The notes beneath the pieces are model-generated. The model saw nothing but the letters and a program-made list of their open reading frames with translations, searched no databases and was not told where the DNA came from. 64,000 bases of DNA from Bdellovibrio sp. 28-41-41 (lineage in GTDB: Bacteria > Bdellovibrionota > Bdellovibrionia > Bdellovibrionales > Bdellovibrionaceae). This document shows positions 1-64,000 of this stretch, piece by piece. Each line of letters begins with the position of its first letter. Positions within the stretch are counted from its first letter, which is position 1. Position numbers and translations under genes: made by a program. The DNA is taken from assembly GCA_002256935.1 (NCBI GenBank), contig NCGL01000004.1, positions 11,557 through 75,556 of the forward strand, written 5' to 3'.

Positions 1-1
1 A

Positions 2-817
2 ACATTAGTTCAAGGTGATGGCGCTCCAGAGAAAATCATGGACGCTTTGCAAATGGCGTGGAAACTACCTAACGTAGATATTATAGTATTGGCCCGCGGT
101 GGCGGATCGATAGAAGACCTGTGGGCATTTAATGATGAACGCCTAGTTCGCTTGATTGCAAAATCACCGGTTCCGACGATTTCGGCAGTAGGGCATGAAA
201 TTGATTTTACTATTTCCGACTTTGTGGCCGATTTGCGCGCGCCAACTCCTTCGGCCGCCGCCGAGCTTGTGGCGAAAAGCTCTAAAGAATTAGGCCAGCG
301 GTTAAGTCATTTAAGCCATAAATTGAATTCTTCGTTTTCACATAAACTTAAAGATTTAAAGTCGCGTTTGGAAAATTTAAAACTTCGCTTGGTAGACCCG
401 CAAAAAAGTCTGCAGGATTTATCTCTAAGAAATGATGAATTGCTGAATCGTTTGCAATCGGCGATGGACACATTGTTTTTGCGCCATCGTCACAAATTAG
501 AAATGCTGTCAGAGAAAATGCCACATCCCGATGTGAAAATGAATATGGTTCGCCGAGAGGTCAGCCATCGCACTAAAGATCTTTACACAGCAATGCTTAA
601 AAAAATGGATCGATATCGCTATAAATTAGAAAGTCGCATGGCTGTTTTAGATTCTATTAGCCCATTGAGGGTTTTAGACCGTGGTTATGCCATTGTTACC
701 CAAGGTCAGCAGGTGATTCGTTCGGCGGCGGACGTGAATGCGAACAAACCACTAGGCATTCGTTTTGGCAAAGGTTCTGTCGAAGTAAAAATTACTGAAA
801 TTAATAAAAAAGAGTAA
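2..817 (+). CDS. xseA: Exodeoxyribonuclease VII large subunit, C-terminal part (5' end lies outside the window)
   Basis: The frame is open from the window edge. It carries GGGSIEDLWAFNDE and GHEIDFTISDFVADLRAPTPSAAAE motifs, has a coiled C-terminal region, and is followed by xseB. Confidence 0.85.
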   Translation, partial: TLVQGDGAPEKIMDALQMAWKLPNVDIIVLARGGGSIEDLWAFNDERLVRLIAKSPVPTISAVGHEIDFTISDFVADLRAPTPSAAAELVAKSSKELGQRLSHLSHKLNSSFSHKLKDLKSRLENLKLRLVDPQKSLQDLSLRNDELLNRLQSAMDTLFLRHRHKLEMLSEKMPHPDVKMNMVRREVSHRTKDLYTAMLKKMDRYRYKLESRMAVLDSISPLRVLDRGYAIVTQGQQVIRSAADVNANKPLGIRFGKGSVEVKITEINKKE

Positions 818-844
818 AAAGAAGAATAGAAAGAGGGATAGATC

Positions 845-1069
845 ATGGATTTTGAAAAAAAATTAAATCGCCTAGAAGAAATCGTTGGTAAAATGGAAAA
901 GGGCGATGTCAGTTTAGAAGAATCATTAAAATTTTTCGAAGAAGGCGTAAAGCTATCTCGCGAATGTAATACGAAACTGACTGAAGCCGAGCTTAAAGTT
1001 AAAAAACTTATGAGCATCGATAAAGATGGCAATCCAGTAACTGTTCCTTTTTCTGGCGAAGACAACTAA
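845..1069 (+). CDS. xseB: Exodeoxyribonuclease VII small subunit
   Basis: A 74-aa protein with FEKKLNRLEEIV..LEESLKFFEEGVKL, typical of XseB. It sits between xseA and ispA. Confidence 0.85.
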   Translation: MDFEKKLNRLEEIVGKMEKGDVSLEESLKFFEEGVKLSRECNTKLTEAELKVKKLMSIDKDGNPVTVPFSGEDN

Positions 1070-1071
1070 AA

Positions 1072-2034
1072 ATGAATTTGTATTCGAGAGAACAAGAGTC
1101 TTTCGAGGCTTTTTGCCGAGCGGAATTCCAGCAACTTTTTCGCGGAACTGCTCAGTCGGTGGTGGGTGCTGCTACGACCATCGATAAAATCCAAGCGTCG
1201 TCGCTGCCTAATTCTGGTGGCACGGCGGGCGATCTATCCGTTTACAACGCGCAATTTGAAAGTATCGAGTATTCTTATTTTTCCGGTGGAAAGCGTTTTC
1301 GCCCGCTTTTGAGTTTTGCAGGCGCCCAATATTTAGGTGTTACTGCAGAATCCGTATTTCCATGGGCGATGGCGATCGAAATGATTCATACCTATTCTCT
1401 GATTCACGATGATTTGCCCAGTATGGATAACGACGATTACCGTCGTGGCAAGCCAACCAACCATAAAATGTATGGAGACGCAATCGCACTTCTTGCTGGC
1501 GATTCGTTGTTAACAGAAGCATTTTCAGTGTTGGCCAAACATTACTCAAGCCATGGTTCTACGTTGTCATTGTTGATCCAGCAGCTGGCACACTCATCTG
1601 GATTAAACGGAATGATACTAGGCCAGTATTTTGATATCACTTTAGATTCTGGGAAAATTTCGCCGACCCCAGCGCATTTGAATCAGATCCATTTGTTAAA
1701 AACTGGAGCGTTGATCTCGGGCGCGTTGATGGGACCCGCTCTGTTGAAGCGACTTCCGACCGATCAGTTGAAATCAATGCAAGAGGTAGGCTTACTTCTG
1801 GGTTATGCGTTTCAAGTTAAAGACGATATCTTAGATAGCGAGCAAGATAAAGATTCAAAAAAGAATCTAATTCACCATTTTAAAACCGTCGCAAAATTAG
1901 AAGAGTTTTTAAAACAAATTCAGATGCAAATTTCTGCCAGAATTACGTCGCTGAATCAGCTCTTGCAAATTCCTTCAGGAAAAAGTCAGCACTTGTTGCA
2001 GTTTCTTGAGTGGAACATAACACGCGAAAAATAA
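1072..2034 (+). CDS. ispA: Polyprenyl (farnesyl/geranyl) diphosphate synthase
   Basis: First Asp-rich motif DDLPSMDNDDYRRGKPTNH and second motif FQVKDDILD are present. The xseB-ispA linkage is the classical arrangement. Confidence 0.85.
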   Translation: MNLYSREQESFEAFCRAEFQQLFRGTAQSVVGAATTIDKIQASSLPNSGGTAGDLSVYNAQFESIEYSYFSGGKRFRPLLSFAGAQYLGVTAESVFPWAMAIEMIHTYSLIHDDLPSMDNDDYRRGKPTNHKMYGDAIALLAGDSLLTEAFSVLAKHYSSHGSTLSLLIQQLAHSSGLNGMILGQYFDITLDSGKISPTPAHLNQIHLLKTGALISGALMGPALLKRLPTDQLKSMQEVGLLLGYAFQVKDDILDSEQDKDSKKNLIHHFKTVAKLEEFLKQIQMQISARITSLNQLLQIPSGKSQHLLQFLEWNITREK

Positions 2035-2037
2035 CTC

Positions 2038-2802
2038 ATGAGAGTCGATCTACTTTTAGTCAAAAAAAACTTAGCAACGACTCGTACGCGAGCTCAAGAA
2101 ATGATTAAATTTGGACAAGTTTGTACTATTGTCGATGGTAAGAAGAAAATAGTAACAAAACCCAGCGAAGATTATTCAGAAGAGACTAGTTTTGAAATTT
2201 CGTCTGGATTTGCCACCGATTTTGTTTCGCGTGCGGGACATAAGATTAAGGGTGCGGTTGACGAACTAGGCCTTAAAATTGATAACAAAAACTGTCTTGA
2301 TGTGGGCGTTTCCACAGGTGGATTTTCTGATTTCCTTCTAAAGGCAGGAGCTAGTGCTGTTCTTGGAGTCGATGTCGGGCAGGATCAAACAAATCCGACG
2401 ATAAAAGAAAACCCCCGATTCAAATTGTTAGAGAAAATCAACGCGCGATCTTTGGATCAGTATACTGAATTTCTGACTTTGGTTCCCTCTAATGGGTTTG
2501 ATTTTATCTGCATGGATGTCTCGTTTATCAGCGTTAAATTAATTTTGCCTCAGCTTTTTCCCTTATTAAAAAATAATGGCGACTTGTTAGTGTTGATAAA
2601 ACCGCAATTTGAATTAGGTCCTGACGCCCTGAATGAAAAAGGTGTAATTGAGGATGCGTCGTTATATCAAACTCTAGAAAAAAATATGTTAACCAGTGCC
2701 CAAGAGCTAGGGTTTAAAGTTAAAAAATATTTCTCTTCATCAATTGAAGGAAAAGACGGAAATAAAGAGTTTTTCCTTTTGCTTGGAAAAAATAGCAGCT
2801 AG
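2038..2802 (+). CDS. tlyA: TlyA-family rRNA 2'-O-methyltransferase (S4 + FtsJ-like domains)
   Basis: The N-terminus is S4-like (RVDLLLVKKNLATTRTRAQEMI). A SAM motif, DVGVSTGGFSDFLLKAGA, follows. Confidence 0.8.
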   Translation: MRVDLLLVKKNLATTRTRAQEMIKFGQVCTIVDGKKKIVTKPSEDYSEETSFEISSGFATDFVSRAGHKIKGAVDELGLKIDNKNCLDVGVSTGGFSDFLLKAGASAVLGVDVGQDQTNPTIKENPRFKLLEKINARSLDQYTEFLTLVPSNGFDFICMDVSFISVKLILPQLFPLLKNNGDLLVLIKPQFELGPDALNEKGVIEDASLYQTLEKNMLTSAQELGFKVKKYFSSSIEGKDGNKEFFLLLGKNSS

Positions 2803-2845
2803 AATTCTTTCGAGGCCATCCGGAATAGAATCCTTGGGAGAAAAA

Positions 2846-3826
2846 ATGAAAATACTTATTTTAGCGATAGTCATTGGAATGATCGGTTGTCAGACGCCGA
2901 TGAGAAGAAATACGCCTCCATCGCCCTCAAAACCTGAAACAGAGCGTCCGACGCCGTCAACCCCGGCAAATCCTACTCCTGAAGTCGAAGATGGCAGACC
3001 AGTTATGGACGATAATTTAGCGCCTGATGAAGTCGAAGTTGAAAATAAGCCACCAAAACCAGTACCGCGTTTGCCAAAAGTGGGCGTAATTTTCGGTCCT
3101 GGCGGCGGAAAAGTTTTTGGACAGATTGGTGTGCTGCAAGAATTTCAAAAAAATAAAATTCCTATATACAACGTCGCGGGTATTGAAATGGGCGCGCTGA
3201 CGGCCAGTATTTACGCCTGGAGGGGCTCAGCGAATGATACCGAATGGCAAATGTTTAAAATTAAAGGCGAAGATATTTTAAAGAAAGGCCTGATCTTGAG
3301 CAAACGTGCTGGCGATTTTGATGTGATTCAAAACATTGTAAAGTCGGCGTTTCATAATCTAAAAGCCGAAGATTTTAAAAAGCCGTTTGCGTGTCCCGCT
3401 TTGAATTTAGAGAAAAATAAGATGTACGTTATGAACCGTGGAAATTTGGAAGCGTTGCTGCCGTATTGCATTCCGTATCCTCCGTTGTTTAAACCGTATC
3501 AAAAAAATATCAGTGCGGTTCGCGAAGTGAAAGCTCTGGCGGATCATTTGCGTAAACAAGGGGCGAATTACATTGTTTTAATTAACGTGCTCGGCGGAAG
3601 CGCCTTCAAAACGCCGATCAATGATTCTGATTCTGTAGAGAATCTAGTGTGGGCTGAAATCTCTAGCCAAATGGTTAAAGAAAGCTCTCATGTCGATTAT
3701 ACGATCACTGTGAACCTGGACTCCTATAGCGTTCTAGACTTTGAAAATAAACGGGATATGATGCAGAAAGGCTCTAGTCAAGCCAACCGAGCTGTTAGAG
3801 ATCTAGCGGAGAAATTGGGATTATGA
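2846..3826 (+). CDS. Patatin-like lipoprotein with substituted catalytic dyad
   Basis: I chose the internal ATG at 2846, which has a GGGAG SD. The lipobox is IGMIGC and a Pro-rich linker follows. The patatin oxyanion motif GPGGGKVFG is present, but the nucleophile elbow reads GIEMG and the Asp motif reads LGG. Confidence 0.6.
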   Translation: MKILILAIVIGMIGCQTPMRRNTPPSPSKPETERPTPSTPANPTPEVEDGRPVMDDNLAPDEVEVENKPPKPVPRLPKVGVIFGPGGGKVFGQIGVLQEFQKNKIPIYNVAGIEMGALTASIYAWRGSANDTEWQMFKIKGEDILKKGLILSKRAGDFDVIQNIVKSAFHNLKAEDFKKPFACPALNLEKNKMYVMNRGNLEALLPYCIPYPPLFKPYQKNISAVREVKALADHLRKQGANYIVLINVLGGSAFKTPINDSDSVENLVWAEISSQMVKESSHVDYTITVNLDSYSVLDFENKRDMMQKGSSQANRAVRDLAEKLGL

Positions 3827-5139
3827 GAAAACCTTTAGAAAACGTATCTCTTTTCAAAAAACGTAGAGACACCGTTTTAAAAAAATTAAACAATAGCGCG
3901 ATGGTCGTTGCGGCTCATCCAGAACATATTCGTAACCACGATGTTCATTTTCCGTATCGCCAAGATTCAAATATGTATTACTTAACTGGTTTTGAAGAAC
4001 CAGAATCGGTTTTGGTTTTAAAACCGGGGTCGTTTCCAGAGAGTGTGCTGTTTGTTAGAAGAAAAAATATAGAAAGAGAAACATGGGATGGTTTTCGTTA
4101 CGGCCCCGAGATGGCTCAAGAGGCCTTCGGCGTTGATAAATGTTTTCCTATCGACGAATTTCACGACCAGTTTCCAAAATTAATGAAGGGATATGAGTCG
4201 GTTTACTACCGGTTACTAAAAAACCCTGAATTTGATAAAACTTTTTTGGCCGCACTGGATAATGTGCGCCTATCTTCACCTAGATCAGGTTTTGGCTTGT
4301 TGCCTATTCACGATGCCGATGTATTTTTAGGTGAATTTCGCTTAATTAAAACCGATGCCGAAATTGAAAATCAGCGTCGCGCGTGCATGATCTCTGCAGA
4401 AGGTCATCGGCTGGCGATGAGGTCAGTGAAACCAGGCATGACTGAACGTCAAATTCAGGCGTTGATGACAAATTATTATCTAATGCAAGGGTCTGCCCGT
4501 GAAGGCTATCATCCTATTGTTGCGGCAGGTAATAATGGAACGACGTTGCACTATAATTTTAATGATCAAGTTTGTCGCGATGGTGACTTGTTGTTGATCG
4601 ATTCAGGGACTGAGTACAATTACTACACTGGTGATATCACGCGAACGCTTCCGATCAATGGGCGCTTTAGCACGGTGCAAGCGCGCCTATATCAGCACGT
4701 GCTTGATATCGAGAAAGAATTAATTTCTGACTTGAAACCTGGAGTTTTCTTTAAAGATTTGCACGAAAAAGGTGCATCTCTTTTAACGGATGTGATGCTT
4801 GAGCTTGGTTTTTTGTCTGGACGCAAGGGCGATATAATTTCTTCTAATACTCATCGTAAATATTATCCACACGGTATTGGTCACTGGTTAGGTCTAGATG
4901 TTCATGACGCTGGACTGTATTTTGTCAACGGTCAGCCACGTGCTATTGAAGCTGGAATGTGTTTTACGATTGAACCAGGATTATACGTACCAGAAAGCGA
5001 TAAAGATGTGCCGAGTGAGTACCGCGGTATAGGAATTCGCATCGAAGATAACATTCTAATTACTGCAAATGGCCACGATGTCTTGACTTCGAACGCTCCG
5101 AAAGAAATTAAAGACATCGAAAGCACCATGGCGGGTTAA
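3823..5139 (+). CDS. pepP: Xaa-Pro aminopeptidase (M24B)
   Basis: Metal-ligand motifs DSGTEYNYYTGDITRT, HGIGHWLGLDVHD and EPGLY..IRIED are present. An ATGA overlap links it to the upstream gene. Confidence 0.85.
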   Translation: MRKPLENVSLFKKRRDTVLKKLNNSAMVVAAHPEHIRNHDVHFPYRQDSNMYYLTGFEEPESVLVLKPGSFPESVLFVRRKNIERETWDGFRYGPEMAQEAFGVDKCFPIDEFHDQFPKLMKGYESVYYRLLKNPEFDKTFLAALDNVRLSSPRSGFGLLPIHDADVFLGEFRLIKTDAEIENQRRACMISAEGHRLAMRSVKPGMTERQIQALMTNYYLMQGSAREGYHPIVAAGNNGTTLHYNFNDQVCRDGDLLLIDSGTEYNYYTGDITRTLPINGRFSTVQARLYQHVLDIEKELISDLKPGVFFKDLHEKGASLLTDVMLELGFLSGRKGDIISSNTHRKYYPHGIGHWLGLDVHDAGLYFVNGQPRAIEAGMCFTIEPGLYVPESDKDVPSEYRGIGIRIEDNILITANGHDVLTSNAPKEIKDIESTMAG

Positions 5140-5245
5140 TAAAATTATAAAATAAATAAAAAAAAACTTCTTTGATTTAACTGTGAAACACCCCATAATT
5201 AATCTAGGTCCCAATATGGGTCCTGATCATGAGCCAGGAGGATGT

Positions 5246-7726
5246 ATGGCAGAACAAAAGACGATGGAGTTGCCTTTATTACCGCTGCGAGACCTGATTA
5301 TATTTCCCCATTTAATGATGCCCTTATTTGTTGGACGGGAAAAAAGTATCAACGCTCTTGAAGAGGCAATTAGTAAACAATCAGATATTATTTTAGCTGC
5401 TCAGAAGGATGCTAAAACTAATAATCCGGAAGCCAAGGATATCTACACCGTAGGTACGATCGGCACCATTATTCAATTACTGAAACTTCCAGATGGAACT
5501 GTAAAAGTTCTTGTGGAAGGTAAACGTCGCGTGAAAATCAAAGACTTCGTAAATAACGAAAACTTTTTCGTAGTTAAATACGAAGAAGTTCCAGAGGAAG
5601 TTGAATCACAAGTTGAAGCACAGGCTTTGGTGAGATCTGTAAAAGCGACATTTGAAACGTATGTAAAATTAAACAAACGTATTCCGCCAGAAATTCTAAT
5701 GCGCGTGACTTCAATTGAGAGTGCCGGCGAACTAGCCGACATCATCGTCGCTCAATTGAATCTAAAAATTGAAGATAAACAAAAAGTATTAGAAATTTTT
5801 GAACCTGAAAAACGTTTAGAACATTTATTAAACATCATGACTGGCGAGATCGAAATTCTAGAAGTAGAAAAGAAAATTCGTACACGCGTGAAAAAACAAA
5901 TGGAACGTTCTCAAAAAGAATACTATTTGAACGAACAAATGCAGGCCATCCAAAAAGAATTGGGTGATAAGGATGACTATCAAGCCGAACTTCAAGAGTT
6001 AGAAGCTAAATGTAAAGCTAAGAAGATGACTCAAGAAGCGAAAGACAAAGTTTTAAAAGAAGTTAAAAAACTTAAAATGATGTCACCAATGTCGGCAGAA
6101 GCAACAGTCGTTCGTAACTACATTGACTGGATTTTATCTTTGCCTTGGCAAGATTACTCAGCAGATAGTCATGATATAAAAAAAGCCCAAAAGGTTTTGG
6201 ATGACGATCATTGGGGATTAGAAAAAGTTAAGGAAAGAATTCTAGAATACCTAGCGGTTCTTTCATTATCGAATACTCTTAAAGGTCCTATCTTGTGTTT
6301 AGTGGGTCCTCCAGGTGTTGGTAAAACATCTTTGGCTAGGTCTATAGCGACATCTTTGAATCGTCCGTTTGCGCGTATCTCTTTAGGTGGCGTACGGGAT
6401 GAGGCGGAAATTCGCGGTCATAGAAAAACATACGTAGGTGCGATGCCGGGTAAAATTATCCAAGCATTAAGAAAAGTTGAAAAAGGAAATGCGTTAGTGT
6501 TGTTAGATGAAATCGACAAGATGGCATCTGACTTCCGCGGTGATCCATCTTCAGCGATGCTTGAAGTTTTAGATCCAGAGCAAAACAGCACATTCCAAGA
6601 TCATTATTTAGAAGTGGAATACGATTTATCGAAAGTAATGTTCATCGCAACAGCGAATACATTACATACAGTTCCGCGTCCGTTATTGGATCGTATGGAA
6701 GTAATCAGTCTTGAAGGTTACATCGAAGCAGAGAAATTCCATATTGCTAAGAACTACCTTGTTCCTAAGCAAATTGAGAATCATGGATTGTTAAACCATA
6801 AAGTATCAATCCAAGATGCAACGATTAGAAATATTATCCGTTATTACACTCGCGAAGCGGGCGTTCGTAACTTAGAGAGACAATTAGCGAATGTATGTCG
6901 TAAGGTTGCAAAAGATATCGTTATGGACGAAGCCATGCGCGGGATGAAGACGGATAAAACGTCTAAAAAGAAAACCGGCGCAGCGAAAACGGCTAAACAA
7001 TCTTCAGCAGCTGGATACGTAGTGACTCCGAAAAAATTAGTTGAACTACTTGGTCCACACAAATACAGATTTGGTAAGATCGAAGAGTCTAATGAAATCG
7101 GTTTAACTAACGGTATGGCATGGACAGAAGTGGGCGGCGATCTATTAGCGGTTGAGGTGAGCGTTGTTCCTGGTAAAGGTAAGTTCACAGTAACTGGTCA
7201 GCTGGGCGATGTGATGAAAGAATCATGTTCAGCAGCGATGAGCTATGTAAGATCACGTGGTCCATTGTTTGGTTTTGCTAAAGAGTATTTCCAAGACATC
7301 GACGTGCATATCCATTTACCAGAAGGCGCTGTTCCTAAAGACGGTCCATCTGCCGGTATTGCTCTAACAACAAGTATTGTTTCTGCGATCACTAAGATCC
7401 CAGTAAAACGCACTGTTGCGATGACGGGTGAAATTTCTCTTCGTGGTAAAGTAATGGCGATCGGTGGCTTGAAAGAAAAAGTTCTGGCGGCTCACCGTGG
7501 TGGAATCAAAACTATTATCTGCCCGAAAGAAAACGAAAAAGATTTAAAAGACATCCCAAGAGAAGTGCTTAAAGAGCTGAAAGTAATTTTGGTAGATCAT
7601 GTAGACCAAGTGTTAATCAACGCACTTGATATCAAGCAACCAAAAGATCTTTTCAAACAGCAAAAAGCAGCGGATCTTGGCGTGAAAGCTCAGTACACTG
7701 GTCAGTCGTTACATATTCATCACTAG
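5246..7726 (+). CDS. lon: ATP-dependent Lon protease
   Basis: The ATG at 5246 follows an AGGAGG SD. Walker A is GPPGVGKTS, and the protease Ser motif is [10 protein letters not shown]. The LON N-domain is also present. Confidence 0.95.
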
Positions 7727-7769
7727 TGTTCGGCTTTTTTAAACAGATTTTTTTCTAATGATCATATAC

Positions 7770-7804
7770 AGTCTCTCAGCGAACGCGCTGGGAGACTTTT
7801 TTTC
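7770..7804 (+). terminator. Rho-independent terminator after lon
   Basis: A 12-bp stem AGTCTCTCAGCG/CGCTGGGAGACT (one G-U pair) is followed by a T7 run. Confidence 0.6.
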
Positions 7805-7850
7805 GGCGTTCATCGGCGCGGATCACACCTACTTTTAAAAAAAAGAAATT

Positions 7851-8072
7851 GTGCTGGGATCAATCAAGACTTACGAAATTTTCGAATCTAATCATCGTGA
7901 TAAAAGTAATGGTTTTATTAAAATCGCAGACGGCAAGATTGAATCGATTGAACTCGATTCGATCAAAGCTAAAAATATAAAACTAAAACCACTTAAGCTG
8001 CCGATCGAAATCATTACTTATAAAAAAAAATTTATAATAACGAAAAATGCTCTTTCCGTTTTATTGATTTGA
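7851..8072 (+). CDS. Hypothetical small protein (weak)
   Basis: Only the ORF supports this call. It has a GTG start and no recognisable motifs. Confidence 0.2.
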   Translation: MLGSIKTYEIFESNHRDKSNGFIKIADGKIESIELDSIKAKNIKLKPLKLPIEIITYKKKFIITKNALSVLLI

Positions 8073-8560
8073 ATAGTGAGAAGGACCTCTACCTCTTTAA
8101 GGAGGTTTCGTTCCTGATTTCAGAAATCATGGATGCATTCAAAGATTTCGAATGCGATTATCTAAAATCAAATCAAGCTGACGACGTGAAGCCTGATCTG
8201 AATCAACTTTCGTGTGAGACCGAAATCTTGATGTTAAAAAAGAGATTTTATGGGGTTACTTTCACATGCAAGGCGAGTATGGCGAAATCCACGGATTACA
8301 AGTATCGCGTTTTTTCAGTTATTTTTGATACGGTGTTAAAAGCTCGTACAACAAAAGACGATTTTACAGCGGACGGTATACCCGCGATTGACGATTATCG
8401 AGGGCTTGATTTTCGTTTAACGCCCCTTGGGTTAGGCCTCTATTCCACGATCATGTTCGACAATAAGGAAGAGTACATTCGCATCGTTCCTTACATCGAA
8501 ATCAAAAAAACTTTGCTGTTTGGGGCAAGCCTAAGCGCTATCTCAGCAATTTTATCGTAA
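8069..8560 (+). CDS. Hypothetical protein
   Basis: A 163-aa ORF with a TTG start that overlaps the previous ORF. No motif was recognised. Confidence 0.35.
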   Translation: MNSEKDLYLFKEVSFLISEIMDAFKDFECDYLKSNQADDVKPDLNQLSCETEILMLKKRFYGVTFTCKASMAKSTDYKYRVFSVIFDTVLKARTTKDDFTADGIPAIDDYRGLDFRLTPLGLGLYSTIMFDNKEEYIRIVPYIEIKKTLLFGASLSAISAILS

Positions 8561-8722
8561 AATAGTTTAATAAAATGACAGATTTGTTGCTTGCGTTAAA
8601 TGAGAAGAGATAAAACACTAGCAATATCATGGTGTTATGGCCTAGTTGGATTTTGTAAGTTCTGCGGCTGCAGAGATTGACCATCAAGACAGAATCTGAC
8701 ATTACAGAGGCACAAATTAAGG

Positions 8723-9862
8723 ATGGTAATGATTAACCAAACGGCGGAAATCCAGACGACTTTCTCATCGTCTGTTGACCAGATTTTTGAGCTCGGCAAA
8801 CTTCACTGTGATCGCGGTGACTATGATAGCGCCATGGGATTCTTGAACCAGGCCGCTCAGATCTATTTTGCCCAAAAAAACTTCACTGGTTATTTGAAAT
8901 GCCAAAACAACTTCCTTAGAATCTATGCGGAACGCGAACGTTTCGACGAAATCAACGCTACAAAAGAACAATTACAAGATTTAGTTTTAAAAGAAGGTTT
9001 TTCTCTTAACTCTAAAACTTATTTTACTCTTTCTTTATGCGCCAGCTACAAAGGCCAACACGAGGTTGCACTTGATTATGCTCAGCGATCTTTATCCTTG
9101 GCTTTAACAGAAGATGATAAAGAAGATATCTGTAACGCTATTTTCATGATCAGCCTTGTGTACTTCATGATGGGCCGTTATGCAGAGGCTTTAAAAGAAG
9201 TTTACAATCTGCATGTGTTCTTCCAAGTTTATAATTTTCCAGAAATCCGATTGTCTGCCAAACTTTTGAATGCAGATATTTTTAGAATTCAAAAGAAATA
9301 CGACGAAGCCTTGAACATCATGTGGGAAGCCTACGAAGAATTGAAAGAGTGCAAGAAGATCGTAACTCATATTTCAATCACCGGTATGCTGGGCATCACT
9401 TATTTAGATATGGGCGATAAAGAATCTGCCCGAGTCTATATAAACATGGCGCTTCGAATGGTTGACGATCGTAACCAAGTTCGTTTAGCCCGAATTCTTA
9501 AAACAAATCTAGAAAAAATTGGCGGCGAAGTTCAAACCAATTTCGACGTGTTATTTGATGAAGCGAATCACTTAGTAGTAGAACAAAAAATTGGCCGAAT
9601 TGATTTCAAAAACCAATTTATTTTACTCGACTTGCTAAAATTATTTATTCAAAACCAAGGTGTTATTTTTTCAAAAGAATACTTAGTGGAAAACGTTTGG
9701 AAGCAACCATATGATCCAAGTGTTCATGACAACAAAATTTATGTGACGATTAAGCGACTACGGAAGTTGATTGAACCGGAATACGATAAACCAAAATACC
9801 TTTTCAGAGCTAAAAATGGATATTATTTTAATAAAGCTGTGAAAGTGCATTTTGAAATCTAA
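8723..9862 (+). CDS. TPR-repeat regulator with C-terminal OmpR/PhoB-type winged-helix DNA-binding domain (no receiver domain)
   Basis: The C-terminus is trans_reg_C-like (FILLDLLKLF..SKEYLVENVWKQPYDPSVHDNKIYVTIKRLRKLIEP..GYYF). The central part consists of TPR-like helices. Confidence 0.7.
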   Translation: MVMINQTAEIQTTFSSSVDQIFELGKLHCDRGDYDSAMGFLNQAAQIYFAQKNFTGYLKCQNNFLRIYAERERFDEINATKEQLQDLVLKEGFSLNSKTYFTLSLCASYKGQHEVALDYAQRSLSLALTEDDKEDICNAIFMISLVYFMMGRYAEALKEVYNLHVFFQVYNFPEIRLSAKLLNADIFRIQKKYDEALNIMWEAYEELKECKKIVTHISITGMLGITYLDMGDKESARVYINMALRMVDDRNQVRLARILKTNLEKIGGEVQTNFDVLFDEANHLVVEQKIGRIDFKNQFILLDLLKLFIQNQGVIFSKEYLVENVWKQPYDPSVHDNKIYVTIKRLRKLIEPEYDKPKYLFRAKNGYYFNKAVKVHFEI

Positions 9863-9871
9863 GGAGATATT

Positions 9872-10447
9872 ATGAAGTGGCTACTGCAATATATTAAACA
9901 AATTCTGATTGTAGTTTTGGTGTTCGCAAGTATGGCGAGCCCAGCCGCTACTAGCATAAGTCCAACATACCCAACTAGAAATGATTATTTATTAGATGGC
10001 GATAGCTTAATTCCAGTTCCTTGGGGCAAAGAAGAACCTATTTCGTGGATGTTGTTGTCAGGTTCATGGATGTTACGTCAAGGTGAGGTTCCGACTTCAT
10101 ATTTCACATTTAAAGTAGTTAACCAAAGCGCAAACAACCGTATTCTTTATATCCAACAAATGGATCCAAAATCATGTGTGGTAATGGGTGCCGGTGTAGG
10201 TAGCTTGAGTTCATCGAAAGTGATCTACGCGACGCTAAGAAATGCACAAAATCGCGAGGTTTATCGTTTGAACCTTAGAAATTTTGCAGCCAGCTCGTTT
10301 GTGAAAAAAGTACCAGCTTCTTATGAAGGCAACGTAGTAATGATGTCGATTGCAGCTATAAACAGCTATACATTCACACATTTCTCGATAGCTCGTGTGA
10401 ATCCGGGAACATTAACAAGTCCAAACTGCAGAAATAAACTTCAGTAA
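9872..10447 (+). CDS. Secreted hypothetical protein
   Basis: It has an N-terminal signal peptide (ILIVVLVFASMASPAA) and a GGAG SD. Confidence 0.5.
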   Translation: MKWLLQYIKQILIVVLVFASMASPAATSISPTYPTRNDYLLDGDSLIPVPWGKEEPISWMLLSGSWMLRQGEVPTSYFTFKVVNQSANNRILYIQQMDPKSCVVMGAGVGSLSSSKVIYATLRNAQNREVYRLNLRNFAASSFVKKVPASYEGNVVMMSIAAINSYTFTHFSIARVNPGTLTSPNCRNKLQ

Positions 10448-10502
10448 TTATTTTTAGTAGACAAGATAGAGGGTCTTTGTTAAACAAGATTCTCTTACCG
10501 AC

Positions 10503-10578
10503 AGGGAGTTAGCTCAGTTGGTAGAGCGCCACCCTTACAAGGTGGATGTCGCAGGTTCGAATCCTGTACTCCCTACCA
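10503..10578 (+). tRNA. tRNA-Val (anticodon UAC)
   Basis: I folded the cloverleaf by hand: acceptor AGGGAGT/ACTCCCT, D arm GCTC/GAGC, anticodon arm CCACC-CTTACAA-GGTGG, T arm GCAGG-TTCGAAT-CCTGT. The CCA end is encoded. Confidence 0.93.
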
Positions 10579-12380
10579 ATTCCTACAACTTGCGAACCAA
10601 GGATCCCCAAATTATTAAATGTCTTCCCCTCTACGGGGCCAGCGTCAGCAGACGCCGAATCAGCGGCCGGAGCTGAGGACATCGCACGTCTTTTTTCTGC
10701 CAATTCAATGACGTTATTTTCAAAATCTTTAGACGCTTTTAGCTCAATTGGGGTGACGTCTTTGTTCAGCTCACCATGTTTCAAGCGAAACTGAATCTTG
10801 AGCCCCTTTGGGCCGACAAGGACGAAATAAACTAAGTCTTTAAGCAATGTCTTCTTCATGACTGCCGACGCTTTGATCCATCCTTTACGAAACGATACGA
10901 GCCGGTCCTTGAGGTCAGCGATAGAGTCATTGACGTCATCTTTAGCAACTTCTTTGGTTTTTAAATTCTCAAGCTCTGCCTCGATATGGCGTTTTTTACG
11001 GCTAAGATTTTCGAGTTCTTTGGCTGTTTCTTGAATCGCTTCTGACGCAGCATCGAGGGCCGACTGGATCTTAAAAGTATTTTTGATGGCAAGGGTGAGC
11101 CTTTGGTGCTCAAGGGTCAGACGAGCTTTGTCAGTCTTAAGCTGTTCTGGTGATTGACTGGCAAGCTCCCTGATTCTTTGTTCAACTTTATCAAAATGGC
11201 CAGCTTGAAGAAGAATCTCTGACAAATAATCTGCAAGTTTTGTCTCAATTTTTTCAGCACGAATACGTTTCACAGTGCAGTCAATGACGTCACCTTTTTT
11301 AGATGAGTGAACATAATAGCGGTGAACTTGTTTTTTACCGTGAGCTGATTGGCCGACAAGTTTTCGTCCGCACTCCTCACATACACAAAGTCCAGAGGCA
11401 GCAAAAACCCTAGTGGCTGACGTATTAAGCCGCATTCGCTCACGTGAAATATTTTCTTCAAGGATTACGGCTGCTGTAGTGAACGTCACTTCATCAACGA
11501 TAGCTGGCCAAGAAGCCGGAAAAATTCCGTATCGTTGCCAAGCTTTAAGTTTACTTTGATCTTTATTTTTATTTCCCTTATTAACTTCACGAACGGCGAT
11601 GTAGGAGCGATTTTTAAGAACAAAACTCAACGAATCAATGGTCCATCTTCCGGCTTTCACGAGACGGTTTCTGGCATTGTCGCGGGCTTTAGGTTTTATT
11701 CCCTCGGCCGTGATTGCATCAATTGTGCGGCTTAATGTTCTTTGTTCAATGAATACATCAAAAATTCTGCGAACGTGTTTTGTCTCTTCTTCGTTGATTA
11801 AAAAGGTCGCCTTCTTTGCCGGATCTTTATCGTATCCAAGGATTGAGGGGCCTCCGTTTAAAAATCCGCGCTGAGCTCTTGAGTGGCAGTTAATGGCAAC
11901 ACGTTCAGAGGTTTGCTCGCGCTCAAACTGTGCCAAATTTATCATATTATAGAGCATCATTTTTCCGACCGGGGTACTTGAATCAAATTGCTCTTTGATC
12001 GAAAAAAACTTTGCTCCCTGGCTTTCAAGCATTTTATGAAAGCCACAAAAATCAGGAATATTGCGCGACAACCGAGAAATTTCTGTCACCATGACCGCAT
12101 TAATTTTACCGGACTTTAAAGCCTTCATCATCCGCTCATAAGCTGGGCGGTTCGTATCTTTAGCTGAATATCCGTCGTCAACAAAATGTTCAATTAGGTG
12201 GCCCCATCCAGGCTCTTGCAAATTCTTAATATCTAAAAATGATTGGAGACGATGGCGCTGGTTATCAAGTGAACCTTCGATGACATTTGCCTGCTCGTCC
12301 GTAGAAACTCTTGAATAGCACCCAATAAGCAGTGCCGCTTGAGAAATAGTATTTACGTCAGGCTGCGATTTGTTCTTCAT
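10509..12380 (-). CDS. Large serine recombinase
   Basis: It carries the resolvase active site CYSRVSTDEQ, a recombinase domain, a Cys ribbon (CVCEECGRKL..HRYYVH) and a long coiled coil. The last ~23 codons are antisense to tRNA-Val. Confidence 0.9.
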   Translation of the reverse strand: MKNKSQPDVNTISQAALLIGCYSRVSTDEQANVIEGSLDNQRHRLQSFLDIKNLQEPGWGHLIEHFVDDGYSAKDTNRPAYERMMKALKSGKINAVMVTEISRLSRNIPDFCGFHKMLESQGAKFFSIKEQFDSSTPVGKMMLYNMINLAQFEREQTSERVAINCHSRAQRGFLNGGPSILGYDKDPAKKATFLINEEETKHVRRIFDVFIEQRTLSRTIDAITAEGIKPKARDNARNRLVKAGRWTIDSLSFVLKNRSYIAVREVNKGNKNKDQSKLKAWQRYGIFPASWPAIVDEVTFTTAAVILEENISRERMRLNTSATRVFAASGLCVCEECGRKLVGQSAHGKKQVHRYYVHSSKKGDVIDCTVKRIRAEKIETKLADYLSEILLQAGHFDKVEQRIRELASQSPEQLKTDKARLTLEHQRLTLAIKNTFKIQSALDAASEAIQETAKELENLSRKKRHIEAELENLKTKEVAKDDVNDSIADLKDRLVSFRKGWIKASAVMKKTLLKDLVYFVLVGPKGLKIQFRLKHGELNKDVTPIELKASKDFENNVIELAEKRRAMSSAPAADSASADAGPVEGKTFNNLGILGSQVVGIGREYRIRTCDIHLVRVALYQLS

Positions 12381-12621
12381 CTAGGTCCTCCTTTGGTGGT
12401 CGTCCTCTTGTTTGACCAAGAAGGATGATTTTAGCGATGAGTTTTTCAACTCTTTCGCGCCTTGCTTCGGCATCTTCCAAGCTATCGGGGACACCGATTA
12501 GCTCTACCGTCATGCTGTCATTATCAAAATCCACCGCCGCTGTATAGGTGGATTTCCTACCCACGCTTAACGTCCTTGGTGGACGCTTGGGCCTCTTCAA
12601 TATGCCGCCCAAACTCTTCAA
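12358..12621 (-). CDS. Hypothetical small protein (start uncertain; internal ATG at 12513 possible)
   Basis: The ORF overlaps the recombinase start. It has a TTG start and an acidic/basic C-terminus, with no recognisable motif. Confidence 0.3.
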   Translation of the reverse strand: MKSLGGILKRPKRPPRTLSVGRKSTYTAAVDFDNDSMTVELIGVPDSLEDAEARRERVEKLIAKIILLGQTRGRPPKEDLDEEQIAA

Positions 12622-12814
12622 TAAAATCCTGAGTCTTTCGTTCTGAGAGGCTTTCCATATATGTCATTACGGCACTGAAAATAGGACTTGGGGTCCTAAA
12701 CCCAGTTTCAAAATGACTGATCGGCGCTTTTCCTGAAAGGCCAAGCAATGCAGCTAACTCCGGCTGTGTGAGTCCCAATTTTTCTCGGATTGATTTGAAT
12801 TTTTTTGGACTCAT
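12557..12814 (-). CDS. XRE-family helix-turn-helix protein
   Basis: The HTH is IREKLGLTQPELAALLGLSGKAPISHFETG. An ATGA overlap links it to the upstream 136-aa gene. Confidence 0.7.
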   Translation of the reverse strand: MSPKKFKSIREKLGLTQPELAALLGLSGKAPISHFETGFRTPSPIFSAVMTYMESLSERKTQDFIEEFGRHIEEAQASTKDVKRG

Positions 12815-13221
12815 GCAGCTTCATCACTTTCAATATGTATATCTGGGATACACTCTTGTTTCAAGTTCTTTTTTACCTTTTTCTGTTCTTTAGCGGCTTC
12901 GCCAAAGAAATGCTTATCCAGGACCGCCTGAATATCAGCAGGCAGTTCGCCCAACGCCTTATACTTCTTCTGGACCGCATCAAGCATCGAAAAAGCGTTT
13001 GCTGAGTGGCGGCGAATTTCCAAAATTACGTCATCTGGCGCATTGTTTTTAAACCACAAAATCATAAAACTTGCGACATCATAACGATTGGCCCGGCCAG
13101 CATCAAAGCCGTTATTTACCCGATCAGTCATCTCCGTTACCGCCGCTTCAGCTTCAACACTGACGACAATTCGGCCTTCTTTTCTGGTGGTCTCTTCTTT
13201 TATTTTGTCCTCTTTGTTCAT
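12811..13221 (-). CDS. Hypothetical protein (136 aa)
   Basis: It has a strong AAGGAGGTG SD and is translationally coupled to the XRE gene. No motif was recognised. Confidence 0.5.
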   Translation of the reverse strand: MNKEDKIKEETTRKEGRIVVSVEAEAAVTEMTDRVNNGFDAGRANRYDVASFMILWFKNNAPDDVILEIRRHSANAFSMLDAVQKKYKALGELPADIQAVLDKHFFGEAAKEQKKVKKNLKQECIPDIHIESDEAA

Positions 13222-13768
13222 AGGGCACCTCCTTTGTTATTGAATTTTAGTGACGTTGTCTCGGGCGGCAGGAGGCCGCCCTTGTAAGCGACATGAAAGT
13301 CGCAAGAGGGCGTAACAGCGCCGTCCGGTGCGGTCTTGCCGGAGGATCGTCGTCGGTCACGATGAGCCGGAGTCCTTTTCGCCATAGTAGAATACTTTGG
13401 CGTGTCCGAAACCGCGAACTCCGCAGGGGTTCGCACTGTTACTTCAAGACGCAGAACCGGAGGAAAAAAGTCTAACCACAAAACTTGCAAACGAAGAGCT
13501 ATATTTTCAATGATAGAATAGATTTCTTTTTTAGCATCAATCTTATTCAGACTTTTTCTTCCGGTTCTGCGTCTTGTTGTTTCTTTCTTTTTTCTCATTC
13601 CAATTTTTACTTCTTCAATTATTTTCCTAATTTTCTTCCCACCCAACCCCGACCCCTGGTTCCTGACCACCTTCAACCAACTCGTTGGGTGGGGGTGGTC
13701 AGGAAGGGCGCACGCCCAAGGGGGCGGGGTTGGGTGGGACGCAGCTAATTGATTTCGTTTTTGATTTT
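13222..13768. other. Structured non-coding region; candidate oriT and/or ncRNA
   Basis: There is no credible ORF here. The region holds multiple GC-rich hairpins, a 27/28-nt inverted repeat around a 75-bp AT-rich spacer, and a nested ~100-nt hairpin. Confidence 0.45.
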
Positions 13769-14581
13769 TCATGCGGCCTCTGATTTTTTCGTGGATAAAT
13801 CATGGACGACTTTCCAGGTTTTATCCACGCCGTCCGCCCAATCAGTGTCTGGTCTCTTTAGTGCGGCCAATATCAATTTTTTGAAACTCATTGTTCGATC
13901 CAAAAATTTTATATCTGCGCCTGCCCTCATTTTAGTGAAGTTTTCTAGCAGCAGAGTTGCCGGTATTTTTGCTGCACGCTGGAAGTACTCACCCTGAAAA
14001 GCCCTTTGAATTGCATTTCTGGTAGCCTGTGTTTCACAAGCAAAAAGTAAAAGGCCGACGCCCGTTGCGTTTACATAGTTCATAGCTATTTGATCGTATC
14101 TTGCCGACGTCTTTTGTGATCGCTCGACCTCAACGGCAATTTTTAAACTTCCGATAGCTGACTTCAATTCAACGACGAGATCAGGAAATTTTGAAAGTCT
14201 GTCGGTCCCCAGGACTTCAAAAGCAATGTTTGGATCTGATCGAAGTTCTCGCTCGGTCCAATAATGAACGACCAGCCCAGACTGGTTAAGTGTCAAAAGC
14301 AAATGAGCGACATAGATATCATGCTCGATAAAGTAAATTGATCTCGCTGGAATTGCGGGCCGTTGAAAAAGTGCTCGTCCTTTTTTTGTAAGATAAAACA
14401 CGTCTGCATTTGATCGAGAGGCTTCAATAAGCCGACTAGATTTCAGCTCTGCCCAAATAGCATACTGGCTGCTGCGCATAAGTGGGCACAAGAATTCAAA
14501 GAATAAGTCTCTTGTGACAAAGCCAAAGCGAGCCGAAAATTCAAGAAGTCTTTGGCGAGATTGCTTGTAGTTTTGGGTCAT
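13769..14581 (-). CDS. Replication-relaxation-like protein (wHTH + PD-(D/E)xK-like core); candidate non-HUH relaxase
   Basis: The motifs IEHDIY, WTERE, PDLVVEL and AVEVERSQK are present. The gene lies between the T4CP gene and the oriT-like region. Confidence 0.5.
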   Translation of the reverse strand: MTQNYKQSRQRLLEFSARFGFVTRDLFFEFLCPLMRSSQYAIWAELKSSRLIEASRSNADVFYLTKKGRALFQRPAIPARSIYFIEHDIYVAHLLLTLNQSGLVVHYWTERELRSDPNIAFEVLGTDRLSKFPDLVVELKSAIGSLKIAVEVERSQKTSARYDQIAMNYVNATGVGLLLFACETQATRNAIQRAFQGEYFQRAAKIPATLLLENFTKMRAGADIKFLDRTMSFKKLILAALKRPDTDWADGVDKTWKVVHDLSTKKSEAA

Positions 14582-14862
14582 TTTGAACCTTCGGAATTTT
14601 GTATGAGAACAAAGTGGCCAAGTTCAATTTGGCCTGAATCCATTTTTGGTTCTATCCATTCCAATCGAAAATTGGCAAAATTTGTATCCTTTAGGCTTCC
14701 CGGAATTTTCATTTCGGAACCAACAGTGACTTGGCGGATTCGGACAATACAACTTTCGTCTGAATACAGAATGATCTTGGCTCCATCGGGATTTCCGCAT
14801 CTGGGTGTATGAGCACATGATACGAAAACCAAAAGACCGATTAAAATTAAGTAGTTTTTCAT
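14578..14862 (-). CDS. Small lipoprotein (VirB7-like or entry-exclusion candidate)
   Basis: It has a signal peptide and the lipobox LVFVSC. It overlaps both neighbouring genes. Confidence 0.55.
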   Translation of the reverse strand: MKNYLILIGLLVFVSCAHTPRCGNPDGAKIILYSDESCIVRIRQVTVGSEMKIPGSLKDTNFANFRLEWIEPKMDSGQIELGHFVLIQNSEGSK

Positions 14863-16571
14863 GCCGCCGCCTTGGTGTTGTTTTTGAGAATCTTTTGATC
14901 GGCAGCTTTAAGAATGTGGTCCGCTGGCGATCCCTCCGGAAGACTCGTAATATTCGAAGTTGCTGTTCCTTTTGGCGCGCCTCCGTTAGTTTCCAATTGG
15001 TTTTCAGAAGCAATCGGGGGCAAACCGATCGGCTCGGGTTTAAAAATAATTGGAATCTGGGGCTTATCCAAATCGAGCGCCATTTTGAATTTGATGCGAA
15101 ATGGATAGCTGCCCTTTGCGTGCGGGAGAACCACGATAGCTTCACCAACTCCAAGATCTTGTTTGAAAAGATTCGGATGAAATCTAAACTCTTCCACCTC
15201 ACGAACCGATGAATCCCCTGTTTTTGTAGCACCTACGATCCCGTCTTTTTGTCGATCTGTTCGCTTCTCTGAAAGCGTGGTGCCGATTACGGACGAGAAA
15301 TACTCAGCTGACTCGGGCTCATTGGTACGCATGAATATTTTCAAGTTAGAATTGGTAAGGATGGTATTTTTAACACCTTCGCCAAGACTATCAAGGTCGC
15401 CAAGTGCTTGGTGAGCAAAAGCTACATTCACGTTCGCACTGCGAGACTTATTCAAAAGCGTCACAAAGCTTGGAGTCAGATATTCTGTAAAATCATCCAA
15501 ATAAACCGAGAAAAGAGAGCTACCTTTGGCGCTCCCCAAATGTCGAGAGGCAACGGCACTTTGGAGGCATTGAAGAAGCATTTTGCCGGTCATTTTACCT
15601 AGCGTTGGAATTTTTAATGCTGGCAACTGGCAGTAGATAATTTGATTCTCTTCAAGAGCTTTTTCAAAATCAATTTCTGATTTCCCAGAGTTAAAAATTG
15701 TTGAAGTGACTCCAACAGCAAAAACTTGTAGTTGAGCCGCTAGTCCGCTGGTCCTTTTTTCACGCTCCTCACGTCCAAGTTTTAGAAAATTTTCAATCCA
15801 CAAAACAAGCTCAGGTCGGTTCACGCGCTTTGCAATATGCGCCAATTGTGCTTCACTTCTTAAAAGCTCAATCACGCGAAATGGAGTGGGCTCAATGGCA
15901 GTAGCTTCCAGAATTAGAAGGCAATGTAGCAAAGCATCGTACTGGATACTTTTGAAATATTCATTTTCAAAAGTAAGGGCTGCAAAAACACGTTCCACAA
16001 TCTCAAGTACGGAGCCTCCAAAGAATGGATTAAACGTATTGCTGAATTCAGGATTGCACAGCGAAAGAATTTTTACATCCTGTGCTCGATGAAACCGTTT
16101 TGCATAGGCATAGATCTTATCAATCAATGCTCTGTCAGATTTACCGTCGATGATTACGAGACCCCGGCCTTTTCTGATGTCGTCAATTGCCCAGGGTAAG
16201 ATTACGGATTCGGTTTTGCCGGCATTGGTCGTTCCAACAATTTGGGTGTGCATCCGCCTGTAGGACTGTTTAATGTGAACTAGTTTTCCTTTTGGCGTGA
16301 TACCAGCGAAAACAGAATCTTCACTCTCTTTGGGTGACAAGATTTCGTTTGCCAAGTCACTCTCTTTAAAAAGCGACACAAATTTATTTCGAATCTTAAT
16401 ATAGACTGCAAGAATTAAAATTGTGATTGCTAAGGCAATCGCATAGCGCCATTTGAAATAGAAGGTCACAATTTGAACTTTAAACTTTAGCCATCCTACA
16501 AAAAGACCTAAGCCTGCAACAAGCACCGCAAAACCTCGATCTGTCATTTCTGATTTGTTATTTTCACTCAT
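14859..16571 (-). CDS. Type IV secretion coupling protein (VirD4/TraG/TraD family)
   Basis: The ATG at 16571 follows a GGAGGTG SD. Two N-terminal TM helices are followed by Walker A GTTNAGKTE and a Walker B-like VYLDDF. Confidence 0.8.
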   Translation of the reverse strand: MSENNKSEMTDRGFAVLVAGLGLFVGWLKFKVQIVTFYFKWRYAIALAITILILAVYIKIRNKFVSLFKESDLANEILSPKESEDSVFAGITPKGKLVHIKQSYRRMHTQIVGTTNAGKTESVILPWAIDDIRKGRGLVIIDGKSDRALIDKIYAYAKRFHRAQDVKILSLCNPEFSNTFNPFFGGSVLEIVERVFAALTFENEYFKSIQYDALLHCLLILEATAIEPTPFRVIELLRSEAQLAHIAKRVNRPELVLWIENFLKLGREEREKRTSGLAAQLQVFAVGVTSTIFNSGKSEIDFEKALEENQIIYCQLPALKIPTLGKMTGKMLLQCLQSAVASRHLGSAKGSSLFSVYLDDFTEYLTPSFVTLLNKSRSANVNVAFAHQALGDLDSLGEGVKNTILTNSNLKIFMRTNEPESAEYFSSVIGTTLSEKRTDRQKDGIVGATKTGDSSVREVEEFRFHPNLFKQDLGVGEAIVVLPHAKGSYPFRIKFKMALDLDKPQIPIIFKPEPIGLPPIASENQLETNGGAPKGTATSNITSLPEGSPADHILKAADQKILKNNTKAAA

Positions 16572-17523
16572 AATTGCCACCTCCTTCTTGTAATTTAAAT
16601 GAATCATTCAAAACGGCATCGCATTCGATACCGGTATTGAGTTCTATCCATTCTCGTTCTGTTTTTAGTTTTTCACCGTAGACTTGTGCGCGGCCCTGAG
16701 CGGTTGCAGCGACTGCGCCAAGCAAACCATTCTCAATGCCGCCCTTGGATCGACCGAGCATATCGGTTTCCATGCTTCCAGCAGCAAGGCCGCCGACAAA
16801 AGTTGTTATGACTTGTCCGGTAGTATTTTTAATACCATCTGAAAAAATTCGACCAACGACTCCTGGCTGGCCATCCTTACTTAATGCCAAAGCGGAAATT
16901 TTTTTGATCTGTCCGCTAGGTAGAGAAATTTGGCTAAATCGAATCGTGGCTCGATCAGATCCTTTTTGAAAACTGGCCTCACCATAGAACCTTGTCCCGG
17001 CTGGAATTTTCAAACCTGAATCAGACTCAGAGTTAAGAATTAACTCTGCCAGAACTGGTACAGGATCTTGTGAAACGACCACCTTATCTAGCATCCGCAA
17101 TGGAAGTCTGATCCCCGCTCTTAGCTCAGTTTTGGCGTTTCCACCTTTAGAGCCGATCACCATAGGTGCGTTGTAGTTGACTTGCGATGAGCCTGAAGTC
17201 GAAGGCAATGTCATTTTGGGAGATCCCCAAAGTGCTTCGGCGGGACCGTGAGTGTTCTTTGACTCTGCTCGGTCATTTGACGAAGTTGCATTTGCACTTT
17301 GATGGTCAATTTTCTCTGCAAATTCAACGGGCACTTCCGTTGGCATAATAAAGATAACTGCGATGAAAATGACTATCGTGATTCCGCCAAGAACTTTAAA
17401 TGCTTTAAAATTTACGTCTACTTTTTGACTCACCTCAGATTTTTTTAAAAATGAACCTGTTACTTTGGATAAAATATTTTTTATCCAAGTGAGACCAATT
17501 TTTAGATTATTCTTTATTTCCAT
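16564..17523 (-). CDS. VirB10/TrbI-like T4SS protein
   Basis: It has an N-terminal TM helix, a linker, and a C-terminal TrbI-like domain (GTRFYGEASF..RATIRFSQISLPSG..DGQPGVVG). Synteny supports the call. Confidence 0.7.
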   Translation of the reverse strand: MEIKNNLKIGLTWIKNILSKVTGSFLKKSEVSQKVDVNFKAFKVLGGITIVIFIAVIFIMPTEVPVEFAEKIDHQSANATSSNDRAESKNTHGPAEALWGSPKMTLPSTSGSSQVNYNAPMVIGSKGGNAKTELRAGIRLPLRMLDKVVVSQDPVPVLAELILNSESDSGLKIPAGTRFYGEASFQKGSDRATIRFSQISLPSGQIKKISALALSKDGQPGVVGRIFSDGIKNTTGQVITTFVGGLAAGSMETDMLGRSKGGIENGLLGAVAATAQGRAQVYGEKLKTEREWIELNTGIECDAVLNDSFKLQEGGGNYE

Positions 17524-18224
17524 ACTTGAACCTCCGAAAGAGTAATTGAAAGTGTTCTTTGGGATTTAAGTATCACGGTCAGAGGTCTCTTGGGAATGAG
17601 ATCAGATTTTGTTAGCGAGATTCCAATTAGGATAGCTTTTCCTTTGACGACCTTAAGATCAGAAAGAAAAAGTCCGTTGATGACCTTTGATTTGCCATCC
17701 TGAATTATTTCAATTTCTGAGGGCTTAATAGAAATTATTTTTATTGTCTCGGAGGAGAGTTTTGCATCAATAAGAATAAATCCCTCCCTAGAGTTTCCAA
17801 TTCTATCAATTGTGAGTTTCAAATCACCTGATTGCTGACTAACTCCGACCTTAAGCCATTTCGTTAAAGTAGCTGCTTGCTCAGAATTTTTAATATAGAC
17901 AATATAGTCGGCCACTCCTTGGGAAAGGGTAACGAGTCTTACGTTGTAACGACGCTTGTCAGTTACAAGATATAGATTTGTTTTAATCCCCATTCTAAGT
18001 GGTTTGATGGTCACGGCTCTATCCAAATATTCAATTTTGAATCCTGATTGGTCTCCAATGATTGCCGACTGAATTGTGTCTGGCAGTTGAATTATAGTTG
18101 CGATTCCAAGGGCCGCTTTGACAGTTAGAATTTCGTCAATGTTAACAGTGACTTTTCGAACTTGTGCCTGCAAACTTAGCGATGAGAAAAACACAAATAG
18201 AAACCATAGAGTTATTCTAATCAT
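17514..18224 (-). CDS. VirB9/TrbG-like T4SS protein
   Basis: The ATG at 18224 forms an ATGA overlap. It has a signal peptide, is rich in beta-strand, and sits between the VirB8-like and VirB10-like genes. Confidence 0.55.
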   Translation of the reverse strand: MIRITLWFLFVFFSSLSLQAQVRKVTVNIDEILTVKAALGIATIIQLPDTIQSAIIGDQSGFKIEYLDRAVTIKPLRMGIKTNLYLVTDKRRYNVRLVTLSQGVADYIVYIKNSEQAATLTKWLKVGVSQQSGDLKLTIDRIGNSREGFILIDAKLSSETIKIISIKPSEIEIIQDGKSKVINGLFLSDLKVVKGKAILIGISLTKSDLIPKRPLTVILKSQRTLSITLSEVQVWK

Positions 18225-18811
18225 CGAATAGCCTCTTCGGTTTCTTTTGTAATGTAAACGCCCCAAGGGTTAATAATGGTCCGGTCGTCAATCGAGAATT
18301 GCAATGAAAGTCGCATTTCCGTGGCGGCTTTCAAATTGTCGAACTCAGTAATTCTATCGGCAAGAATAGTGACTTTCTTTTCCTTGAGATCGACTGAAAC
18401 TGATTTTGGATAAACCCGCTGCCGTACCTTTTTCTCTCTAACGAATTTGTAGGTTTCCTGCATTGATTTCTCAAAGGCAGATGCAAGACTGGGTAGGACA
18501 AAGAACTTTGCCTTTCCGATTTCTTCACTGACGGTTTTTTCATCCCATGAATAGCGATGCTTAATGTATTCTTTGACGGCAGATTCAACTTGAAGATCGG
18601 TGATCTTAGTTTCGATTTTTGAAACTTCGCCGCTGCCGTCAAGGGCAACCACAGTAGGTCCTTGTTTTACAAGAAATAGGACCAACAGAAGCATTAAAGT
18701 AACGATACCAAGGAGCACACTGCAAAGAAATTTTAGATTCAGATTTTCTTCGGCGAACTCTCGCATTGCTTTAGGAAACCGGCTTGTTTGTAGAACGATT
18801 TTGTTATTCAT
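18221..18811 (-). CDS. VirB8/TrbF-like T4SS protein
   Basis: A single N-terminal TM helix precedes a ~140-aa periplasmic domain. The call rests on synteny. Confidence 0.5.
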   Translation of the reverse strand: MNNKIVLQTSRFPKAMREFAEENLNLKFLCSVLLGIVTLMLLLVLFLVKQGPTVVALDGSGEVSKIETKITDLQVESAVKEYIKHRYSWDEKTVSEEIGKAKFFVLPSLASAFEKSMQETYKFVREKKVRQRVYPKSVSVDLKEKKVTILADRITEFDNLKAATEMRLSLQFSIDDRTIINPWGVYITKETEEAIR

Positions 18812-18825
18812 AAAGGCACCTCCTT

Positions 18826-19704
18826 TTACGACCCGTTGGGTCGTTTAAAATTGTTTTGAATGGATTGAATTTTTTGTCCAGCATAGGCTCGCGTATGCGA
18901 TAGAGCTTCGCGTGACACTTGGTGAATGGTCGCAATTTTCCCAGGCAAGGCAACCGCAGCCAAAGCAGCTGTTGTTCCGATTGTCTGCGCGGTTGCCTGA
19001 ACTCCTTCACCAATTAATGAACGCATAAGCATCGGCGTGAATAGCAGTGCGACGGCTATTACAAAGTTCATAACGATCAACGTGAGATAAGAGCCTTCGG
19101 TTTTATAAATGTTTCCAAATGATAGTGAGGTCAGCATCGCCGACATGATAGCCCACAGAATTTTCCAGCAAGCGACTTCGATAAGCCCGCGATATAAGTT
19201 CGCAGTTATTCCGGCAGTTCTGGGAAAAATATAGCAAATAATCATCAACGGAGCGCAAACCGAGAGCAAAACCCAATAGAAATAATAAAGCGCAATTGTG
19301 ATATAGCGAGCGATTAACAAAAGAACAAAGCTACCAAAGCTCAAGATAGCCATGAAGAGATCATCAAATTTTAGCAACAGTACATTCTTAGCTACGGCAT
19401 AGCTTTGTGATTTCTCCTGGGCCATTCGCATGAAAGTTTCAAGCCCTGACATATTATCAATTTTTAGAGCGATGCCATCACAGACATCCAAGATCAAATT
19501 TGAAACTTCAGGAAATGAAGCCAAAAGTAGTGCTGCCACAAAACTTCTTTTGATCACATCGGGATAGTTCGCATCTCCTGATTTTAAATATCCAAAGACA
19601 ATGGAAAATAAAATCGCAATGGGCATCATCAAGTAGAACAGTTGGCTTAAACCCTGATATAGATCCCTTACTAGCGTTCCGAGGACTTCAAGATTTGGAA
19701 TCAT
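18826..19704 (-). CDS. VirB6/TrbL-like polytopic membrane protein
   Basis: It has about six hydrophobic helices and follows the TrbJ-like gene. Confidence 0.65.
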   Translation of the reverse strand: MIPNLEVLGTLVRDLYQGLSQLFYLMMPIAILFSIVFGYLKSGDANYPDVIKRSFVAALLLASFPEVSNLILDVCDGIALKIDNMSGLETFMRMAQEKSQSYAVAKNVLLLKFDDLFMAILSFGSFVLLLIARYITIALYYFYWVLLSVCAPLMIICYIFPRTAGITANLYRGLIEVACWKILWAIMSAMLTSLSFGNIYKTEGSYLTLIVMNFVIAVALLFTPMLMRSLIGEGVQATAQTIGTTAALAAVALPGKIATIHQVSREALSHTRAYAGQKIQSIQNNFKRPNGS

Positions 19705-20402
19705 TTGTCACCTCCAATCCTTGGGAGCTTGGTTTCACGGGGAAGAGAGCCAAAGCCATGCGATAGGCTTTGATAATTTTCTTTAAAATTTTGAGTTGCG
19801 ATTTTTTCTTTGCGATTATCATAAGCCATATTTTGGCCCATAATTTTGAGCATCTGACTTTGTATTCTTAGTAACTGGGTCATTACTCCGATGAGAACAC
19901 CTAGTGCTTGGTTTTGTAATTTTCCGGCCCCTTGCGGGCTTACGACTTGGGCATGAAACAGGATGCGATCTTTTTCGCGGTCAACTTGGTCGGCATAGTC
20001 ATATAGATTTCGATTCATCGAAATGACTTCTGCGACGCTTTGATCCTGTGATTTCATTAAGTCTTGATCCATGCCGGTTGGAACAGGACCATAAACAGCT
20101 TGCAATGCTCGAAGGACGGCATCAGCATTTCGTAAATCACCATAGACGCCGGGATTAAATTTTGGATTGATGATCCTGATTAAATCAAGACCGCTTCTAA
20201 CCCCTGCATTTATGTCACGCATCAGATCTAACGAATCTTTGCCGGTCTCAAGAACACTCTTAAGAGTTATGACGGTTTGAATCGCTTGGGCAAGAATTTG
20301 GGTGAGAATGACAACATCACCACCAAAGAGATCCGCTTTCGCAGATCTGGAACTAAAAAACAAAGTGATTGATAATATAGCAGCAATTAGTTTTTTTCTC
20401 AT
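19701..20402 (-). CDS. VirB5/TrbJ-like secreted protein
   Basis: It has a signal peptide and a helical, Q/L-rich body. It lies between VirB4 and VirB6. Confidence 0.5.
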   Translation of the reverse strand: MRKKLIAAILSITLFFSSRSAKADLFGGDVVILTQILAQAIQTVITLKSVLETGKDSLDLMRDINAGVRSGLDLIRIINPKFNPGVYGDLRNADAVLRALQAVYGPVPTGMDQDLMKSQDQSVAEVISMNRNLYDYADQVDREKDRILFHAQVVSPQGAGKLQNQALGVLIGVMTQLLRIQSQMLKIMGQNMAYDNRKEKIATQNFKENYQSLSHGFGSLPRETKLPRIGGDK

Positions 20403-22861
20403 GTGGCCGCCTTCATGGAAGAAACACCAAAGGGTGCGATCGCGGCCGCTTTTGTAAGAGCGGCTTCTAGTGTAAGTCCGCCGCTTCTGAATTTTTCCAG
20501 AAGCTGGTTGTCTCTGGCGTCTGAAGTCGAAATCCAGTATTCAAGTGGCGACGGCTGGATTCTGATAACCTGCCGACTTTCGCCCTCCATTAGAAAACCT
20601 TCACTAAAAACTCCCTTCCTTTGCTCTAAACTTTGAATCAGTCGAAGCTCTTGGCTGTTGAGTTTCAGTGAATCCCGCAGAACTTTGGTGTCACCTTTTT
20701 GAAGCATTACAAGTTTGGTTGCTGTATTGTTCAAAATGGCTGGCCCCATGCCGCTGGCGATAATTTCTTCCACGCCTTGAGTGATAAATGAAATTCCGCT
20801 TCCTGTTTTTCTAAAACAGCGAGCGGCATACTCCATAAACGAACTAGCCGCAGGGCTTTTTAATAGCTCCCAGCATTCGTCGAGAAGAACCCGCTTTGGA
20901 ACTGTTCGATCTGTTTCGACTTGCTCCAAAATGAAGTTTGTCAAAATCAGGATCATAACCGACTGAAGATCTGGGTATTGCGATAAGCCTTTAAGATCAA
21001 ATGCAACGATAGTTCTGTCACCCTCAATTTTTCCATGCCCATCGAGCAGACGGCCGTAGGGTGTGGCTCCAATCCACGGAAAAAGCAATTTTCCAATTCG
21101 TCGCAACGAATCCTCGGAGCTCGCCAGGCAATATTTTGCTAGATCCGACAATACGGGGGAGCCAGGAGTAGCAGCGCTTCTTGAGATTTCAAATACGTTA
21201 GTGAGCGCCTCTTCAAGCTGAACACGTTCAAAACGAGTCAACTTCTCGCCCTGGTCCACCACCATTTGTTCAATGATACTGACTATACCTTTAAGCTTTT
21301 CGCCAGAGGGAGCCAATTTTGGATCGCGCAATTCAAAAGGATTTATTCGATAAAGGCCCATCAGATTGATCTCAAAATATTGACCGTCTAGAAGCTCGGT
21401 CATTTTTTTATAAGACCCACCGATGTCGATTATGAAAACACGAGTGCCTCTGGCAATCTGCTGAAGCATGAGGAAATTATTGGCAAAACTTTTTCCTGAT
21501 CCACTGGACCCCGTAATAAGGGCATTAAAATTATTTAGCCGAGACGAATAGGGATTCAGTGAGTAGAGAGTTCCAAGCCTTGTCTTAATCAAACAAAATG
21601 GTTTTTCATCACCTGTTGCCGCACCATAAAGCGGAAAGAAATCGACCAGATTGTTTGTTTTTACTCTTTTTGTTCGCACCATCGCCATTGGCGCTAGAGG
21701 CAAATTGGCCTTGAATGTCTTCCAACTGGCAACAGTTTCCTGCATTCCCTCAGAGCCACTCAAGGTTTTAAACCGCGATAGAACTTCTTTCGTGTGAAGA
21801 TTAAGGCGACGCTCGCCCTCAACACTTGCCGTCTCTCTTAGTATAATTATTAGCTCCGCCCGAAAAACTCGTTGCCCGGTTTCAATAATTTCACGGAGTA
21901 AGTCCGTGGTTTGTGAAAGCCGTGATTCACTTTCTAGATCTGAAACCCGATTGTTCGACGAACTCGAAAGGGAGTGCGCCATTCGACGTTTGGATTCAAG
22001 ATTCTTAATTTCTTTGGACTGGTCAGGAATATTAAATGAAAATAGAAGCTCATACTTAAATGGCAATGTCTGAAATCCACTCATCATTCCGGCAAATGTC
22101 ATTTCGGGCAATGTCTTCAGGGTGATAACTCTTGTCTTGAGTTGATCAAGGACAAAGTCTTGTTGATCTAAAACTAAGTCGGCAAATACAAGTTGTGCGC
22201 GAGGTGAGATGTCATCAAGATCAGGATCTCGTTTAGAAACTTTGGGAGGAGTTACACTTTCTGATCGTTTCGGGTTAAAATGCCTATAGAGAATTTCAAC
22301 AAAATCCTCCTTGGTGCAATCATTTGTTACAAATCCCATTGATGAAAGTGTTGCCTTCGCGGTTTCAAGCGCCTGACTAAGACTCTGAAGTCGGTCTTCG
22401 AATTGTTTTTCAAATTCAGCAGCAAATTTTTTTGTCGATGAAAAAGAGAACGAGCCCGGCTTTTCAGCTCCAGTGGTTTTTAAAAAAAATAAAAGCCTAG
22501 GTCTAAATAGTAATCCTGATTTCACTTGTTCGGCTAGGCTCGCAGCCCTAGCACAATCAAGATTTTTCAAAAACAGGTTTTCAGTCGTTACAAGTTTTGT
22601 ATGAGCAGCAAGAACTTCATCAACGTCATTTTCAATCTTAACAAGGAACTGGGAAGTCATACCTTCAGGTAGTGAGTTTGCAAAAGCACGCAGTCCCATT
22701 GTGAGTTGATTGATTCTTGATTCATCAAAACATTCGATATCTAAAGGCAGAATTTCAAAGCCAGATGAGACTGAGCCGTCAAACAACAAGACGTGAGGAA
22801 ATGGAGTGGACTCAATTTCCCAAAAGGGAAGACTTTCAGCAAGTGAATGTATAGAATTCAT
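20399..22861 (-). CDS. VirB4/TrbE-family T4SS ATPase
   Basis: An 820-aa protein with Walker A ITGSSGSGKSF and Walker B RVLLDECWELL. Confidence 0.9.
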   Translation of the reverse strand: MNSIHSLAESLPFWEIESTPFPHVLLFDGSVSSGFEILPLDIECFDESRINQLTMGLRAFANSLPEGMTSQFLVKIENDVDEVLAAHTKLVTTENLFLKNLDCARAASLAEQVKSGLLFRPRLLFFLKTTGAEKPGSFSFSSTKKFAAEFEKQFEDRLQSLSQALETAKATLSSMGFVTNDCTKEDFVEILYRHFNPKRSESVTPPKVSKRDPDLDDISPRAQLVFADLVLDQQDFVLDQLKTRVITLKTLPEMTFAGMMSGFQTLPFKYELLFSFNIPDQSKEIKNLESKRRMAHSLSSSSNNRVSDLESESRLSQTTDLLREIIETGQRVFRAELIIILRETASVEGERRLNLHTKEVLSRFKTLSGSEGMQETVASWKTFKANLPLAPMAMVRTKRVKTNNLVDFFPLYGAATGDEKPFCLIKTRLGTLYSLNPYSSRLNNFNALITGSSGSGKSFANNFLMLQQIARGTRVFIIDIGGSYKKMTELLDGQYFEINLMGLYRINPFELRDPKLAPSGEKLKGIVSIIEQMVVDQGEKLTRFERVQLEEALTNVFEISRSAATPGSPVLSDLAKYCLASSEDSLRRIGKLLFPWIGATPYGRLLDGHGKIEGDRTIVAFDLKGLSQYPDLQSVMILILTNFILEQVETDRTVPKRVLLDECWELLKSPAASSFMEYAARCFRKTGSGISFITQGVEEIIASGMGPAILNNTATKLVMLQKGDTKVLRDSLKLNSQELRLIQSLEQRKGVFSEGFLMEGESRQVIRIQPSPLEYWISTSDARDNQLLEKFRSGGLTLEAALTKAAAIAPFGVSSMKAAT

Positions 22862-23181
22862 AGGGCACCGCCATTTGTGAAGCGTCGGTATTTAGAATCA
22901 GAAGCATTGGCAGAAGTGACCGTTGGAGAAATAAGGTGTTCAAAATAGTGTTGAAGAAATTGATCAGGTTTCCCTCGTTTGAAAATGAATAGAATGAGAC
23001 CAATACCAATGCTTGTGCCAAACACCATGGGAATTTTCATAGAAGTAGATCCAAAAATTAAATTTTGGACAGATAGATTTAAAAGCAGAACAAGAACATC
23101 AGAGAGTTCAAGTCCTAGAATTTTGTTTTTAGTTTCCAGCGTTCGAGGAACTGTTGAGGTCAATAATAATTCTTCACTCAT
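22858..23181 (-). CDS. VirB3/TrbD-like small membrane protein
   Basis: I chose the internal ATG at 23181, which forms a TAATG overlap with the pilin gene. It has two hydrophobic segments and sits just upstream of VirB4. Confidence 0.5.
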   Translation of the reverse strand: MSEELLLTSTVPRTLETKNKILGLELSDVLVLLLNLSVQNLIFGSTSMKIPMVFGTSIGIGLILFIFKRGKPDQFLQHYFEHLISPTVTSANASDSKYRRFTNGGAL

Positions 23182-23465
23182 TAGTGAACTGCCTGTGAAA
23201 TGAAGTCTACAATCGCCCCGGCCCCAAAGCCGATAATAGATCCTAAAATGGCGTACCACATATGGGTTTTGGCCCGCTCATTGCCACTCATCAGACTGAA
23301 CGCTGCCCATGCGATTGCAATAATTGAAAGTGTGGGCAATATAACCCGAGTCAGTTTTGTTTGAATGCCGAGCAGTGAAGACTCAACATTGGCGAGTCCC
23401 AACTCTGGCACCATAATTAGTGCAATTGATAATACTAAAATTCCAAATAACATTTTTTTGTGTTT
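23181..23465 (-). CDS. VirB2/TrbC-like pilin
   Basis: The ATG at 23465 follows an AAGGAGGTG SD. A long signal peptide is followed by two hydrophobic helices, about 94 aa in total. Confidence 0.55.
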   Translation of the reverse strand, partial: KHKKMLFGILVLSIALIMVPELGLANVESSLLGIQTKLTRVILPTLSIIAIAWAAFSLMSGNERAKTHMWYAILGSIIGFGAGAIVDFISQAVH

Positions 23466-23490
23466 CATAGAGTCACCTCCTTTGTTTGTG

Positions 23491-23904
23491 TTAAGATGCA
23501 ATCATGTCCTCCAAAGCTTCTTTCTTGTCTGGAAACAGACAGATGAAAATGTTTTCGGTGAAAAGTTGAATTCGCAGCGAAATAAAGCAGCCGACAAGCC
23601 TCCCTTCGCCGATACGATTCCAGTTTGTACGAATTTCGTCGCTTGCCATTTTGTATTCCTCAAGGCTGAGAACAACGTATTTTGTATCGTCTTTGTCGTC
23701 GGGTACGACAAAGTATTGTTGTCCTGGGTAAACGAAGATTTTTAATTTGAACTTCTTTGATCCGATTTTTAGAAAAGCGATGCCAACGCTTTCTCCTTCG
23801 ATGATTTCACCACTCGAGGTTACTTCGCCAAGGTAAACTCCAAAACGGTCGGTTTTTCTAATAGGTACAACATTATTATTTGGAAAGTCCGAATTGTAGC
23901 TCAT
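23491..23904 (-). CDS. Hypothetical protein (137 aa from MSYNSDF)
   Basis: The ORF is in an operon context and overlaps the upstream gene. No motif was recognised. Confidence 0.4.
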   Translation of the reverse strand: MSYNSDFPNNNVVPIRKTDRFGVYLGEVTSSGEIIEGESVGIAFLKIGSKKFKLKIFVYPGQQYFVVPDDKDDTKYVVLSLEEYKMASDEIRTNWNRIGEGRLVGCFISLRIQLFTENIFICLFPDKKEALEDMIAS

Positions 23905-24152
23905 GCTGCAAACCTTTCTAGTTCGAACATCTCTAGAACATCTTCGGTCCAACCACAGTCACAACAAGTCAAATAGCCACTGTGAAAATCAGTAAGGCCG
24001 CCGCATTCTGGGCAAATTTCGCCGTCAACGGGCGGGCCTGATTTTTTGAAGTTTAGAAATCGCCGTTTAAAACCTGGTTCAATCCGTTTTTCAAAACCAT
24101 GTTTATCATCCACTCGGTAGATTGGATTTTTATCTTTTAATGTTCTCGACAT
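23901..24152 (-). CDS. Zinc-ribbon mini-protein
   Basis: It carries CPECGG..CCDCGW. The ATG at 24152 follows a GGAGG SD. It is paralogous to 24389-24661. Confidence 0.5.
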   Translation of the reverse strand: MSRTLKDKNPIYRVDDKHGFEKRIEPGFKRRFLNFKKSGPPVDGEICPECGGLTDFHSGYLTCCDCGWTEDVLEMFELERFAA

Positions 24153-24364
24153 TAATAGTTCCTCCATTGTTGCTGCCGACTAAATGAAGTGGGGGCTCGT
24201 TTTGATTCCAGTCTTTCCCATGTCTCTAAATTTAAATCTGGTTGTGATAGAGCCAATGCAAGACGGCTCCAAAAATTGAGCTTCGTTGGGTTAGCTGTGA
24301 TTGCCTCTGCCAGCCTTAAGCTCACACAATTTTCACTTTGATTTATAATTGTTTTTGCGTTCAT
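24152..24364 (-). CDS. Hypothetical small protein
   Basis: A 70-aa ORF with a GGAGGTG SD that is translationally coupled downstream. Confidence 0.4.
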   Translation of the reverse strand: MNAKTIINQSENCVSLRLAEAITANPTKLNFWSRLALALSQPDLNLETWERLESKRAPTSFSRQQQWRNY

Positions 24365-24388
24365 AATTTCACCTCCTTCGGTTATTGG

Positions 24389-24661
24389 TTATGCAATCTT
24401 TATTGCTGATTCTGAAAAAAATTCTTGATCTGCGTTTTCGTGATCGTTATTTTGTTTTTGTGTTAGCGATTCAAAAGTGACTTGATCGTCAAACTGCTGC
24501 CTGACTGCTTGGAATGGATTGTCGAGCTGGCCGAGCTGAACCAGCAGCAAACTATTATCCCAATCACAATCACAGCACATTTGGTCTAAGCCCATCGTAA
24601 CGATTTCGACGGACCCGCATTTTGGGCACTTTTCTTTTTTATGTTGTTTCGTTATATTCAT
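24389..24661 (-). CDS. Zinc-ribbon mini-protein (first gene of the T4SS operon)
   Basis: It carries CPKCGS..CCDCDW and has an acidic tail. The SD is AGGGGGA. Confidence 0.5.
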   Translation of the reverse strand: MNITKQHKKEKCPKCGSVEIVTMGLDQMCCDCDWDNSLLLVQLGQLDNPFQAVRQQFDDQVTFESLTQKQNNDHENADQEFFSESAIKIA

Positions 24662-24718
24662 TCGATCCCCCTTTATTGTTGGACTCTCTTTTCAAGAGCA
24701 TTTCTTGACTCCCTATAG

Positions 24719-24735
24719 AGCAGGAATGGGTCCGA
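24719..24735 (-). promoter_or_regulatory. Candidate sigma54 (-24/-12) promoter for the T4SS operon
   Basis: The minus strand reads TCGGACCCATTCCTGCT. This gives GG-N10-GC spacing with a CTGCT -12 element, about 60 bp upstream of the first ATG. Confidence 0.3.
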
Positions 24736-24823
24736 ATGTTTTTTCAGATGAAAAAATGAAACTAAGTCGTTGAAAGAATTTAGAAAATATAGAAAAAGTG
24801 AATTGAGGAGTTATTTTTAAAAT

Positions 24824-24839
24824 TGGCGGATACCCGCCA
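24824..24839. promoter_or_regulatory. 16-bp palindrome TGGCGG-ATAC-CCGCCA (candidate enhancer/UAS, alternatively a weak terminator hairpin)
   Basis: The half-sites are perfectly inverted. This is one of three copies in the window. Confidence 0.4.
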
Positions 24840-24892
24840 TAGATAAAAAATGCAAACTTAAGAATATTAATAAGTTATGCAAAAAATCTCGG

Positions 24893-24908
24893 TGGCGGTA
24901 TGCCGCCA
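24893..24908. promoter_or_regulatory. 16-bp palindrome TGGCGG-TATG-CCGCCA
   Basis: This is the second copy. It lies 69 bp from the first and 75 bp downstream of the kinase stop codon. Confidence 0.4.
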
Positions 24909-24982
24909 TACCTGGCGGCAAGTTACCAGGGGAAAGTTGTCGTTAAAAAATTGAATACTTTTAAGAGATAAAGGCGTGGTTG

Positions 24983-26539
24983 CTAGCGAACAATGATTGG
25001 TAACGTAGAGATTTGACTTTTGGGGATCAAAAAGACTCCGTCTCTTGAGCATCGGGAGCGAATATCAAATTGATCAAAATTTCCAGTGACAAGAAACTTT
25101 TGTGACTCAGTCGGCAGGTTTGACAGCAGATCTAAGCCATTTATTTCCTCATTTAAATCAAAGTCCAAAAGAAAAATGTATCGTTCAGGGTTTTCAGAAA
25201 ATTTGTTCTTTAGACTCAGTAGCTCACGCGAAGAAGAAAATAATTTGGTATTTGCGGAAAGAGCCACTTCGCGCATCTTTTCATTCCATAGGTGACGAGC
25301 TGCCAGTTGGTCATCTAGAATTACAATCACCGAGTCCTGATTCAGTTTTAACCTCGGGACATACCATTTTGCTCGCTCTTTTATTGGAAGAGTGATTGTG
25401 ACGAGAGTTTCAAAATCTTTTTGTGAGTTGACTCCAATTTTTCCGCCCCAAGATTCAATCCACTGCTTTGCATGATACAAACCAATACCAGTTCCGCCTG
25501 CTTTACCGGAAGTAAAACCATTTTCAAAGACCTTGTTTATAATTTCAGATGCAATCCCGCGACCGCCATCTTTTATCGAGATGACAATCTCTCCGCCATT
25601 ATCGACAGCGGAAAGCTTAATCAGTCCGCCAGAAGTTGTTGCCTCGATTGAGTTATTTACGATATTCCCAAGCAGGGCTCTTAACTCAAATGGGACATGA
25701 GTTGCTTCTGCCGAAACAATAGAGTCATCGATATCAGATTCAAATTTCAAATATGAAGGTATCGACAACGCAATTTCTCGCACGGCGGAAACCAAGGAAT
25801 CATAAATTTCTACAGAATTGTTGGCTGAAGCAGAATCAGACTTTTTGTCTTCATCAAGAGAGGAAATTAAACTCTTTATTTGACCGATAGTCGAGATCAA
25901 AAGTTCCTTGTCGGCTTTTACTGAGTCTGGCAAGCGAGTTGGAATCCTCATGAGCGCAGCAAGTGGGGTTCTTAAATTATGGCGAATTTGCCGAGCGAGT
26001 TCAGCCTTTAATAATCCCTTTTCTGCACCTAGATCGTTTTCCAATTGCTCCAGGATTCGCTTTTTCATGTATCTAGTTTGAGGAATTGAAACCAGATTCA
26101 AAACGATCCATACTAAAAGTGCGTAAGGGATTAATCGAAGGCGACTGTATTCAAAAATGATTTCATCGGGACCTATCGAGCTAAGTTTATCAATAGTCGG
26201 AAATGTCACTTTCTCTTTAGTCAGAGATCTCCAAAAAGAACCATCAGTGAAATACTCAGCATTCGGAGGAAGCGAAAAGGACCGAGCTGTATTTGGCGAC
26301 CGATACCAAATAACTTCAAATTTATCGAGCCGTGCCTCTTGCAATATTAAACCGACTTCTCGAAAGTCACCAATTTCAACCATTCTAGAAATAAACTTGG
26401 TACTTTGTTCTGCTACTGATTGCATATGTAAAGTATTGGCGATCATTGATATGCCTAAAATAATAAAAAGGCCGATGGTCGAAAAAACCATTTGTTTCTG
26501 CTCAAACTGTTTGATTCGGTTTGGAAAAGATTCTACCAT
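24983..26539 (-). CDS. Membrane hybrid sensor histidine kinase
   Basis: Two TM helices flank a ~110-aa periplasmic loop. The H-box is RHNLRTPL and the HATPase G-boxes are DGGRGI and GGTGIGLY. The C-terminal domain is receiver-like (ILDD..LLDFDL). Confidence 0.85.
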   Translation of the reverse strand: MVESFPNRIKQFEQKQMVFSTIGLFIILGISMIANTLHMQSVAEQSTKFISRMVEIGDFREVGLILQEARLDKFEVIWYRSPNTARSFSLPPNAEYFTDGSFWRSLTKEKVTFPTIDKLSSIGPDEIIFEYSRLRLIPYALLVWIVLNLVSIPQTRYMKKRILEQLENDLGAEKGLLKAELARQIRHNLRTPLAALMRIPTRLPDSVKADKELLISTIGQIKSLISSLDEDKKSDSASANNSVEIYDSLVSAVREIALSIPSYLKFESDIDDSIVSAEATHVPFELRALLGNIVNNSIEATTSGGLIKLSAVDNGGEIVISIKDGGRGIASEIINKVFENGFTSGKAGGTGIGLYHAKQWIESWGGKIGVNSQKDFETLVTITLPIKERAKWYVPRLKLNQDSVIVILDDQLAARHLWNEKMREVALSANTKLFSSSRELLSLKNKFSENPERYIFLLDFDLNEEINGLDLLSNLPTESQKFLVTGNFDQFDIRSRCSRDGVFLIPKSQISTLPIIVR

Positions 26540-27369
26540 AAATGAACCTCTAATCCCTTAACCCGATAGCCAACAGGAGTAATTGGGCAGTTTTTAAACT
26601 CATAGAAATCATCAAGGTCAATTTCAGTCCGCTCAAGCTCAGGAATTGGGATTGATAATTCGGTGTCATTTTTTCCAAGCAATGGAATAATTTTAGATAG
26701 GAATTCTGTTCCCATGTGAGCGGGATTTTTAAAACTATTGTCAGAGTTAGTCGATAAAGAGCTTTGAGTAGAATGATACCAAGCAAAGTTAGCTAAGGCT
26801 TCTCGAAAAGATTTAGTGACACTCTCTTCTAAATTGTCTGTTAGCGCAAAGCCTAGAATATCAAACGAATTATTCATGACAATCTGGCAAACAATCCCAA
26901 AATAGGGTGCAGATGCGGCCATCGCGTAGAACGATACATTTACATCCGGCATTCTTTTTAGAAACTCAGCGAACTCAGATTTGGAATTCGACGAGGCTAA
27001 ATTCATATAGATTTTTTTGAACGAAACTTGATCCTTTAAATGAGAAAAAATAAAATATCGCTCCAGTGCTTCGCAATAGGCATGATTGTCCGCACCGTTT
27101 CGTCCGCCAACTGCAAAACCTAAAAAAGATTTCTGAGTCCTATAGAAAATCAATCGCTCAATGGCTTCGGAGACTGATTTTTCCAAAGCCAGTACGCGAT
27201 CTAAATCTATACCTCTGCCTTCGGCTATTTTTTCGCCAAAAGTGATTTTAGTCGCGAAATCGTATAGCCCTGGAAAGTAGGTAGTAGTCCAATCCAGCTC
27301 AGTAAATTTTGGATTGAATACCGATTTATTTGAATAAAGCCAATGGGCTAATTTATTTTGATTAGCCAT
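26533..27369 (-). CDS. Compact YcaO-like protein (278 aa, no signal peptide)
   Basis: The motifs resemble the YcaO ATP/Mg motifs: GRGIDLDRVLALEKSVSEAIERL, GFAVGGRNGADNHAYCEALERY and LGFALTDNLEESVTKSFREAL. Confidence 0.5.
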   Translation of the reverse strand: MANQNKLAHWLYSNKSVFNPKFTELDWTTTYFPGLYDFATKITFGEKIAEGRGIDLDRVLALEKSVSEAIERLIFYRTQKSFLGFAVGGRNGADNHAYCEALERYFIFSHLKDQVSFKKIYMNLASSNSKSEFAEFLKRMPDVNVSFYAMAASAPYFGIVCQIVMNNSFDILGFALTDNLEESVTKSFREALANFAWYHSTQSSLSTNSDNSFKNPAHMGTEFLSKIIPLLGKNDTELSIPIPELERTEIDLDDFYEFKNCPITPVGYRVKGLEVHLW

Positions 27370-28889
27370 AAAGGATTATTCGCATAGAGTTCAGAGAGTT
27401 CCATTCTCCAGGGTTTTCTAACAACGGCTGCATAGGGAGTTGCCATGAAAGGTACAATAATTGGCGCGGCAAGAGCTTCAAAATGAAGAGCCTTCAATTT
27501 TTGAACTCGAATATCTTTGTCGTTAGTCGCCATATAATTTGCTAACCATTTTTCACGCTCTGGCTTTTTTACCCCCAAAAATCCCGCGTTGAGTGAAAAG
27601 GAGATCAGGCCAATATCCTCCTTATAAGCTGTGTCTGTCGAGACGACAAAAGCGTGTGGCATATCTTCAGGTTTAAGATCTTTTTTTAAATCGGGCGGTC
27701 CAGATTCATGGTAACAATCAGCAAGTGGCAGTTCCTCCTTTATCGGCTTGGACCAAGCATCAAAAGAACCTCGCTTCATCAGACCGATTCGAACTGATTT
27801 TTTTGGCTCTACTTCGCCGTTAGATCTTATTTTAGCTAGTTTACTTTGCTGATCGTTAGTCAACCCACCTTCGCCGAGGCTTGGGAAAAACTCTTCTCTT
27901 TTTTCAAATCCAGATGAATCATGGTAAATTTTGAAAAATGCAGCCTTTACTCGTTCGCCAATGTATCGCCTTTCCGCAGCAGAGAATTCTCTTTCTCCGC
28001 GATCAGTGAATACCAGCGCCATCGTTCTAATCTTCATCGTTGTGTGGATACTAAAATCAGAGTCATGCTTCACAAACTTAATTAGTTCGTCGGCTTTCAC
28101 GGTGTCGATAGTGGTTAATAAATCGACTCGATTTTCAACTAAAGCTTTTAAGCTATCGCCCTGAACTTTTGGATTCATGCCAACAAGCTTAATGATGTCC
28201 GCTATGTCGGATGCAGCATGATAGTGATTGGGGTTAAGTTTCAGTTCTATATTCCCATTTCCGTCATCATCAGAAACAAAATAGGGTCCACTTGTTTCCT
28301 TAAGATTGATGATTGCCAGTGTTTGGGGGTCACAGCTTGTTCTTGGAATAATAGCAAAATCAATTGCAGCAAGCATGGGCAACAGAAATGGTTTTCTCTC
28401 TTTTGCATTTAAATAAACGTAGTTTCCCTCGCTTTTGATTCCTGGGCATTCATCCTCGACGGTTTTTAAAATATGTCCAGGACAAATAAGGTCTTTGAAA
28501 TTGCCGTGTGTGTTTCCTGATAAAACTAGAAGACGTTTCAAAGAAAACACCACATCCTGAGCCGTTATCAATACACCTGATGCAGTCTTTAGATTATCCC
28601 GGATCTTGAGCCTTAGTTCGTCGTTGATCCAATCGGCTTTTTCAGCAACCCCAGGCTGGATCGACCCTTTCGCGTCAATCTCAACCAGCGGTGAAAAAAC
28701 ATTTTCTAAAAAAATATATTCATAACCAAGACGTATATCAGTTGGTTCATAACTTAATGATTTCCTTTGTTCAGGAAAGGCGACTCGGAGAGTCCTATTG
28801 GTATTTAATTGCTTCATTGAAAGACCTCCGCCAGCCGTAAGTAAAAATAATATCCCAATTATAATTGAAAGTCGCTTTGAGACAACCAT
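27348..28889 (-). CDS. Family-5 (OppA/DppA-like) solute-binding protein, membrane-anchored or secreted
   Basis: It has an N-terminal hydrophobic anchor. An SBP_bac_5-like core follows (PLVEIDAKGSIQPGVAEKADWINDELRLKIRDNLKTASGVLITAQDVVFSLKR). Confidence 0.7.
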   Translation of the reverse strand: MVVSKRLSIIIGILFLLTAGGGLSMKQLNTNRTLRVAFPEQRKSLSYEPTDIRLGYEYIFLENVFSPLVEIDAKGSIQPGVAEKADWINDELRLKIRDNLKTASGVLITAQDVVFSLKRLLVLSGNTHGNFKDLICPGHILKTVEDECPGIKSEGNYVYLNAKERKPFLLPMLAAIDFAIIPRTSCDPQTLAIINLKETSGPYFVSDDDGNGNIELKLNPNHYHAASDIADIIKLVGMNPKVQGDSLKALVENRVDLLTTIDTVKADELIKFVKHDSDFSIHTTMKIRTMALVFTDRGEREFSAAERRYIGERVKAAFFKIYHDSSGFEKREEFFPSLGEGGLTNDQQSKLAKIRSNGEVEPKKSVRIGLMKRGSFDAWSKPIKEELPLADCYHESGPPDLKKDLKPEDMPHAFVVSTDTAYKEDIGLISFSLNAGFLGVKKPEREKWLANYMATNDKDIRVQKLKALHFEALAAPIIVPFMATPYAAVVRKPWRMELSELYANNPLWLIKIN

Positions 28890-28900
28890 AGTATGCCCCC

Positions 28901-29173
28901 CTACGCGCCGGCGTCAGGGCAAATAGACAACAATTTAACTCCACCTTTTTCAATCGCACCATTTTGGTTAAGTAAATCAAAAATATCCTGATCCAATTGA
29001 AGACATTGATTGAGTTCTACATTGATTACTTTTGTCTCAATGAGTGTTTGAATGGCCAAAGCAATTTTTAGCTTTTGAGCATAGGTAAGACCAGGCTTAC
29101 TTGTTGTCTGCGCAAAACCTTCATTTGCTGCTAGGAAGCTAGCGATAACAATTATTATAGTTAAATTTCTCAT
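28901..29173 (-). CDS. Small secreted protein (90 aa)
   Basis: It has a Sec-type signal (cleavage near GFA-Q), a helical body and two Cys residues, and ends ...LLSICPDAGA. An ATGA overlap links it to the regulator gene. Confidence 0.55.
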   Translation of the reverse strand: MRNLTIIIVIASFLAANEGFAQTTSKPGLTYAQKLKIALAIQTLIETKVINVELNQCLQLDQDIFDLLNQNGAIEKGGVKLLSICPDAGA

Positions 29174-30570
29174 AGTTCATCCCCCTCGATATGTTGTTTT
29201 GTTTCGATCCCATATTTTTTCATTTTGTCTCTTAATGTGCTTCGGCTGAAGCCCAATTGTCTTGCGGCTCCGGAAATGGATTTTGATTTTTGAAGAGCTT
29301 CAGTGATCAGAATTTTATCTTCATTCTCTCGCACCGCTTTTATTGAATTGATGTCAGATAATTTCTGAGTATCATTTGCCACATAAATTCTATCTTTAAG
29401 AATACTTAAATCTAAGTACTCGCCGACCGATGCACTGACCAAATGTTTAATACAATGCTCAAGCTCTCTTACATTTCCCTTCCAGTGCATTTTTTTGAAT
29501 TCTTCTACAGTAGCCTCGAGCAAAATTTTATTTTTACGTTCTTCTTGATTTGCTCTTTTTATGAAGATTTCTGCTAAATAGGGAATATCCTCTGGGCGTT
29601 CTCTTAGTGGTTTAAGATTGATTGGCAAAACATTTAGCCGATAAAAAAGGTCTTCCCGAAATTGTTTATTTGCAATCATGCTTTCGATGGGTGCATTTGT
29701 TGCAGCAATCAATCGAAAATCAATTTTTTTTGCGATGTTTGATCCTACGGGCATAATGGTTTTTTCTTGAAGCACCCGCAAGAGTGTCGCCTGAAGGTGC
29801 ATTGGCAGCTCACCAATTTCATCCAGGAAAATAGTGCCACCATTCGCCGCTTGAAAGAAACCAACTCGTGCGCGGTTCGCACCAGTGAACGCACCCTTTT
29901 CGTGTCCAAAAAGTTCTGACTCAATTAAAGTTTCTGGAATACTAGCACAGTTTACAGCTATAAACGGCATCAAGGCTCGTGGAGAATGTTTGTGGATGCC
30001 GCGAGCTACTTTTTCTTTTCCAGTTCCATTTTCTCCGCGAATGAGAACTGTTTCTTTCGAGGATGCAAAACGCAATATTAGATTGGCTGTGTCGGCCAAG
30101 GCATTAGAAATGCCGACCATATCAACACTCTCAATGAGTTTTCTATTTGCGTTCTCAGTAAATAAGGCAACGGGCTTTGTTCGCTTTTCAACTTCACGAC
30201 ATAGACGATGAATAATACCTAGTAGCTTGGCATTGGCTGTGTCTTTTTCAACAAAAAATACCGCCCCTGAGTCGAGAGACTGATTGTGGGCTTCAACGGA
30301 ATCGTCGCCAGAAAAACCTAGAATTGCTAGATTGGGCTCTCGTGCCTTAATTTCTTTTATAACTTCAGGGCCATTCATCCCAGGCATGTGAAAATCAATC
30401 ATTCCCAAAGAAAACTGATTAATTCCCTGCCTGACAATGGCGATGGCTTCTTCGCCGCTCTCAACGGCGCGAACAGAGAACCCTTCGTCTTTAAGAAAAG
30501 CCACCATAGAGCTTCTGATATTTGGATCATCATCGACAAGTAGAATATTGTGTTGCAATCGTACCCCCAA
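29170..30570 (-). CDS. Sigma54-dependent response regulator (NtrC family EBP). A TTG start is possible at 30570 or 30558.
   Basis: A receiver domain (ILLVDDD..) is followed by an AAA+ domain with GENGTGKE and ESELFGHEKGAFTGA. The C-terminal Fis-type HTH is ISGAARQLGFSRSTLRDKMKKYGI. Confidence 0.9.
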   Translation of the reverse strand: MGVRLQHNILLVDDDPNIRSSMVAFLKDEGFSVRAVESGEEAIAIVRQGINQFSLGMIDFHMPGMNGPEVIKEIKAREPNLAILGFSGDDSVEAHNQSLDSGAVFFVEKDTANAKLLGIIHRLCREVEKRTKPVALFTENANRKLIESVDMVGISNALADTANLILRFASSKETVLIRGENGTGKEKVARGIHKHSPRALMPFIAVNCASIPETLIESELFGHEKGAFTGANRARVGFFQAANGGTIFLDEIGELPMHLQATLLRVLQEKTIMPVGSNIAKKIDFRLIAATNAPIESMIANKQFREDLFYRLNVLPINLKPLRERPEDIPYLAEIFIKRANQEERKNKILLEATVEEFKKMHWKGNVRELEHCIKHLVSASVGEYLDLSILKDRIYVANDTQKLSDINSIKAVRENEDKILITEALQKSKSISGAARQLGFSRSTLRDKMKKYGIETKQHIEGDEL

Positions 30571-30580
30571 TATATCCCCT

Positions 30581-30598
30581 AATCAAGTATGGTGCCAC
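30581..30598 (-). promoter_or_regulatory. Candidate sigma54-like promoter of the signalling operon
   Basis: The minus strand reads TGGCAC-CATAC-TTGAT. The -24 element is perfect, but the -12 element has GA instead of GC. It lies 10-25 nt upstream of the candidate start codons. Confidence 0.25.
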
Positions 30599-30776
30599 GA
30601 AACGAAGCACAGGTTTGAGTATAAGAAATAGCTTGGCCTTCGGTTTAAATGTATCTGGACTAAAGTAATTTAGTTTAGTTGGTTGGCTGATCGAGTATTT
30701 TTTTCATGACTGCCTAATCCGAAAAAAATAGCGAAGAGACTTCATGCTTAATCAATAGTTTAGGCTAGCTAAAAGG

Positions 30777-30792
30777 TGGCGGAAACCCGCCA
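30777..30792. promoter_or_regulatory. 16-bp palindrome TGGCGG-AAAC-CCGCCA
   Basis: This third copy lies about 200 bp upstream of the regulator gene and about 180 bp downstream of the recD2-like stop codon. Confidence 0.4.
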
Positions 30793-30968
30793 AGCGTAAG
30801 GCCAATCGTGGGCCTATTGCTTTTAAGAAACATTTACGAAGAAAAAAATACATTGTTGTCTGAATTAGTTCCGTATTGAATTACTGCACTTTGGCACATC
30901 ATATTTTCCCAGAAGTTTCTAAAAGAAGTTCTACTGTATAGAAAAAAAATATTTCAAATCGAATTTAT

Positions 30969-33542
30969 TCACTGCGCTATGAGTTCCGTTAAAGCTGTCT
31001 GTCGATTTCGATTATCAATCTGGCCGACAGCCATTGCAAAAGCCCGACGAGTTCCCACAAAAATAGCAAGCTTCTTTGCCCGTGTTAAACCCGTATAGAT
31101 TAAATTTCGAAAGAGCATATTAAAATGTTGTCCTAGTACCGGAATAATCACCGCTTGAAATTCACTTCCCTGACTTTTATGAATTGTAATAGCGTAGGCT
31201 AGGGAGAGTTCAGAGAGATCATCTTTTTCAAAAACCACTCGTCTTTCGTCGCCTCCCGAGAAGACAACTTCACAGGTCATGTCTTCAGTATCAACATCAG
31301 CAATATGACCGATGTCGCCGTTAAAAATACCAAGGTCGTAATTATTTCGTGTTTGAATGACTCGATCGCCAACTCTCAAAACTTTTTCGCCAATAAGTAG
31401 CTGTCGTTTTCCTGGGCGTTCAGGATTGCTAATGTTTTGCAGGCAAGAGTTTAAATTAACAGTCCCAACAGTGCCGCGAACTTGTGGCGTCAAAACTTGA
31501 ATTTCAGCCCCTGGCCCTAACCACTCGGGAATGGATTTTGTATAGAGTCTGACAATTGTTTCCAAAGCCGTAAGTCCATAATGCAGTGATGACCAAGGAT
31601 GCACATTTTTTAATACATGATATAATTCTTCAATTCCGTTTTGGGCGGAAATTAATTTTGCTAAATCCACATGCCTAAATTTTTCTGGAATAGTAAGAAT
31701 AGGGGCCTTTATAGAGGCTTCGTCTATATTTTCAGGCCGGAAGAGTTTGTCGATTTCAATAGAGCCTTCGCTTAAGGCATGAACTTTGCCAAGCCATTCA
31801 TCACCAGCTTTTAATAGCGCATCTTGATTATTTGTTTTTGCGGCTGCAATAGCTTGTTTTGCGCGTTGAATGAATTGGATTTGGTCTTTAGTGGCTTCGT
31901 CGGCGTCAACAAAAAGACAATCATTACCTTCTTGAAAAGCTTTTGGATGAGCTAAAGGGGAGATAATCTTGGGCACAGACCCAGTATTGATTTCGTGGGC
32001 ATAGCGTATAATTGTCGAAGCTTGAGCCTGGCGAAATACTTTCGTCAATCTATACCTTGAGATAGATTCAGCTTTAAGTAAGTCAGAAAGCACGTCTCCG
32101 GCTCCTACGGCGGGCAACTGATCGGGGTCACCAATAAAAAGAACTTGGGCATTAGGCGGAATGGATTTTAAAAGCGATGCGGAAAGACTTATATCCAGCA
32201 TAGACGTTTCATCCACTATTAAAAAATCACACACTAAGGGATCTTTATCGTCTTTTTTAAAGCCTCCCTTTTCAGGAGCCCATTCTAAAAGTCGGTGGAT
32301 TGTTTTAGCTTCGAAGCCGATGACTTCGGTCATTCTTTGTGCAGCTCGACCAGTAGGCGCCGCCAATAGAACTTTCTTTTTCATCGCAAACAAGAGTTGC
32401 ACAAGGACCTTTGTTGTCGTGGTTTTGCCGCACCCCGGACCTCCCGTAAGAATTGAAAATGACTGGCTAGCAACGCCACAAACGGCTTGAAATTGTTCGT
32501 CGCTGAGTTCAATTGCATGTTTTTGGCAATACTTTGCTGTCCATGTTGAAATCCTATCGGAATCAACCGTTATCTTTGTTCTAGAAAGCTCGGAAATTAT
32601 TTTTGCCGTTGTCATTTCGTCAAAATAAAGACCATTGGAATAGTAGCAAGGCTCTGGTCCATCACCGCGATCAAGCGTGCGTGATTTGGCCTGCCCCGAT
32701 GACAGCAGGGAACTGAGCACGGATTTAATACTATCGTCGTCTAATGGTTCTCGCAAAAGTTCAGGCGTTTGAGTCATTATTTGTTTTTCAGAAAGGAAAC
32801 AATGTCCTACTTCGCGGCTGGCCGAAAGCACATGTTTTATTCCCGCTTCGATTCTGGGAATTCCCGTTTTTTCAAATCCCATGGCTAAGGCAATTTTATC
32901 CGCAGAAAAAAAACCGATACCATAAATATCATGAGCTAAGCGATAGGGATTTTCCGAAACAATGGAAATGGCTTTATCGCCATAGGTTTTGTAAATCTTG
33001 GTGGCAAATAAAGTGCTAATCCCATACCCTTGCAAAAAAATCATGACATCGCGAATAGATTTATGTTCCTCCCACGAAGATCGAATTTGTATTAGTTTTT
33101 TGTCCGCGATTCCTGGAACTTCCAAAAGTTCATCAATTTTACTTTCAAAAATTTCTAGGGTACGTTCTTTAAAATGATTGACCACTCTGCGAGCAATGGC
33201 CGGACCAATTCCTTTTATTAATCCAGATCCCAAGTATTTTTCTAAGGCAGCGGCGGACGCTGGCTTTTTTTCAATTGCACGAACGGCTTTGAACTGCTCG
33301 CCATGCTTGTGATGGTGAGAATAGGAGCCATGAAATTCAATTGTAGCCCCGGCAAACACTTTTACTTGATGAATAAGAACTGCGACAAGTTTAGCTGGAT
33401 CTTTAAATGGAGTCACTTTCATCACAGTCCAACCATTTTCTGGGTTGTGATAGGTAATTCTCTCAACTATTCCAGTTAATCGTTCTAAGTGTTCATGAGT
33501 ATGGTTGTTTGAGTTTTGCAAAAAATTATTTCCTTCAAGCAA
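30969..33542 (-). CDS. recD2: RecD2-type SF1B DNA helicase
   Basis: The N-terminus has OB and helix-hairpin-helix regions (GIGPAIARRVV). Motif I is GGPGCGKTT and motif II is LIVDETSMLD. The C-terminus has an SH3-like region and helicase motifs. Confidence 0.85.
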   Translation of the reverse strand: MLEGNNFLQNSNNHTHEHLERLTGIVERITYHNPENGWTVMKVTPFKDPAKLVAVLIHQVKVFAGATIEFHGSYSHHHKHGEQFKAVRAIEKKPASAAALEKYLGSGLIKGIGPAIARRVVNHFKERTLEIFESKIDELLEVPGIADKKLIQIRSSWEEHKSIRDVMIFLQGYGISTLFATKIYKTYGDKAISIVSENPYRLAHDIYGIGFFSADKIALAMGFEKTGIPRIEAGIKHVLSASREVGHCFLSEKQIMTQTPELLREPLDDDSIKSVLSSLLSSGQAKSRTLDRGDGPEPCYYSNGLYFDEMTTAKIISELSRTKITVDSDRISTWTAKYCQKHAIELSDEQFQAVCGVASQSFSILTGGPGCGKTTTTKVLVQLLFAMKKKVLLAAPTGRAAQRMTEVIGFEAKTIHRLLEWAPEKGGFKKDDKDPLVCDFLIVDETSMLDISLSASLLKSIPPNAQVLFIGDPDQLPAVGAGDVLSDLLKAESISRYRLTKVFRQAQASTIIRYAHEINTGSVPKIISPLAHPKAFQEGNDCLFVDADEATKDQIQFIQRAKQAIAAAKTNNQDALLKAGDEWLGKVHALSEGSIEIDKLFRPENIDEASIKAPILTIPEKFRHVDLAKLISAQNGIEELYHVLKNVHPWSSLHYGLTALETIVRLYTKSIPEWLGPGAEIQVLTPQVRGTVGTVNLNSCLQNISNPERPGKRQLLIGEKVLRVGDRVIQTRNNYDLGIFNGDIGHIADVDTEDMTCEVVFSGGDERRVVFEKDDLSELSLAYAITIHKSQGSEFQAVIIPVLGQHFNMLFRNLIYTGLTRAKKLAIFVGTRRAFAMAVGQIDNRNRQTALTELIAQ

Positions 33543-33651
33543 TCCTAGAGCGGGTTTCCATCAATCATTTATTTTAATTCGACACTTTTGGCAATTTAAA
33601 GATGGATAATGCTAATATTGAAATAGGACAGAATTAGTCTAAGCTGCGCGT

Positions 33652-34494
33652 TCACATATAAGCGGGCTTATGAAAATCATACTCAGATCGGTTGCGAATT
33701 GGTCTAGAGACAACATAAATCATGGTTGATTCAATAAATCGGTGACGAAGTTGTTGTTGGATCATCATTAAGCTGGCCCCTCTATTCAAAAGGTTGCTAG
33801 CTAAACTATGTCGTAGAAGATGGGGAAATATACGTCGCCCGATTTGTGCTCTTGATGCTGTTGTTCGAAGTGTTTTCCTTACGTCACCCGTAGTTAATTG
33901 ATTGTTCTTAAGCAGTGTTGTGAAAAGAAAATGTTCCTTTTCTCTAGGGTGAAATCGCAAATAATCAATAAGAACGCGCGTACATTCTGCGGAAATATTT
34001 ATAACACCATCCTGTCGATTTTTTCCGTCTCGCACGGTGACTTGGTTTGCTCCCAAGTCAACATCCTCTAACTTTAAGTTGCATAATTCTAGATTTCTAA
34101 CTCCTGAATACGCAAGCAAACAAATCATAGCCTTAACTCGAATATTTTTGGCGGCCAAAAGTAAACGCGAGACCTCTGACTCTGTCATCACATCCTTAAT
34201 AAGTCGTCTTGGTTTTTTTGGTCGAGCAAGCTTTATCGCTTGGCCTTTGAAGCGGGTATAATGCTCTAGCCCTAGGGAAGAGTTAACAACGTGACTGTAG
34301 CTATATTTTTTGTCATACATCCAGCCAACATATTCCTTAATATTTTTGTATTGGGGAATGAATTTTTTCATTCTTCGTAAGGAAATACTCACAGTTCGAC
34401 AGTAACCGCTGGCCGTAACTTTCGAAAGGCCCCGGTCCACCATCAAGTAGCCTTCGAACTTCTTCATCTGCTTGTTTAGTTTTGTTTTGTCCAT
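33652..34494 (-). CDS. Tyrosine recombinase (small Xer-like integrase)
   Basis: A core-binding N-domain precedes the catalytic residues in GVRNLELCNL, HLLRHSLASN, LRH and TMIYV. Confidence 0.85.
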   Translation of the reverse strand: MDKTKLNKQMKKFEGYLMVDRGLSKVTASGYCRTVSISLRRMKKFIPQYKNIKEYVGWMYDKKYSYSHVVNSSLGLEHYTRFKGQAIKLARPKKPRRLIKDVMTESEVSRLLLAAKNIRVKAMICLLAYSGVRNLELCNLKLEDVDLGANQVTVRDGKNRQDGVINISAECTRVLIDYLRFHPREKEHFLFTTLLKNNQLTTGDVRKTLRTTASRAQIGRRIFPHLLRHSLASNLLNRGASLMMIQQQLRHRFIESTMIYVVSRPIRNRSEYDFHKPAYM

Positions 34495-34517
34495 TTTTTT
34501 CTCCGTTTTGTTAAAAG

Positions 34518-34712
34518 CTAATCATTGTTTTCAAAAATCCAAAGTCGATGCTCGGGCACAACGGTAAAGCCTGGATGCCGGCGCTTTTTTCTCTTGGTCC
34601 GAACCCTTGATACTTTATAGTTGTGTTCTGTTAGTATTTTAGATGGGTCGTGGGTTTCATTATCTTCAGTTAAATGTCTTTTGGGTCGTCTGTTCCATTT
34701 TTGTCCGGTCAT
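34518..34712 (-). CDS. Hypothetical basic small protein
   Basis: An ATGA overlap links it to the upstream ORF. It is rich in K/R, with no recognisable motif. Confidence 0.3.
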   Translation of the reverse strand: MTGQKWNRRPKRHLTEDNETHDPSKILTEHNYKVSRVRTKRKKRRHPGFTVVPEHRLWIFENND

Positions 34713-34939
34713 ATTTTTTGGCCAGACAGAGGTGAGGGAAACTCCCAGCTTTCATAGAGCCGAATTTCAGGACGCTCTCGGAGATTTGCCTTTCGATTAG
34801 GTTCAAAAAGAAAGCGAATCATTTTTTGATCTGAATCGAGAAAACGAGAAATAATGATTTTTTTCTGAGATTGCAACTGGGCCTCCGGCGATAATTCGAA
34901 TGGACTTCTGACAATGCCAACACTGTTTAGATGCACCAT
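34709..34939 (-). CDS. Hypothetical small protein (start uncertain; overlaps 34803-35225 in another frame)
   Basis: Only the ORF supports this call. An A-run in the overlap region could be a frameshift site. Confidence 0.25.
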   Translation of the reverse strand: MVHLNSVGIVRSPFELSPEAQLQSQKKIIISRFLDSDQKMIRFLFEPNRKANLRERPEIRLYESWEFPSPLSGQKI

Positions 34940-35225
34940 TCGTTGATTTCGAGGTGCAACTTACAATCTGATCTTTCTTTGGTGGAGAGTGATCAGTTAC
35001 TTTAGGTGATAAAATATTTCGACTACGAAAATTTTTCTGACGTAGACGACGATTCGCGCGCCCACGTTCAGTGGCGGCATACCTTTTTTCTGTGGTACGG
35101 CGATTTTTTCGCCTCCCTTGTAGGCTACAGGCTGGGCTGCAATATTTGTGTCCACGCCAACAATGTTCGCAGTAACGGAAGCGTTGATCACAAGCGGGAC
35201 ATACTTTTTCAATGCCAAGAAGCAC
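34803..35225 (-). CDS. Cys-rich, Arg-rich zinc-ribbon protein
   Basis: It carries CPACDQRFRYCEHCWRGHKYCSPAC and CWHCQK, with a basic RYAATERGRANRRLRQ segment. The start codon is GTG. Confidence 0.45.
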   Translation of the reverse strand: MLLGIEKVCPACDQRFRYCEHCWRGHKYCSPACSLQGRRKNRRTTEKRYAATERGRANRRLRQKNFRSRNILSPKVTDHSPPKKDQIVSCTSKSTNGASKQCWHCQKSIRIIAGGPVAISEKNHYFSFSRFRSKNDSLSF

Positions 35226-35277
35226 CGATCACTCGTTTGTTGTTGTTCATTTTGATATTTTTACACGAAGCTAATTT

Positions 35278-35387
35278 TTTTGGGTGACCAATTCCGAGGA
35301 GGCATCAAATTGGTGACCAAATGCTGATGAAAAACTAAAAAACATGCAGTTTAGGGTGGGGGGTGAGGTCAAAATGGTCACCCAAAA
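35278..35387. promoter_or_regulatory. Three GGT(G/C)ACC boxes / inverted repeats upstream of the Cys-rich ORF
   Basis: TTTTGGGTGACCA (35278-35290) is repeated in inverted orientation at 35375-35387. GGTGACCAATT-N14-AATTGGTGACC lies at 35283-35318. Confidence 0.35.
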
Positions 35388-35547
35388 TGACTGAAAAGTG
35401 GAGGTGATACCTCAAAACATCTGCTTTTGAGTCACTTTTTAAGCACCTGCATATTTAAGTCTTTAAACTTGTTAGGAAAAATTAAATCGTAAATGTCAAA
35501 AACACCAATTTTTCGACTGAATTTGCAATCAAAAAAAAGAACACGAT

Positions 35548-37269
35548 TTACCAAGTGCAGGCGGTGGATCCATCAGTCGTTCGAACCCAACTTGTTGAGC
35601 CGCCCTTACAGACACATGTGGTATATTGCGAAGTGAGAGCAATCACTGCATCGTGTGCAGCATCGCAGGCGTAAGGCTGCGCGGAGTTCTTCGCCACTCT
35701 GATATTCCCGTTAATATCTAACTTGTCCTGAGGAGATGTAGTCCCTATACCGACATTGCCCTGGATGATGGCGCCGTTTGTAGGCGCCGCAACGCCCATG
35801 TTACCAGCTCCTATGCTCAGATTGCCGTTGATATCTAAACTTGATCCCGGAGAAGCGCCTGTATCGACACCAATACTGACTTTGCCTCCTCCGTTGCCAA
35901 TGTTTGTATACCCAGTTGAGTAGTAATTAATCCAAAGGTCACTCCACCCATTCTGATTGCCACTTGCATCAGTAAGTACTCCCTCAAAGGAAGAGGCATT
36001 TTGCCAAGTGCCGTAAAAGCTGTTTTTGTCTAGAACATAAACTCCGGTGGAAGTAGCTCCGTCCATACCCCACAATTTAGTCTTAGCAACTTGTGTGGTC
36101 GTACCAAATTGTGCACTTCCTGTCGAATTCACCGAAAAATTTGTCGTGGCTCCAGTTCCAACTGACAGCAATCCGCTCGGGCCCGTAGTTCCGATCCCCA
36201 CATTGCCATTAGCTACGATCAAGCCATAATTGTTTATAGCACCTGTTGCTGAAAAATAACCACCCACATTTGTAGATGTAGTTCCTGTTGAACTCACTGC
36301 CGATGAAATACCTGTTCTTGTAATTCCCGCAGTTCCATTAGCGCCAGAGATGGCAATATTTAACCCTGAGTTTCCACTGGCTGCTGCGGTTGAAGTAGAA
36401 GTTAAGTTTAATAAAGAGCCGCTAGTTAATCCATTGCCAGTTATGCTTTGCACGGGATTTGTAGTCACAGAGTTTGCAATCACACTGGAAGCGGTACTGG
36501 TGCCGGTATACGTCTGAGTAAAAGTTCCTGTGCCTGAAGCCATGGAAAGATTTTGATTAGCCGCTATGCTCACGGGTCCATTTAACGATACGGCTCCTGT
36601 TCCTGTAGAAAAGGTGCTGGCTCCGGTTTGTACAAAATTATTACTTGTGGTTCCAGCAATCAGCGCGGCTAGATTGGTGTAATCAAGGGCGCTTAAAACA
36701 GCCGGCGTTGTGCCTGTGGCCACACTTAAATACTGACTTGAATTTACGCCGCCCAGTTGAATTGAATTTTGAGCGCTTTGGGCGTACATCGCCTGAGGCA
36801 CCCAAGATAAGGCAATATTAGGAATTGAATCTGGGCCACTGCCATCATCAAAGCTAATCACTAATTTTCTAGTATCACTAACAATAGGTGTATAAGAAGT
36901 AGCAGCTGTTGCACACGGCGCGCTGGCCGCTGTTAATGAAATCACATTTGAATTTGAAAAAATAGAATTCAGTGAGTTGCCGCCATCAATACTGGGGGCA
37001 GCTCTTGTGCCAGCTCCTAAGGTTAGTGCAAAAGCCCCTTGGCTCTGAGATAAATCTAAGCTCTGAGTTTCTTGATACAAAAGACAATCCTCAGCTCCCG
37101 GGCTTTTAACTTGAATAGTAAAAGCTACCGAGCTGGATGTAACAGCCGTGCCATTGCTGTTTAACAATCGCCCCTGCACCGCTACCGACTGACCTGCAAA
37201 ACTGACTTGAGCTAATAGCCATAGGCTAAGTCCAACAGATACTTTTAATAATTTTATCCAAGCCCTCAT
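35548..37269 (-). CDS. Secreted fibre/adhesin-like protein (tail-fibre-like repeats, Cys-containing C-terminal tip)
   Basis: It has a signal peptide and long G/S/T/A/N-rich repeats. The motifs GNVGIGTTGPSGLLSVG and GNVGIGTTSPQDKLDINGNIRV are present. The C-terminus has four Cys residues. Confidence 0.6.
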   Translation of the reverse strand: MRAWIKLLKVSVGLSLWLLAQVSFAGQSVAVQGRLLNSNGTAVTSSSVAFTIQVKSPGAEDCLLYQETQSLDLSQSQGAFALTLGAGTRAAPSIDGGNSLNSIFSNSNVISLTAASAPCATAATSYTPIVSDTRKLVISFDDGSGPDSIPNIALSWVPQAMYAQSAQNSIQLGGVNSSQYLSVATGTTPAVLSALDYTNLAALIAGTTSNNFVQTGASTFSTGTGAVSLNGPVSIAANQNLSMASGTGTFTQTYTGTSTASSVIANSVTTNPVQSITGNGLTSGSLLNLTSTSTAAASGNSGLNIAISGANGTAGITRTGISSAVSSTGTTSTNVGGYFSATGAINNYGLIVANGNVGIGTTGPSGLLSVGTGATTNFSVNSTGSAQFGTTTQVAKTKLWGMDGATSTGVYVLDKNSFYGTWQNASSFEGVLTDASGNQNGWSDLWINYYSTGYTNIGNGGGKVSIGVDTGASPGSSLDINGNLSIGAGNMGVAAPTNGAIIQGNVGIGTTSPQDKLDINGNIRVAKNSAQPYACDAAHDAVIALTSQYTTCVCKGGSTSWVRTTDGSTACTW

Positions 37270-37294
37270 AAAAATGGCTCCCTTTTATAGTTTT

Positions 37295-37624
37295 TTACTC
37301 ATTTGAAATAATCTGTCCCTGAACATTTAAGTAAACGATCTTGTTTTTATTTGTGACTAGCCTAACTTGGCTTGTCGATGCGCCCACTGTTACATCGACC
37401 TTGTGCTGCGCGCTCACCGTGCTTTCGGAAAGCTTACTTCCTGAAACAACTTCATAACCTGTGGCTGCGGGCTCTGCCGGTGATTGTGCACCATAATTGG
37501 TATCCACCTTAGACTTGTCACCGCCAAAGGGATTTGAGCACGCCCCAAGGGCTAAAGTTAAGCAAAACCCTAGACTCACAAAAATCATTTTTATAAAGCT
37601 TGGCTTGCGTGAAAATAAATTCAT
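37295..37624 (-). CDS. Small lipoprotein
   Basis: It has a signal peptide and the lipobox LALGAC. Confidence 0.55.
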   Translation of the reverse strand: MNLFSRKPSFIKMIFVSLGFCLTLALGACSNPFGGDKSKVDTNYGAQSPAEPAATGYEVVSGSKLSESTVSAQHKVDVTVGASTSQVRLVTNKNKIVYLNVQGQIISNE

Positions 37625-37644
37625 CGAACTCCCTCTTTCTGCCG

Positions 37645-38946
37645 CTATTCTTCTTTGCCCAAAGGAATGATTAGTCCGAACTGTGTGCGGAAATCTTTTC
37701 GTGTTTGATTTGTTAAAGAAGTTTTCTGCGAGGTTTCAGCGTATTCACCTAAAGCAAAAATTGAAAGACGTTTAAATTTATGACTCACCTTTAATTGAGT
37801 AAAATATTCTGCCCCGGGACTTACGTTATAGCTTGTGCCCGATAGACCAAGTAAATAACTAACACCCAAAGCGCCTGTTAGATTTAGTTTATTAACTTCG
37901 AGTAATTTTTTTGAAATTAAAACCCGCGCATAAGGAATAGGTTTTGTTTCTAACGTAGCCGTTCCAGTAACATATGAGGGGGCAAAAATTTCTTCGCGAG
38001 TTCCGAGTTCAAGAGTTCCCCAAAGCGTTTGAGAAAGCCTATGATTAAGCCCCACAGCCATCAGCGATGTGGTTTGCTTATTTCCACCAATTACCGTGCC
38101 GCTACTTGTATCTTGAAAGGAAATCGAATTATAATTCCAGCGAATAAAACTGCTCATAGACTGAGACCAGTTTTGTTGCCATTTTAAATTAGCCCCTAGT
38201 GTTGGACGCGACAGCAAGACAGCGCTCGCTGAACTCAAAGAGGAGTCAAGTCTTGAATAACCAGTTTCCAAAGAAATCTCTAATTCACTCTGCGCTTGAG
38301 TTTCCGGATTAATTAATTCAAGGCTTTTTACTTTTTGTTGTACTTCTTTTGCAGTTTTTTGAGATTGAGTGTCTGGAGAATTTGGATCACGAGGCTCATT
38401 GGCGAGTGTTCGATTGGTTGCTTTTTGTTTTATTTTTAACCTATCATTAAAAATAATTTCATTTCGTTGAGTGATCTGAACAGCGCCCTCATGTTGGGCT
38501 TTTAAGGCCAATGTTTTAGGAAAAAATAACCTATCGCCTGGAAATAGTAAGTCGATATTAGGAATGTGTTTCGCATTTTCTTTGCGCAATAAAAAAAGAG
38601 TGCCGGATTTGGCATAAATCGGCCTAAGTTTTGCCCGGTATAAAAGAGTAGAAGCATTATCATTTTTTTTAATCATATAATAATAGTTTAAAGCCATTGA
38701 ATGAGAATCCAAAGTGAAACTAAGAATAAGAGAATAAATGAGAAATTTTCTTAACATGCTAAAAAAACCATCGGTTGGTTTTGAGACTTTCTTAAATTTT
38801 CGCTTTGATTGAGCTTTTCGTATCAAACTGAGACTCAAATCTAGACTTGAGAAATTAAGCAAAAAACTTTCCTTTTTAAAATTATATTCACCCTTTTGAG
38901 GCGCGCAATCTTTTGACGTTGGTAGAGTTTTGAGTGAAGACTTCAT
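37645..38946 (-). CDS. LysM-like domain + C-terminal beta-barrel-like protein (alternative start at 38757)
   Basis: The LysM-like segment is YYMIKKNDNASTLLY..LFPGDRLFFP. Alternating-residue strands run to the C-terminus. An ATGA overlap links it to the receiver gene. Confidence 0.45.
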   Translation of the reverse strand: MKSSLKTLPTSKDCAPQKGEYNFKKESFLLNFSSLDLSLSLIRKAQSKRKFKKVSKPTDGFFSMLRKFLIYSLILSFTLDSHSMALNYYYMIKKNDNASTLLYRAKLRPIYAKSGTLFLLRKENAKHIPNIDLLFPGDRLFFPKTLALKAQHEGAVQITQRNEIIFNDRLKIKQKATNRTLANEPRDPNSPDTQSQKTAKEVQQKVKSLELINPETQAQSELEISLETGYSRLDSSLSSASAVLLSRPTLGANLKWQQNWSQSMSSFIRWNYNSISFQDTSSGTVIGGNKQTTSLMAVGLNHRLSQTLWGTLELGTREEIFAPSYVTGTATLETKPIPYARVLISKKLLEVNKLNLTGALGVSYLLGLSGTSYNVSPGAEYFTQLKVSHKFKRLSIFALGEYAETSQKTSLTNQTRKDFRTQFGLIIPLGKEE

Positions 38947-39296
38947 GCGGCCAACATTTTAAAAATCGAATCGATTTTTGGAATGGGCTTGTGCAAAAAA
39001 ACCGTTGCTCCTGCTTTTAGAACTTCAGCTTCGGTGTATTTGCAGCCACCAGTCATAACTATTACCGGCGTGCTTCGATCCCGAACCCGAAACTCCTTCA
39101 GAAAATCAATTCCATTTTTAATTGGCATATCGATGTCAGTTAAAATGAGGTCAATTTTCTGCCCCCCCGCAATTAGCTGAAGGGCCTCAAAACCATTTGA
39201 AGCTTGAATGACAGTGAAATCAAGCTGTTCAAAGCTATCGCAGATACAAGTTCTTAGCTCTGACTCATCATCAATTATTAATACAATTTTTTTCAT
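38943..39296 (-). CDS. Single-domain response regulator (CheY-like receiver)
   Basis: The receiver signature residues lie in IIDDE, LILTDIDMP, VIVMTGG and FLHKP. Confidence 0.85.
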   Translation of the reverse strand: MKKIVLIIDDESELRTCICDSFEQLDFTVIQASNGFEALQLIAGGQKIDLILTDIDMPIKNGIDFLKEFRVRDRSTPVIVMTGGCKYTEAEVLKAGATVFLHKPIPKIDSIFKMLAA

Positions 39297-39349
39297 AAAC
39301 TAATTGTCGTCAGGTGCGTTTAAAAAATGAAGTCCTGGACGGTAAAACT

Positions 39350-39362
39350 ATACCGACGGTAT
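39350..39362. promoter_or_regulatory. Palindrome ATACCG-A-CGGTAT in a divergent promoter region
   Basis: A perfect 13-bp palindrome between the CheY-like (-) and XRE (+) genes. An extra ACGGTA half-site lies at 39339-39344. Confidence 0.3.
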
Positions 39363-39391
39363 AAGTTTACCAACCCGATACTATCTAGTAT

Positions 39392-39619
39392 GTGCAATCA
39401 GATGAGAATAAATATAAGAAGATTCTATTGGGCCTGGGGGCCAACCTAAAGAAGTGCCGAAAGTCTAGAAAGCTTTCGCAGACCGATATGACTGAGTACG
39501 GGTTTGAATTGAGAAATTATCAAAGAATCGAGTCGGGACGGCATTCACCGAGTCTCTACACACTTCATCGTTTGGCCATAGTTTTTCGATGCGAAATAAA
39601 AGACTTTTTTGATACCTAA
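39392..39619 (+). CDS. XRE-family HTH protein
   Basis: The HTH is LKKCRKSRKLSQTDMTEYGFELRNYQRIESGRHSPSLYTL. The start codon is GTG. Confidence 0.65.
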   Translation: MQSDENKYKKILLGLGANLKKCRKSRKLSQTDMTEYGFELRNYQRIESGRHSPSLYTLHRLAIVFRCEIKDFFDT

Positions 39620-39639
39620 TGCCTCTAAAGGCAAACACC

Positions 39640-40098
39640 TTACGGTGTTTGCAATTCCAGTTCTTCCAAAAGATTTTCTATGTCGTACATTCGGTAGTAG
39701 GTGCTGCCATTATCAAAGGACACTATGTTTCCTTCTTCGGCTTCCATCGACTCCCATTCTGATTGAGCAGAACTCCAAGAAATTGGGTCGTGCGATTTCA
39801 TGACTGAAATTGTATCGAGATTCATCCATCCTATTTTAGTAGTCTCTTCATAGCACTGGCGAATTGATTCTTCAAATTCTTCGTCAAGATTGACGGCAGT
39901 TAACTCAGTTTCAAGAATGGATTCAATAATCCAATCAATGCCGTAGTCACAGGCCACTCCGGGCAAAAGTTGCATTAGGTCATCTGTCCCGCAGGAATTG
40001 CAGCGTCCGGATGGGCATTCATGGTAGCAAGAATAGCAAAATGGTATTGATTTGCTCAAAGCCAATTTTTCAAGTTTTAATTTAATTTCTGTGTTCAT
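39640..40098 (-). CDS. Acidic hypothetical protein with N-terminal Cys cluster
   Basis: It carries CYSCYHECPSGRCNSCG followed by a very acidic body. No family was recognised. Confidence 0.5.
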   Translation of the reverse strand: MNTEIKLKLEKLALSKSIPFCYSCYHECPSGRCNSCGTDDLMQLLPGVACDYGIDWIIESILETELTAVNLDEEFEESIRQCYEETTKIGWMNLDTISVMKSHDPISWSSAQSEWESMEAEEGNIVSFDNGSTYYRMYDIENLLEELELQTP

Positions 40099-40351
40099 CT
40101 TTTATCTCCTGGTTAGTTTGCTTGGCGGCATTTGTTTGAGTCCGCCCTTCACAAAAGGAGGGTGGCGAGGTGCTGCCATGAGTGGAAACTTTAAGACTCT
40201 CCTGGTCGACCGCGAATGCGGCATGAGGGCGTGAAAGTTTCAAAGAAACTGGCGCGACCCATGCGAAGACCAGAAAAAGAGAGGCTTAAAGTTGGAGCGT
40301 CAAACTTAATAACCAGGACTAGATGATCTCAAAATTTAGTAACTTGTGGGT

Positions 40352-40555
40352 CTATTGCTTTGTATTGATTTTTTGATTTTGAATTCTAGATTCTTGTGAA
40401 AAAAATCGAGGAGACCCCCAATTGGAACTACGAGACTCATAAATTACTTTTGCCTGAGCTCGCCAAATCCAAGCTTGTAAGATGTCAAGTTTTCCGGCCG
40501 CAGAAAAGGCTATGACGATGCCGGCAATCCATGTGATAAGTTTTTCGAGGTTCAT
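40352..40555 (-). CDS. Small membrane protein (weak)
   Basis: A 67-aa ORF with one hydrophobic helix. Confidence 0.3.
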   Translation of the reverse strand: MNLEKLITWIAGIVIAFSAAGKLDILQAWIWRAQAKVIYESRSSNWGSPRFFSQESRIQNQKINTKQ

Positions 40556-40570
40556 TGAAGACTCCTTTGT

Positions 40571-41050
40571 TTATTGATTAGCTTTTGAATTTTTAAGTCG
40601 CTGCACGATATTGAAAACATGGGCCTGGCGCCACGAGACTCCATGACGAGTTTTAAATCCTTTGTCGCTCAAGAACTTGGCGATCTCTGTTGGAGTGCGG
40701 CCAAGTTGACGCTGCTTTTCAATTATTTGAAGTGTAGGATATTCTCTGGGATCTTTTTGCAGCTGGCCATCTAGGTAACAAAACCCATACGGCGGCGGCG
40801 CAGAGTTCTTAAAAGTCTGCCGTTGATTTATAGAAAAACTGACGGACTTACTTACTCTGAACGTCACTTTTTGTCGAACGAGCTGCCTTCGGATCGTTGA
40901 ATAGGGCAATCCGAAGCGATTAGCAACTTCATTTATCGAAAAACCTTGTTCATAAAAAGCCCGCAGATCTTGGTTTTCCTGAGAAATTAGGTGTATGGTG
41001 ATCTCAATAAAATCATGTACTTGACTTAGATTGCAGGTTGTCGGAAGATC
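40571..41050 (-). pseudogene. Serine-recombinase remnant (HTH + 'recombinase' domain only, no catalytic domain, no ATG)
   Basis: The in-frame HTH FSINEVANRFGLPYSTIRRQL is followed by PPPYGFCYLDGQL..GRTPTEIAKFLSDKGFKTRHGVSWRQAHVFNIVQR. The frame is open back to a stop at 41051-41053 and contains no ATG. Confidence 0.5.
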
Positions 41051-41060
41051 CCTACCAAAT
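41033..41060 (+). repeat. Degenerate direct copy of the tRNA-Val 3' end
   Basis: Compare GCAGGTT..CGGAAGA..TCCCTACCAAATT here with GCAGGTTCGAATCCTGTACTCCCTACCAATT in the tRNA. The order and orientation are the same. Confidence 0.35.
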
Positions 41061-41108
41061 TAAATCAACCAGCCCAAGCTGGTTTTTTTATGCCCGGAAT
41101 TCAAGAAC

Positions 41109-41909
41109 CTAAGGTTTTTTTAAGGCATTACCCATATAAGACAGCAATAAACTTTTGGTTAATTCAAAACGCAACGTTTCGGGTACGACTCCAGAAAATA
41201 TATGTGAAATTGGAATCGACGAGAACACAGGCTTGATGCCTGTCATGGCTTCAACTGACATTCCTGCATCTTGGCAGTATTTGGCCAATTCCGAGGGCTT
41301 AATAAAGAGACGAATGATGTGCATGTGTTTGGGGGTATTTTTTACTAACCATTCTACCAGCTTGATGACGACTAAATACGCGATCGGATTTCTATTGAAC
41401 GTATGAAAAATAAATATTCCACCCGGCTTAAGGACTCGTGAGAATTCTTTTATGATATCAGCAGGATTTTCAACGTGCTCTAAAAAATCCATGGCTGTGA
41501 GTACATCAAACGTATTCTCGGGGAATGGTAAATGGTAGGCATCGGCGGTCTGGTATTTTACAGTTTTTGTTTGGTCAAATTTAGTAGCTACGCGTAGGCT
41601 ATCTTCGGACAGGTCGACTCCGGTGATATCCAGATTCAATTTTGCAAGCTCGTTACTTAAAAACCCAGCTCCGCAGCCAACATCTAGAAGTTTTGTTGTC
41701 GGTTTCAATAGATTATGACTGCGTAGCTTATCTACTATCCAAGGCAATTTTGTTTTTGATTCCGCTCTGAGCAGGGCGACGGGATCATCAAATGCTGTAT
41801 ACCAACGATCGCCATACAAATTATAAATGTCGTTATTTACTTTTTCCAATGAAACTCCAGTAAATGATTTGATACAAAAGAAATGCGGCAATAACAAATG
41901 GCTGAACAA
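41109..41909 (-). CDS. Class I SAM-dependent methyltransferase (UbiG-like). The start is uncertain; a TTG at 41849 is possible.
   Basis: Motif I is LLDVGCGAGFLSNELA, followed by DVLTAMDFLEHV and LKPGGIFIF. Confidence 0.8.
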   Translation of the reverse strand: MFSHLLLPHFFCIKSFTGVSLEKVNNDIYNLYGDRWYTAFDDPVALLRAESKTKLPWIVDKLRSHNLLKPTTKLLDVGCGAGFLSNELAKLNLDITGVDLSEDSLRVATKFDQTKTVKYQTADAYHLPFPENTFDVLTAMDFLEHVENPADIIKEFSRVLKPGGIFIFHTFNRNPIAYLVVIKLVEWLVKNTPKHMHIIRLFIKPSELAKYCQDAGMSVEAMTGIKPVFSSIPISHIFSGVVPETLRFELTKSLLLSYMGNALKKP

Positions 41910-42276
41910 GTAAAAACGTGGGGCTCAGTCCCCAGGCCCAAATGAACCCTGCCGACATAAATGTAATAGGGTGAAGTATGAAAAGAACCGAGTGCAGCCA
42001 ATTTTCTTTGGCATCACATTTTTCGGTATGAATAAATTCATCCTTTGTAATAAACAAACAAGAAAAAGCGCATAGACCAATGTAGATATTTATATTGGTT
42101 ATGGATACCGGACAGAAAACTAGGAATAGATAGCAGGCTAACACAGTGAGCGTATCTAATGGGTGGCCTATCCGCTCCCAAAGTGGCAGGCCACGTTGCC
42201 GATGAAAATAGAACTCATCGAAAATCATCGCGGCGCCTTGAAATAAAAACGGAATGAAATAAAACAACATTAGCAA
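41833..42276 (-). CDS. Small polytopic membrane protein with His-containing motifs
   Basis: It has about four TM helices and carries FHRQR, GHPLD, DEFIHTE and WLHSVLFILHP. It overlaps the PKS stop codon. Confidence 0.55.
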   Translation of the reverse strand: MLMLFYFIPFLFQGAAMIFDEFYFHRQRGLPLWERIGHPLDTLTVLACYLFLVFCPVSITNINIYIGLCAFSCLFITKDEFIHTEKCDAKENWLHSVLFILHPITFMSAGFIWAWGLSPTFLLVQPFVIAAFLLYQIIYWSFIGKSK

Positions 42277-43403
42277 ATCTCAAACACTGCACCAAATAAG
42301 GTGAGTCCGGGCCCAAATGCATAACTGACCATCTTAGTTCCTAAGGGGTAGTTGGCTAAAAGAATTTCTTGCCACACGTGGGGTAAAGTTGCCGACGACA
42401 TGTTTCCTCGTTGAAGTAAAACCCTGCGACTTTCTGCAATTTGATTAGCAGATAGGCCCAATGTTTCTTGAACGGCATCTATGATTTTGGGGCCGCCCGG
42501 ATGAATGGCGAAAACCGATTTCATTGCTTGCTCGTTGGTTAATTCAGCTTTTGAAAATAGGTCGGTGGAAAACGACATCAGTTCGCCTTTGATTTTTGGC
42601 GGAACGTTTCTAGATAAACTCATTTGCATTCCGTACGGACCGGGAATCCATGACATGTCCATTTCTGAATCCGGTAAAACTTTTTCACTGATGGCTAAAA
42701 TTTTAAGATTTTTCAGATCTTTGGATTTTGTTTTAGATACGGTGTATTTTGCGTGACCGTCAGCGAACAGTGTCTGTACGACCATTTGTTCGGGAGTCTG
42801 CAACTGAGGATTCATGTGGAGTCCGCACATTTCATTGTGAACGACATCAACTGAAAGATTTTCTGTATTCACAAGGCCTCTAGCCAGGCGAATGGCGGGT
42901 AGAGATGCATAGCATCCCATATGATAGGCATGTGTGATGTCTGTGCTGTGATGCCAGTTCTGATGCGCCACGATTTTTTGAGCCGCACTGGGTGAGACAT
43001 AACCCGTGCATGTGACGTGGATCAAATGGTCAGGGCGAATTTGCACGGTCGATACATCGTAGAATTTTTGTAATACTTCGTAAGAGCGGTTTAAGAAAAA
43101 CCGGGAACGTTCAGTGATGTCGACACCATTCGGGGTTGACGTCGTAATTTTATAAATATCTGAATGGTCAGAAAACCCGGTAAAGACGTCGCTGCATTCA
43201 AAATATCGTTCAGATATCTGTGCGTCTTTGACCCCATAACGTAGAAAAAATTTTTCTATTAAATCGGAATCTGTCTGTTGATCTTTGGGCTTAAAAGACT
43301 CGGCTCTTTGGTGAATTTGGGCGATCCATTGCGATAGTTCAGCCTGGCGATACAGATTTTTTGGCTTTACTGTGTAAACGCTGTTTAAATATATGGGATC
43401 CAT
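42270..43403 (-). CDS. Type III polyketide synthase (chalcone synthase-like)
   Basis: The catalytic triad context is present: HVTCTGYVSP (Cys), FAIHPGGPKII (His) and GNMSSATLPHV (Asn). Confidence 0.9.
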   Translation of the reverse strand: MDPIYLNSVYTVKPKNLYRQAELSQWIAQIHQRAESFKPKDQQTDSDLIEKFFLRYGVKDAQISERYFECSDVFTGFSDHSDIYKITTSTPNGVDITERSRFFLNRSYEVLQKFYDVSTVQIRPDHLIHVTCTGYVSPSAAQKIVAHQNWHHSTDITHAYHMGCYASLPAIRLARGLVNTENLSVDVVHNEMCGLHMNPQLQTPEQMVVQTLFADGHAKYTVSKTKSKDLKNLKILAISEKVLPDSEMDMSWIPGPYGMQMSLSRNVPPKIKGELMSFSTDLFSKAELTNEQAMKSVFAIHPGGPKIIDAVQETLGLSANQIAESRRVLLQRGNMSSATLPHVWQEILLANYPLGTKMVSYAFGPGLTLFGAVFEIC

Positions 43404-43924
43404 GGGAACCTCTTACAGGCTCCGATTTATATCAGATGCTAGAGTTTTGCTACAAATGACGACGAGTACGAGGTAATTGAGGCAATTTGGGACAAGAATT
43501 GAAAACACTGGAAATAACGAAAAACTCGTAAAGATTTTTAATGACTCGTTTTTGGACCAAAATAAATTTGCCTTAGGGGCAATGGCTCAGAAGCCATGGG
43601 TTCACTTTTGCCTTTGCTGGGATCAAATAGTAAGGGTCTATGTGTGATGCGTTTAGTTGTGTTGAATAACGAAGTATCTCCCCAAACTATCTAGTCGACT
43701 GGGGATTGGCCCAAAATCGAAATACTCCACAGGATGTTTTTCCATTACTTCTAAATAGGAAAAACAAAGGTCGCTACAAATCGATACCGAGTCTGGTCTA
43801 GGTGTTTTCGTACCAAATGCTTAGTTGCCAGTTTGTTGTAGCTATATATAGCTGATAATATTAAGAAAAGTTAAAAACACTACATTTGCTACAATATATG
43901 TAGAAAAATTTGTAGGAAGAGTGA

Positions 43925-45184
43925 ATGACTGTAAAAGAAGATTTCGAGTTTTTGAACTCTGACATTTGGATAAACTACTCTCAAAAGCAGTATCGAACTC
44001 CGGACGAAATTAAATATCGTCTGACTCAAATTGGGGAAAGCCAGGCCAATTGGACCGAAATGAAATCAAAAATAGTACGGCTAAGAAAAACAGCGGCTGT
44101 GCCATTTTTTTTGAAATCAATCGACAAAAAATTCTGGTTTTATCCTGCGGATTGTATCTACCAAAAAGCGGATGAAATAGAAAAGTTAGGACTAGAGTTA
44201 TATCAAAAAATAGTAGGGCAGTCGGCCTTCTCAAAGGAATTTTTTTTAGATGCTAAAATTGAAGAGGCTATTACCTCAGCGATATATGAAGGAGCTAATA
44301 GTACGCGTGCAAAAGCAAAAGAGCTAATTGAGTCTCAGAATGCCCCTAAGGACAAAGACGAATGGATGCTGTATAACAACTATAAAGCGATGTTATGGAT
44401 ACAAGAGAACCAGAAAAAATCTGTTTCATTAGATGTAATTAGAGAGCTTCATGGAATTGTAACAAAAAACACTTTAAGCGACGACGATTTAAATTATTCT
44501 GGAAAATTCAGAAATGATAAAGTGTTTGTGATTTCTTCGGCAAGAGAAAGGAAACATGAGGGAAAAGATTCTAAACTTATTGAATCCTCACTGGCTGAAG
44601 CATTTGACGTTACAATAAAAAATACCAGGTATTTTCCCAAGCTTTTGAAGGGAATAATACTACATTATTTTACGTCTTATATACATCCATTCTTTGATGG
44701 CAATGGAAGAACAGCAAGAGCGATGTTCTATTTTAAAGCCATCAAAAATGATCTAAAATTTGTCGAACTTCTTTCAATTTCTGCATATTTAAAAGCCCAC
44801 GGAAAACAATATGAAAAATCTTTCGAAAAGGTTGTGGAAAATGATTTAGACCTAACATTTTTTATCGACTTCAATTTAGATGCTTTATTGGAGGCATTGA
44901 GAAAAGTTTCTCAGAAAGTGGAATATCTTTTGAAGATCAATGAGCTTAAGGAAAAAATTGGAATTAATGGAAATCAAGTCGGTTTATTGCAAAGACTAGC
45001 TCTAAATAATTTCAGAAAATATGACATAGAGAAATATGCTGAAAGTATCGATAGATCTAGAGAGGTCGCTAGGCAGGAATTAAAACAATTAGTAGACCTA
45101 GGTCTTTTAGCAGAAATAAAGGAAAGTAAAAAATTCGTGTATAAAATAAAAATCGACAATCTTGAAAAAATTGTATCGGAGTAA
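43925..45184 (+). CDS. Fic-domain protein (AMPylase-type) with intramolecular inhibitory motif and C-terminal wHTH-like domain
   Basis: The Fic motif is HPFFDGNGRTARAM. The upstream SAIYEG matches (S/T)xxxE(G/N). Confidence 0.9.
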   Translation: MTVKEDFEFLNSDIWINYSQKQYRTPDEIKYRLTQIGESQANWTEMKSKIVRLRKTAAVPFFLKSIDKKFWFYPADCIYQKADEIEKLGLELYQKIVGQSAFSKEFFLDAKIEEAITSAIYEGANSTRAKAKELIESQNAPKDKDEWMLYNNYKAMLWIQENQKKSVSLDVIRELHGIVTKNTLSDDDLNYSGKFRNDKVFVISSARERKHEGKDSKLIESSLAEAFDVTIKNTRYFPKLLKGIILHYFTSYIHPFFDGNGRTARAMFYFKAIKNDLKFVELLSISAYLKAHGKQYEKSFEKVVENDLDLTFFIDFNLDALLEALRKVSQKVEYLLKINELKEKIGINGNQVGLLQRLALNNFRKYDIEKYAESIDRSREVARQELKQLVDLGLLAEIKESKKFVYKIKIDNLEKIVSE

Positions 45185-45358
45185 CGCGAGTAATTTTTTA
45201 TTCCTTTACTCTTTAAAACCGGAGAGCGCTTTGCCGGGACAAAGTGGCGCCCTCTGTTTTAAAATATGACAATCTATATATCCAAAAAGCGATTGGATGG
45301 ATTTGGCAGCCTATAGACATTCCCTCTATGGGCACGGGGTTTGGATATAGAAGTTCCC

Positions 45359-47116
45359 ATGAAGTCAGGATTTATTTGGACGTTGTTGAAAACTGTACTT
45401 GGGTTATCATTGGTTTGGACATTTTCCATGGCCGATACCAGCTGCCTTGGTTTCTACAAACCCTCAAAATTGAACGAATCAAAAATTTCGCGTGAAATTC
45501 ATTTCAAAAATCTAAATCATTCTGAATACGACGTTGTGATCATCGGCGGCGGCAGTGCCGGCCTTGGATCGGCGCTCGATGCAACGACCAGGGGTCTAAA
45601 AACTCTGCTGGTGGAGGCCGATGATTTCGCTTCAGAGACTTCGAGTAAATCGACCAAACTACTCCACGGAGGTGTTCGGTACTTAGAACAGCTTTGGACT
45701 AAATTACTGACTCAGCGAGAGTGGGATCAGACGCTGTATAATTTGATCCGCGATGCTTTGAAAGAACGCAAAACTGTAATCGAGAATGCGCCTAACTTGG
45801 CTCAGCCTTTGGCTTTGCTCACTCCTATCTATAGCTGGCCAGAAGTTCCTTACTATTGGGCGGGCTTGAAAGTTTACGACTTGTTTGCCGGGAAAAAAGG
45901 GAAGCTGCCGAATAGTCATTTTATTTCAGCAGAGCAAATTAAAAAATTCTACCCACAGATTAATGCAAACGGATTAAAGGGCGGCGTTGTTTATTACGAC
46001 GGTCAATTCAATGACTCAAGACTTGCGATTGGCTTAGCTAAAACGGCTGTGGCCAACGGAGCTACTCTTTTGAACCATGCCCGTGTTGTTGGATTTGAGA
46101 AAGAGGGCGAGAAAATCGTCGGTGTGCAGGTTAAAGACATGATCTCTGGAGAAACATATACCGTAAAATCAAAAACTGTTCTGAATGCGACCGGGCCGTT
46201 TGCTGATAAACTTCGTCAGATGGATGATCCGTCCGTCCCTGCTATGATTTCTGGTGCGAGTGGAACGCATTTGGTTTTAGATAAAGAGTTTGCATTGCCA
46301 GAAGCTGGAATTTTAATTCCTAAGACATCGGATGGGCGCGTGCTGTTTGTTCTTCCCTGGGAAGGTAAAACTCTGATTGGTACAACTGATAGTAAATCAG
46401 ACGTCGTTGAAAAACCAAAAACTACCGAAGACGACATTGCTTATTTGATAAAAGAAGTCAGCCAGTATCTGAGTCAGCCGATTACTCGCGCGGATGTAAA
46501 ATCTTATTGGACTGGAATTAGGCCGCTTGTTTCAGACCCTAGTGCCAGTGATACGGCGGCGCTGGCCAGGGACCACGTTATCAATAGAAATCCTAAATCT
46601 GGTCTGATTACGCTGACTGGTGGCAAGTGGACTACCTATCGCGTGATGGGTGAACATGCTATCGATCAAGTCATGACTCAGCTAGGGCTTGATCCTAAAA
46701 TGGTAAGTTCTAAAACTGATCACTTGAAGTTAGCGGGATCAGCTAATTGGTCGTTTGATAATTATAGAAATCTAATGAATCAGTATAAACTCCCAAGTGA
46801 TATCGCGATTTATTTGAATCGCATTTATGCGGGCGAAGCGAAAAACCTTCTGGATACGTATCCGCAGGCTCACGAACGCATGTCTGAAGGTCTTCCATTC
46901 ATCTGGGCCGAAGTGTACTATGCCGTTCATTTTGAATCGGCTCGATCGATAACGGATGTGTTAGCTCGTCGAGTGAGAATGGCTACGATGGACAAACTGG
47001 AAACTAAAAGAGTGTTAGACAAAGTCGGTAAAATTTTAGCTCGTGAATTAGGCTGGTCGGAAGAACAATTAAAAGAAGACCTAGAAAAAGCTCGCGTTGA
47101 ATTTCAAATCGAATAG
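45359..47116 (+). CDS. glpD: FAD-dependent glycerol-3-phosphate dehydrogenase
   Basis: It carries DVVIIGGGSAGLGSALD and SSKSTKLLHGGVRYLEQ. An N-terminal hydrophobic extension precedes them. I preferred the ATG at 45359 over the TTG at 45341. Confidence 0.85.
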   Translation: MKSGFIWTLLKTVLGLSLVWTFSMADTSCLGFYKPSKLNESKISREIHFKNLNHSEYDVVIIGGGSAGLGSALDATTRGLKTLLVEADDFASETSSKSTKLLHGGVRYLEQLWTKLLTQREWDQTLYNLIRDALKERKTVIENAPNLAQPLALLTPIYSWPEVPYYWAGLKVYDLFAGKKGKLPNSHFISAEQIKKFYPQINANGLKGGVVYYDGQFNDSRLAIGLAKTAVANGATLLNHARVVGFEKEGEKIVGVQVKDMISGETYTVKSKTVLNATGPFADKLRQMDDPSVPAMISGASGTHLVLDKEFALPEAGILIPKTSDGRVLFVLPWEGKTLIGTTDSKSDVVEKPKTTEDDIAYLIKEVSQYLSQPITRADVKSYWTGIRPLVSDPSASDTAALARDHVINRNPKSGLITLTGGKWTTYRVMGEHAIDQVMTQLGLDPKMVSSKTDHLKLAGSANWSFDNYRNLMNQYKLPSDIAIYLNRIYAGEAKNLLDTYPQAHERMSEGLPFIWAEVYYAVHFESARSITDVLARRVRMATMDKLETKRVLDKVGKILARELGWSEEQLKEDLEKARVEFQIE

Positions 47117-47117
47117 T

Positions 47118-47786
47118 TTATTTACTTTCAATTTCATCAAAAAGTTGTGAACCCCAAGATTGTCCTGCGCTGATTGTACGGTGGATGCCATCGGATGTTT
47201 CGGCGGCTGCTGAACCTAATGTCGTGTAATTTCTGCTATCTAGAAGTGTGCAGTTTTTAGCAACCGATGTTGTGAGTGAATTGTAAAATTCATCCTGATT
47301 GTTCTGCAGTTTCGTGATGCCATTCTTTTTAGCCTTTGCCTGATCTACGCGAAGATTCGGAGGACTAATCCAAAAACATTTACTTGAGACGGCCTGCAAA
47401 TCTTTTGAAAGTTCATCATAGTTTTTATCTGCCACATGGTTATTCAAGGAATTCGTGCCCATGATCGCGATGACTTTATCCCAAGGTCCTTTAGATAAAA
47501 TGGATTGCAGTGGAATATAATTTCCACCCTCAGAGCATTTTGAAAGTTTATCGCCTTCGCCGGTACGTGACTGACAAATAAAACCTTTAGGTGCCTCACC
47601 ATGGATCCAGTGATACGGGTGACTAGAGACTCCGCAGTATAAAGAGACTCGAAAATTCTTACCTAAATAGGAATCAAACAGTGTTTTTCCGGTAGAGCCG
47701 CACGCGTGGGAATCGCCGATAATCAGAACGGACTTGGACCAACTCGTGCTAGCTAGTAAAAGTATCAAAAATAAATATCGGTTCAT
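47118..47786 (-). CDS. Secreted SGNH/GDSL-like hydrolase
   Basis: It has a signal peptide, block I VLIIGDSHACG, and a C-terminal DGIH motif. Confidence 0.5.
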   Translation of the reverse strand: MNRYLFLILLLASTSWSKSVLIIGDSHACGSTGKTLFDSYLGKNFRVSLYCGVSSHPYHWIHGEAPKGFICQSRTGEGDKLSKCSEGGNYIPLQSILSKGPWDKVIAIMGTNSLNNHVADKNYDELSKDLQAVSSKCFWISPPNLRVDQAKAKKNGITKLQNNQDEFYNSLTTSVAKNCTLLDSRNYTTLGSAAAETSDGIHRTISAGQSWGSQLFDEIESK

Positions 47787-47966
47787 GTAAGTTTAGAGAG
47801 CAAAACAAATACCGCCTTTTTTGCCTAATACGCGTATTATCTGGTAATTGCGTGGTTTTGATGGCGAATGGGTCAAAATTTGTCTACAGGGTGCTGTCTA
47901 ATTCGACCTTAGACCAAAGTCTAACGTGGAATTGAATCTGAGGCTTTAAATGCTAAGCTTTCGTTT

Positions 47967-48707
47967 ATGGATATTGAAACTTATCGACAACGTCGCGAAG
48001 AACAAGAAAAAAATACCGCGAAATATCGCGAGTTATGTTGGGACTGTCGTCAGCCCACAGTGGGGTGTTATTGTTCGACCATCAAAATGTTTGACCCAAA
48101 GATTAAGTTTATTGTTCTAATCCATCCTGTGGAAGAGCGTCGTAGAATTGCTACAGGTCGTATGAGTCATCAGTGTTTGATAAATTCTGAACTGATTGCA
48201 GGACAAGATTATTCTCATAATAAGCGCGTGAATGATATCATCGATAATCCCGAGTATTCATCTGTGATTCTATATCCAGGAAGAAATTCGGTAAACTTGA
48301 CGGCCGATCGAGGTTTGCTATCACAAGCAGCGAATAGAGTTTTTCTTCCTAATAAAACCCCGGTTGTTTTTGTAATTGATGGAACGTGGGCCACAGCTGG
48401 GAAAATGGTTCGTCAAAGTTCTAATTTAAGTCATCTGCCGCGTATTTGTTTTACTCCGCCAGCACCCTCACAGTTTCGCGTGCGTAAACAGCCTAAGCCC
48501 GAGTGCTATTCTACGATTGAGGCTATCCATCATACAATTGAATTGCTGGGCGAGAAGGTTGGTTTTCCAACACAAGATCGAAAGCACGATAATTTGTTAG
48601 AAGTTTTTAATAAGCTAGTAGAGACGCAAATTCAATTTGTACAAGAAGCTTACGATAGTCCTCGAAGTACTTCGTATCGTAGACCTAAAAATCGACTACC
48701 GTCATGA
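47967..48707 (+). CDS. DTW-domain protein (tRNA-uridine aminocarboxypropyltransferase family)
   Basis: The N-terminal Cys cluster is CWDCRQPTVGCYC. The DTW motif is VIDGTWATAGKM. Confidence 0.75.
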   Translation: MDIETYRQRREEQEKNTAKYRELCWDCRQPTVGCYCSTIKMFDPKIKFIVLIHPVEERRRIATGRMSHQCLINSELIAGQDYSHNKRVNDIIDNPEYSSVILYPGRNSVNLTADRGLLSQAANRVFLPNKTPVVFVIDGTWATAGKMVRQSSNLSHLPRICFTPPAPSQFRVRKQPKPECYSTIEAIHHTIELLGEKVGFPTQDRKHDNLLEVFNKLVETQIQFVQEAYDSPRSTSYRRPKNRLPS

Positions 48708-49174
48708 TAAGCAAAATTGAGCTCTTCAAAAAATTGAAAATTGAAATTGATCGTCAATTACAATTAGCGGTCGAGACCGTTCAAGTGACTTTAGATGTAG
48801 CCACTCACGAAGAGAACAAACCTGAAAATAAGTACGATACGCGCGGTTTAGAGGCTTCGTATTTGGCGCGTGCACAGTCTGAACGCGTTCTAGATTTAAA
48901 AGACGTGAAGATCGTCATAGATAGTTTGAAGCTGCGTGATTTCAGTCAGGGGCAACCCATTGCGATTTCTGCTTTGATTCAACTTGAGACGAAGGGGAAA
49001 ACTCTGTGGGTGTTGTTGCTTCCAAAGGGCGGCGGGCAGAGTCTTGAACACGAGGGCCTATCTATAAAGATCATCACACCCGAGAGTCCCATGGGGGCTC
49101 AACTCGTGGGTAAATCTGTGGACGATTCTATCCATATTAAGGATATTAAGTACGATATCATTCAAGTGCAATAA
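48704..49174 (+). CDS. GreA/GreB C-terminal-domain-like protein (Rnk-like)
   Basis: The C-terminal PESPMGAQLVGKSVDDSIHI resembles the Gre FKBP-like domain. An ATGA overlap links it to the neighbouring gene. Confidence 0.5.
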   Translation: MISKIELFKKLKIEIDRQLQLAVETVQVTLDVATHEENKPENKYDTRGLEASYLARAQSERVLDLKDVKIVIDSLKLRDFSQGQPIAISALIQLETKGKTLWVLLLPKGGGQSLEHEGLSIKIITPESPMGAQLVGKSVDDSIHIKDIKYDIIQVQ

Positions 49175-49308
49175 AGCCGTATCAATTAGAAACGTCTCAT
49201 TTTGACTGTCGAATAATTATTTATCATGCGTAAGAAAACTATATAGTGTAGGTTCGACGTCACGCTGAACTCGAATCTACACCATGGTTTTGAACTTGCA
49301 CTACCTCT

Positions 49309-49554
49309 ATGTACTTCTATGAAGGGGGTTTGAGAGTGAAACATATTAACCATAAGAACGACTGGTTAACTTACGAATTTAAACCATATTTCTTATTTGC
49401 ACTTGGCTTGTTGAGTGTAATTTTGAAATCGAATGTTAATTTATCATCAGGAAGCAGTTTTATTGCATTCGTGTCTATCGCGACTTTATTTCTTTCGGGC
49501 GCCTACATTTTGATGGTTCGCTCTGACTACAGAATAAAAGCTTCACGTAAATAG
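49309..49554 (+). CDS. Small membrane protein (weak)
   Basis: An 81-aa ORF with two hydrophobic helices. Confidence 0.3.
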   Translation: MYFYEGGLRVKHINHKNDWLTYEFKPYFLFALGLLSVILKSNVNLSSGSSFIAFVSIATLFLSGAYILMVRSDYRIKASRK

Positions 49555-49673
49555 TTAATTCAACTCAAACTCGTTCTCTTTACAGAACCACCACCAGGGT
49601 GGTTCTTCTTTTTGTACCCGCCTCAATCCATCTCTGGCCACAAAGAGTCGCCAGAGATGTTGGTTGAATAGGA

Positions 49674-50378
49674 TTACATTAATTTATTTTGAGTTTTTGC
49701 TTTTGATTTGTCTGTTGGAGGCAACTGATCAGAAGACGAATCTTCCGTATTCGGGATGCTGCCTGTTTTTTCTGATCTATCGGCAAATGTAGATGATTGA
49801 ATACGAATTTCGTTTCTGACATCTTTTACGCCGATGATGTTGTCCACGCAGTCTTCTGCTAAGCGTTTCATGCGACGCTCGCTCACTGTGCCTGATAAAA
49901 TCACTTCACCATCATATACATTAACTTCGATTTCGCTCGCGTCTACGGCGTGATCATGGAAAAGCGCCTCTGAAACTTCTTCGCGAATTCGATCGTCAGA
50001 ACGTTTGAAACCTTTAGGGCCTTTACCAAAATGACTGCTAGATTGTGGGACTTCATCGTTACGAACTGGTTGAGACCAGCTTTGTGATGAATTTTGTCCA
50101 TACGGAGTTGGGCCGTAGGAAGAACTTTGCCCTTGAGATTGGTGTAAATAATCAGAACGGTTAGCGTTTCTTTGATTTGGATATTCATTCTCGCGCTGTT
50201 GTGACTGAAAATCTTCATTACGAGGATGAAATGAATTTTGTTCCGGGAAGTAGCGATCATAATCTTGATCTTGAAATTGTTTTTTGTTGTCTTCAGCGGC
50301 ATAGTTTCTGTGATTTGCTTGCTGATTTGATTGTTGACGATAGTTTTCTCTGTTCATTCCGTGTCGTCTGTTATGCAT
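49674..50378 (-). CDS. BON-domain protein with long Q/N/S-rich N-terminal region
   Basis: The ATG at 50378 follows an AAGGAG SD. The BON-like C-terminus is IEVNVYDGEVILSGTVSERRMKRLAEDCVDNIIGVKDVRNEIRI. Confidence 0.65.
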   Translation of the reverse strand: MHNRRHGMNRENYRQQSNQQANHRNYAAEDNKKQFQDQDYDRYFPEQNSFHPRNEDFQSQQRENEYPNQRNANRSDYLHQSQGQSSSYGPTPYGQNSSQSWSQPVRNDEVPQSSSHFGKGPKGFKRSDDRIREEVSEALFHDHAVDASEIEVNVYDGEVILSGTVSERRMKRLAEDCVDNIIGVKDVRNEIRIQSSTFADRSEKTGSIPNTEDSSSDQLPPTDKSKAKTQNKLM

Positions 50379-50647
50379 AAAATGCTCCTTTTTATTGTGC
50401 ATAAACTGCAATATACTGACCAAGGTAGGTTGACTGCAAAATTACTTAAGCAACTAATTGAACAACCAACAGCGAGATTTTATATACGGTGTTGAGGAAA
50501 CTTGCCTCAAAATGATGGGTATGTCAGGGCTAAATTGACTCAGTTTGATTCTATTGTTTATGCCATTGGTGGAACACTTTTGGTAGGGGCCGCATTGGCA
50601 TTTAAGTTACTTCGTTCTTGATCAAAACAATCAGCTATTGCTAAATA

Positions 50648-51577
50648 GTGTCTGTGAATTCATCTAACCTACATGTCTTTGTCGCATCAGAAAAATACGA
50701 ATCCGATTTATTGGATGAGATCAAGTATCGCGGAAATCTTGAAATAGTAAAAAAAGAAAATGGAATCATTTGGGCAAAAGGACCAAAGCAAGCCCTTTGG
50801 TGGCCGCAATGGCAGCTGTGGAATATTCAAACACTGCCAATCGAATCCATTTCGCAAGCTTCGAAAATATTAAAGAGTCATGGCAAGTACTGGATCAACT
50901 TGGACTACAAACTTCATCGTCGTTCATCGTTAATTCAGGAAGGCATAGTCAAAGTTAAAATTCCCCAAGTTAAACGCGGTCATATATCTGATCTGATTAA
51001 ATGCGGTGCTTGGTTTTTAGAAGACGCGAACCAAATTAGCTTTACCGATGATATTAGTATTCCATTTAAGAATGGAATACCCGCTGTCCCTGAAGACAAG
51101 TCGGCTCCGTCGCGGGCCTTTCAAAAGCTTGACGAGGTCTTTGCACGAATAGGTCGATTTCCTTCAAAAGACGAGAAAGTCATGGATCTAGGCAGTCATC
51201 CTGGTGGATGGACTTGGGTTCTGTCCCATTTAGCTAAAAGTGTGGTGAGCGTGGATACTGTGGCTTTGGATACCAAAGTTGGAATGCAGAAGAACGTCGA
51301 GTTTATAAAGAAAGACGCATTCAAATTGTCACCAACAGAGATTGGCAAGTTAGATTGGTTTTTTAGCGACATTATTTGCGAGCCAGAACGATTGTATAGC
51401 TTGGTCAATGAATGGCGTGATTTGGGTCTTGTGAAAAACTTTATTTGCACTATTAAATTTAAGGGTACAGTTGATTTTGACGTATTAAAAAAATTTCAGA
51501 ACATTCCTAATTCTGAGATATTTCATCTGAATGCAAACAAGCATGAACTAACATGGACCTGCTTAGATAAAAATTAG
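50648..51577 (+). CDS. RlmM-like rRNA 2'-O-ribose methyltransferase
   Basis: PSRAFQKLDEVF, VMDLGSHPGGWTWVL, WFFSDIICEP and ICTIKFKG parallel the RlmM/FtsJ-like motifs. The start codon is GTG. Confidence 0.65.
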   Translation: MSVNSSNLHVFVASEKYESDLLDEIKYRGNLEIVKKENGIIWAKGPKQALWWPQWQLWNIQTLPIESISQASKILKSHGKYWINLDYKLHRRSSLIQEGIVKVKIPQVKRGHISDLIKCGAWFLEDANQISFTDDISIPFKNGIPAVPEDKSAPSRAFQKLDEVFARIGRFPSKDEKVMDLGSHPGGWTWVLSHLAKSVVSVDTVALDTKVGMQKNVEFIKKDAFKLSPTEIGKLDWFFSDIICEPERLYSLVNEWRDLGLVKNFICTIKFKGTVDFDVLKKFQNIPNSEIFHLNANKHELTWTCLDKN

Positions 51578-51759
51578 TAGCCCGAGGTATAGATTCCAAC
51601 ACCATAAATATTTCCAGAACCTGTTCTTGTGAAATATTTTAACTCCTGAAGTAGAGTTATATAATTAACGTTTCATCAAAAAGTGGTTAAGACTTTAGTA
51701 TACAGCTAGAAAAAAGTTATACAGAAACAGAATGATTTTGGACGTATCAAAAAGAGTCA

Positions 51760-52770
51760 CTACCTAGAAAACTGTTTCAACCAAAGATTCAAAGAAAGTG
51801 AATAATTAAATTTTTTACGCTCCAATAGATCAGATAAAAACATGTAATTCGCAATGTGAGAGTGGTTTTCAGAGTATTTAACACAAGAAATTTGATCCTT
51901 GTTTTTTTCAGCACGCGCCAAAATCTGGTGCGTTGGCAGACGGGATCTTATTTTATTATATGTTTTGGAATCCAAAGCTACGCAGGATTGTAAATCACCT
52001 AGGTCACTTTCAATAAAGTACTGCATCGGGATGGAATGCTGACGACGATACGAATTTGATTTCGGCGACAATTTTATTTGCTCAAGATCTATTTTAAAAC
52101 TTACATTGTTTAGCTTCGCCAAAGTTACCAAAGAATTATAAATGCCATCACTTGTATCCATTGACGCTTTAAAATATTTTCGAAATTTGTGAGTCACTTT
52201 CCAATTCGGTGATGGTCTGAATTGTAGTTCCCATTTATTTCGAGATTGATGCTTTAGATAGTCATAAGCCAGTGCCGGCCCAGTGCCTAAAAAATTTCCA
52301 AATAAAATAACAAGGTCGCCAGGTTTAATTCCAAGCCGAGTTAACGGTCGTGTCGATCCTTGTCCAAGAATCGTCGTCGTTAATACCGTTTGGCTGGATG
52401 AGCCAGAGTCACCGCCAAGCAATGGAATATCAAACGTCTTTAAGGCTTTAGAAACGGCAGCGTAGACCCGAGTTTTCACACGTCCACTATGGGCGTTTTT
52501 CCACTGCGCGGAAATCAGCATCCCAATCGGCTTTGCCCCCGAAGCCGCTAGATCGGAAACAGAATTGGCTACAGCAAGGTAACCCCAAGTTTCTGGCTGT
52601 TTATACAAACCAGAATGAATTTCCACCGCCAACGAGTCCGTAGAACTGGCCAAAAACAGGTCTTTTTTAATTCGCACCACTTCCGTATCGCTCGTATTGA
52701 ACGAATTCAGCTGCCGAGGATTGCGGGGACTTGATCGATAGAGTTTTTTAAGGCCGTCATATTCGTTCAC
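51760..52770 (-). CDS. AIR-synthase-related protein, thiamine-monophosphate kinase-like
   Basis: It carries STDSLAVEIH, ANSVSDLAASGAKPIGMLIS, PLLGGDSG and GIKPGDLVILFG. Confidence 0.55.
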   Translation of the reverse strand: MNEYDGLKKLYRSSPRNPRQLNSFNTSDTEVVRIKKDLFLASSTDSLAVEIHSGLYKQPETWGYLAVANSVSDLAASGAKPIGMLISAQWKNAHSGRVKTRVYAAVSKALKTFDIPLLGGDSGSSSQTVLTTTILGQGSTRPLTRLGIKPGDLVILFGNFLGTGPALAYDYLKHQSRNKWELQFRPSPNWKVTHKFRKYFKASMDTSDGIYNSLVTLAKLNNVSFKIDLEQIKLSPKSNSYRRQHSIPMQYFIESDLGDLQSCVALDSKTYNKIRSRLPTHQILARAEKNKDQISCVKYSENHSHIANYMFLSDLLERKKFNYSLSLNLWLKQFSR

Positions 52771-52874
52771 GCGCTCATTTTATGACCATCGTTATGTAAA
52801 CGGTCAACTACGCATATGGCCAAGTGGTTCTACGAATAGTTGTATCGAGCTCGCGAACCGTTTAATTTAGGGGC

Positions 52875-53717
52875 ATGAAAACGACCATTTTAGTACTCTC
52901 TATGCTTCTTTTTGTGGGTTGCGCGACATCTCCGAAAAAACCAAAAGTTTCTTTAGATAAAATGCAAAAAGAAAATATGAATGTTGAAAAAGACGTCAAG
53001 ACAGCGATGCCAGCTGAAGGTTTAAAAGCCAATCAGAATGAAAAAATTGCGTTCTTGAATATTCATGATTTTCCAGACAGTGCCTTGTTATCTGCAAAAG
53101 CGAAAATGAATCCACCGGATATGGCTCTCGATGAAGCTAAATCGTTGCAAATGGATCGATCAGAAATTTTGCGCCAAGCCCTGGTTACGTTTTGTGATGA
53201 CTGCCAAAAATTTGAAGTGTTGTTACCGATCGAAAAATTATCAGAAAATCAGTTCAACTTTTTCTTTGATAAAATTTTCTTGCGCCAAGAAGTAAGCTTA
53301 TCGGAAATCTCGGAACTAACAGGCGAACTTGCGGCATATGATAAACTAGTTTTGATTTTAAGTTCTGAAGACTACGAGAAAAATCGTGGTCAAAGCAAAG
53401 ATAATGACGTAATTGCGATCACAGAAGCATTTATTAAATCTGAAGTTTATGTTTTTGATCTGAAAAAGAAAACTACCCTAGCGCGCATGAATATCAACCT
53501 TTCTAACAAAGATTACTTGTTCTATGTTAAAAAAGATTCTGCGGATAAATTACCTGCGAATTCTTTAAAAGAAGTTAAGGAAAATACAATTAAGACTTTG
53601 TTGAACGATGTTCGCTACGATGATGTTTATCCCTATCCGATTATGTCTGAATCATTGACATTGTTTCACTATTTCTACAATGAATTATGTAAATCTCTTT
53701 TTATGGATGCCGGATGA
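52875..53717 (+). CDS. Lipoprotein, unknown function
   Basis: It has a signal peptide and the lipobox LFVGC. Confidence 0.5.
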   Translation: MKTTILVLSMLLFVGCATSPKKPKVSLDKMQKENMNVEKDVKTAMPAEGLKANQNEKIAFLNIHDFPDSALLSAKAKMNPPDMALDEAKSLQMDRSEILRQALVTFCDDCQKFEVLLPIEKLSENQFNFFFDKIFLRQEVSLSEISELTGELAAYDKLVLILSSEDYEKNRGQSKDNDVIAITEAFIKSEVYVFDLKKKTTLARMNINLSNKDYLFYVKKDSADKLPANSLKEVKENTIKTLLNDVRYDDVYPYPIMSESLTLFHYFYNELCKSLFMDAG

Positions 53718-54352
53718 AAAACTTAGATGATCTTTTAAATGTAGCTGCTGAACGTCGTGATACTGATTGGGAAAATCAGTTCTTTGTTCAATTCACAAAC
53801 AGCACAGTAAATATCTTGTCCCCAGATCCACAAGTAGGCCCAGATAACTGGCCATATCTTTTAGTTGAATCTGATGTGGATGCTAAAGAATCAGTGCAAA
53901 AAATACTTCATTGGTTGCACGACAAGGGCATTGGCTTGGTATTAAACCCGACTGAAGAATATCCTGATTATGTTTTCACATATGGAATGATTTGGCATTT
54001 TAAAGAAACTGGTTTGTTTTACAAAACGATTGATCAAATTAAACCGGAAGTCGTTGAAATTCAAAAAAATGCCTCGATTTACTATGGACAACCGTCTGAA
54101 TCATTCATGCCGACATACGTAAGAAAGATACTATTAGATTTTTTCCGTGATCAGGGTTTACTAGGTGTGAAAATCAATTTGCTATCGGACGATAACAAAA
54201 ATTTCGATTTATGTTTTTCTTTAGAATCGCTAGGAAATCCACCGACAAAAGAACATCAGGGGATTGCCGAGGCGATCAGTTGGTTTCTGCCGCCTCATTA
54301 TTCTATAGTATTGATCAGCGAAACAGGCTTGCCGCCATTTGGTGCTCTGTAG
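53714..54352 (+). CDS. Hypothetical protein
   Basis: A 212-aa ORF with an ATGA overlap to the upstream gene. No motif was recognised. Confidence 0.5.
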   Translation: MKNLDDLLNVAAERRDTDWENQFFVQFTNSTVNILSPDPQVGPDNWPYLLVESDVDAKESVQKILHWLHDKGIGLVLNPTEEYPDYVFTYGMIWHFKETGLFYKTIDQIKPEVVEIQKNASIYYGQPSESFMPTYVRKILLDFFRDQGLLGVKINLLSDDNKNFDLCFSLESLGNPPTKEHQGIAEAISWFLPPHYSIVLISETGLPPFGAL

Positions 54353-54353
54353 C

Positions 54354-54800
54354 TTACTGAGTATCTTTGTCTAACTCGCCTGGTTTTGGTAGCAAGTCCA
54401 TTAGACATTCGCGCCAATATTCGGGAGCATCATCAGAATAATCTACGGCAATGTGAAACCCTTGTTTGCCTAGGAATTTTGTTCTTTTAATTTCACCGCT
54501 GATTTCCATATTCATAGGTTCTAGTTTCAAGTAGACGCGATTGCCTAGCAGACAATCTAGATTCAAATTTCCTCGTAGTGATTGAGGAATTAAATCGTCC
54601 CTTAATACCGTCATCAAAAGGCCCGTGGATGAGGCTTCTACGATTTGACAGTTCTTTGCGATCTTGGCTAGATCATCTAGTGAAGCCATGTAGGAAACTT
54701 TTATTGGTTCGACTTCTTTTCTGGGAGCCGATCGTGTATCTTTGTAAGCCGGCTTTTTGGCTTTCGGAGTCTTCGCTGGTTTCTTCGCTGTTTTTTCCAT
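54354..54800 (-). CDS. PilZ-like domain protein
   Basis: RSAPR (RxxxR) is followed about 27 aa later by EASSTGLLM, which is close to the [DN]xSxxG motif. The N-terminus is basic. Confidence 0.4.
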   Translation of the reverse strand: MEKTAKKPAKTPKAKKPAYKDTRSAPRKEVEPIKVSYMASLDDLAKIAKNCQIVEASSTGLLMTVLRDDLIPQSLRGNLNLDCLLGNRVYLKLEPMNMEISGEIKRTKFLGKQGFHIAVDYSDDAPEYWRECLMDLLPKPGELDKDTQ

Positions 54801-54988
54801 GTTGTTGTCCCTCTTTCAGGTGTTGCTGACTAAGTATTCGGACAGCTCTAGACTTAAGTTAAGCGTTTATTTCCTAACTTGTTCGATTTGGCATCTTTAA
54901 TTTATACAGTGTCGAAATTGTAGACATAAAACGGATAGATTTTTTTGACTTAACATTACGCGTGTAAAGTAGTTCATCAGGCGTCTGG

Positions 54989-55636
54989 TTAGGAATCAAT
55001 GTTGGATTTGGCAATGGCCAGCTGGTGGTCATCGTTGAAAATGCAGATGCCATCTATTTTAGATATCACTGATCGTTTTGAAGACGTCTTAATAGTGGAT
55101 GTAAATGTTGCCGTTTTAAAAAAAGGAATCTTGCTATTAGTCGCAGTAGTCAAGCTTGTCACAGTGATTTCAGTGACGGCTTTTGGTTGTATGATGAACG
55201 GAATCGATTTAAAAGCGGCTTCCTTGATGGACCAAAGCAATTGGAAATTTGAATCCAGTGATACCTCTTTGGGTTGGCAAACGCGTTCAACAATTGGTTT
55301 TAGAATGCGAGCGCGATTTTCAAAATCAACACCGACTGGTGCTGAATCTAAAACAAATACTCCGACATCTTCCGTGTGTGATAACGAACTGTAGAAATCT
55401 TTTACAGGAACGCCAATTTTTTGAGGAACATTTCGCAGATCCAAAGCATCTTCGAACACGAAATTTTTTTTATCTTTTAAGTAATTGTACAAAGCGGTAC
55501 GTAGATCGAAACGGTTCTTAGTTTTTTTCTCGAAAGGATCGCGTGACTGAGTTTTAAATGGAAATATCTCAAGATAGAAATCTGGTCCCATGACCGATGA
55601 TGCGAAGGTATTTATTTCTACAGATGCAGCGTGCAT
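54989..55636 (-). CDS. 4'-phosphopantetheinyl transferase (Sfp-type)
   Basis: It carries SLSHTEDVGVFV, VGVDFE and WSIKEAAFKS. Confidence 0.6.
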   Translation of the reverse strand: MHAASVEINTFASSVMGPDFYLEIFPFKTQSRDPFEKKTKNRFDLRTALYNYLKDKKNFVFEDALDLRNVPQKIGVPVKDFYSSLSHTEDVGVFVLDSAPVGVDFENRARILKPIVERVCQPKEVSLDSNFQLLWSIKEAAFKSIPFIIQPKAVTEITVTSLTTATNSKIPFFKTATFTSTIKTSSKRSVISKIDGICIFNDDHQLAIAKSNIDS

Positions 55637-55652
55637 TTCCTACCCGAACGTA

Positions 55653-56615
55653 TCAGGCAAATACTGTGGGCCATGATACACTTTCACCTTGAGCGATTTT
55701 CATCATTCGATCAAGTGAAACTTGTGCCTTCAAACGGGTGGCTTCATCTATCTTTACTTCGGGTTTTAGAGTTTCAATAGCGTGTTTTATTTTTTCCAAA
55801 TCATTGAGTTTCATAAAAGGACAATCATTACAAAGACATCCTTTGTCTTCTACAGGCGCTTGTATCAATTCAACGCCGGGACGAGCCTTTTTCATCTGGT
55901 GAAAAATTCCTGTTTCGGTTGCGACAATAAATTTTTTCTTTGGATTTTTTACAACTTCATCCAGCAATCTAGAGGTCGAGCCGATCACATGGGCGTATTG
56001 CAAGACCGAAGCTTCACATTCAGGATGGGCGATCACCACAGCATCCGGGTGCTGCATTGTCAGTTCATGCAGGCGGCGAGCATTGAACAGTATATGCACT
56101 TGGCACGAGCCATTCCACATTTCCATCGGACGATTTAGTTTTTTGCTCAGGTAATTTCCTAAATGTTGATCAGGACCAAACAAGATTTTTCGATCTTTAG
56201 GAATCGAGTTAATAATTTTCTCGGCATTAGATGAAGTGATGATCACATCAGAAATCGATTTCACTTCAGCGCTAGAATTAATATACGTTACAGCGATGGC
56301 TTCAGGATTGGCCTTTCTCCAAGCGTAGTATTTATCAAAGGGTGAACTATCAACTAGGGAACAGCCAGCATTCATATCAGGAACTAGGACTGTTTTAGTA
56401 GGATTTAAAATCTTTACCGATTCAGCCATGAATACAACACCTGCAAGTAGGATGATGTTGGCTTGTTCTTGTTGGCCTTTTTGAGCTAGAAAATAACTAT
56501 CACCCACGTGATCTGCTAGATCTTGTATGGCTCCGTCTTCATAGAAGTGCGCCAATATCGTGACATTTTTTTTCTTTTTAAGTTCGCGGATTTCCTGAGC
56601 AAGATCGTAGCCCAC
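55653..56615 (-). CDS. nadA: Quinolinate synthase
   Basis: It carries ILAHFYEDGAIQDLADHVGDSY, INSSAEVK, IAHPEC and the Cys ligands. Confidence 0.9.
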   Translation of the reverse strand: MGYDLAQEIRELKKKKNVTILAHFYEDGAIQDLADHVGDSYFLAQKGQQEQANIILLAGVVFMAESVKILNPTKTVLVPDMNAGCSLVDSSPFDKYYAWRKANPEAIAVTYINSSAEVKSISDVIITSSNAEKIINSIPKDRKILFGPDQHLGNYLSKKLNRPMEMWNGSCQVHILFNARRLHELTMQHPDAVVIAHPECEASVLQYAHVIGSTSRLLDEVVKNPKKKFIVATETGIFHQMKKARPGVELIQAPVEDKGCLCNDCPFMKLNDLEKIKHAIETLKPEVKIDEATRLKAQVSLDRMMKIAQGESVSWPTVFA

Positions 56616-56649
56616 AGTATGTGTCCTTTAGAGCTTAGCTTAATATTAG

Positions 56650-57243
56650 CTAAAGATTAGCTCCACCTTTAAGAACGTTGATAATCGATTTTGAAGCACT
56701 TCGTAGCGATTCAAAAACTCCCGTGCCGTCGTTGGCAATGGCCTCAAATTCCGGCGAATTATAATGGTTTAAAGAAGCTCTGAGTTCAGGCAATGAAGCG
56801 GCATTTGGTAAATCGCGCTTGTTATACTGCATGATCAAAGGGATTTCCTTAATATCATAACCTTGCTGTTCAAGATTGATTTGTAAATTTTTGAAGGCTT
56901 CTAAGTTTTCATCCATACGCTCGATTTGCGAGTCAGCAACGAAAATGACGCCATCTAAACCTTTTAATATCAATTTCCTTGAAGCATCGTAAACGACTTG
57001 GCCTGGCACTGTGTATAGATGAAACCTGGTTTTAAAACCACGAATTTCACCAATGTTCAGCGGAAGGAAGTCAAAAAACAAAGTTCGCTCGGTTTCAGTG
57101 CTTAGATTCATTAATTTAGATTTTTGGTCTGGAGTGGTCTCTTTGTAAACCCATTGCAAGTTAGTCGTTTTACCACCTAAAGAAGGGCCATAGTAAACGA
57201 TCTTACAGTGGATCTCTTTAGCATTATAGTTAATAAACGACAT
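56650..57243 (-). CDS. mglA: MglA-type Ras-like GTPase
   Basis: MSFINYNAKEIHCKIVYYGPSLGGKTTN and TRFHLYTVPGQV are nearly collinear with Myxococcus MglA. I chose the ATG at 57243. Confidence 0.85.
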   Translation of the reverse strand: MSFINYNAKEIHCKIVYYGPSLGGKTTNLQWVYKETTPDQKSKLMNLSTETERTLFFDFLPLNIGEIRGFKTRFHLYTVPGQVVYDASRKLILKGLDGVIFVADSQIERMDENLEAFKNLQINLEQQGYDIKEIPLIMQYNKRDLPNAASLPELRASLNHYNSPEFEAIANDGTGVFESLRSASKSIINVLKGGANL

Positions 57244-57319
57244 ACTTCTCCATATCAATTTGTTCGCTTTCAGCGAAACCCGTCCGTGTTTCTTACAGTT
57301 AGTTAGCTCTTTGGCTCGC

Positions 57320-57931
57320 TTATAGCGAGACCCTGTTTTCTAAAGCGCGGCTCATCGTGCGATCATCAATGAAATCGATATCGCCGCCAATAGGTACCCC
57401 GTGTGCAATTCTTGATAATTTGATTCCAGAATTCTGTAGGATTTTAGTTAAATACAAAACAGTCGTATCGCCCTCAAGATCCGCATCCAATGCCATGATG
57501 ATTTCACGAATTGGATGATCAGTAGCTGCTTGATCTTGGATACGTTTTAATAATTCTCTGATTTTTAAATCTTCAGGAGTAATGCCATCAAGTGGTGACA
57601 GAGCTCCGTGAAGTACGTGATAGCGTCCACGAAATGCGCCCGAGGCTTCGATGCGCATAACGTCCGATGGCTCTTCTACTAGGCAGATCATATCATTCTG
57701 ACGGTGCGAATCTTTGCAGAATCGGCAGATGTCACTATCTGTGTAGTTAAAGCATCGAGGACATTCGTGCACTTCGGATTGAACGCGTTGAAGCGCATCG
57801 CTTAGATCGGCCGAGTACTGTTCACGAGATTTCAAAATGTAATACGCTAGGCGCTGGGCCGTTTTAGGTCCAATGCCGGGTAATTTAGTCAATTCGTGAA
57901 CAAGTTTCTCTAGAGCCGAAATGTGTAGCAT
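57320..57931 (-). CDS. recR: Recombination protein RecR
   Basis: The HhH is LPGIGPKTAQRLA, the C4 zinc finger is CPRCFNYTDSDICRFC, and a Toprim domain follows. Confidence 0.9.
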   Translation of the reverse strand: MLHISALEKLVHELTKLPGIGPKTAQRLAYYILKSREQYSADLSDALQRVQSEVHECPRCFNYTDSDICRFCKDSHRQNDMICLVEEPSDVMRIEASGAFRGRYHVLHGALSPLDGITPEDLKIRELLKRIQDQAATDHPIREIIMALDADLEGDTTVLYLTKILQNSGIKLSRIAHGVPIGGDIDFIDDRTMSRALENRVSL

Positions 57932-58257
57932 TAAAACATTCCTGGGATGCCCATGCCGCCAGTGATTTTTTCCATCTCTTTAGCCATAGTTTCTTTTGCT
58001 AGTTTAAGTGCATCGTTCGTTGCCGATACAACCATTTCTTCTAGCATTTCAGCATCGCCTGATTTGAAAACATCAGGATTGAATTTTACAGATACAAGTT
58101 TGTTATCGCCCGTTACAACAGTCGTAACCGCGCCGCCGCCAGAAGTTCCAGTAAATTCTTGTTTACCGATTTCTTCTTGAGTCTTTTTCATCTTTAGTTG
58201 CATTTGATTGGCTTGCTTCATTAACTGAGCCATGCCGCCGCCGCCCATACCCTTCAT
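57931..58257 (-). CDS. ybaB: Nucleoid-associated protein YbaB/EbfC
   Basis: A 108-aa protein with MAQLMKQANQMQLKMKKTQEE. It occupies the conserved dnaX-ybaB-recR position. Confidence 0.85.
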   Translation of the reverse strand: MKGMGGGGMAQLMKQANQMQLKMKKTQEEIGKQEFTGTSGGGAVTTVVTGDNKLVSVKFNPDVFKSGDAEMLEEMVVSATNDALKLAKETMAKEMEKITGGMGIPGMF

Positions 58258-58273
58258 CGTCTTTCTCCCGTTT

Positions 58274-58400
58274 GAGGGCGCACCCTAAAACCCCGTGATC
58301 CTTCGTTGCCTTCGTCGGCCCACTTGTGCGACGTAGCTTTCGCTACGTCTCCGCGGGGCTCTCCTCGTCGCCTCGGCTGACGGGCTTTTAGGGTGCGCTC
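58274..58400. repeat. GC-rich palindromic element in the dnaX-ybaB spacer
   Basis: Inverted arms of about 21 nt (58274-58296 and 58380-58400) flank a central hairpin GACGTAGC-TTTC-GCTACGTC (58330-58349). Confidence 0.5.
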
Positions 58401-58408
58401 TTTGTTTT

Positions 58409-60094
58409 CTATTTCTTAGAGTCAGGTTTTATTTCGCTGACGCTTTTTACTGTTCCGTTGAAGACCCTTTGTGCTGCTAGTACTTTGGGGTCGTTCATTA
58501 TTTTTTGTTTTACTAGCTCTTCACTTTGCATGGTTTTTTTCTGCACCATTACTTGGGCAGAGGTACCTTGAGATTCGCCGCTAGCTGATACCATAAAAGA
58601 GTACCCAGTACCCCAAAAGGAATCAACAAATCCTTGCATTTTTTTCTTGTTATCCGCATCGCTGAGGATGTCTTTTAGGAACGCATTTGTCTTGCTGACA
58701 GCTAGCATGATTTTATTTGCGTCTTCTTTTACAAAAATCAAATTTTCTAGTTTTGCGCCAAACAAAGGGTCAGATCCACGAACGCGATCGATAAAGGCAA
58801 TCCAGCGATCTTCTGGAGTCTTGCCAGTCACAAAACCCGTTTGCTGTACTCGAGCTTGCGGGGCCGCGGGTGCCGGCGTCGCCGCCGCCGGTTGAGCCGG
58901 TGCCTGGTGTGCACGAGGCGGCTGTTGCGCCATATGCGTAGTTCCCGGCTGTGATAAATTTGCTAACAACGTTTGCAAGTCATCAATTCGTGGTGAGGTC
59001 GCTAGGCGTAATAATAAAACCTCGAGCACGATATAAGAATCCTGGGACTTTGATAAATCTTGAATGGCTTTTAACAATAAATCGAACAGGTGATGGATAT
59101 CTTCTGTTGATGATTTCTGAGTGAACGTAGCTAGTTCTTGAAATTCGCTTTCTGGGATTTCAACAATCGACAACGCTTCAACGCCTGCGGTTTTAACGAC
59201 CAGCAAGTGACGGGCTAGTTCTACTAATTCCGTCATGAAGAGTTCAGGATCAGTCGCTGTTAAGCGCATTTTTTTAAGAAGGTCGACTAACTGAGCTGAA
59301 TTGCGATCAAGGATCGCGGCCAAAGTTTCAAATAATAAATTGCGATCTGTTAGGCCCAGGATTGCCTGAGTTTTAGCTTTCGTTAATGGACCGTTTGAAA
59401 AACTGATCACTTGATCCAGCAAGCTTTGGCTATCACGCATAGATCCGTCGCCTTGTTTAGCGATTAACCAAAGAGCTTCTTTTTCAAATTCAATTTTTTC
59501 AGATGTGCAGATGTGCGCTAGCTGGTCAGAAACTTCTTTTAAGCTAATGCGGCGGAAATCAAAACGCTGACAACGTGACAAGATTGTTTGTGGGATCTTG
59601 TGAACTTCGGTTGTCGCCATGATAAAAATAATATGATCCGGTGGTTCTTCTAAAGTTTTTAGTAAAGCGTTGAACGCAGAACCAGATAACATGTGAACTT
59701 CATCTATGATGAAAATTTTAAATTTACCGCTAGATGGCATATAGCCAACGGTTTCACGAAGTTCACGAATAGAATCCACGCCGTTGTTAGAAGCTCCATC
59801 GATTTCGATAACATCAACAGAACGTGATTCTGCAATTTCAATACAGCTATCGCAAACACCGCAGGGAACCAATGCGCCGTTAGCATCAGAAACAGAATTG
59901 GGACAACGAAGAGCTTTAGCTAGGATTCGAGCCGATGACGTTTTTCCAGTACCACGTGGGCCTGTGAATAAAATCGCATGCGGGATACGATTATTTTTTA
60001 GAGCATTGTTCAGAGTTTGCGTGATGTGTTTCTGTCCAACAATTTCTTGGAAAGACTGAGGACGATATTTTCTGGCGATAACTTGATAACTCAT
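58409..60094 (-). CDS. dnaX: DNA polymerase III subunit gamma/tau
   Basis: I chose the start MSYQVIARKYRPQSF. Walker A is GPRGTGKTS, followed by FIIDEVHML and a Cys4 zinc module. Confidence 0.9.
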   Translation of the reverse strand: MSYQVIARKYRPQSFQEIVGQKHITQTLNNALKNNRIPHAILFTGPRGTGKTSSARILAKALRCPNSVSDANGALVPCGVCDSCIEIAESRSVDVIEIDGASNNGVDSIRELRETVGYMPSSGKFKIFIIDEVHMLSGSAFNALLKTLEEPPDHIIFIMATTEVHKIPQTILSRCQRFDFRRISLKEVSDQLAHICTSEKIEFEKEALWLIAKQGDGSMRDSQSLLDQVISFSNGPLTKAKTQAILGLTDRNLLFETLAAILDRNSAQLVDLLKKMRLTATDPELFMTELVELARHLLVVKTAGVEALSIVEIPESEFQELATFTQKSSTEDIHHLFDLLLKAIQDLSKSQDSYIVLEVLLLRLATSPRIDDLQTLLANLSQPGTTHMAQQPPRAHQAPAQPAAATPAPAAPQARVQQTGFVTGKTPEDRWIAFIDRVRGSDPLFGAKLENLIFVKEDANKIMLAVSKTNAFLKDILSDADNKKKMQGFVDSFWGTGYSFMVSASGESQGTSAQVMVQKKTMQSEELVKQKIMNDPKVLAAQRVFNGTVKSVSEIKPDSKK

Positions 60095-60150
60095 CTTTTC
60101 GTCTCTCGTTTGCGTCTCTGTTTTATGTCTCTGGGATGGAAAAATAAAAA

Positions 60151-60248
60151 TGCCGAGCACCCCATATCACATGGTTCGACGAGTACCGTTGCTTCCTTCC
60201 GGACCTAGCGGGATTCGTCATCAAAGCCATTGTATGGGACCCGGCACT
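60151..60248 (-). ncRNA. ffs: Signal recognition particle RNA (small/4.5S type)
   Basis: The minus strand contains GGTCCGGAAGGAAGCA (domain IV core). The ends form a long imperfect helix and a T-run follows. The position upstream of dnaX is conserved. Confidence 0.8.
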
Positions 60249-60297
60249 TCTGGTCTAACTTAGATTCCGTAGGCATTCATCTTATAACGCTTGGCAG

Positions 60298-61035
60298 CTA
60301 CAGTGCGGCAAGAAAGGTTTTTACAACCTGACAGCGCTCTAATAGCGAGTGGCCTTTCTGAGGTGAGGATGATTCATTTCCGACATAAATATTTTTTAGA
60401 GTGCCAACCCCTAGGGAGCTATCTAGGACACCCATAACGTGTCCATTGGCAGTGGTGGCGGGACCTCCCGAGTTTCCTGAAAGGGAATCCGCCGTCAGAG
60501 AGGCCTAAAAGATCATCCAAGAAGTCGCCGTGGCTCCAGCGATCATTTATTTTAAAGTGCAATTCTGCAAAGTTTCTTTTTTATTTAAAGAAATATTAAG
60601 CGTTTTAGAAATCACGACGCTATTTCCAGAAATCATACCGGAAGCCGCTGTGATTTCTAGCGACGCAGAAAATGTGCCCGAGCTGGATGCGGGGGCCACG
60701 AAACTTGTCGATAGTACGATATCAGTTGTGAAATCATTTAATGCCGCCGAAGCGATTTGCAGTGAATTCATAAATTTTTTCCCAGCACCAGCAGCGCCAG
60801 TCGTCGAAAAGCCACCAGAAACAAGAAAACCGGTTGCAGCCGCACATATTTTAGGACGGATATCTTTGTTGTTAAAATCAGTTCCGATCGGAGCCTGGCA
60901 TACCATCGCTATAGATTCATTAAGCAACACGACACGCTCGTTTTTTGCATCGATTTTCGATTTGCAAACTAGGTTGGCCCCGAAGCTTGATAAAGTGATC
61001 ATAAACACAGTTGCCGCTAAAATTGGTTTCATCAT
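60298..61035 (-). pseudogene. Secreted trypsin-like (Trypsin_2-like) gene interrupted by two in-frame stop codons, possibly already degenerate
   Basis: One frame runs as follows: signal peptide, then ATGFLVSGG, then TAA (60547-60549), 13 codons, TAG (60505-60507), then SLSGNSGGPATTANGHVMGV. There is no His in the N-terminal part. Confidence 0.35.
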
Positions 61036-61237
61036 AAAAATTCCTTTACAAAAAGTTAATTAGATTACGCCCTAGGCCTTGCGAATCGAGTGCCTAGCAG
61101 AGAATAGGCTCAGTCAATTTTGGAGCCCATGACGTGTTCAATATATTTACAGATGGTGCCCAGAAAAAGTCATTCGGGGGAGCGAACTAGAACACGGATT
61201 AGGAGGGCGGGGAACGGGCATTGCTAAATTATTTACT

Positions 61238-62113
61238 ATGCAGAAGCGCACAAGGCCGTGGCCATTCACTCTGTTTATTTTTTTAGGACTTTGTTTAAGT
61301 CCATTATTTACCAGTGCCAAAGATATTGGTTTTAGGTGCCGTTCTGTTTATGCCAATCCGTCATCGATTCCACAAACAGTCTATTCTGGTGTTTTAGTTG
61401 AGTTGAAAGATGGAAAACAGTCGTTAGTGTACGTCCCAAATGCTTGGGGACCGGGACACGAAACGGCCCTTAGAAATATTATCATGAACTATGACGAGAC
61501 TAATCCGGTGACTAAAGTGTTATGGATGGGCGAACTTTCACTGCGTGAACGGGCGGGCGTCAAACCCCAGCTAGTAGCGGTTAACGACATTAGTGGAACC
61601 TACTTTAAATCACTGACAGACCAATCGATGGACGAAATTCCCTACTTTAATGATGTTAAGGCAATGCAGAACTACGTTAGACAAAATAATTTATGGGATG
61701 TGGCTCAGACAAAGTATGTTCCGTTTAAAGAAAATCAAACTCATTTGGATTGGACGTCTGAATATTTAAAACGGGAACTACGGCTTTCAAACACGGCTCA
61801 TGATATTGGTGGTGTGTTTAGCCGAGTTATTTCCAGCGGCGAAATCATGGAAGTCGATAAAAGCAACTTCGACAAATTTTTACCAATACTTAGAAATGAA
61901 TTACAAAAGTACCATTCGATGTTGGACGTTTTGGCTTATGAAAATGTTTTTGATAAGGAAATGATCCATCAGATTTTGTCTCTGTCGGGTTCGGTGATGA
62001 CTGGTGATGTTACTGCCGGTCAGTTGACAGAATTCAATTTACTTAATCGCCAATTGCTTGATAGCTGGCGACAGTATTCCAATTTTTTAGAAAGCAAAAT
62101 TAAAATCCTCTAA
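61238..62113 (+). CDS. Secreted hypothetical protein
   Basis: A 291-aa ORF with a signal peptide. No motif was recognised. Confidence 0.5.
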   Translation: MQKRTRPWPFTLFIFLGLCLSPLFTSAKDIGFRCRSVYANPSSIPQTVYSGVLVELKDGKQSLVYVPNAWGPGHETALRNIIMNYDETNPVTKVLWMGELSLRERAGVKPQLVAVNDISGTYFKSLTDQSMDEIPYFNDVKAMQNYVRQNNLWDVAQTKYVPFKENQTHLDWTSEYLKRELRLSNTAHDIGGVFSRVISSGEIMEVDKSNFDKFLPILRNELQKYHSMLDVLAYENVFDKEMIHQILSLSGSVMTGDVTAGQLTEFNLLNRQLLDSWRQYSNFLESKIKIL

Positions 62114-62148
62114 AACTTAGCTGTAACATTTAGCTTTAAAACTTAGCT

Positions 62149-62763
62149 TTAAAACTTAATGTCGCGAATATAGTGGCAAGTGTAACCGCCAGGATTCTTT
62201 TGAAGGTAGTCTTGGTGATAGGTTTCGGCGCTATAGAACTGGCCAGCAGCGACGATTTCAGTCACTACGGGCTTTTTCCAAGCTCCGGATACATCGACCA
62301 GTTCTTTGACCTTTTTAGCGGTTTTTTCTTGTTCAGGCGATAAAAAGAAAATGGCAGATCGGTATTGTGAACCACGATCGTTGCCTTGTTGATTCACTGT
62401 CGTTGGATCATGAATTTTAAAAAAGAATTTCAAAATGTTTTCGTATGATGTTTTTTGAGGATCAAACTGAATCTCGATAGATTCCGCATGACCAGAGGTA
62501 CCTCTTTTAACGATCTCGTACGTAGGATTAGGAACAACGCCGCCCGTGTAACCAACTTGGGTAGATATAACTCCGGGTTGAGTGCGAATTAATTCTTCAA
62601 CACCCCAAAAACAACCACCAGCAAGGAGGGCCGTTTCAGATTTCTTTGCAGTATCGTTTGTTGTCGTCATTTCTTTCTTCTTTTTTACAGGTTTAGCTTC
62701 AGCATTAACATTGAAGGAAAACCAGGAGAAGAAAAAAATAGAAAGGAAAAGAAACTTTGTCAT
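62149..62763 (-). CDS. msrA: Peptide methionine (S)-sulfoxide reductase with signal peptide
   Basis: It carries the GGCFWGVE active site and GHAESIEIQFDP. The ATG at 62763 follows an AGGTGA SD. Confidence 0.9.
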   Translation of the reverse strand: MTKFLFLSIFFFSWFSFNVNAEAKPVKKKKEMTTTNDTAKKSETALLAGGCFWGVEELIRTQPGVISTQVGYTGGVVPNPTYEIVKRGTSGHAESIEIQFDPQKTSYENILKFFFKIHDPTTVNQQGNDRGSQYRSAIFFLSPEQEKTAKKVKELVDVSGAWKKPVVTEIVAAGQFYSAETYHQDYLQKNPGGYTCHYIRDIKF

Positions 62764-62779
62764 TTGCGGTATCACCTAA

Positions 62780-63214
62780 CTAGGGAGTTTTTTGAATTTT
62801 CTTAGCTGCCTTGTCTGTAACTCTACCTTCGACTTTACCTTCAATTTTCTTAGAAAGCTTTTCAATTCGTTCCCGAATGTTAGGTGGCAAACTAGACATA
62901 AACGAAGCGGGATCTTTAGAGTAAGAAGTTAACGATTCAAGAGCCTTTTCAGGATTGTCCTGATTCATCTCCATAAGGATAGGAAGGATATCTGCGGACA
63001 ATGCATAAAGCTCACCAGAATTTTCGCCAGCTAGTTTGCTAACCATATCATCCACAGATTTAGCTTTTGGATCTGCAGATATAATTTCTTTTCGTTTAGC
63101 TGGATCGGTGATTGTGTTCTGAACGTCTTTCATGGCCGCGGTTTGTTCTACGGAGGTTTTTGCGAATGATGAGAGGGAGACGAGTAGAGCGAATGCAAGA
63201 GTATATTTATGCAT
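62780..63214 (-). CDS. Secreted hypothetical protein
   Basis: A 144-aa ORF with a signal peptide and a helical body. Confidence 0.5.
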   Translation of the reverse strand: MHKYTLAFALLVSLSSFAKTSVEQTAAMKDVQNTITDPAKRKEIISADPKAKSVDDMVSKLAGENSGELYALSADILPILMEMNQDNPEKALESLTSYSKDPASFMSSLPPNIRERIEKLSKKIEGKVEGRVTDKAAKKIQKTP

Positions 63215-63716
63215 GGTAGTTTCCTTGTTTTGGATACTTAATTATCGGGCTATTTGTGAAAAAATGAAAGTGAAAAAGGGCGTGTCTCTAGCTGAGAATT
63301 TGCTTTCCAGAATCTAAGACAAGAATCCTAACTCTGAGACAAATCTGCTCAAGAGCGATTTAATCCTAGTTTGACGCCTACTCCTCCCTGCTCTTCAATG
63401 GCAAGCGATTTGAAATACCGGATCGTGAGATCGAAATCTGAATTTCTAAACGTTCACCCCTAATTTCAGTTTCCAAGCCCTTAATTAAAAATGGGTTTTA
63501 AAAAGACGACTCTGAAATGTTTTCATATTTATTGAGCTGATCCAATAGGAATAGCGGAATAAATGGCACAATTTCAGCGTCGTCTCTTCAGTGATATTGC
63601 GGTTAACTAAATGGAATTGCTAAGAGAGTTCGCTCTTAACCAAATCCTAAAATAGAGTGTCGAAAATTGGCAATTAGCTTGCAAACTTTCTATGGTTCTA
63701 ACGGGAAAGGAAACTT

Positions 63717-64000
63717 ATGGATCGTTTTTTCAAATATTTTTTTGTTCTTTCAGCGTTCCTTTCATTTGATGGTTTTCTGCTCGCGGGCACTCGTTCGGAT
63801 AATTTGAAGTCAGTATCTGCTGCAGAACTTTATGCTGATTTTGCAACGGCTCTTTTGAATGCCGATCGATTAGCGCCTAGTTTGCTTGTGTCTTATATTG
63901 AAATGTCCAAATTAGAATGTGCCGGACGGGGTCTTGAAAACTTGGATATAATTCCATTAACAGCGGCCATTAAAAAAATTGAAAAAAAGCCAACGCTTTC
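63717..64000 (+). CDS. Hypothetical secreted protein, N-terminal part (runs off the window)
   Basis: The ATG follows a GGGAAAGG SD. The N-terminus is hydrophobic, and the frame stays open to the window end. Confidence 0.4.
   Translation, partial: MDRFFKYFFVLSAFLSFDGFLLAGTRSDNLKSVSAAELYADFATALLNADRLAPSLLVSYIEMSKLECAGRGLENLDIIPLTAAIKKIEKKPTL

Follow-up and report, generated by a model that had tools for sequence, protein, structure and literature searches.

The control of conjugation is usually described in terms of repressors, quorum-sensing activators or excision cascades. For type VI secretion (VasH) and the type IV pilin (PilR/PilS), a sigma54 EBP encoded in or beside the cluster switches that cluster on. 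RteB, from the Bacteroides conjugative transposon CTnDOT, is an NtrC-like regulator. The element-encoded two-component system RteA/RteB of CTnDOT is required for conjugative transfer; RteB activates rteC, and RteC acts through Xis2c/Xis2d to turn the tra genes on (PMC3809561). Here we describe an element in which palindromes of the form TGGCGG-N4-CCGCCA precede both a T4SS operon and the operon of an NtrC-family EBP. Comparison with related loci suggests that these palindromes are upstream activating (enhancer) sites from which the element-encoded EBP controls the T4SS operon and its own operon, a reading to which we give a probability of roughly 0.7.

The DNA analysed, hereafter the window, is a stretch of 64,000 nt from Bdellovibrio sp. 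28-41-41 (assembly GCA_002256935.1, contig NCGL01000004.1, positions 11,557-75,556 of the forward strand). Every gene from ~10.5 kb to ~33.5 kb is carried by the minus strand; gene functions were assigned using Pfam. A gene for a RecD2-like helicase (30969-33542) is followed by the EBP gene (29170-30558; listed as an open reading frame at 29170-30570), which encodes an NtrC-family response regulator, and by the remaining part of a sensory operon (24983-29173). The order in this operon is the EBP, a 90-aa protein with a signal-peptide-like N-terminus that is predicted to be secreted, a 513-aa binding-protein-like product that weakly resembles periplasmic solute-binding proteins, a 278-aa protein and a 518-aa histidine kinase (24983-26539). 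The kinase gene and the T4SS operon are 321 bp apart (intergenic region 24662-24982), and the first gene of the T4SS operon (24389-24661) encodes a 90-aa Cys-rich (CxxC) protein. The operon comprises four small genes and then genes for VirB2/3/4/6/8/9/10-like proteins and a coupling protein, ending at ~14859. Beyond the coupling protein, further small genes include one for an XRE-type HTH protein (12557-12814), and a large serine recombinase gene (10509-12380, minus strand) overlaps tRNA-Val (10503-10578) with its 3' end. The Bdellovibrionota DNA of the window carries an integrative conjugative element (ICE). A search for att repeats around tRNA-Val found none. Homologues of the kinase were encountered almost exclusively in Bdellovibrionota MAGs, often in two or three copies per genome. 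Among sequencing runs, the region was present in DNA metagenome runs only, and no RNA run contained it.

The domains identified by Pfam in the EBP were Response_reg, Sigma54_activat (6e-68) and the Fis-type HTH_8. The protein contains a GAFTGA loop, and G[A/S]FTGA was found in 26 of 28 EBP homologues. Its true start is likely the TTG at 30558 and not 30570; the gene call for the EBP of the related locus L042 (L numbers denote related loci) is 462 aa long. The EBP is a generic member of the NtrC family with no named equivalog: all its NCBIfam equivalog hits fell far short of the cut-off, as with ntrC (359 versus 559 bits), AtoC (329 versus 714) and ZraR (292 versus 760). The solved structures closest to it are those of Aquifex NtrC-family proteins and FleQ.

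The initial annotation of this DNA reported two perfect 6+6 palindromes between the kinase gene and the T4SS operon, about 120 and 190 bp upstream of a -24/-12-like promoter. Both were found to read exactly as claimed, and the distances held: the proximal palindrome, TGGCGG-ATAC-CCGCCA (TGGCGGATACCCGCCA, 24824-24839), is centred at -123 from the predicted T4SS start (~24708) and the distal one, TGGCGG-TATG-CCGCCA (TGGCGGTATGCCGCCA, 24893-24908), at -192. The list was nevertheless incomplete, as it overlooked two sites. A degenerate third site on the T4SS side, TGGCGG-CAAG-TTACCA (TGGCGGCAAGTTACCA, 24913-24928), has its centre at -212, lies 20 bp from the site at 24893 and is kept in close relatives. 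A third perfect palindrome, TGGCGG-AAAC-CCGCCA (30777-30792), precedes the EBP operon on the side of the RecD2-like helicase gene and has its centre at -213 from the predicted EBP start. When the pattern TGGCGG-N4-CCGCCA was searched with at most one mismatch, the 64 kb contained three matches, all of them perfect, against a mean of 0.06 in shuffled sequence, and three matches were obtained in 0 of 100 shuffles. The motif count was also run on 580 kb of related loci, and there too the copies were far above chance: 28 perfect copies were present, with 0 expected, and all but one of them preceded either the EBP gene or operon or the T4SS operon. Each palindrome has its half-sites spaced by 10 bp, which would suit a dimer bound to one face of the helix. 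Rfam at gathering thresholds gave only one tRNA and the SRP RNA in the window, and both intergenic regions were empty.

The related loci were collected by a kinase profile search, which gave 40 loci, and by exact-protein look-ups, which added four close relatives. The EBP-kinase module and a VirB-like T4SS operon occur together in ~40 related Bdellovibrionota loci; the gene order of the sensory operon is conserved in L004-L038, and the T4SS operon is usually next. A logo made from 47 sites picked by position showed arms with ~0.9-2 bits (1.45-2.0 at 10 of the 12 arm positions) and a 4-nt spacer with 0.1-0.4 bits, for which 33 distinct sequences were counted. Deviations in the arms were often one-sided and broke a potential pair, as in TGGCGAccgtCCGCCA and TGGCGGagaaTCGCCA. 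The nearly invariant arms, the free spacer and the one-sided changes together point to a sequence-specific dimer site rather than a structural hairpin. The position of the sites was likewise constrained. The upstream regions of the T4SS operons were aligned on the conserved -12-like TGC, and in every lineage examined (19 anchored loci and, in addition, L012, L015, L023, L024 and L036) the proximal site had its centre between -121 and -123 relative to the +1 that the TGC box predicts, despite the absence of conservation in the DNA between the proximal site and the box. The distal site was found at -191 to -195 in the loci with the TGGCGG palindrome (class I), and the orthologous sites on the EBP side were centred at -200 to -215 from the predicted +1 (18 loci). 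The layout with three sites, the distal pair being 20-21 bp apart, was also seen in L018/L020 and in L015. The sites follow the two operons when the gene arrangement changes. In L017, L023, L024 and L028, ~0.8-1.3 kb is inserted past the kinase stop codon, and the sites are still found before the T4SS genes. In L009, L010, L011 and L013 the kinase is not followed by T4SS genes, and the site is missing at that position but kept before the EBP gene. L007, in which the T4SS operon runs divergently from the EBP gene, has separate sites for that operon.

The -24/-12-like box before the T4SS operon, TCGGACCCATTCCTGCT (24735-24719, minus strand), has its GG at 24733/24732 and its GC at 24721/24720. 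The GG-N10-GC spacing given in the initial annotation is therefore confirmed, and its placement about 60 bp before the first ATG agrees with the 59 nt that we counted from the -12 C to the ATG at 24661. We scanned the window with two sigma54 matrices. An approximate consensus matrix gave the box 7.2 bits and rank 96. A second matrix, built from 29 ChIP-supported Salmonella sites with a training range of 16-23.5 (Table 3 of PMC3844500), gave -6.8 bits and rank 1595; this matrix is enterobacterial and very peaked, so that its negative scores overstate the mismatch. By these scores the box falls short of the extended consensus TGGCAC-N5-TTGCW. It is a poor match to validated promoters and is not above chance on sequence alone, and any significance of the box comes solely from its conservation and its fixed spacing in relatives.

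That conservation is strong in the window's own subfamily, in which CGGACCCATTCCTGCT, a stretch that keeps GG-N10-GC, is invariant. The box is unchanged in L041/L042/L043 and in L026/L038 and has one change in L027; the block TTCGGACCCATTCCTGCTCTATAGG is invariant in close relatives and identical or nearly so in L026/L027/L038, despite diverged flanks. Boxes in the same register were found as TGGAACGATTCTTGTT in the L018 type (12.8 bits), CGGCACAATCCTCGCA in L015 (9.3 bits), TGGACCAATCCCTGCT in L036, TGGAATCATTCTTGAA in L016, TGGTTTCTCGCGTGCA in L012 and CGGATTTCGTTTTGCT in L004. These lineages and the window type keep the GG at -25/-24, and GG-N10-G[C/T/A] is present in these seven. About half of the sister lineages (L006/L014/L017, L028/L037, L030 and L023/L024) have TG, GC, TC or GA instead of the GG, and the TTGC is kept there. 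The only anchored lineage without the G at -13 is L007, whose register is uncertain. Of the proposed sigma54 box, the doublets in the window and the conserved position stand, but the match to the consensus is poor and several sister lineages lack the GG. We consider the dependence of the T4SS promoter on sigma54 plausible but unproven, with a somewhat better than even chance of being correct. An RpoN-box search of the window and the fetched related loci gave no hit, and PMC2405797 makes no mention of rpoN in Bdellovibrio.

Between the proximal palindrome and the box there is an IHF-like element, TTTCAACGACTTA (24763-24775, minus strand), with one mismatch to WATCAANNNNTTR and its centre at ~-61. 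In the lineages counted, the motif TCAAnnACTTA ends 28-29 nt before the -25/-24 dinucleotide, and L004, L006, L016, L018 and L020 have an exact match to WATCAANNNNTTR at this element. The motif, with its one mismatch in the window, suggests that IHF may act here. The predicted arrangement, with dyads at -123 and -192, a putative bend at ~-61 and a -24/-12 box, is the geometry of an enhancer-dependent promoter. Other candidates in this region were considered and set aside. A sigma70 promoter scan of the minus strand of 24662-24982 gave nothing convincing, and by inspection the TTGC..TATAG block did not satisfy the spacing rules for a -35, a -10 or an extended -10 element. The resemblance of CTATAGGGAG to the 3' part of T7/SP6 promoters was judged a coincidence, there being no gene for a single-subunit RNA polymerase among the open reading frames of the element. 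An alternative -24 element, TGGCAC, found ~20 nt further upstream in the lineages that lack the GG, has no conserved -12 partner.

A clearer -24/-12 promoter, overlooked in the initial annotation, was found in front of the EBP gene. This candidate, TGGCACCATACTTGAT (30597-30582, minus strand), reads GGCAC-N5-TTGA and obtained 9.9 bits and rank 6 in the window with the Salmonella-site matrix. With the +1 predicted at ~30571, the leader up to the TTG at 30558 would be 13 nt long and include a GGGGG ribosome-binding site. GGCAY-N5-TTG[T/A/C] occurs at the same place in 21 related loci as well as in the window, with a leader of 5-27 nt to the start codon in most of them, and the box is kept in the 82%-identical relative L042, in which the remaining intergenic region has diverged. 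The -12 base is A or T and not C; the validated promoters pspA (TTGTATT) and STM0649.S (TTGATTA) have the same -12 bases (PMC3844500). In L018, L020, L021, L022, L034 and L035 no GGCAY-N5-TTG box was present before the EBP gene, and the palindrome was still there. Together with the third palindrome, this better -24/-12 box points to autoregulation, and the box is probably a sigma54 promoter under positive control by the product of its own operon.

The palindrome is not the same in all related loci, and its sequence changes together with that of the EBP. The site specificity of an EBP resides in its HTH, and site and HTH should change together. Class I, TGGCGG, which is found in most loci, is paired with the recognition helix (S/K)R(S/T)T(V/L)R(E/D)K(M/I)KK(Y/H), with sequences such as SRSTLRDKMKKY and SRSTVREKMKKY-like ones. 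Class II, TGGCTC-N4-GAGCCA (L026, L027, L038), is paired with the helix ARSMLRSRMRAL; TAACGG-N4-CCGTTA (L012, L033) with STF helix variants, L012 having three copies on the T4SS side; and TGGCTA-N4-TAGCCA (L015) with the helix SRGALRAKIEKY, in this case with one copy on the EBP side and three on the T4SS side. In L036 the variant AGTACG-N2-CGTAC was found at -122, on the T4SS side only, and the helix is TREYLRSRMRAL. Five palindrome classes thus correspond to five recognition-helix variants, and TGGCGG, TGGCTC, TAACGG and TGGCTA were each found on the EBP side as well as on the T4SS side of one and the same element. With so few classes, each of them a small clade, part of this co-variation could come from shared ancestry. 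The T4SS proteins of the class II loci are nearest to those of the window (VirB4 77-83%), and these loci have the same promoter box and a different palindrome. The palindrome therefore goes with the EBP module rather than with the T4SS module.

Two other explanations of the palindromes were weighed against the enhancer reading. The initial annotation offered, as its alternative, that the hairpins are weak terminators of the kinase operon; the palindrome before the EBP gene would then be an intrinsic terminator of the RecD2-like gene. The 6-bp GC-rich stems do fold as RNA, a pattern scan flagged the 30792-30777 copy as terminator-like, and the short T-runs noted earlier on the minus strand are present 3' of the palindromes (ATTTT; CCGAGATTTTTT), in the window as in its closest relatives. 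Yet the T-tract is short or displaced in the window and is missing after most of the orthologous copies, and the stem is near-invariant among loci whose kinases share no more than 41-57% identity; the loops vary, and one-sided changes often break the pairs. Measured to the upstream stop codon, the distance of the site varies between ~50 and 1300 bp; measured to the downstream box, it is fixed within ~1 bp. Moreover, the hairpin is missing from loci in which no T4SS operon follows the kinase, and the gene upstream of the EBP-side copy differs among loci. With no U-tract in most relatives and a position tied to the downstream box, we rejected this explanation as extremely improbable. It is also improbable, though less so, that the dyads are operators of another DNA-binding protein, such as the small Cys-rich proteins encoded first in the T4SS operon, the XRE-type HTH protein or a host protein, and that the EBP acts elsewhere. 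The element does encode further small putative DNA binders. However, the dyad stays before the EBP operon in the four loci without adjacent T4SS genes, and its class follows the HTH of the EBP and not the T4SS module. Positions from -120 to -215, together with an IHF-like element, are those of enhancers and not of sigma70 activators or repressors.

A third explanation accepts that the EBP binds the dyads but denies the T4SS operon a sigma54 start at 24719-24735. Transcription would then come either by read-through from the autoregulated EBP-kinase operon, with the bound EBP serving as a roadblock or an anti-roadblock, or from a promoter of another type whose start uses the conserved TGC-N-TATAG block. 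Three points speak for this explanation: the -24/-12 box scores poorly; the TTGC..TATAG block is conserved across the lineages but the GG deviates in about half of them; and there is no convincing terminator between the kinase gene and the T4SS operon. On the other hand, the sigma54 holoenzyme is the only known target of GAFTGA EBPs, and the strict -122/-123 phasing and the 28-29 nt spacing of the IHF-like element fit an enhancer loop. The seven lineages with GG-N10-G[C/T/A] include good boxes in L018 and L015, no sigma70-type -35/-10 pair fits the block, and the four loci with an insertion past the kinase gene keep their sites with a T4SS operon that lies 0.8-1.3 kb from the kinase. We regard this explanation as unlikely.

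The enhancer reading is preferred because conserved arms flank a free spacer, the sites keep a fixed phasing and accompany the T4SS and EBP operons rather than the 3' end of the kinase gene, the palindrome class is concordant between the two regulatory regions and the HTH co-varies with it. The proposal in the initial annotation that the neighbouring EBP activates the conjugation genes from the palindromes is strongly supported by this comparison of conserved arms, phasing and class co-variation, as far as sequence comparison can go. The features that an enhancer-dependent system would display were found in the window, namely dyads at -123, -192 and -212 before the T4SS operon and at -213 before the EBP operon, and an EBP with a GAFTGA loop and an HTH. 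In the mechanism that we propose, a signal would be sensed by the kinase, possibly via the binding-protein-like partner, and the kinase would phosphorylate the receiver domain of the EBP. Dimers of the EBP could then fill the three dyads at -123, -192 and -212, providing protomers enough for one AAA+ hexamer, and the IHF-like bend at ~-61 would bring the hexamer to RNA polymerase (sigma54) at CGGACCCATTCCTGCT, which would be a deliberately weak promoter. ATP hydrolysis would open the promoter, and the T4SS (mating-pair formation) genes would be transcribed. The single dyad at -213 from the GGCAC-N5-TTGA promoter would allow positive autoregulation, by which the EBP-kinase operon would be amplified.

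In the literature we found no report of a sigma54 enhancer directly before a conjugative T4SS operon, and none of such ICEs in Bdellovibrionota. We put forward as a tentative extension that a family of ICEs in predatory Bdellovibrionota may have its mating-pair-formation T4SS under the direct control of a self-encoded, ligand-sensing two-component system that works via sigma54 and consists of a binding-protein-like sensor partner, a kinase and an NtrC-type EBP. The EBP/enhancer pair would form at least 4-5 specificity classes, possibly interchangeable switches that are insulated from one another and let several elements coexist in one genome. If the enhancer reading is true, a sigma54 enhancer switch on a T4SS with an element-borne sensor would represent a different and tightly silent control logic, and an external chemical signal would trigger gene transfer in predators that are ecologically important and genetically little studied. 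The matched HTH and operator classes form a data set on how the Fis-type HTHs of EBPs read DNA and could supply orthogonal regulator-site pairs, and the fixed -122/-123 phasing is a precise, testable geometry.

The closest precedent is CTnDOT, whose RteA/RteB is likewise an element-encoded two-component system needed for transfer; unlike in the CTnDOT cascade, the candidate enhancer sites described here are directly before the T4SS operon and before the regulator's own operon. The design otherwise resembles NtrC/NtrB with glnAp2 and ZraR/ZraS with zraP and zraSR. As in those systems, a receiver/AAA+ (GAFTGA)/Fis-HTH EBP has its kinase partner encoded alongside, several dyads are found over 100 bp ahead of a -24/-12 promoter (a candidate one here), and the own operon appears to be autoregulated from the same type of site. 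The NtrC site is TGCACC-N5-GGTGCA, whereas the site found here is TGGCGG-N4-CCGCCA (6-N4-6), and in contrast to both NtrC and ZraR the EBP would act on the conjugative T4SS operon of a mobile element, with a -24 box that is deviant. Tandem upstream sites, a putative IHF-type site at ~-60 and a weak -24/-12 box are shared with DctD-dctA, NifA-nifH and XylR-Pu; the nifH-type -12 element is CCCTGCA, and the CCTGCT of the window recalls it. The present locus differs from these three in that an IHF role is suggested by a motif with one mismatch and in that the phasing is conserved across a family of mobile elements. Compared with VasH and PilR, the machinery that would be controlled is a DNA-transfer T4SS, and the EBP belongs to the classical phospho-receiver type, accompanied by a kinase of its own and by a binding-protein-like partner. 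As for TraR and the tra box of the Ti plasmid, a palindrome is repeated before the transfer and regulator operons and an external signal is envisaged. Unlike the EBP described here, however, TraR is a LuxR-type sigma70 class II activator that works next to the promoter, without an AAA+ domain, sigma54 dependence or action at a distance.

For the gene of the EBP, the element-encoded NtrC-family sigma54 activator, the mechanical call placed the start of the open reading frame at the TTG at 30570, which probably lies 12 nt upstream of the true start. A GGGGG ribosome-binding site precedes the TTG at 30558, which also agrees with the start of the EBP homologue alignments, and the protein read from it is 462 aa long, the same length as the call for the close relative L042. 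The G[AS]F[TS]GA motif was not found in the EBP homologues of L023 and L024; despite this, both loci retain class I (TGGCGG) dyads, the predicted EBP sites, before their T4SS genes.

Upstream of the EBP gene we detected a 17-bp motif, TGGT-N9-ACCA ('GGTGACA..GACCATG'). Relative to the predicted EBP start site its centre is at -121 to -124, which is where the proximal dyad stands in the T4SS promoters. The motif was observed in L004, L006, L007, L009-L011, L013, L014, L025-L028, L030 and L038 and is common to class I and class II (TGGCTC) loci; the copy in the window, at about 30694-30719, is degenerate. The motif might mark a basal promoter of the sigma70 type, or else a second site for protein binding that does not depend on the class. 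L018, L020, L021, L022, L034 and L035 keep the dyad, which in these loci stands about 207-235 bp ahead of the EBP gene, and in L034 a further perfect dyad lies 770 bp ahead of it. The GGCAY-N5-TTG box, the candidate promoter box of the EBP operon, was absent near the EBP start codon in these six loci, and their EBP operons may therefore use another promoter type.

When the entire window was scored with a Salmonella-derived matrix, the top sigma54-like site (16.1 bits) was TGGCACAGCCGCTGTTTT at 44104-44087 on the minus strand. This site lies antisense within a Fic-domain ORF (43925-45184) and is oriented toward type III polyketide synthase and methyltransferase genes at 41109-43403. A degenerate dyad with two mismatches, TGGCGAGGTGCTGCCA, was found at 40163-40178, which is 65-80 bp before the start of ORF 39640-40098. 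This ORF has homologues that adjoin the EBP module in L005, L006, L009 and L010, and it may be an extra regulon member.

The 3' end of a large serine recombinase ORF (10509-12380, minus strand) lies within a tRNA-Val gene (10503-10578, plus strand), and the integrative conjugative element probably ends on one side at this overlap. A search around tRNA-Val revealed no long direct repeats that would mark its other end. A tyrosine recombinase gene (33652-34494) adjoins the gene for a 573-aa protein (35548-37269, minus strand) that matches the NCBIfam family Bdello_MAT_N (1e-34), a mosaic adhesive trimer chimeric fibre protein; the 573-aa protein may be cargo or part of a neighbouring island. At 38943-39296 and 37295-38946 on the minus strand, a gene for a stand-alone receiver-domain protein is translationally coupled to that for a 433-aa protein, followed by one for a 109-aa protein. 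Together these genes may make up an additional signalling module, carried by the element or located next to it.

Between the two palindromes on the T4SS side lies a conserved inverted repeat, AACTTA-N10-TAAGTT (24850-24878), which is near-invariant in the close relatives L041-L043 and unrecognisable in more distant loci. Downstream of the -12 box of the candidate T4SS promoter, CTATAGGGAGTC (24707-24718) is similar to the 3' portion of T7/SP6-type promoters, and several sister lineages carry CTATAGAAC. We took this likeness to be a coincidence, since the ORFs of the element included no gene for a phage-type RNA polymerase.

Follow-up and report, generated by a model that had tools for sequence, protein, structure and literature searches.

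A five-gene module in a predatory Bdellovibrio: a possible, apparently undescribed signalling system in which a self-made peptide would govern gene transfer

The five-gene module and its products

The window (the whole 64,000-nucleotide stretch of Bdellovibrio sp. 28-41-41 DNA that was analysed) carries five minus-strand genes, confirmed as genuine and densely packed, for an activator (EBP), a 90-aa protein (p90), an OppA-like solute-binding protein (SBP), a 278-aa protein and a kinase (Table 1). The EBP and p90 genes overlap by 4 nt, 11 nt separate the p90 and SBP genes, and overlaps of 22 nt and 7 nt join the SBP gene to the YcaO gene and the YcaO gene to the kinase gene. The first gene of a T4SS operon (ATG 24661) lies 321 bp away, and the tight minus-strand overlaps and spacing of about 320 bp given in a first-pass annotation of this DNA are thus borne out.

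Table 1. Genes and predicted regulatory elements of the module and of the adjacent T4SS operon
Feature	Coordinates	Strand	Basis
Activator-site palindrome TGGCGGGTTTCCGCCA, about 220 bp 5' of EBP gene, predicted autoregulatory UAS	30777..30792		exact GGCGG-N4-CCGCC match
Sigma-54-type -24/-12 element TGGCACCATACTTGAT, module operon	30582..30597	-	one mismatch to TGGCAC-N5-TTGCW
EBP, NtrC-type sigma-54 enhancer-binding response regulator (REC + AAA+ with GAFTGA + Fis-type HTH)	29170..30558	-	Pfam domains, homologue-based start
p90, secreted 90-aa protein, tail ..LLSICPDAGA, candidate YcaO substrate/signal precursor	28901..29173	-	conserved signal peptide + helical region + Cys85
SBP, family-5 (OppA/MppA/NikA-like) periplasmic solute-binding protein	27348..28889	-	PF00496, PDB matches
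Mini-YcaO, 278 aa, cytoplasmic	26533..27369	-	AF2 + Foldseek, hhalign, invariant residues
Two-TM hybrid sensor histidine kinase	24983..26539	-	TM segments, HATPase_c, H-box, C-terminal receiver
Distal activator-site palindrome TGGCGGCATACCGCCA, 5' of T4SS operon	24893..24908		exact match
Proximal activator-site palindrome TGGCGGGTATCCGCCA, about 105 nt 5' of -24 element	24824..24839		exact match
IHF-like site TTTCAACGACTTA, between activator sites and T4SS promoter	24763..24775	-	WATCAR-N4-TTR, fixed offset
Sigma-54-type -24/-12 element CGGACCCATTCCTGCT, T4SS operon, begins 73 nt before ATG 24661	24719..24734	-	conserved GG-N10-GC
Target operon: four small genes (two zinc-ribbon), VirB2, VirB3-like, VirB4, VirB6, VirB8, VirB9, VirB10, VirD4, three unknowns	12811..24661	-	Pfam

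The EBP matches the Pfam families Response_reg, Sigma54_activat, AAA_lid_14 and HTH_8 and has GAFTGA at residue 226, in agreement with its earlier description as an NtrC-type regulator with REC, GAFTGA AAA+ and Fis HTH domains. Its open reading frame was listed as 29170-30570 (minus strand), but comparison with 19 homologues placed the true start at TTG 30558 (MQHNILLVDD), not at 30570 or 30598; a GGGGG ribosome-binding site lies 5 nt 5' of this TTG. The OppA-like character of the SBP also held: OppA and MppA structures in the PDB match it at E about 1e-4, and PF00496 does so at E=1e-7 and 31.9 bits, just under the 32.4 cut-off, with precomputed PF00496 assignments on the homologues from L002, L003, L005 and L006. 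Residues 1-26 form a hydrophobic N-terminal segment. The SBP gene is always directly upstream of the YcaO gene, and no transporter partner genes accompany it in the five-gene module or the related loci. In the kinase, described earlier as a two-TM hybrid, TM segments at 15-39 and 134-154 enclose a periplasmic loop of about 95 aa, followed by a conserved H-box (His186) and HATPase_c (Pfam). Pfam Response_reg matches its C-terminal receiver only at E=0.02, and 24 homologues retain the receiver residues DD409/410, D458, T484 and K507. Domain analysis of the kinase revealed no HPt, a point that weighs against the circuit proposed below as to how phosphate would reach the EBP.

The 278-aa protein had zero Pfam, NCBIfam or PDB sequence matches, Pfam YcaO appearing only at E=0.12. 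Its AF2 model (pLDDT 85, pTM 0.84) gave a Foldseek top 30 made up entirely of YcaO structures (6ci7, E=4e-8, TMq 0.62), and hhalign related it to a longer clade (probability 100%, E=4.7e-48), all 31 members of which match Pfam YcaO and TIGR03604 SagD. Because the model matches only YcaO structures and the profiles bridge to SagD-type YcaOs, the earlier label "YcaO-like" is, as judged from predicted fold and profile, correct, even with the sequence libraries silent; having no hydrophobic segments, the protein is also predicted to be cytoplasmic, as annotated. It carries two conserved glutamate/arginine motifs, EKSxSEAIER and HAxxEALERY, and the invariant residues E68/E71/R72, E100/E103/R104 and K/R186-E190 presumably correspond to the ATP/Mg residues of EcYcaO. 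E202 is an ATP-site residue of EcYcaO (PMC13063428).

Predicted activator sites and sigma-54 promoters

The palindrome TGGCGG-N4-CCGCCA occurs exactly three times in the 64 kb, with two copies ahead of the T4SS operon and one ahead of the EBP gene, the expectation in shuffled sequences being 0.39 even with one mismatch allowed, and each copy sits upstream of a -24/-12 sigma-54 element. In related Bdellovibrionota loci with 32-45% YcaO identity, one or two sites lie about 215 bp 5' of the EBP start (15 loci share the position of about -215), two or three palindromes precede the T4SS operon at a spacing of about 70 bp (pairs 69-71 bp), and the last of these stands about 105-110 nt before a GG-N10-GC element. 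Upstream of the EBP, an xGGCAC-N5-TTG[CT] element is present 30-45 nt before the start in 16 of 20 loci. On the T4SS side, the -24 element of the window has four mismatches to TGGCAC-N5-TTGCW, with GG and GC retained; L001, L002 and L003 keep GG-N10-GC at an identical offset, L027 also has it 5' of the T4SS operon, and there is no clear GG at the -24 position of the T4SS promoter in L009, L011 and L013.

The sites fall into three palindrome classes (A to C: TGGCGG/CCGCCA, TTAACGG/CCGTTAA and TGGCTA/TAGCCA), and within a locus both promoters have the same class. Classes B and C have GG-N10-GC elements of their own, and in 9 of the 11 class-A loci an IHF-like site (0-1 mismatch) is positioned 62-63 nt from the proximal palindrome. 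Palindrome class tracks the EBP recognition helix, which reads, in class order, SRST[LV]R[DE]K, STF[CR]DK and SRGALRAK, and we infer that the EBP binds the palindromes. Through sigma-54, the EBP appears to turn on its own module together with the DNA-transfer genes, and the sigma-54 control of the T4SS put forward in the first-pass annotation is supported in silico by the palindromes, the IHF-like site, the -24/-12 elements and the HTH co-variation.

The palindromes could alternatively be read as intrinsic terminators of upstream genes, with adjacency to the T4SS being incidental, since a scan scores the EBP-upstream copy as terminator-like (a stem, then CCTTTT) and both T4SS-side copies lie downstream of the kinase stop codon. 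However, this is hardly credible for 6-bp stems in a region where terminator-like matches do not exceed those in shuffles, and for a sequence that is kept across 32-45% protein identity, in two to three copies about 70 bp apart and at fixed distances from the IHF-like and -24/-12 elements. Additionally, the AT-rich classes B and C would be poor terminators, the sites in L009 lie between divergent operons, and the site sequence co-varies with the EBP HTH.

T4SS linkage and spread of the cassette

A serine recombinase abuts tRNA-Val beyond the T4SS genes, and in 11 related loci the module is followed by T4SS genes in the same order. Every related locus keeps the five-gene order; of 20 informative loci, 14 have T4SS genes next to the module (two in divergent orientation, with sites in between), and in the other six the available flank contains no T4SS gene. 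The tie between module and T4SS seen at first is thus a conserved one in this group, but the same neighbourhood check for co-occurrence showed the core of the cassette (small secreted protein, SBP, mini-YcaO and kinase) to be mostly without T4SS: 474 clusters were found at E<=1e-10, mostly chromosomal, and the core recurs widely across Bdellovibrionota with neither a T4SS nor an EBP. Conjugation is therefore no inherent function of the module, and the ICE clade is, from comparison of the loci, one wiring of the core cassette. That the circuit is ICE-borne, as earlier proposed, is plausible, although the element ends and a relaxase were not found. No published description of an SBP, YcaO, kinase and EBP architecture was found in the searched literature, and the earlier suggestion of a new signalling architecture stands to the extent that it appears undescribed there.

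The candidate signal precursor and the proposed circuit

The 90-aa protein was annotated as having a Sec signal, and an N-terminal n/h/c pattern with an A-x-A site is indeed conserved in 23 loci, as judged by eye. Cys85 is invariant in these 23 loci (the other Cys is missing in three), and conservation covers a helical body as well as the tail; in the window the mature part, of ~65 aa, has a single modifiable Cys. The predicted-structure model of p90 was unusable (pLDDT 47). In distant cassettes, a small signal-peptide or lipoprotein ORF lies directly before the SBP gene in all 17 with enough upstream DNA, and 14 of these 17 small proteins have a Cys in roughly their final 12 residues, whereas the precursors of two distant loci (L029, L051) have no Cys at all. 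Their tails are hypervariable and rich in Cys, Gly, Ser and Thr (e.g., GAGTSCIGSCIQP, DGGCSDTTGGGCNSSQP and AAGSCSATGACCT), like those of azoline-peptide precursors, and one distant locus has two tandem paralogues. The wider family suggests that the YcaO acts on the small secreted protein, and the signal is for this reason probably self-made. The gene identities, linkage and sigma-54 control of the first-pass interpretation were supported in silico, but its external signal and its treatment of the mini-protein as a bystander were not.

An exogenous ligand would nevertheless account for some of the findings. The SBP could detect an outside compound (prey oligopeptide, muropeptide or metal chelate) and report it to the kinase as in ChvE-VirA or TorT-TorS, with the same sigma-54 output, p90 and YcaO being accessory, for example by providing a modified co-receptor or pseudo-ligand in the periplasm to set the threshold. 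The nearest solved relatives of the SBP are OppA, MppA (murein peptide) and NikA-type proteins, the absent transporter genes fit a signalling SBP, p90 has its conserved helical body beyond the tail, and Bdellovibrio lives amid prey cell-wall and peptide debris. This proposal is considered doubtful, as it leaves unexplained a cytoplasmic YcaO gene wedged, with conserved overlaps, between the SBP and kinase genes of almost every cassette, and the hypervariable Cys-rich tails and tandem small-protein copies that are typical of precursor peptides.

A different target for the YcaO is unlikely, but has several points in its favor. The YcaO clade of the window ends ~44 alignment columns short of its longer relatives and has lost their terminal PHP[LF] motif, and the C-terminal end matters for azoline-forming YcaOs. 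Instead of p90, the enzyme might modify a signalling protein, such as the kinase, the EBP or the not yet exported SBP (e.g., by thioamidation), or be a non-catalytic ATP-binding partner that, without the C-terminal motif, feeds a cytoplasmic cue into the kinase. YcaOs also act on whole, folded proteins, as shown for uL16 and McrA (PMC13063428, PMC5589413), which would suit p90 as a substrate too, and the SBP/YcaO and YcaO/kinase gene overlaps suggest coupled synthesis. The invariant Glu/Arg residues of the ATP/Mg site, however, argue against a dead enzyme, T4SS-linked L036 retains full-length YcaO, and the Cys-tailed small protein is always present.

Production of an antimicrobial azoline peptide from p90 by the YcaO, in a bacteriocin-type cluster with autoinduction, would make the SBP, kinase and EBP a producer-side regulator, as NisK/NisR is for nisin, and the T4SS link secondary. 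SagD-type relatives do belong to toxin-making TOMM clusters and the precursor-like tails are consistent with such a product, but the lack of immunity, export, protease and dehydrogenase genes, a mature p90 of about 65 aa with one modifiable Cys, and the predicted activator sites on the T4SS promoter make it very unlikely.

The explanation preferred here, and judged about equally apt to be right or wrong, is an element-borne, self-contained circuit that gates conjugative T4SS expression through sigma-54 by agr-like self-signalling. On its well-supported output side, a phosphorylatable NtrC-type EBP would bind the 16-bp TGGCGG-N4-CCGCCA palindromes and, aided by an IHF-type bend, activate two sigma-54 promoters, one for the T4SS operon and the other for the module's own operon, giving positive feedback. 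For the input side (p90, mini-YcaO, SBP and kinase), we infer that p90 is produced in the cytoplasm, where the mini-YcaO with ATP would modify its backbone at the conserved C-terminal Cys, a thiazoline being the simplest product. Modified p90 would leave by Sec, and its tail, possibly clipped off, would be bound by the OppA-like SBP in the periplasm or extracellularly; the transporter-less SBP would then dock on the ~95-residue periplasmic loop of the kinase and shift the kinase/phosphatase balance towards the EBP. The peptide might report donor density (switch on) or cells already carrying the element (switch off). Against this explanation, the cassette is without an E1-like/RRE partner, dehydrogenase, leader protease or exporter. 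The missing C-terminal end of the YcaO, the Cys-less precursors of L029 and L051, the imperfect T4SS-side -24 elements and the six loci with no T4SS gene in the flank also count against it. If true, an agr-like four-part autoinducer cassette (precursor, modifier, receptor and regulator) would have been built from unrelated parts and plugged into conjugation.

The likeness to staphylococcal agr, a system established in its details, is one of analogy: both would be autoregulated operons with a ribosomal precursor (AgrD), a dedicated modifier acting at a Cys of the C-terminal region (AgrB), a membrane kinase (AgrC) and a response regulator (AgrA), and the variable signal region here is reminiscent of pherotypes. 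No parts are homologous, however; a YcaO takes the place of the AgrB peptidase, the precursor has a Sec signal and ~65 mature residues, a distinct OppA-like protein would serve for reception, a sigma-54 activator acts as regulator and the host is Gram-negative. ChvE-VirA-VirG of the Agrobacterium vir T4SS likewise has a non-transport periplasmic binder, a two-TM kinase with C-terminal receiver (a VirA-like model is among the NCBIfam matches of the module kinase, E=3.7e-15) and a regulator of T4SS genes, but ChvE binds sugar, VirG is a sigma-70 activator of the OmpR type, plants are the source of the signals and there is no YcaO or precursor. In three-component systems of the AioX-AioS-AioR type, with which TorT-TorS and LuxP-LuxQ can be grouped as SBP and kinase systems, the periplasmic binder serves a kinase as its ligand-recognition subunit, and the kinase in turn phosphorylates an NtrC-type activator; there, small inorganic or organic molecules are the ligands, the SBPs are of other families and the operon has no enzyme or precursor gene.

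In Firmicutes, element-encoded secreted peptides decide transfer-gene expression (pCF10 PrgZ/PrgX, ICEBs1 RapI-PhrI, pLS20 Rap-Phr), and the OppA-family binders PrgZ/TraC, cited as background in the first-pass annotation, capture the peptide pheromones that induce enterococcal conjugation. Those peptides are unmodified, enter the cell by way of Opp and target cytoplasmic RRNPP-type regulators, whereas the module here is without an importer and would sense at the membrane via kinase and sigma-54. With TOMM/SagBCD clusters it shares the YcaO fold and Glu/Arg ATP-site motifs (TIGR03604 SagD being the nearest curated model for the relatives) and a neighbouring gene product with a Cys/Ser/Thr/Gly-rich C-terminus; it differs in a YcaO of 278 aa, as against at least 360 aa for matched solved YcaOs, in the window clade's missing terminal PHP[LF], in having none of the partner, dehydrogenase, protease and exporter genes named above, and in its setting in a two-component operon. 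The putative precursor is also Sec-exported, and precursors modified in the cytoplasm do not usually carry a Sec signal peptide. Finally, a precedent for the proposed input side is MbnE, an OppA-like SBP, related to OppA/AppA, that binds methanobactin, a modified ribosomal peptide in which Cys is converted to heterocycle and thioamide groups (PMC7558416), although MbnE serves copper-chelator uptake rather than kinase signalling and the modifiers MbnBC are not YcaOs.

Genes of the module and identity of the mini-YcaO

The first-pass annotation had described the module as a tightly packed minus-strand operon for a sigma-54 activator (enhancer-binding protein, EBP), a 90-aa secreted protein (p90), an OppA-like solute-binding protein (SBP), a 278-aa YcaO-like protein and a two-TM hybrid kinase. 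This description proved correct, the sole correction being the start codon of the activator, which comparison with 19 homologues places at TTG 30558. From the activator to the kinase, the first two genes overlap by 4 nt, the next pair stand 11 nt apart, and the last two junctions are overlaps of 22 and 7 nt; a 321-bp spacer lies between the module and the next gene (24661). The activator is an NtrC-type sigma-54 enhancer-binding response regulator with all defining domains present (Response_reg, PF00072; Sigma54_activat, PF00158, E=6e-68; AAA_lid_14, PF25601; HTH_8, PF02954), the GAFTGA motif at residue 226, and receiver residues DDD/D/K seen in the sequence. The SBP matches PF00496 over its N-terminal part only, at 31.9 bits (E=1e-7), just below the 32.4-bit cut-off; it also matches the OppA and MppA PDB structures at E about 1e-4, and its orthologues carry precomputed PF00496.

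The kinase has hydrophobic segments at residues 15-39 and 134-154, an H-box and HATPase_c (E=8e-19), and its C-terminal domain matches Pfam Response_reg weakly (E=0.02). Despite this poor score it is a genuine hybrid kinase, since the receiver residues DD409/410, D458, T484 and K507, like His186, are kept across 24 sequences. An HPt domain was not found anywhere in the module, and there are three candidate routes of phosphotransfer to the EBP: one in which the kinase's own receiver works as a sink or modulator, on the VirA pattern, a direct one from His to the EBP, and one through an unlinked HPt. The minus-strand region 37645-39296 encodes a stand-alone CheY-like receiver of 117 aa (PF00072, E=2e-22), whose gene shares 4 nt with that of a 433-aa protein of no known family; a homologue of the latter sits upstream of the module in the related locus L017. 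This may supply the hybrid kinase, which lacks an HPt, with a further partner in a phosphorelay.

The 278-aa protein gave nothing significant in Pfam, NCBIfam and PDB sequence searches, with either the single sequence or a 15-sequence profile, and its score against Pfam PF02624 lies below the gathering score (E=0.12; 12.1 bits vs the 25.7-bit cut-off); its identity was reached only by fold search and profile bridging. An AF2 model from a 15-sequence alignment is confident (pLDDT 85, pTM 0.84), and its top 30 Foldseek matches in the PDB are all YcaO, led by 6ci7 (E=4e-8, TMq 0.62) and then 4q85, 6peu and 4v1v; they comprise archaeal thioamide-forming YcaOs and E. coli YcaO, with the LynD/TruD heterocyclases lower in the list. 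The protein is thus predicted from its model to have the YcaO fold. Longer relatives (about 320 aa) match PF02624 at E<=0.01 (best 2e-16) and TIGR03604 (SagD-type cyclodehydratase) in 31 of 31 cases, and hhalign of the window clade against this longer clade gives a probability of 100% and E=4.7e-48. Together, the fold search and this bridging to Pfam-recognised relatives bear out the label "YcaO-like". In a full HMMER scan with the family profile, 682 representative clusters passed E<=1e-3, of which 474 also passed E<=1e-10; the 150 best-scoring ones are, with few exceptions, 250-340 aa long.

Across an alignment of 15 sequences, residues E68, E71, R72, E100, E103 and R104 of the mini-YcaO do not vary, and K/R186 and E190 are conserved. 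The motifs concerned (EKSxSEAIER, HAxxEALERY and K/R186-x3-E190) are read as a putative YcaO ATP/Mg site, and we take them to map onto E75/E78/R79, E199/E202/R203 and R286/E290 of E. coli YcaO. E202 is the only residue of that mapped set confirmed in a paper (PMC13063428). The C-terminus of the longer relatives is ..N..PHP[LF], whereas the window clade ends about 44 alignment columns sooner, without PHP[LF]. Having no hydrophobic segment, the mini-YcaO is probably cytoplasmic.

Table. Positions of the module, its candidate regulatory sites and neighbouring features in the window
Feature	Position	Strand	Remark
tRNA-Val	10503-10578	plus	
Large serine recombinase ORF	10509-12380	minus	3' end overlaps whole tRNA-Val on opposite strand
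Four small conserved genes	23491-24661	minus	Open the T4SS operon, ahead of VirB2
Zinc-ribbon proteins, T4SS operon start	24389-24661; 23901-24167		Paired CxxC: KCPKCG..CCDCDW; ICPECGG..CCDCGW
GG-N10-GC element CGGACCCATTCCTGCT	24719-24734		T4SS operon promoter; downstream of proximal T4SS palindrome
IHF-like site TTTCAACGACTTA	24763-24775		Downstream of proximal T4SS palindrome
Palindrome core, T4SS operon side	24825-24838; 24894-24907		Exact GGCGG-N4-CCGCC
Hybrid kinase ORF	24983-26539	minus	
Mini-YcaO ORF (278 aa)	26533-27369	minus	
SBP ORF	27348-28889	minus	
p90 ORF	28901-29173	minus	
Activator ORF	29170-30570	minus	Start revised to TTG 30558
GG-N10-GC element TGGCACCATACTTGAT	30582-30597		Precedes activator gene
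Palindrome core, activator gene side	30778-30791		Exact GGCGG-N4-CCGCC
RecD2-type helicase (857 aa) and tyrosine recombinase	30969-34494	minus	Directly upstream of module
Type III polyketide synthase	41109-43403	minus	Chalcone/stilbene synthase domains; adjoins SAM methyltransferase
Fic-domain protein	43925-45184		
Bacterial small SRP RNA	60148-60246	minus	Rfam RF00169, 59.8 bits; ordinary chromosomal marker

Related loci, T4SS linkage and the mobile element

The mini-YcaO served as the handle for collecting related loci: exact-protein look-up gave 5 and species-representative genomes another 21, all from Bdellovibrionota. The five-gene order is kept in every one. Gene neighbourhoods upheld the linkage to T4SS genes read from the window for most module loci: among those with enough flanking DNA, the T4SS operon lies downstream on the same strand in 12, window counted, and is divergent in two (L009, L013), where the sites occupy the space separating the two operons or flank that of the T4SS. 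No T4SS was found in the available flank of L006, L008, L010, L012, L016 and L021. The linkage does not hold for the wider cassette (small protein, SBP, YcaO and kinase). Contexts of the longer clade, comprising 30 metagenome loci and four look-ups, were searched with HMMs built from proteins of the window's own YcaO clade (the ICE clade), and T4SS genes were present in 2 of the 34 and an EBP in a few only. In most of these loci with the respective flanking sequence, the SBP gene is immediately upstream of the YcaO gene and the kinase gene immediately downstream, and several cassettes have housekeeping genes for neighbours, for instance tpi-pgk-gap or tatC.

In the window, the module is followed by the four small genes, VirB2, VirB4, VirB6, VirB8, VirB9, VirB10 and VirD4, and then by the large serine recombinase abutting tRNA-Val; the integrase, mating-pair T4SS and coupling protein of an ICE are present. 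A relaxase domain, likewise expected of an ICE, was not found in the ORFs scanned. No repeat of the tRNA-Val region, of the kind that would mark flanking att sites and so the far (right-hand) end of the element, occurs elsewhere in the 64-kb window. The two zinc-ribbon proteins that begin the T4SS operon are conserved in related loci and have no Pfam or PHROG match, and a PHROGs search of 10 unassigned ICE proteins, p90 included, gave no match.

Candidate operators and sigma-54 promoters

Reading of both intergenic regions revealed the palindrome TGGCGG-N4-CCGCCA (class A), the exact core of which, GGCGG-N4-CCGCC, occurs at only three sites in the window, compared with 0.39 in shuffles even at one mismatch. 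Together with the GG-N10-GC elements (-24 GG/-12 GC), the palindromes, near -120 and -210, and the IHF-like site compose a putative sigma-54-dependent promoter architecture, all parts of which are kept in related loci. On the activator side, 15 loci have the palindrome some 215 bp ahead of the activator start, with an xGGCAC-N5-TTG[CT] element downstream of it in 16 of 20. The T4SS operon side has 2-3 copies about 70 bp apart, the last of them 105-110 nt before the -24/-12 element; 9 of 11 loci show the IHF-like site at an offset of 62-63. The -24 element of the window's T4SS promoter is four positions off consensus, and no clear GG was found at that position in L009, L011 and L013. Scanning the window in full for strict TGGCAC-N5-TTGCW gave 39 matches vs 28.9 expected from shuffles, and since this is barely above background, the promoter assignments rest on position and conservation rather than on the scan.

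The main argument for the palindromes as candidate binding sites of the activator comes from their variation. TTAACGG-N4-CCGTTAA (class B) replaces the window's palindrome in L005, L008 and L022, and TGGCTA-N4-TAGCCA (class C) in L014; the class is identical at both promoters in L014 and L022, where both regions are available, and the HTH recognition helix of the activator differs in step with it. For one palindrome a scan had suggested a terminator, a reading rejected because comparison across loci and this co-variation with the HTH speak against it.

Small-protein tails and a proposed signalling circuit

A homologue search with p90 returned only 3 near-identical proteins, and its AF2 model from a 3-sequence alignment is unusable (pLDDT 47). 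In the window clade the tail reads ..S-I-C-[PIVA]-[DG].., and its single C-terminal Cys is invariant in 23 loci, also where the protein's other Cys is absent. The class B and C modules (L005, L008, L014, L022) encode a small secreted protein of 136-160 aa in which the N-terminal helical/Cys unit is internally duplicated and the single C-terminal Cys tail retained. Among distant cassettes, a small ORF lies directly upstream of the SBP gene in all 17 loci with sufficient upstream DNA; all of these ORFs begin with a signal peptide, of Sec or lipoprotein type, and include a helical segment with the pattern L..L...G[ILV][ILV], and they end in short hypervariable tails rich in Cys/Gly/Ser/Thr (for example ..GAGTSCIGSCIQP, ..DGGCSDTTGGGCNSSQP, ..AAGSCSATGACCT, ..TTRCIGSGRCVIQDN and ..PGGSECGTCS). 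One locus (L060) has a tandem pair with tails ..SSGKCEGI and ..TTGRCETI, and in two others (L029, L051) the small protein is without any Cys, the YcaO of L051 being split. Tails of this kind resemble the cores of precursors for a Cys-directed YcaO.

Four genomes have two modules each (L008/L022, L010/L027, L020/L025 and L023/L024), and the p90 tails differ in all three pairs for which both p90s were recovered (none was for L020): SICVGANGGITK vs SICVVPDSK, TICIGASN vs SICADGSN, and TVCIQGG.. vs TVCIDPMRTK. In the L010/L027 pair the operator differs as well, L010 having class A and L027 lacking a recognised palindrome, as does the HTH recognition helix; the other pairs share an operator class. 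These differences would fit insulated, pherotype-like channels.

The initial interpretation, of an ICE-borne circuit that senses an extracellular, possibly peptide, signal and switches on transfer through sigma-54, is thus partly supported and is extended here. Position, statistics, conservation and co-variation give good support to a predicted output half of activator, palindromes, IHF site and two sigma-54 promoters with positive feedback, and conservation and co-variation of the sites point to sigma-54 wiring of the T4SS operon. For the input half, we infer that p90 would have its tail modified in the cytoplasm by the mini-YcaO ahead of Sec export, and that the OppA-like SBP, near which there are no permease or ATPase genes and which is therefore proposed as a periplasmic binder, would bind this tail and modulate the kinase. 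These steps draw support from the near-universal gene association, from the precedent of MbnE, an OppA-like protein that binds the Cys-derived modified peptide methanobactin (PMC7558416), and from the ability of YcaOs to act on whole proteins (PMC13063428, PMC5589413). They are weakened by the missing RRE partner, dehydrogenase, protease and exporter, by the truncated YcaO C-terminus in the window clade, and by the oddity of a Sec-targeted precursor. Taken whole, and held at somewhat less than an even chance, the reading is that a large family of cassettes for peptide signalling, so far undescribed, exists in Bdellovibrionota, in which a Sec-exported small protein has its Cys tail backbone-modified by a stand-alone mini-YcaO and is read by an OppA-like SBP and histidine kinase; in the ICE clade the cassette would gate a conjugative T4SS via sigma-54, and diversified tails and operator/HTH classes would stop cross-talk of co-resident elements.

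We class the module with two-component systems, to which it adds an accessory binding protein and a putative precursor and modifier of the autoinducer kind. It is closest in logic to agr, and has the gene set of an agr-like circuit with a putative autoregulatory site and promoter in one operon; its topology resembles that of ChvE-VirA-VirG and AioX-AioS-AioR, and its biology parallels the peptide-controlled conjugation systems of Firmicutes, yet it is a member of none of these. Within the YcaO superfamily, its enzyme stands closest to the SagD type. TOMM/SagD-type systems differ in having a C-terminal proline-rich YcaO end, which the window clade lacks. As regards the adjacent precursor with a Cys/Ser/Thr-rich core expected of such a system, p90 is a candidate with one invariant C-terminal Cys, and the distant cassettes have richer Cys/Gly/Ser/Thr tails. 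Neither E1-like/RRE (C protein) nor FMN dehydrogenase (B protein) domains were found in the five module ORFs, which have no extra ORF between them, and the same five-gene order recurs in related loci.

A literature search found no description of a YcaO inside a two-component or SBP cassette, nothing relevant on YcaO with Bdellovibrio or with quorum sensing, and no paper on sigma-54/EBP control of a conjugative T4SS, of which we know no well-studied case. There is a substantial chance that the module represents a new class of peptide signal. If the reading is true, these would be, as far as we know, the first YcaO-made cell-cell (or self) signals, and YcaO-modified exported peptides a new chemical class in bacterial signalling; Gram-negative bacteria would be shown to sense a modified peptide of their own making through a kinase aided by an SBP, and a conjugative T4SS to be under sigma-54/EBP control. 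It would also assign a role to an extensive group of orphan mini-YcaOs (the 474 clusters at E<=1e-10) that annotation pipelines have missed or mislabelled, and offer a handle on the transfer decisions of mobile elements in predatory bacteria, a group whose horizontal transfer has received little study. Because operator, IHF site and promoter are all predicted, the regulatory half is directly testable with reporters and footprints.

The cassettes make up a large family without annotation or an assigned function, and their gene arrangement varies at two distant loci, L033 having two tandem SBP genes ahead of the YcaO gene and L059 two convergent SBP-YcaO pairs.
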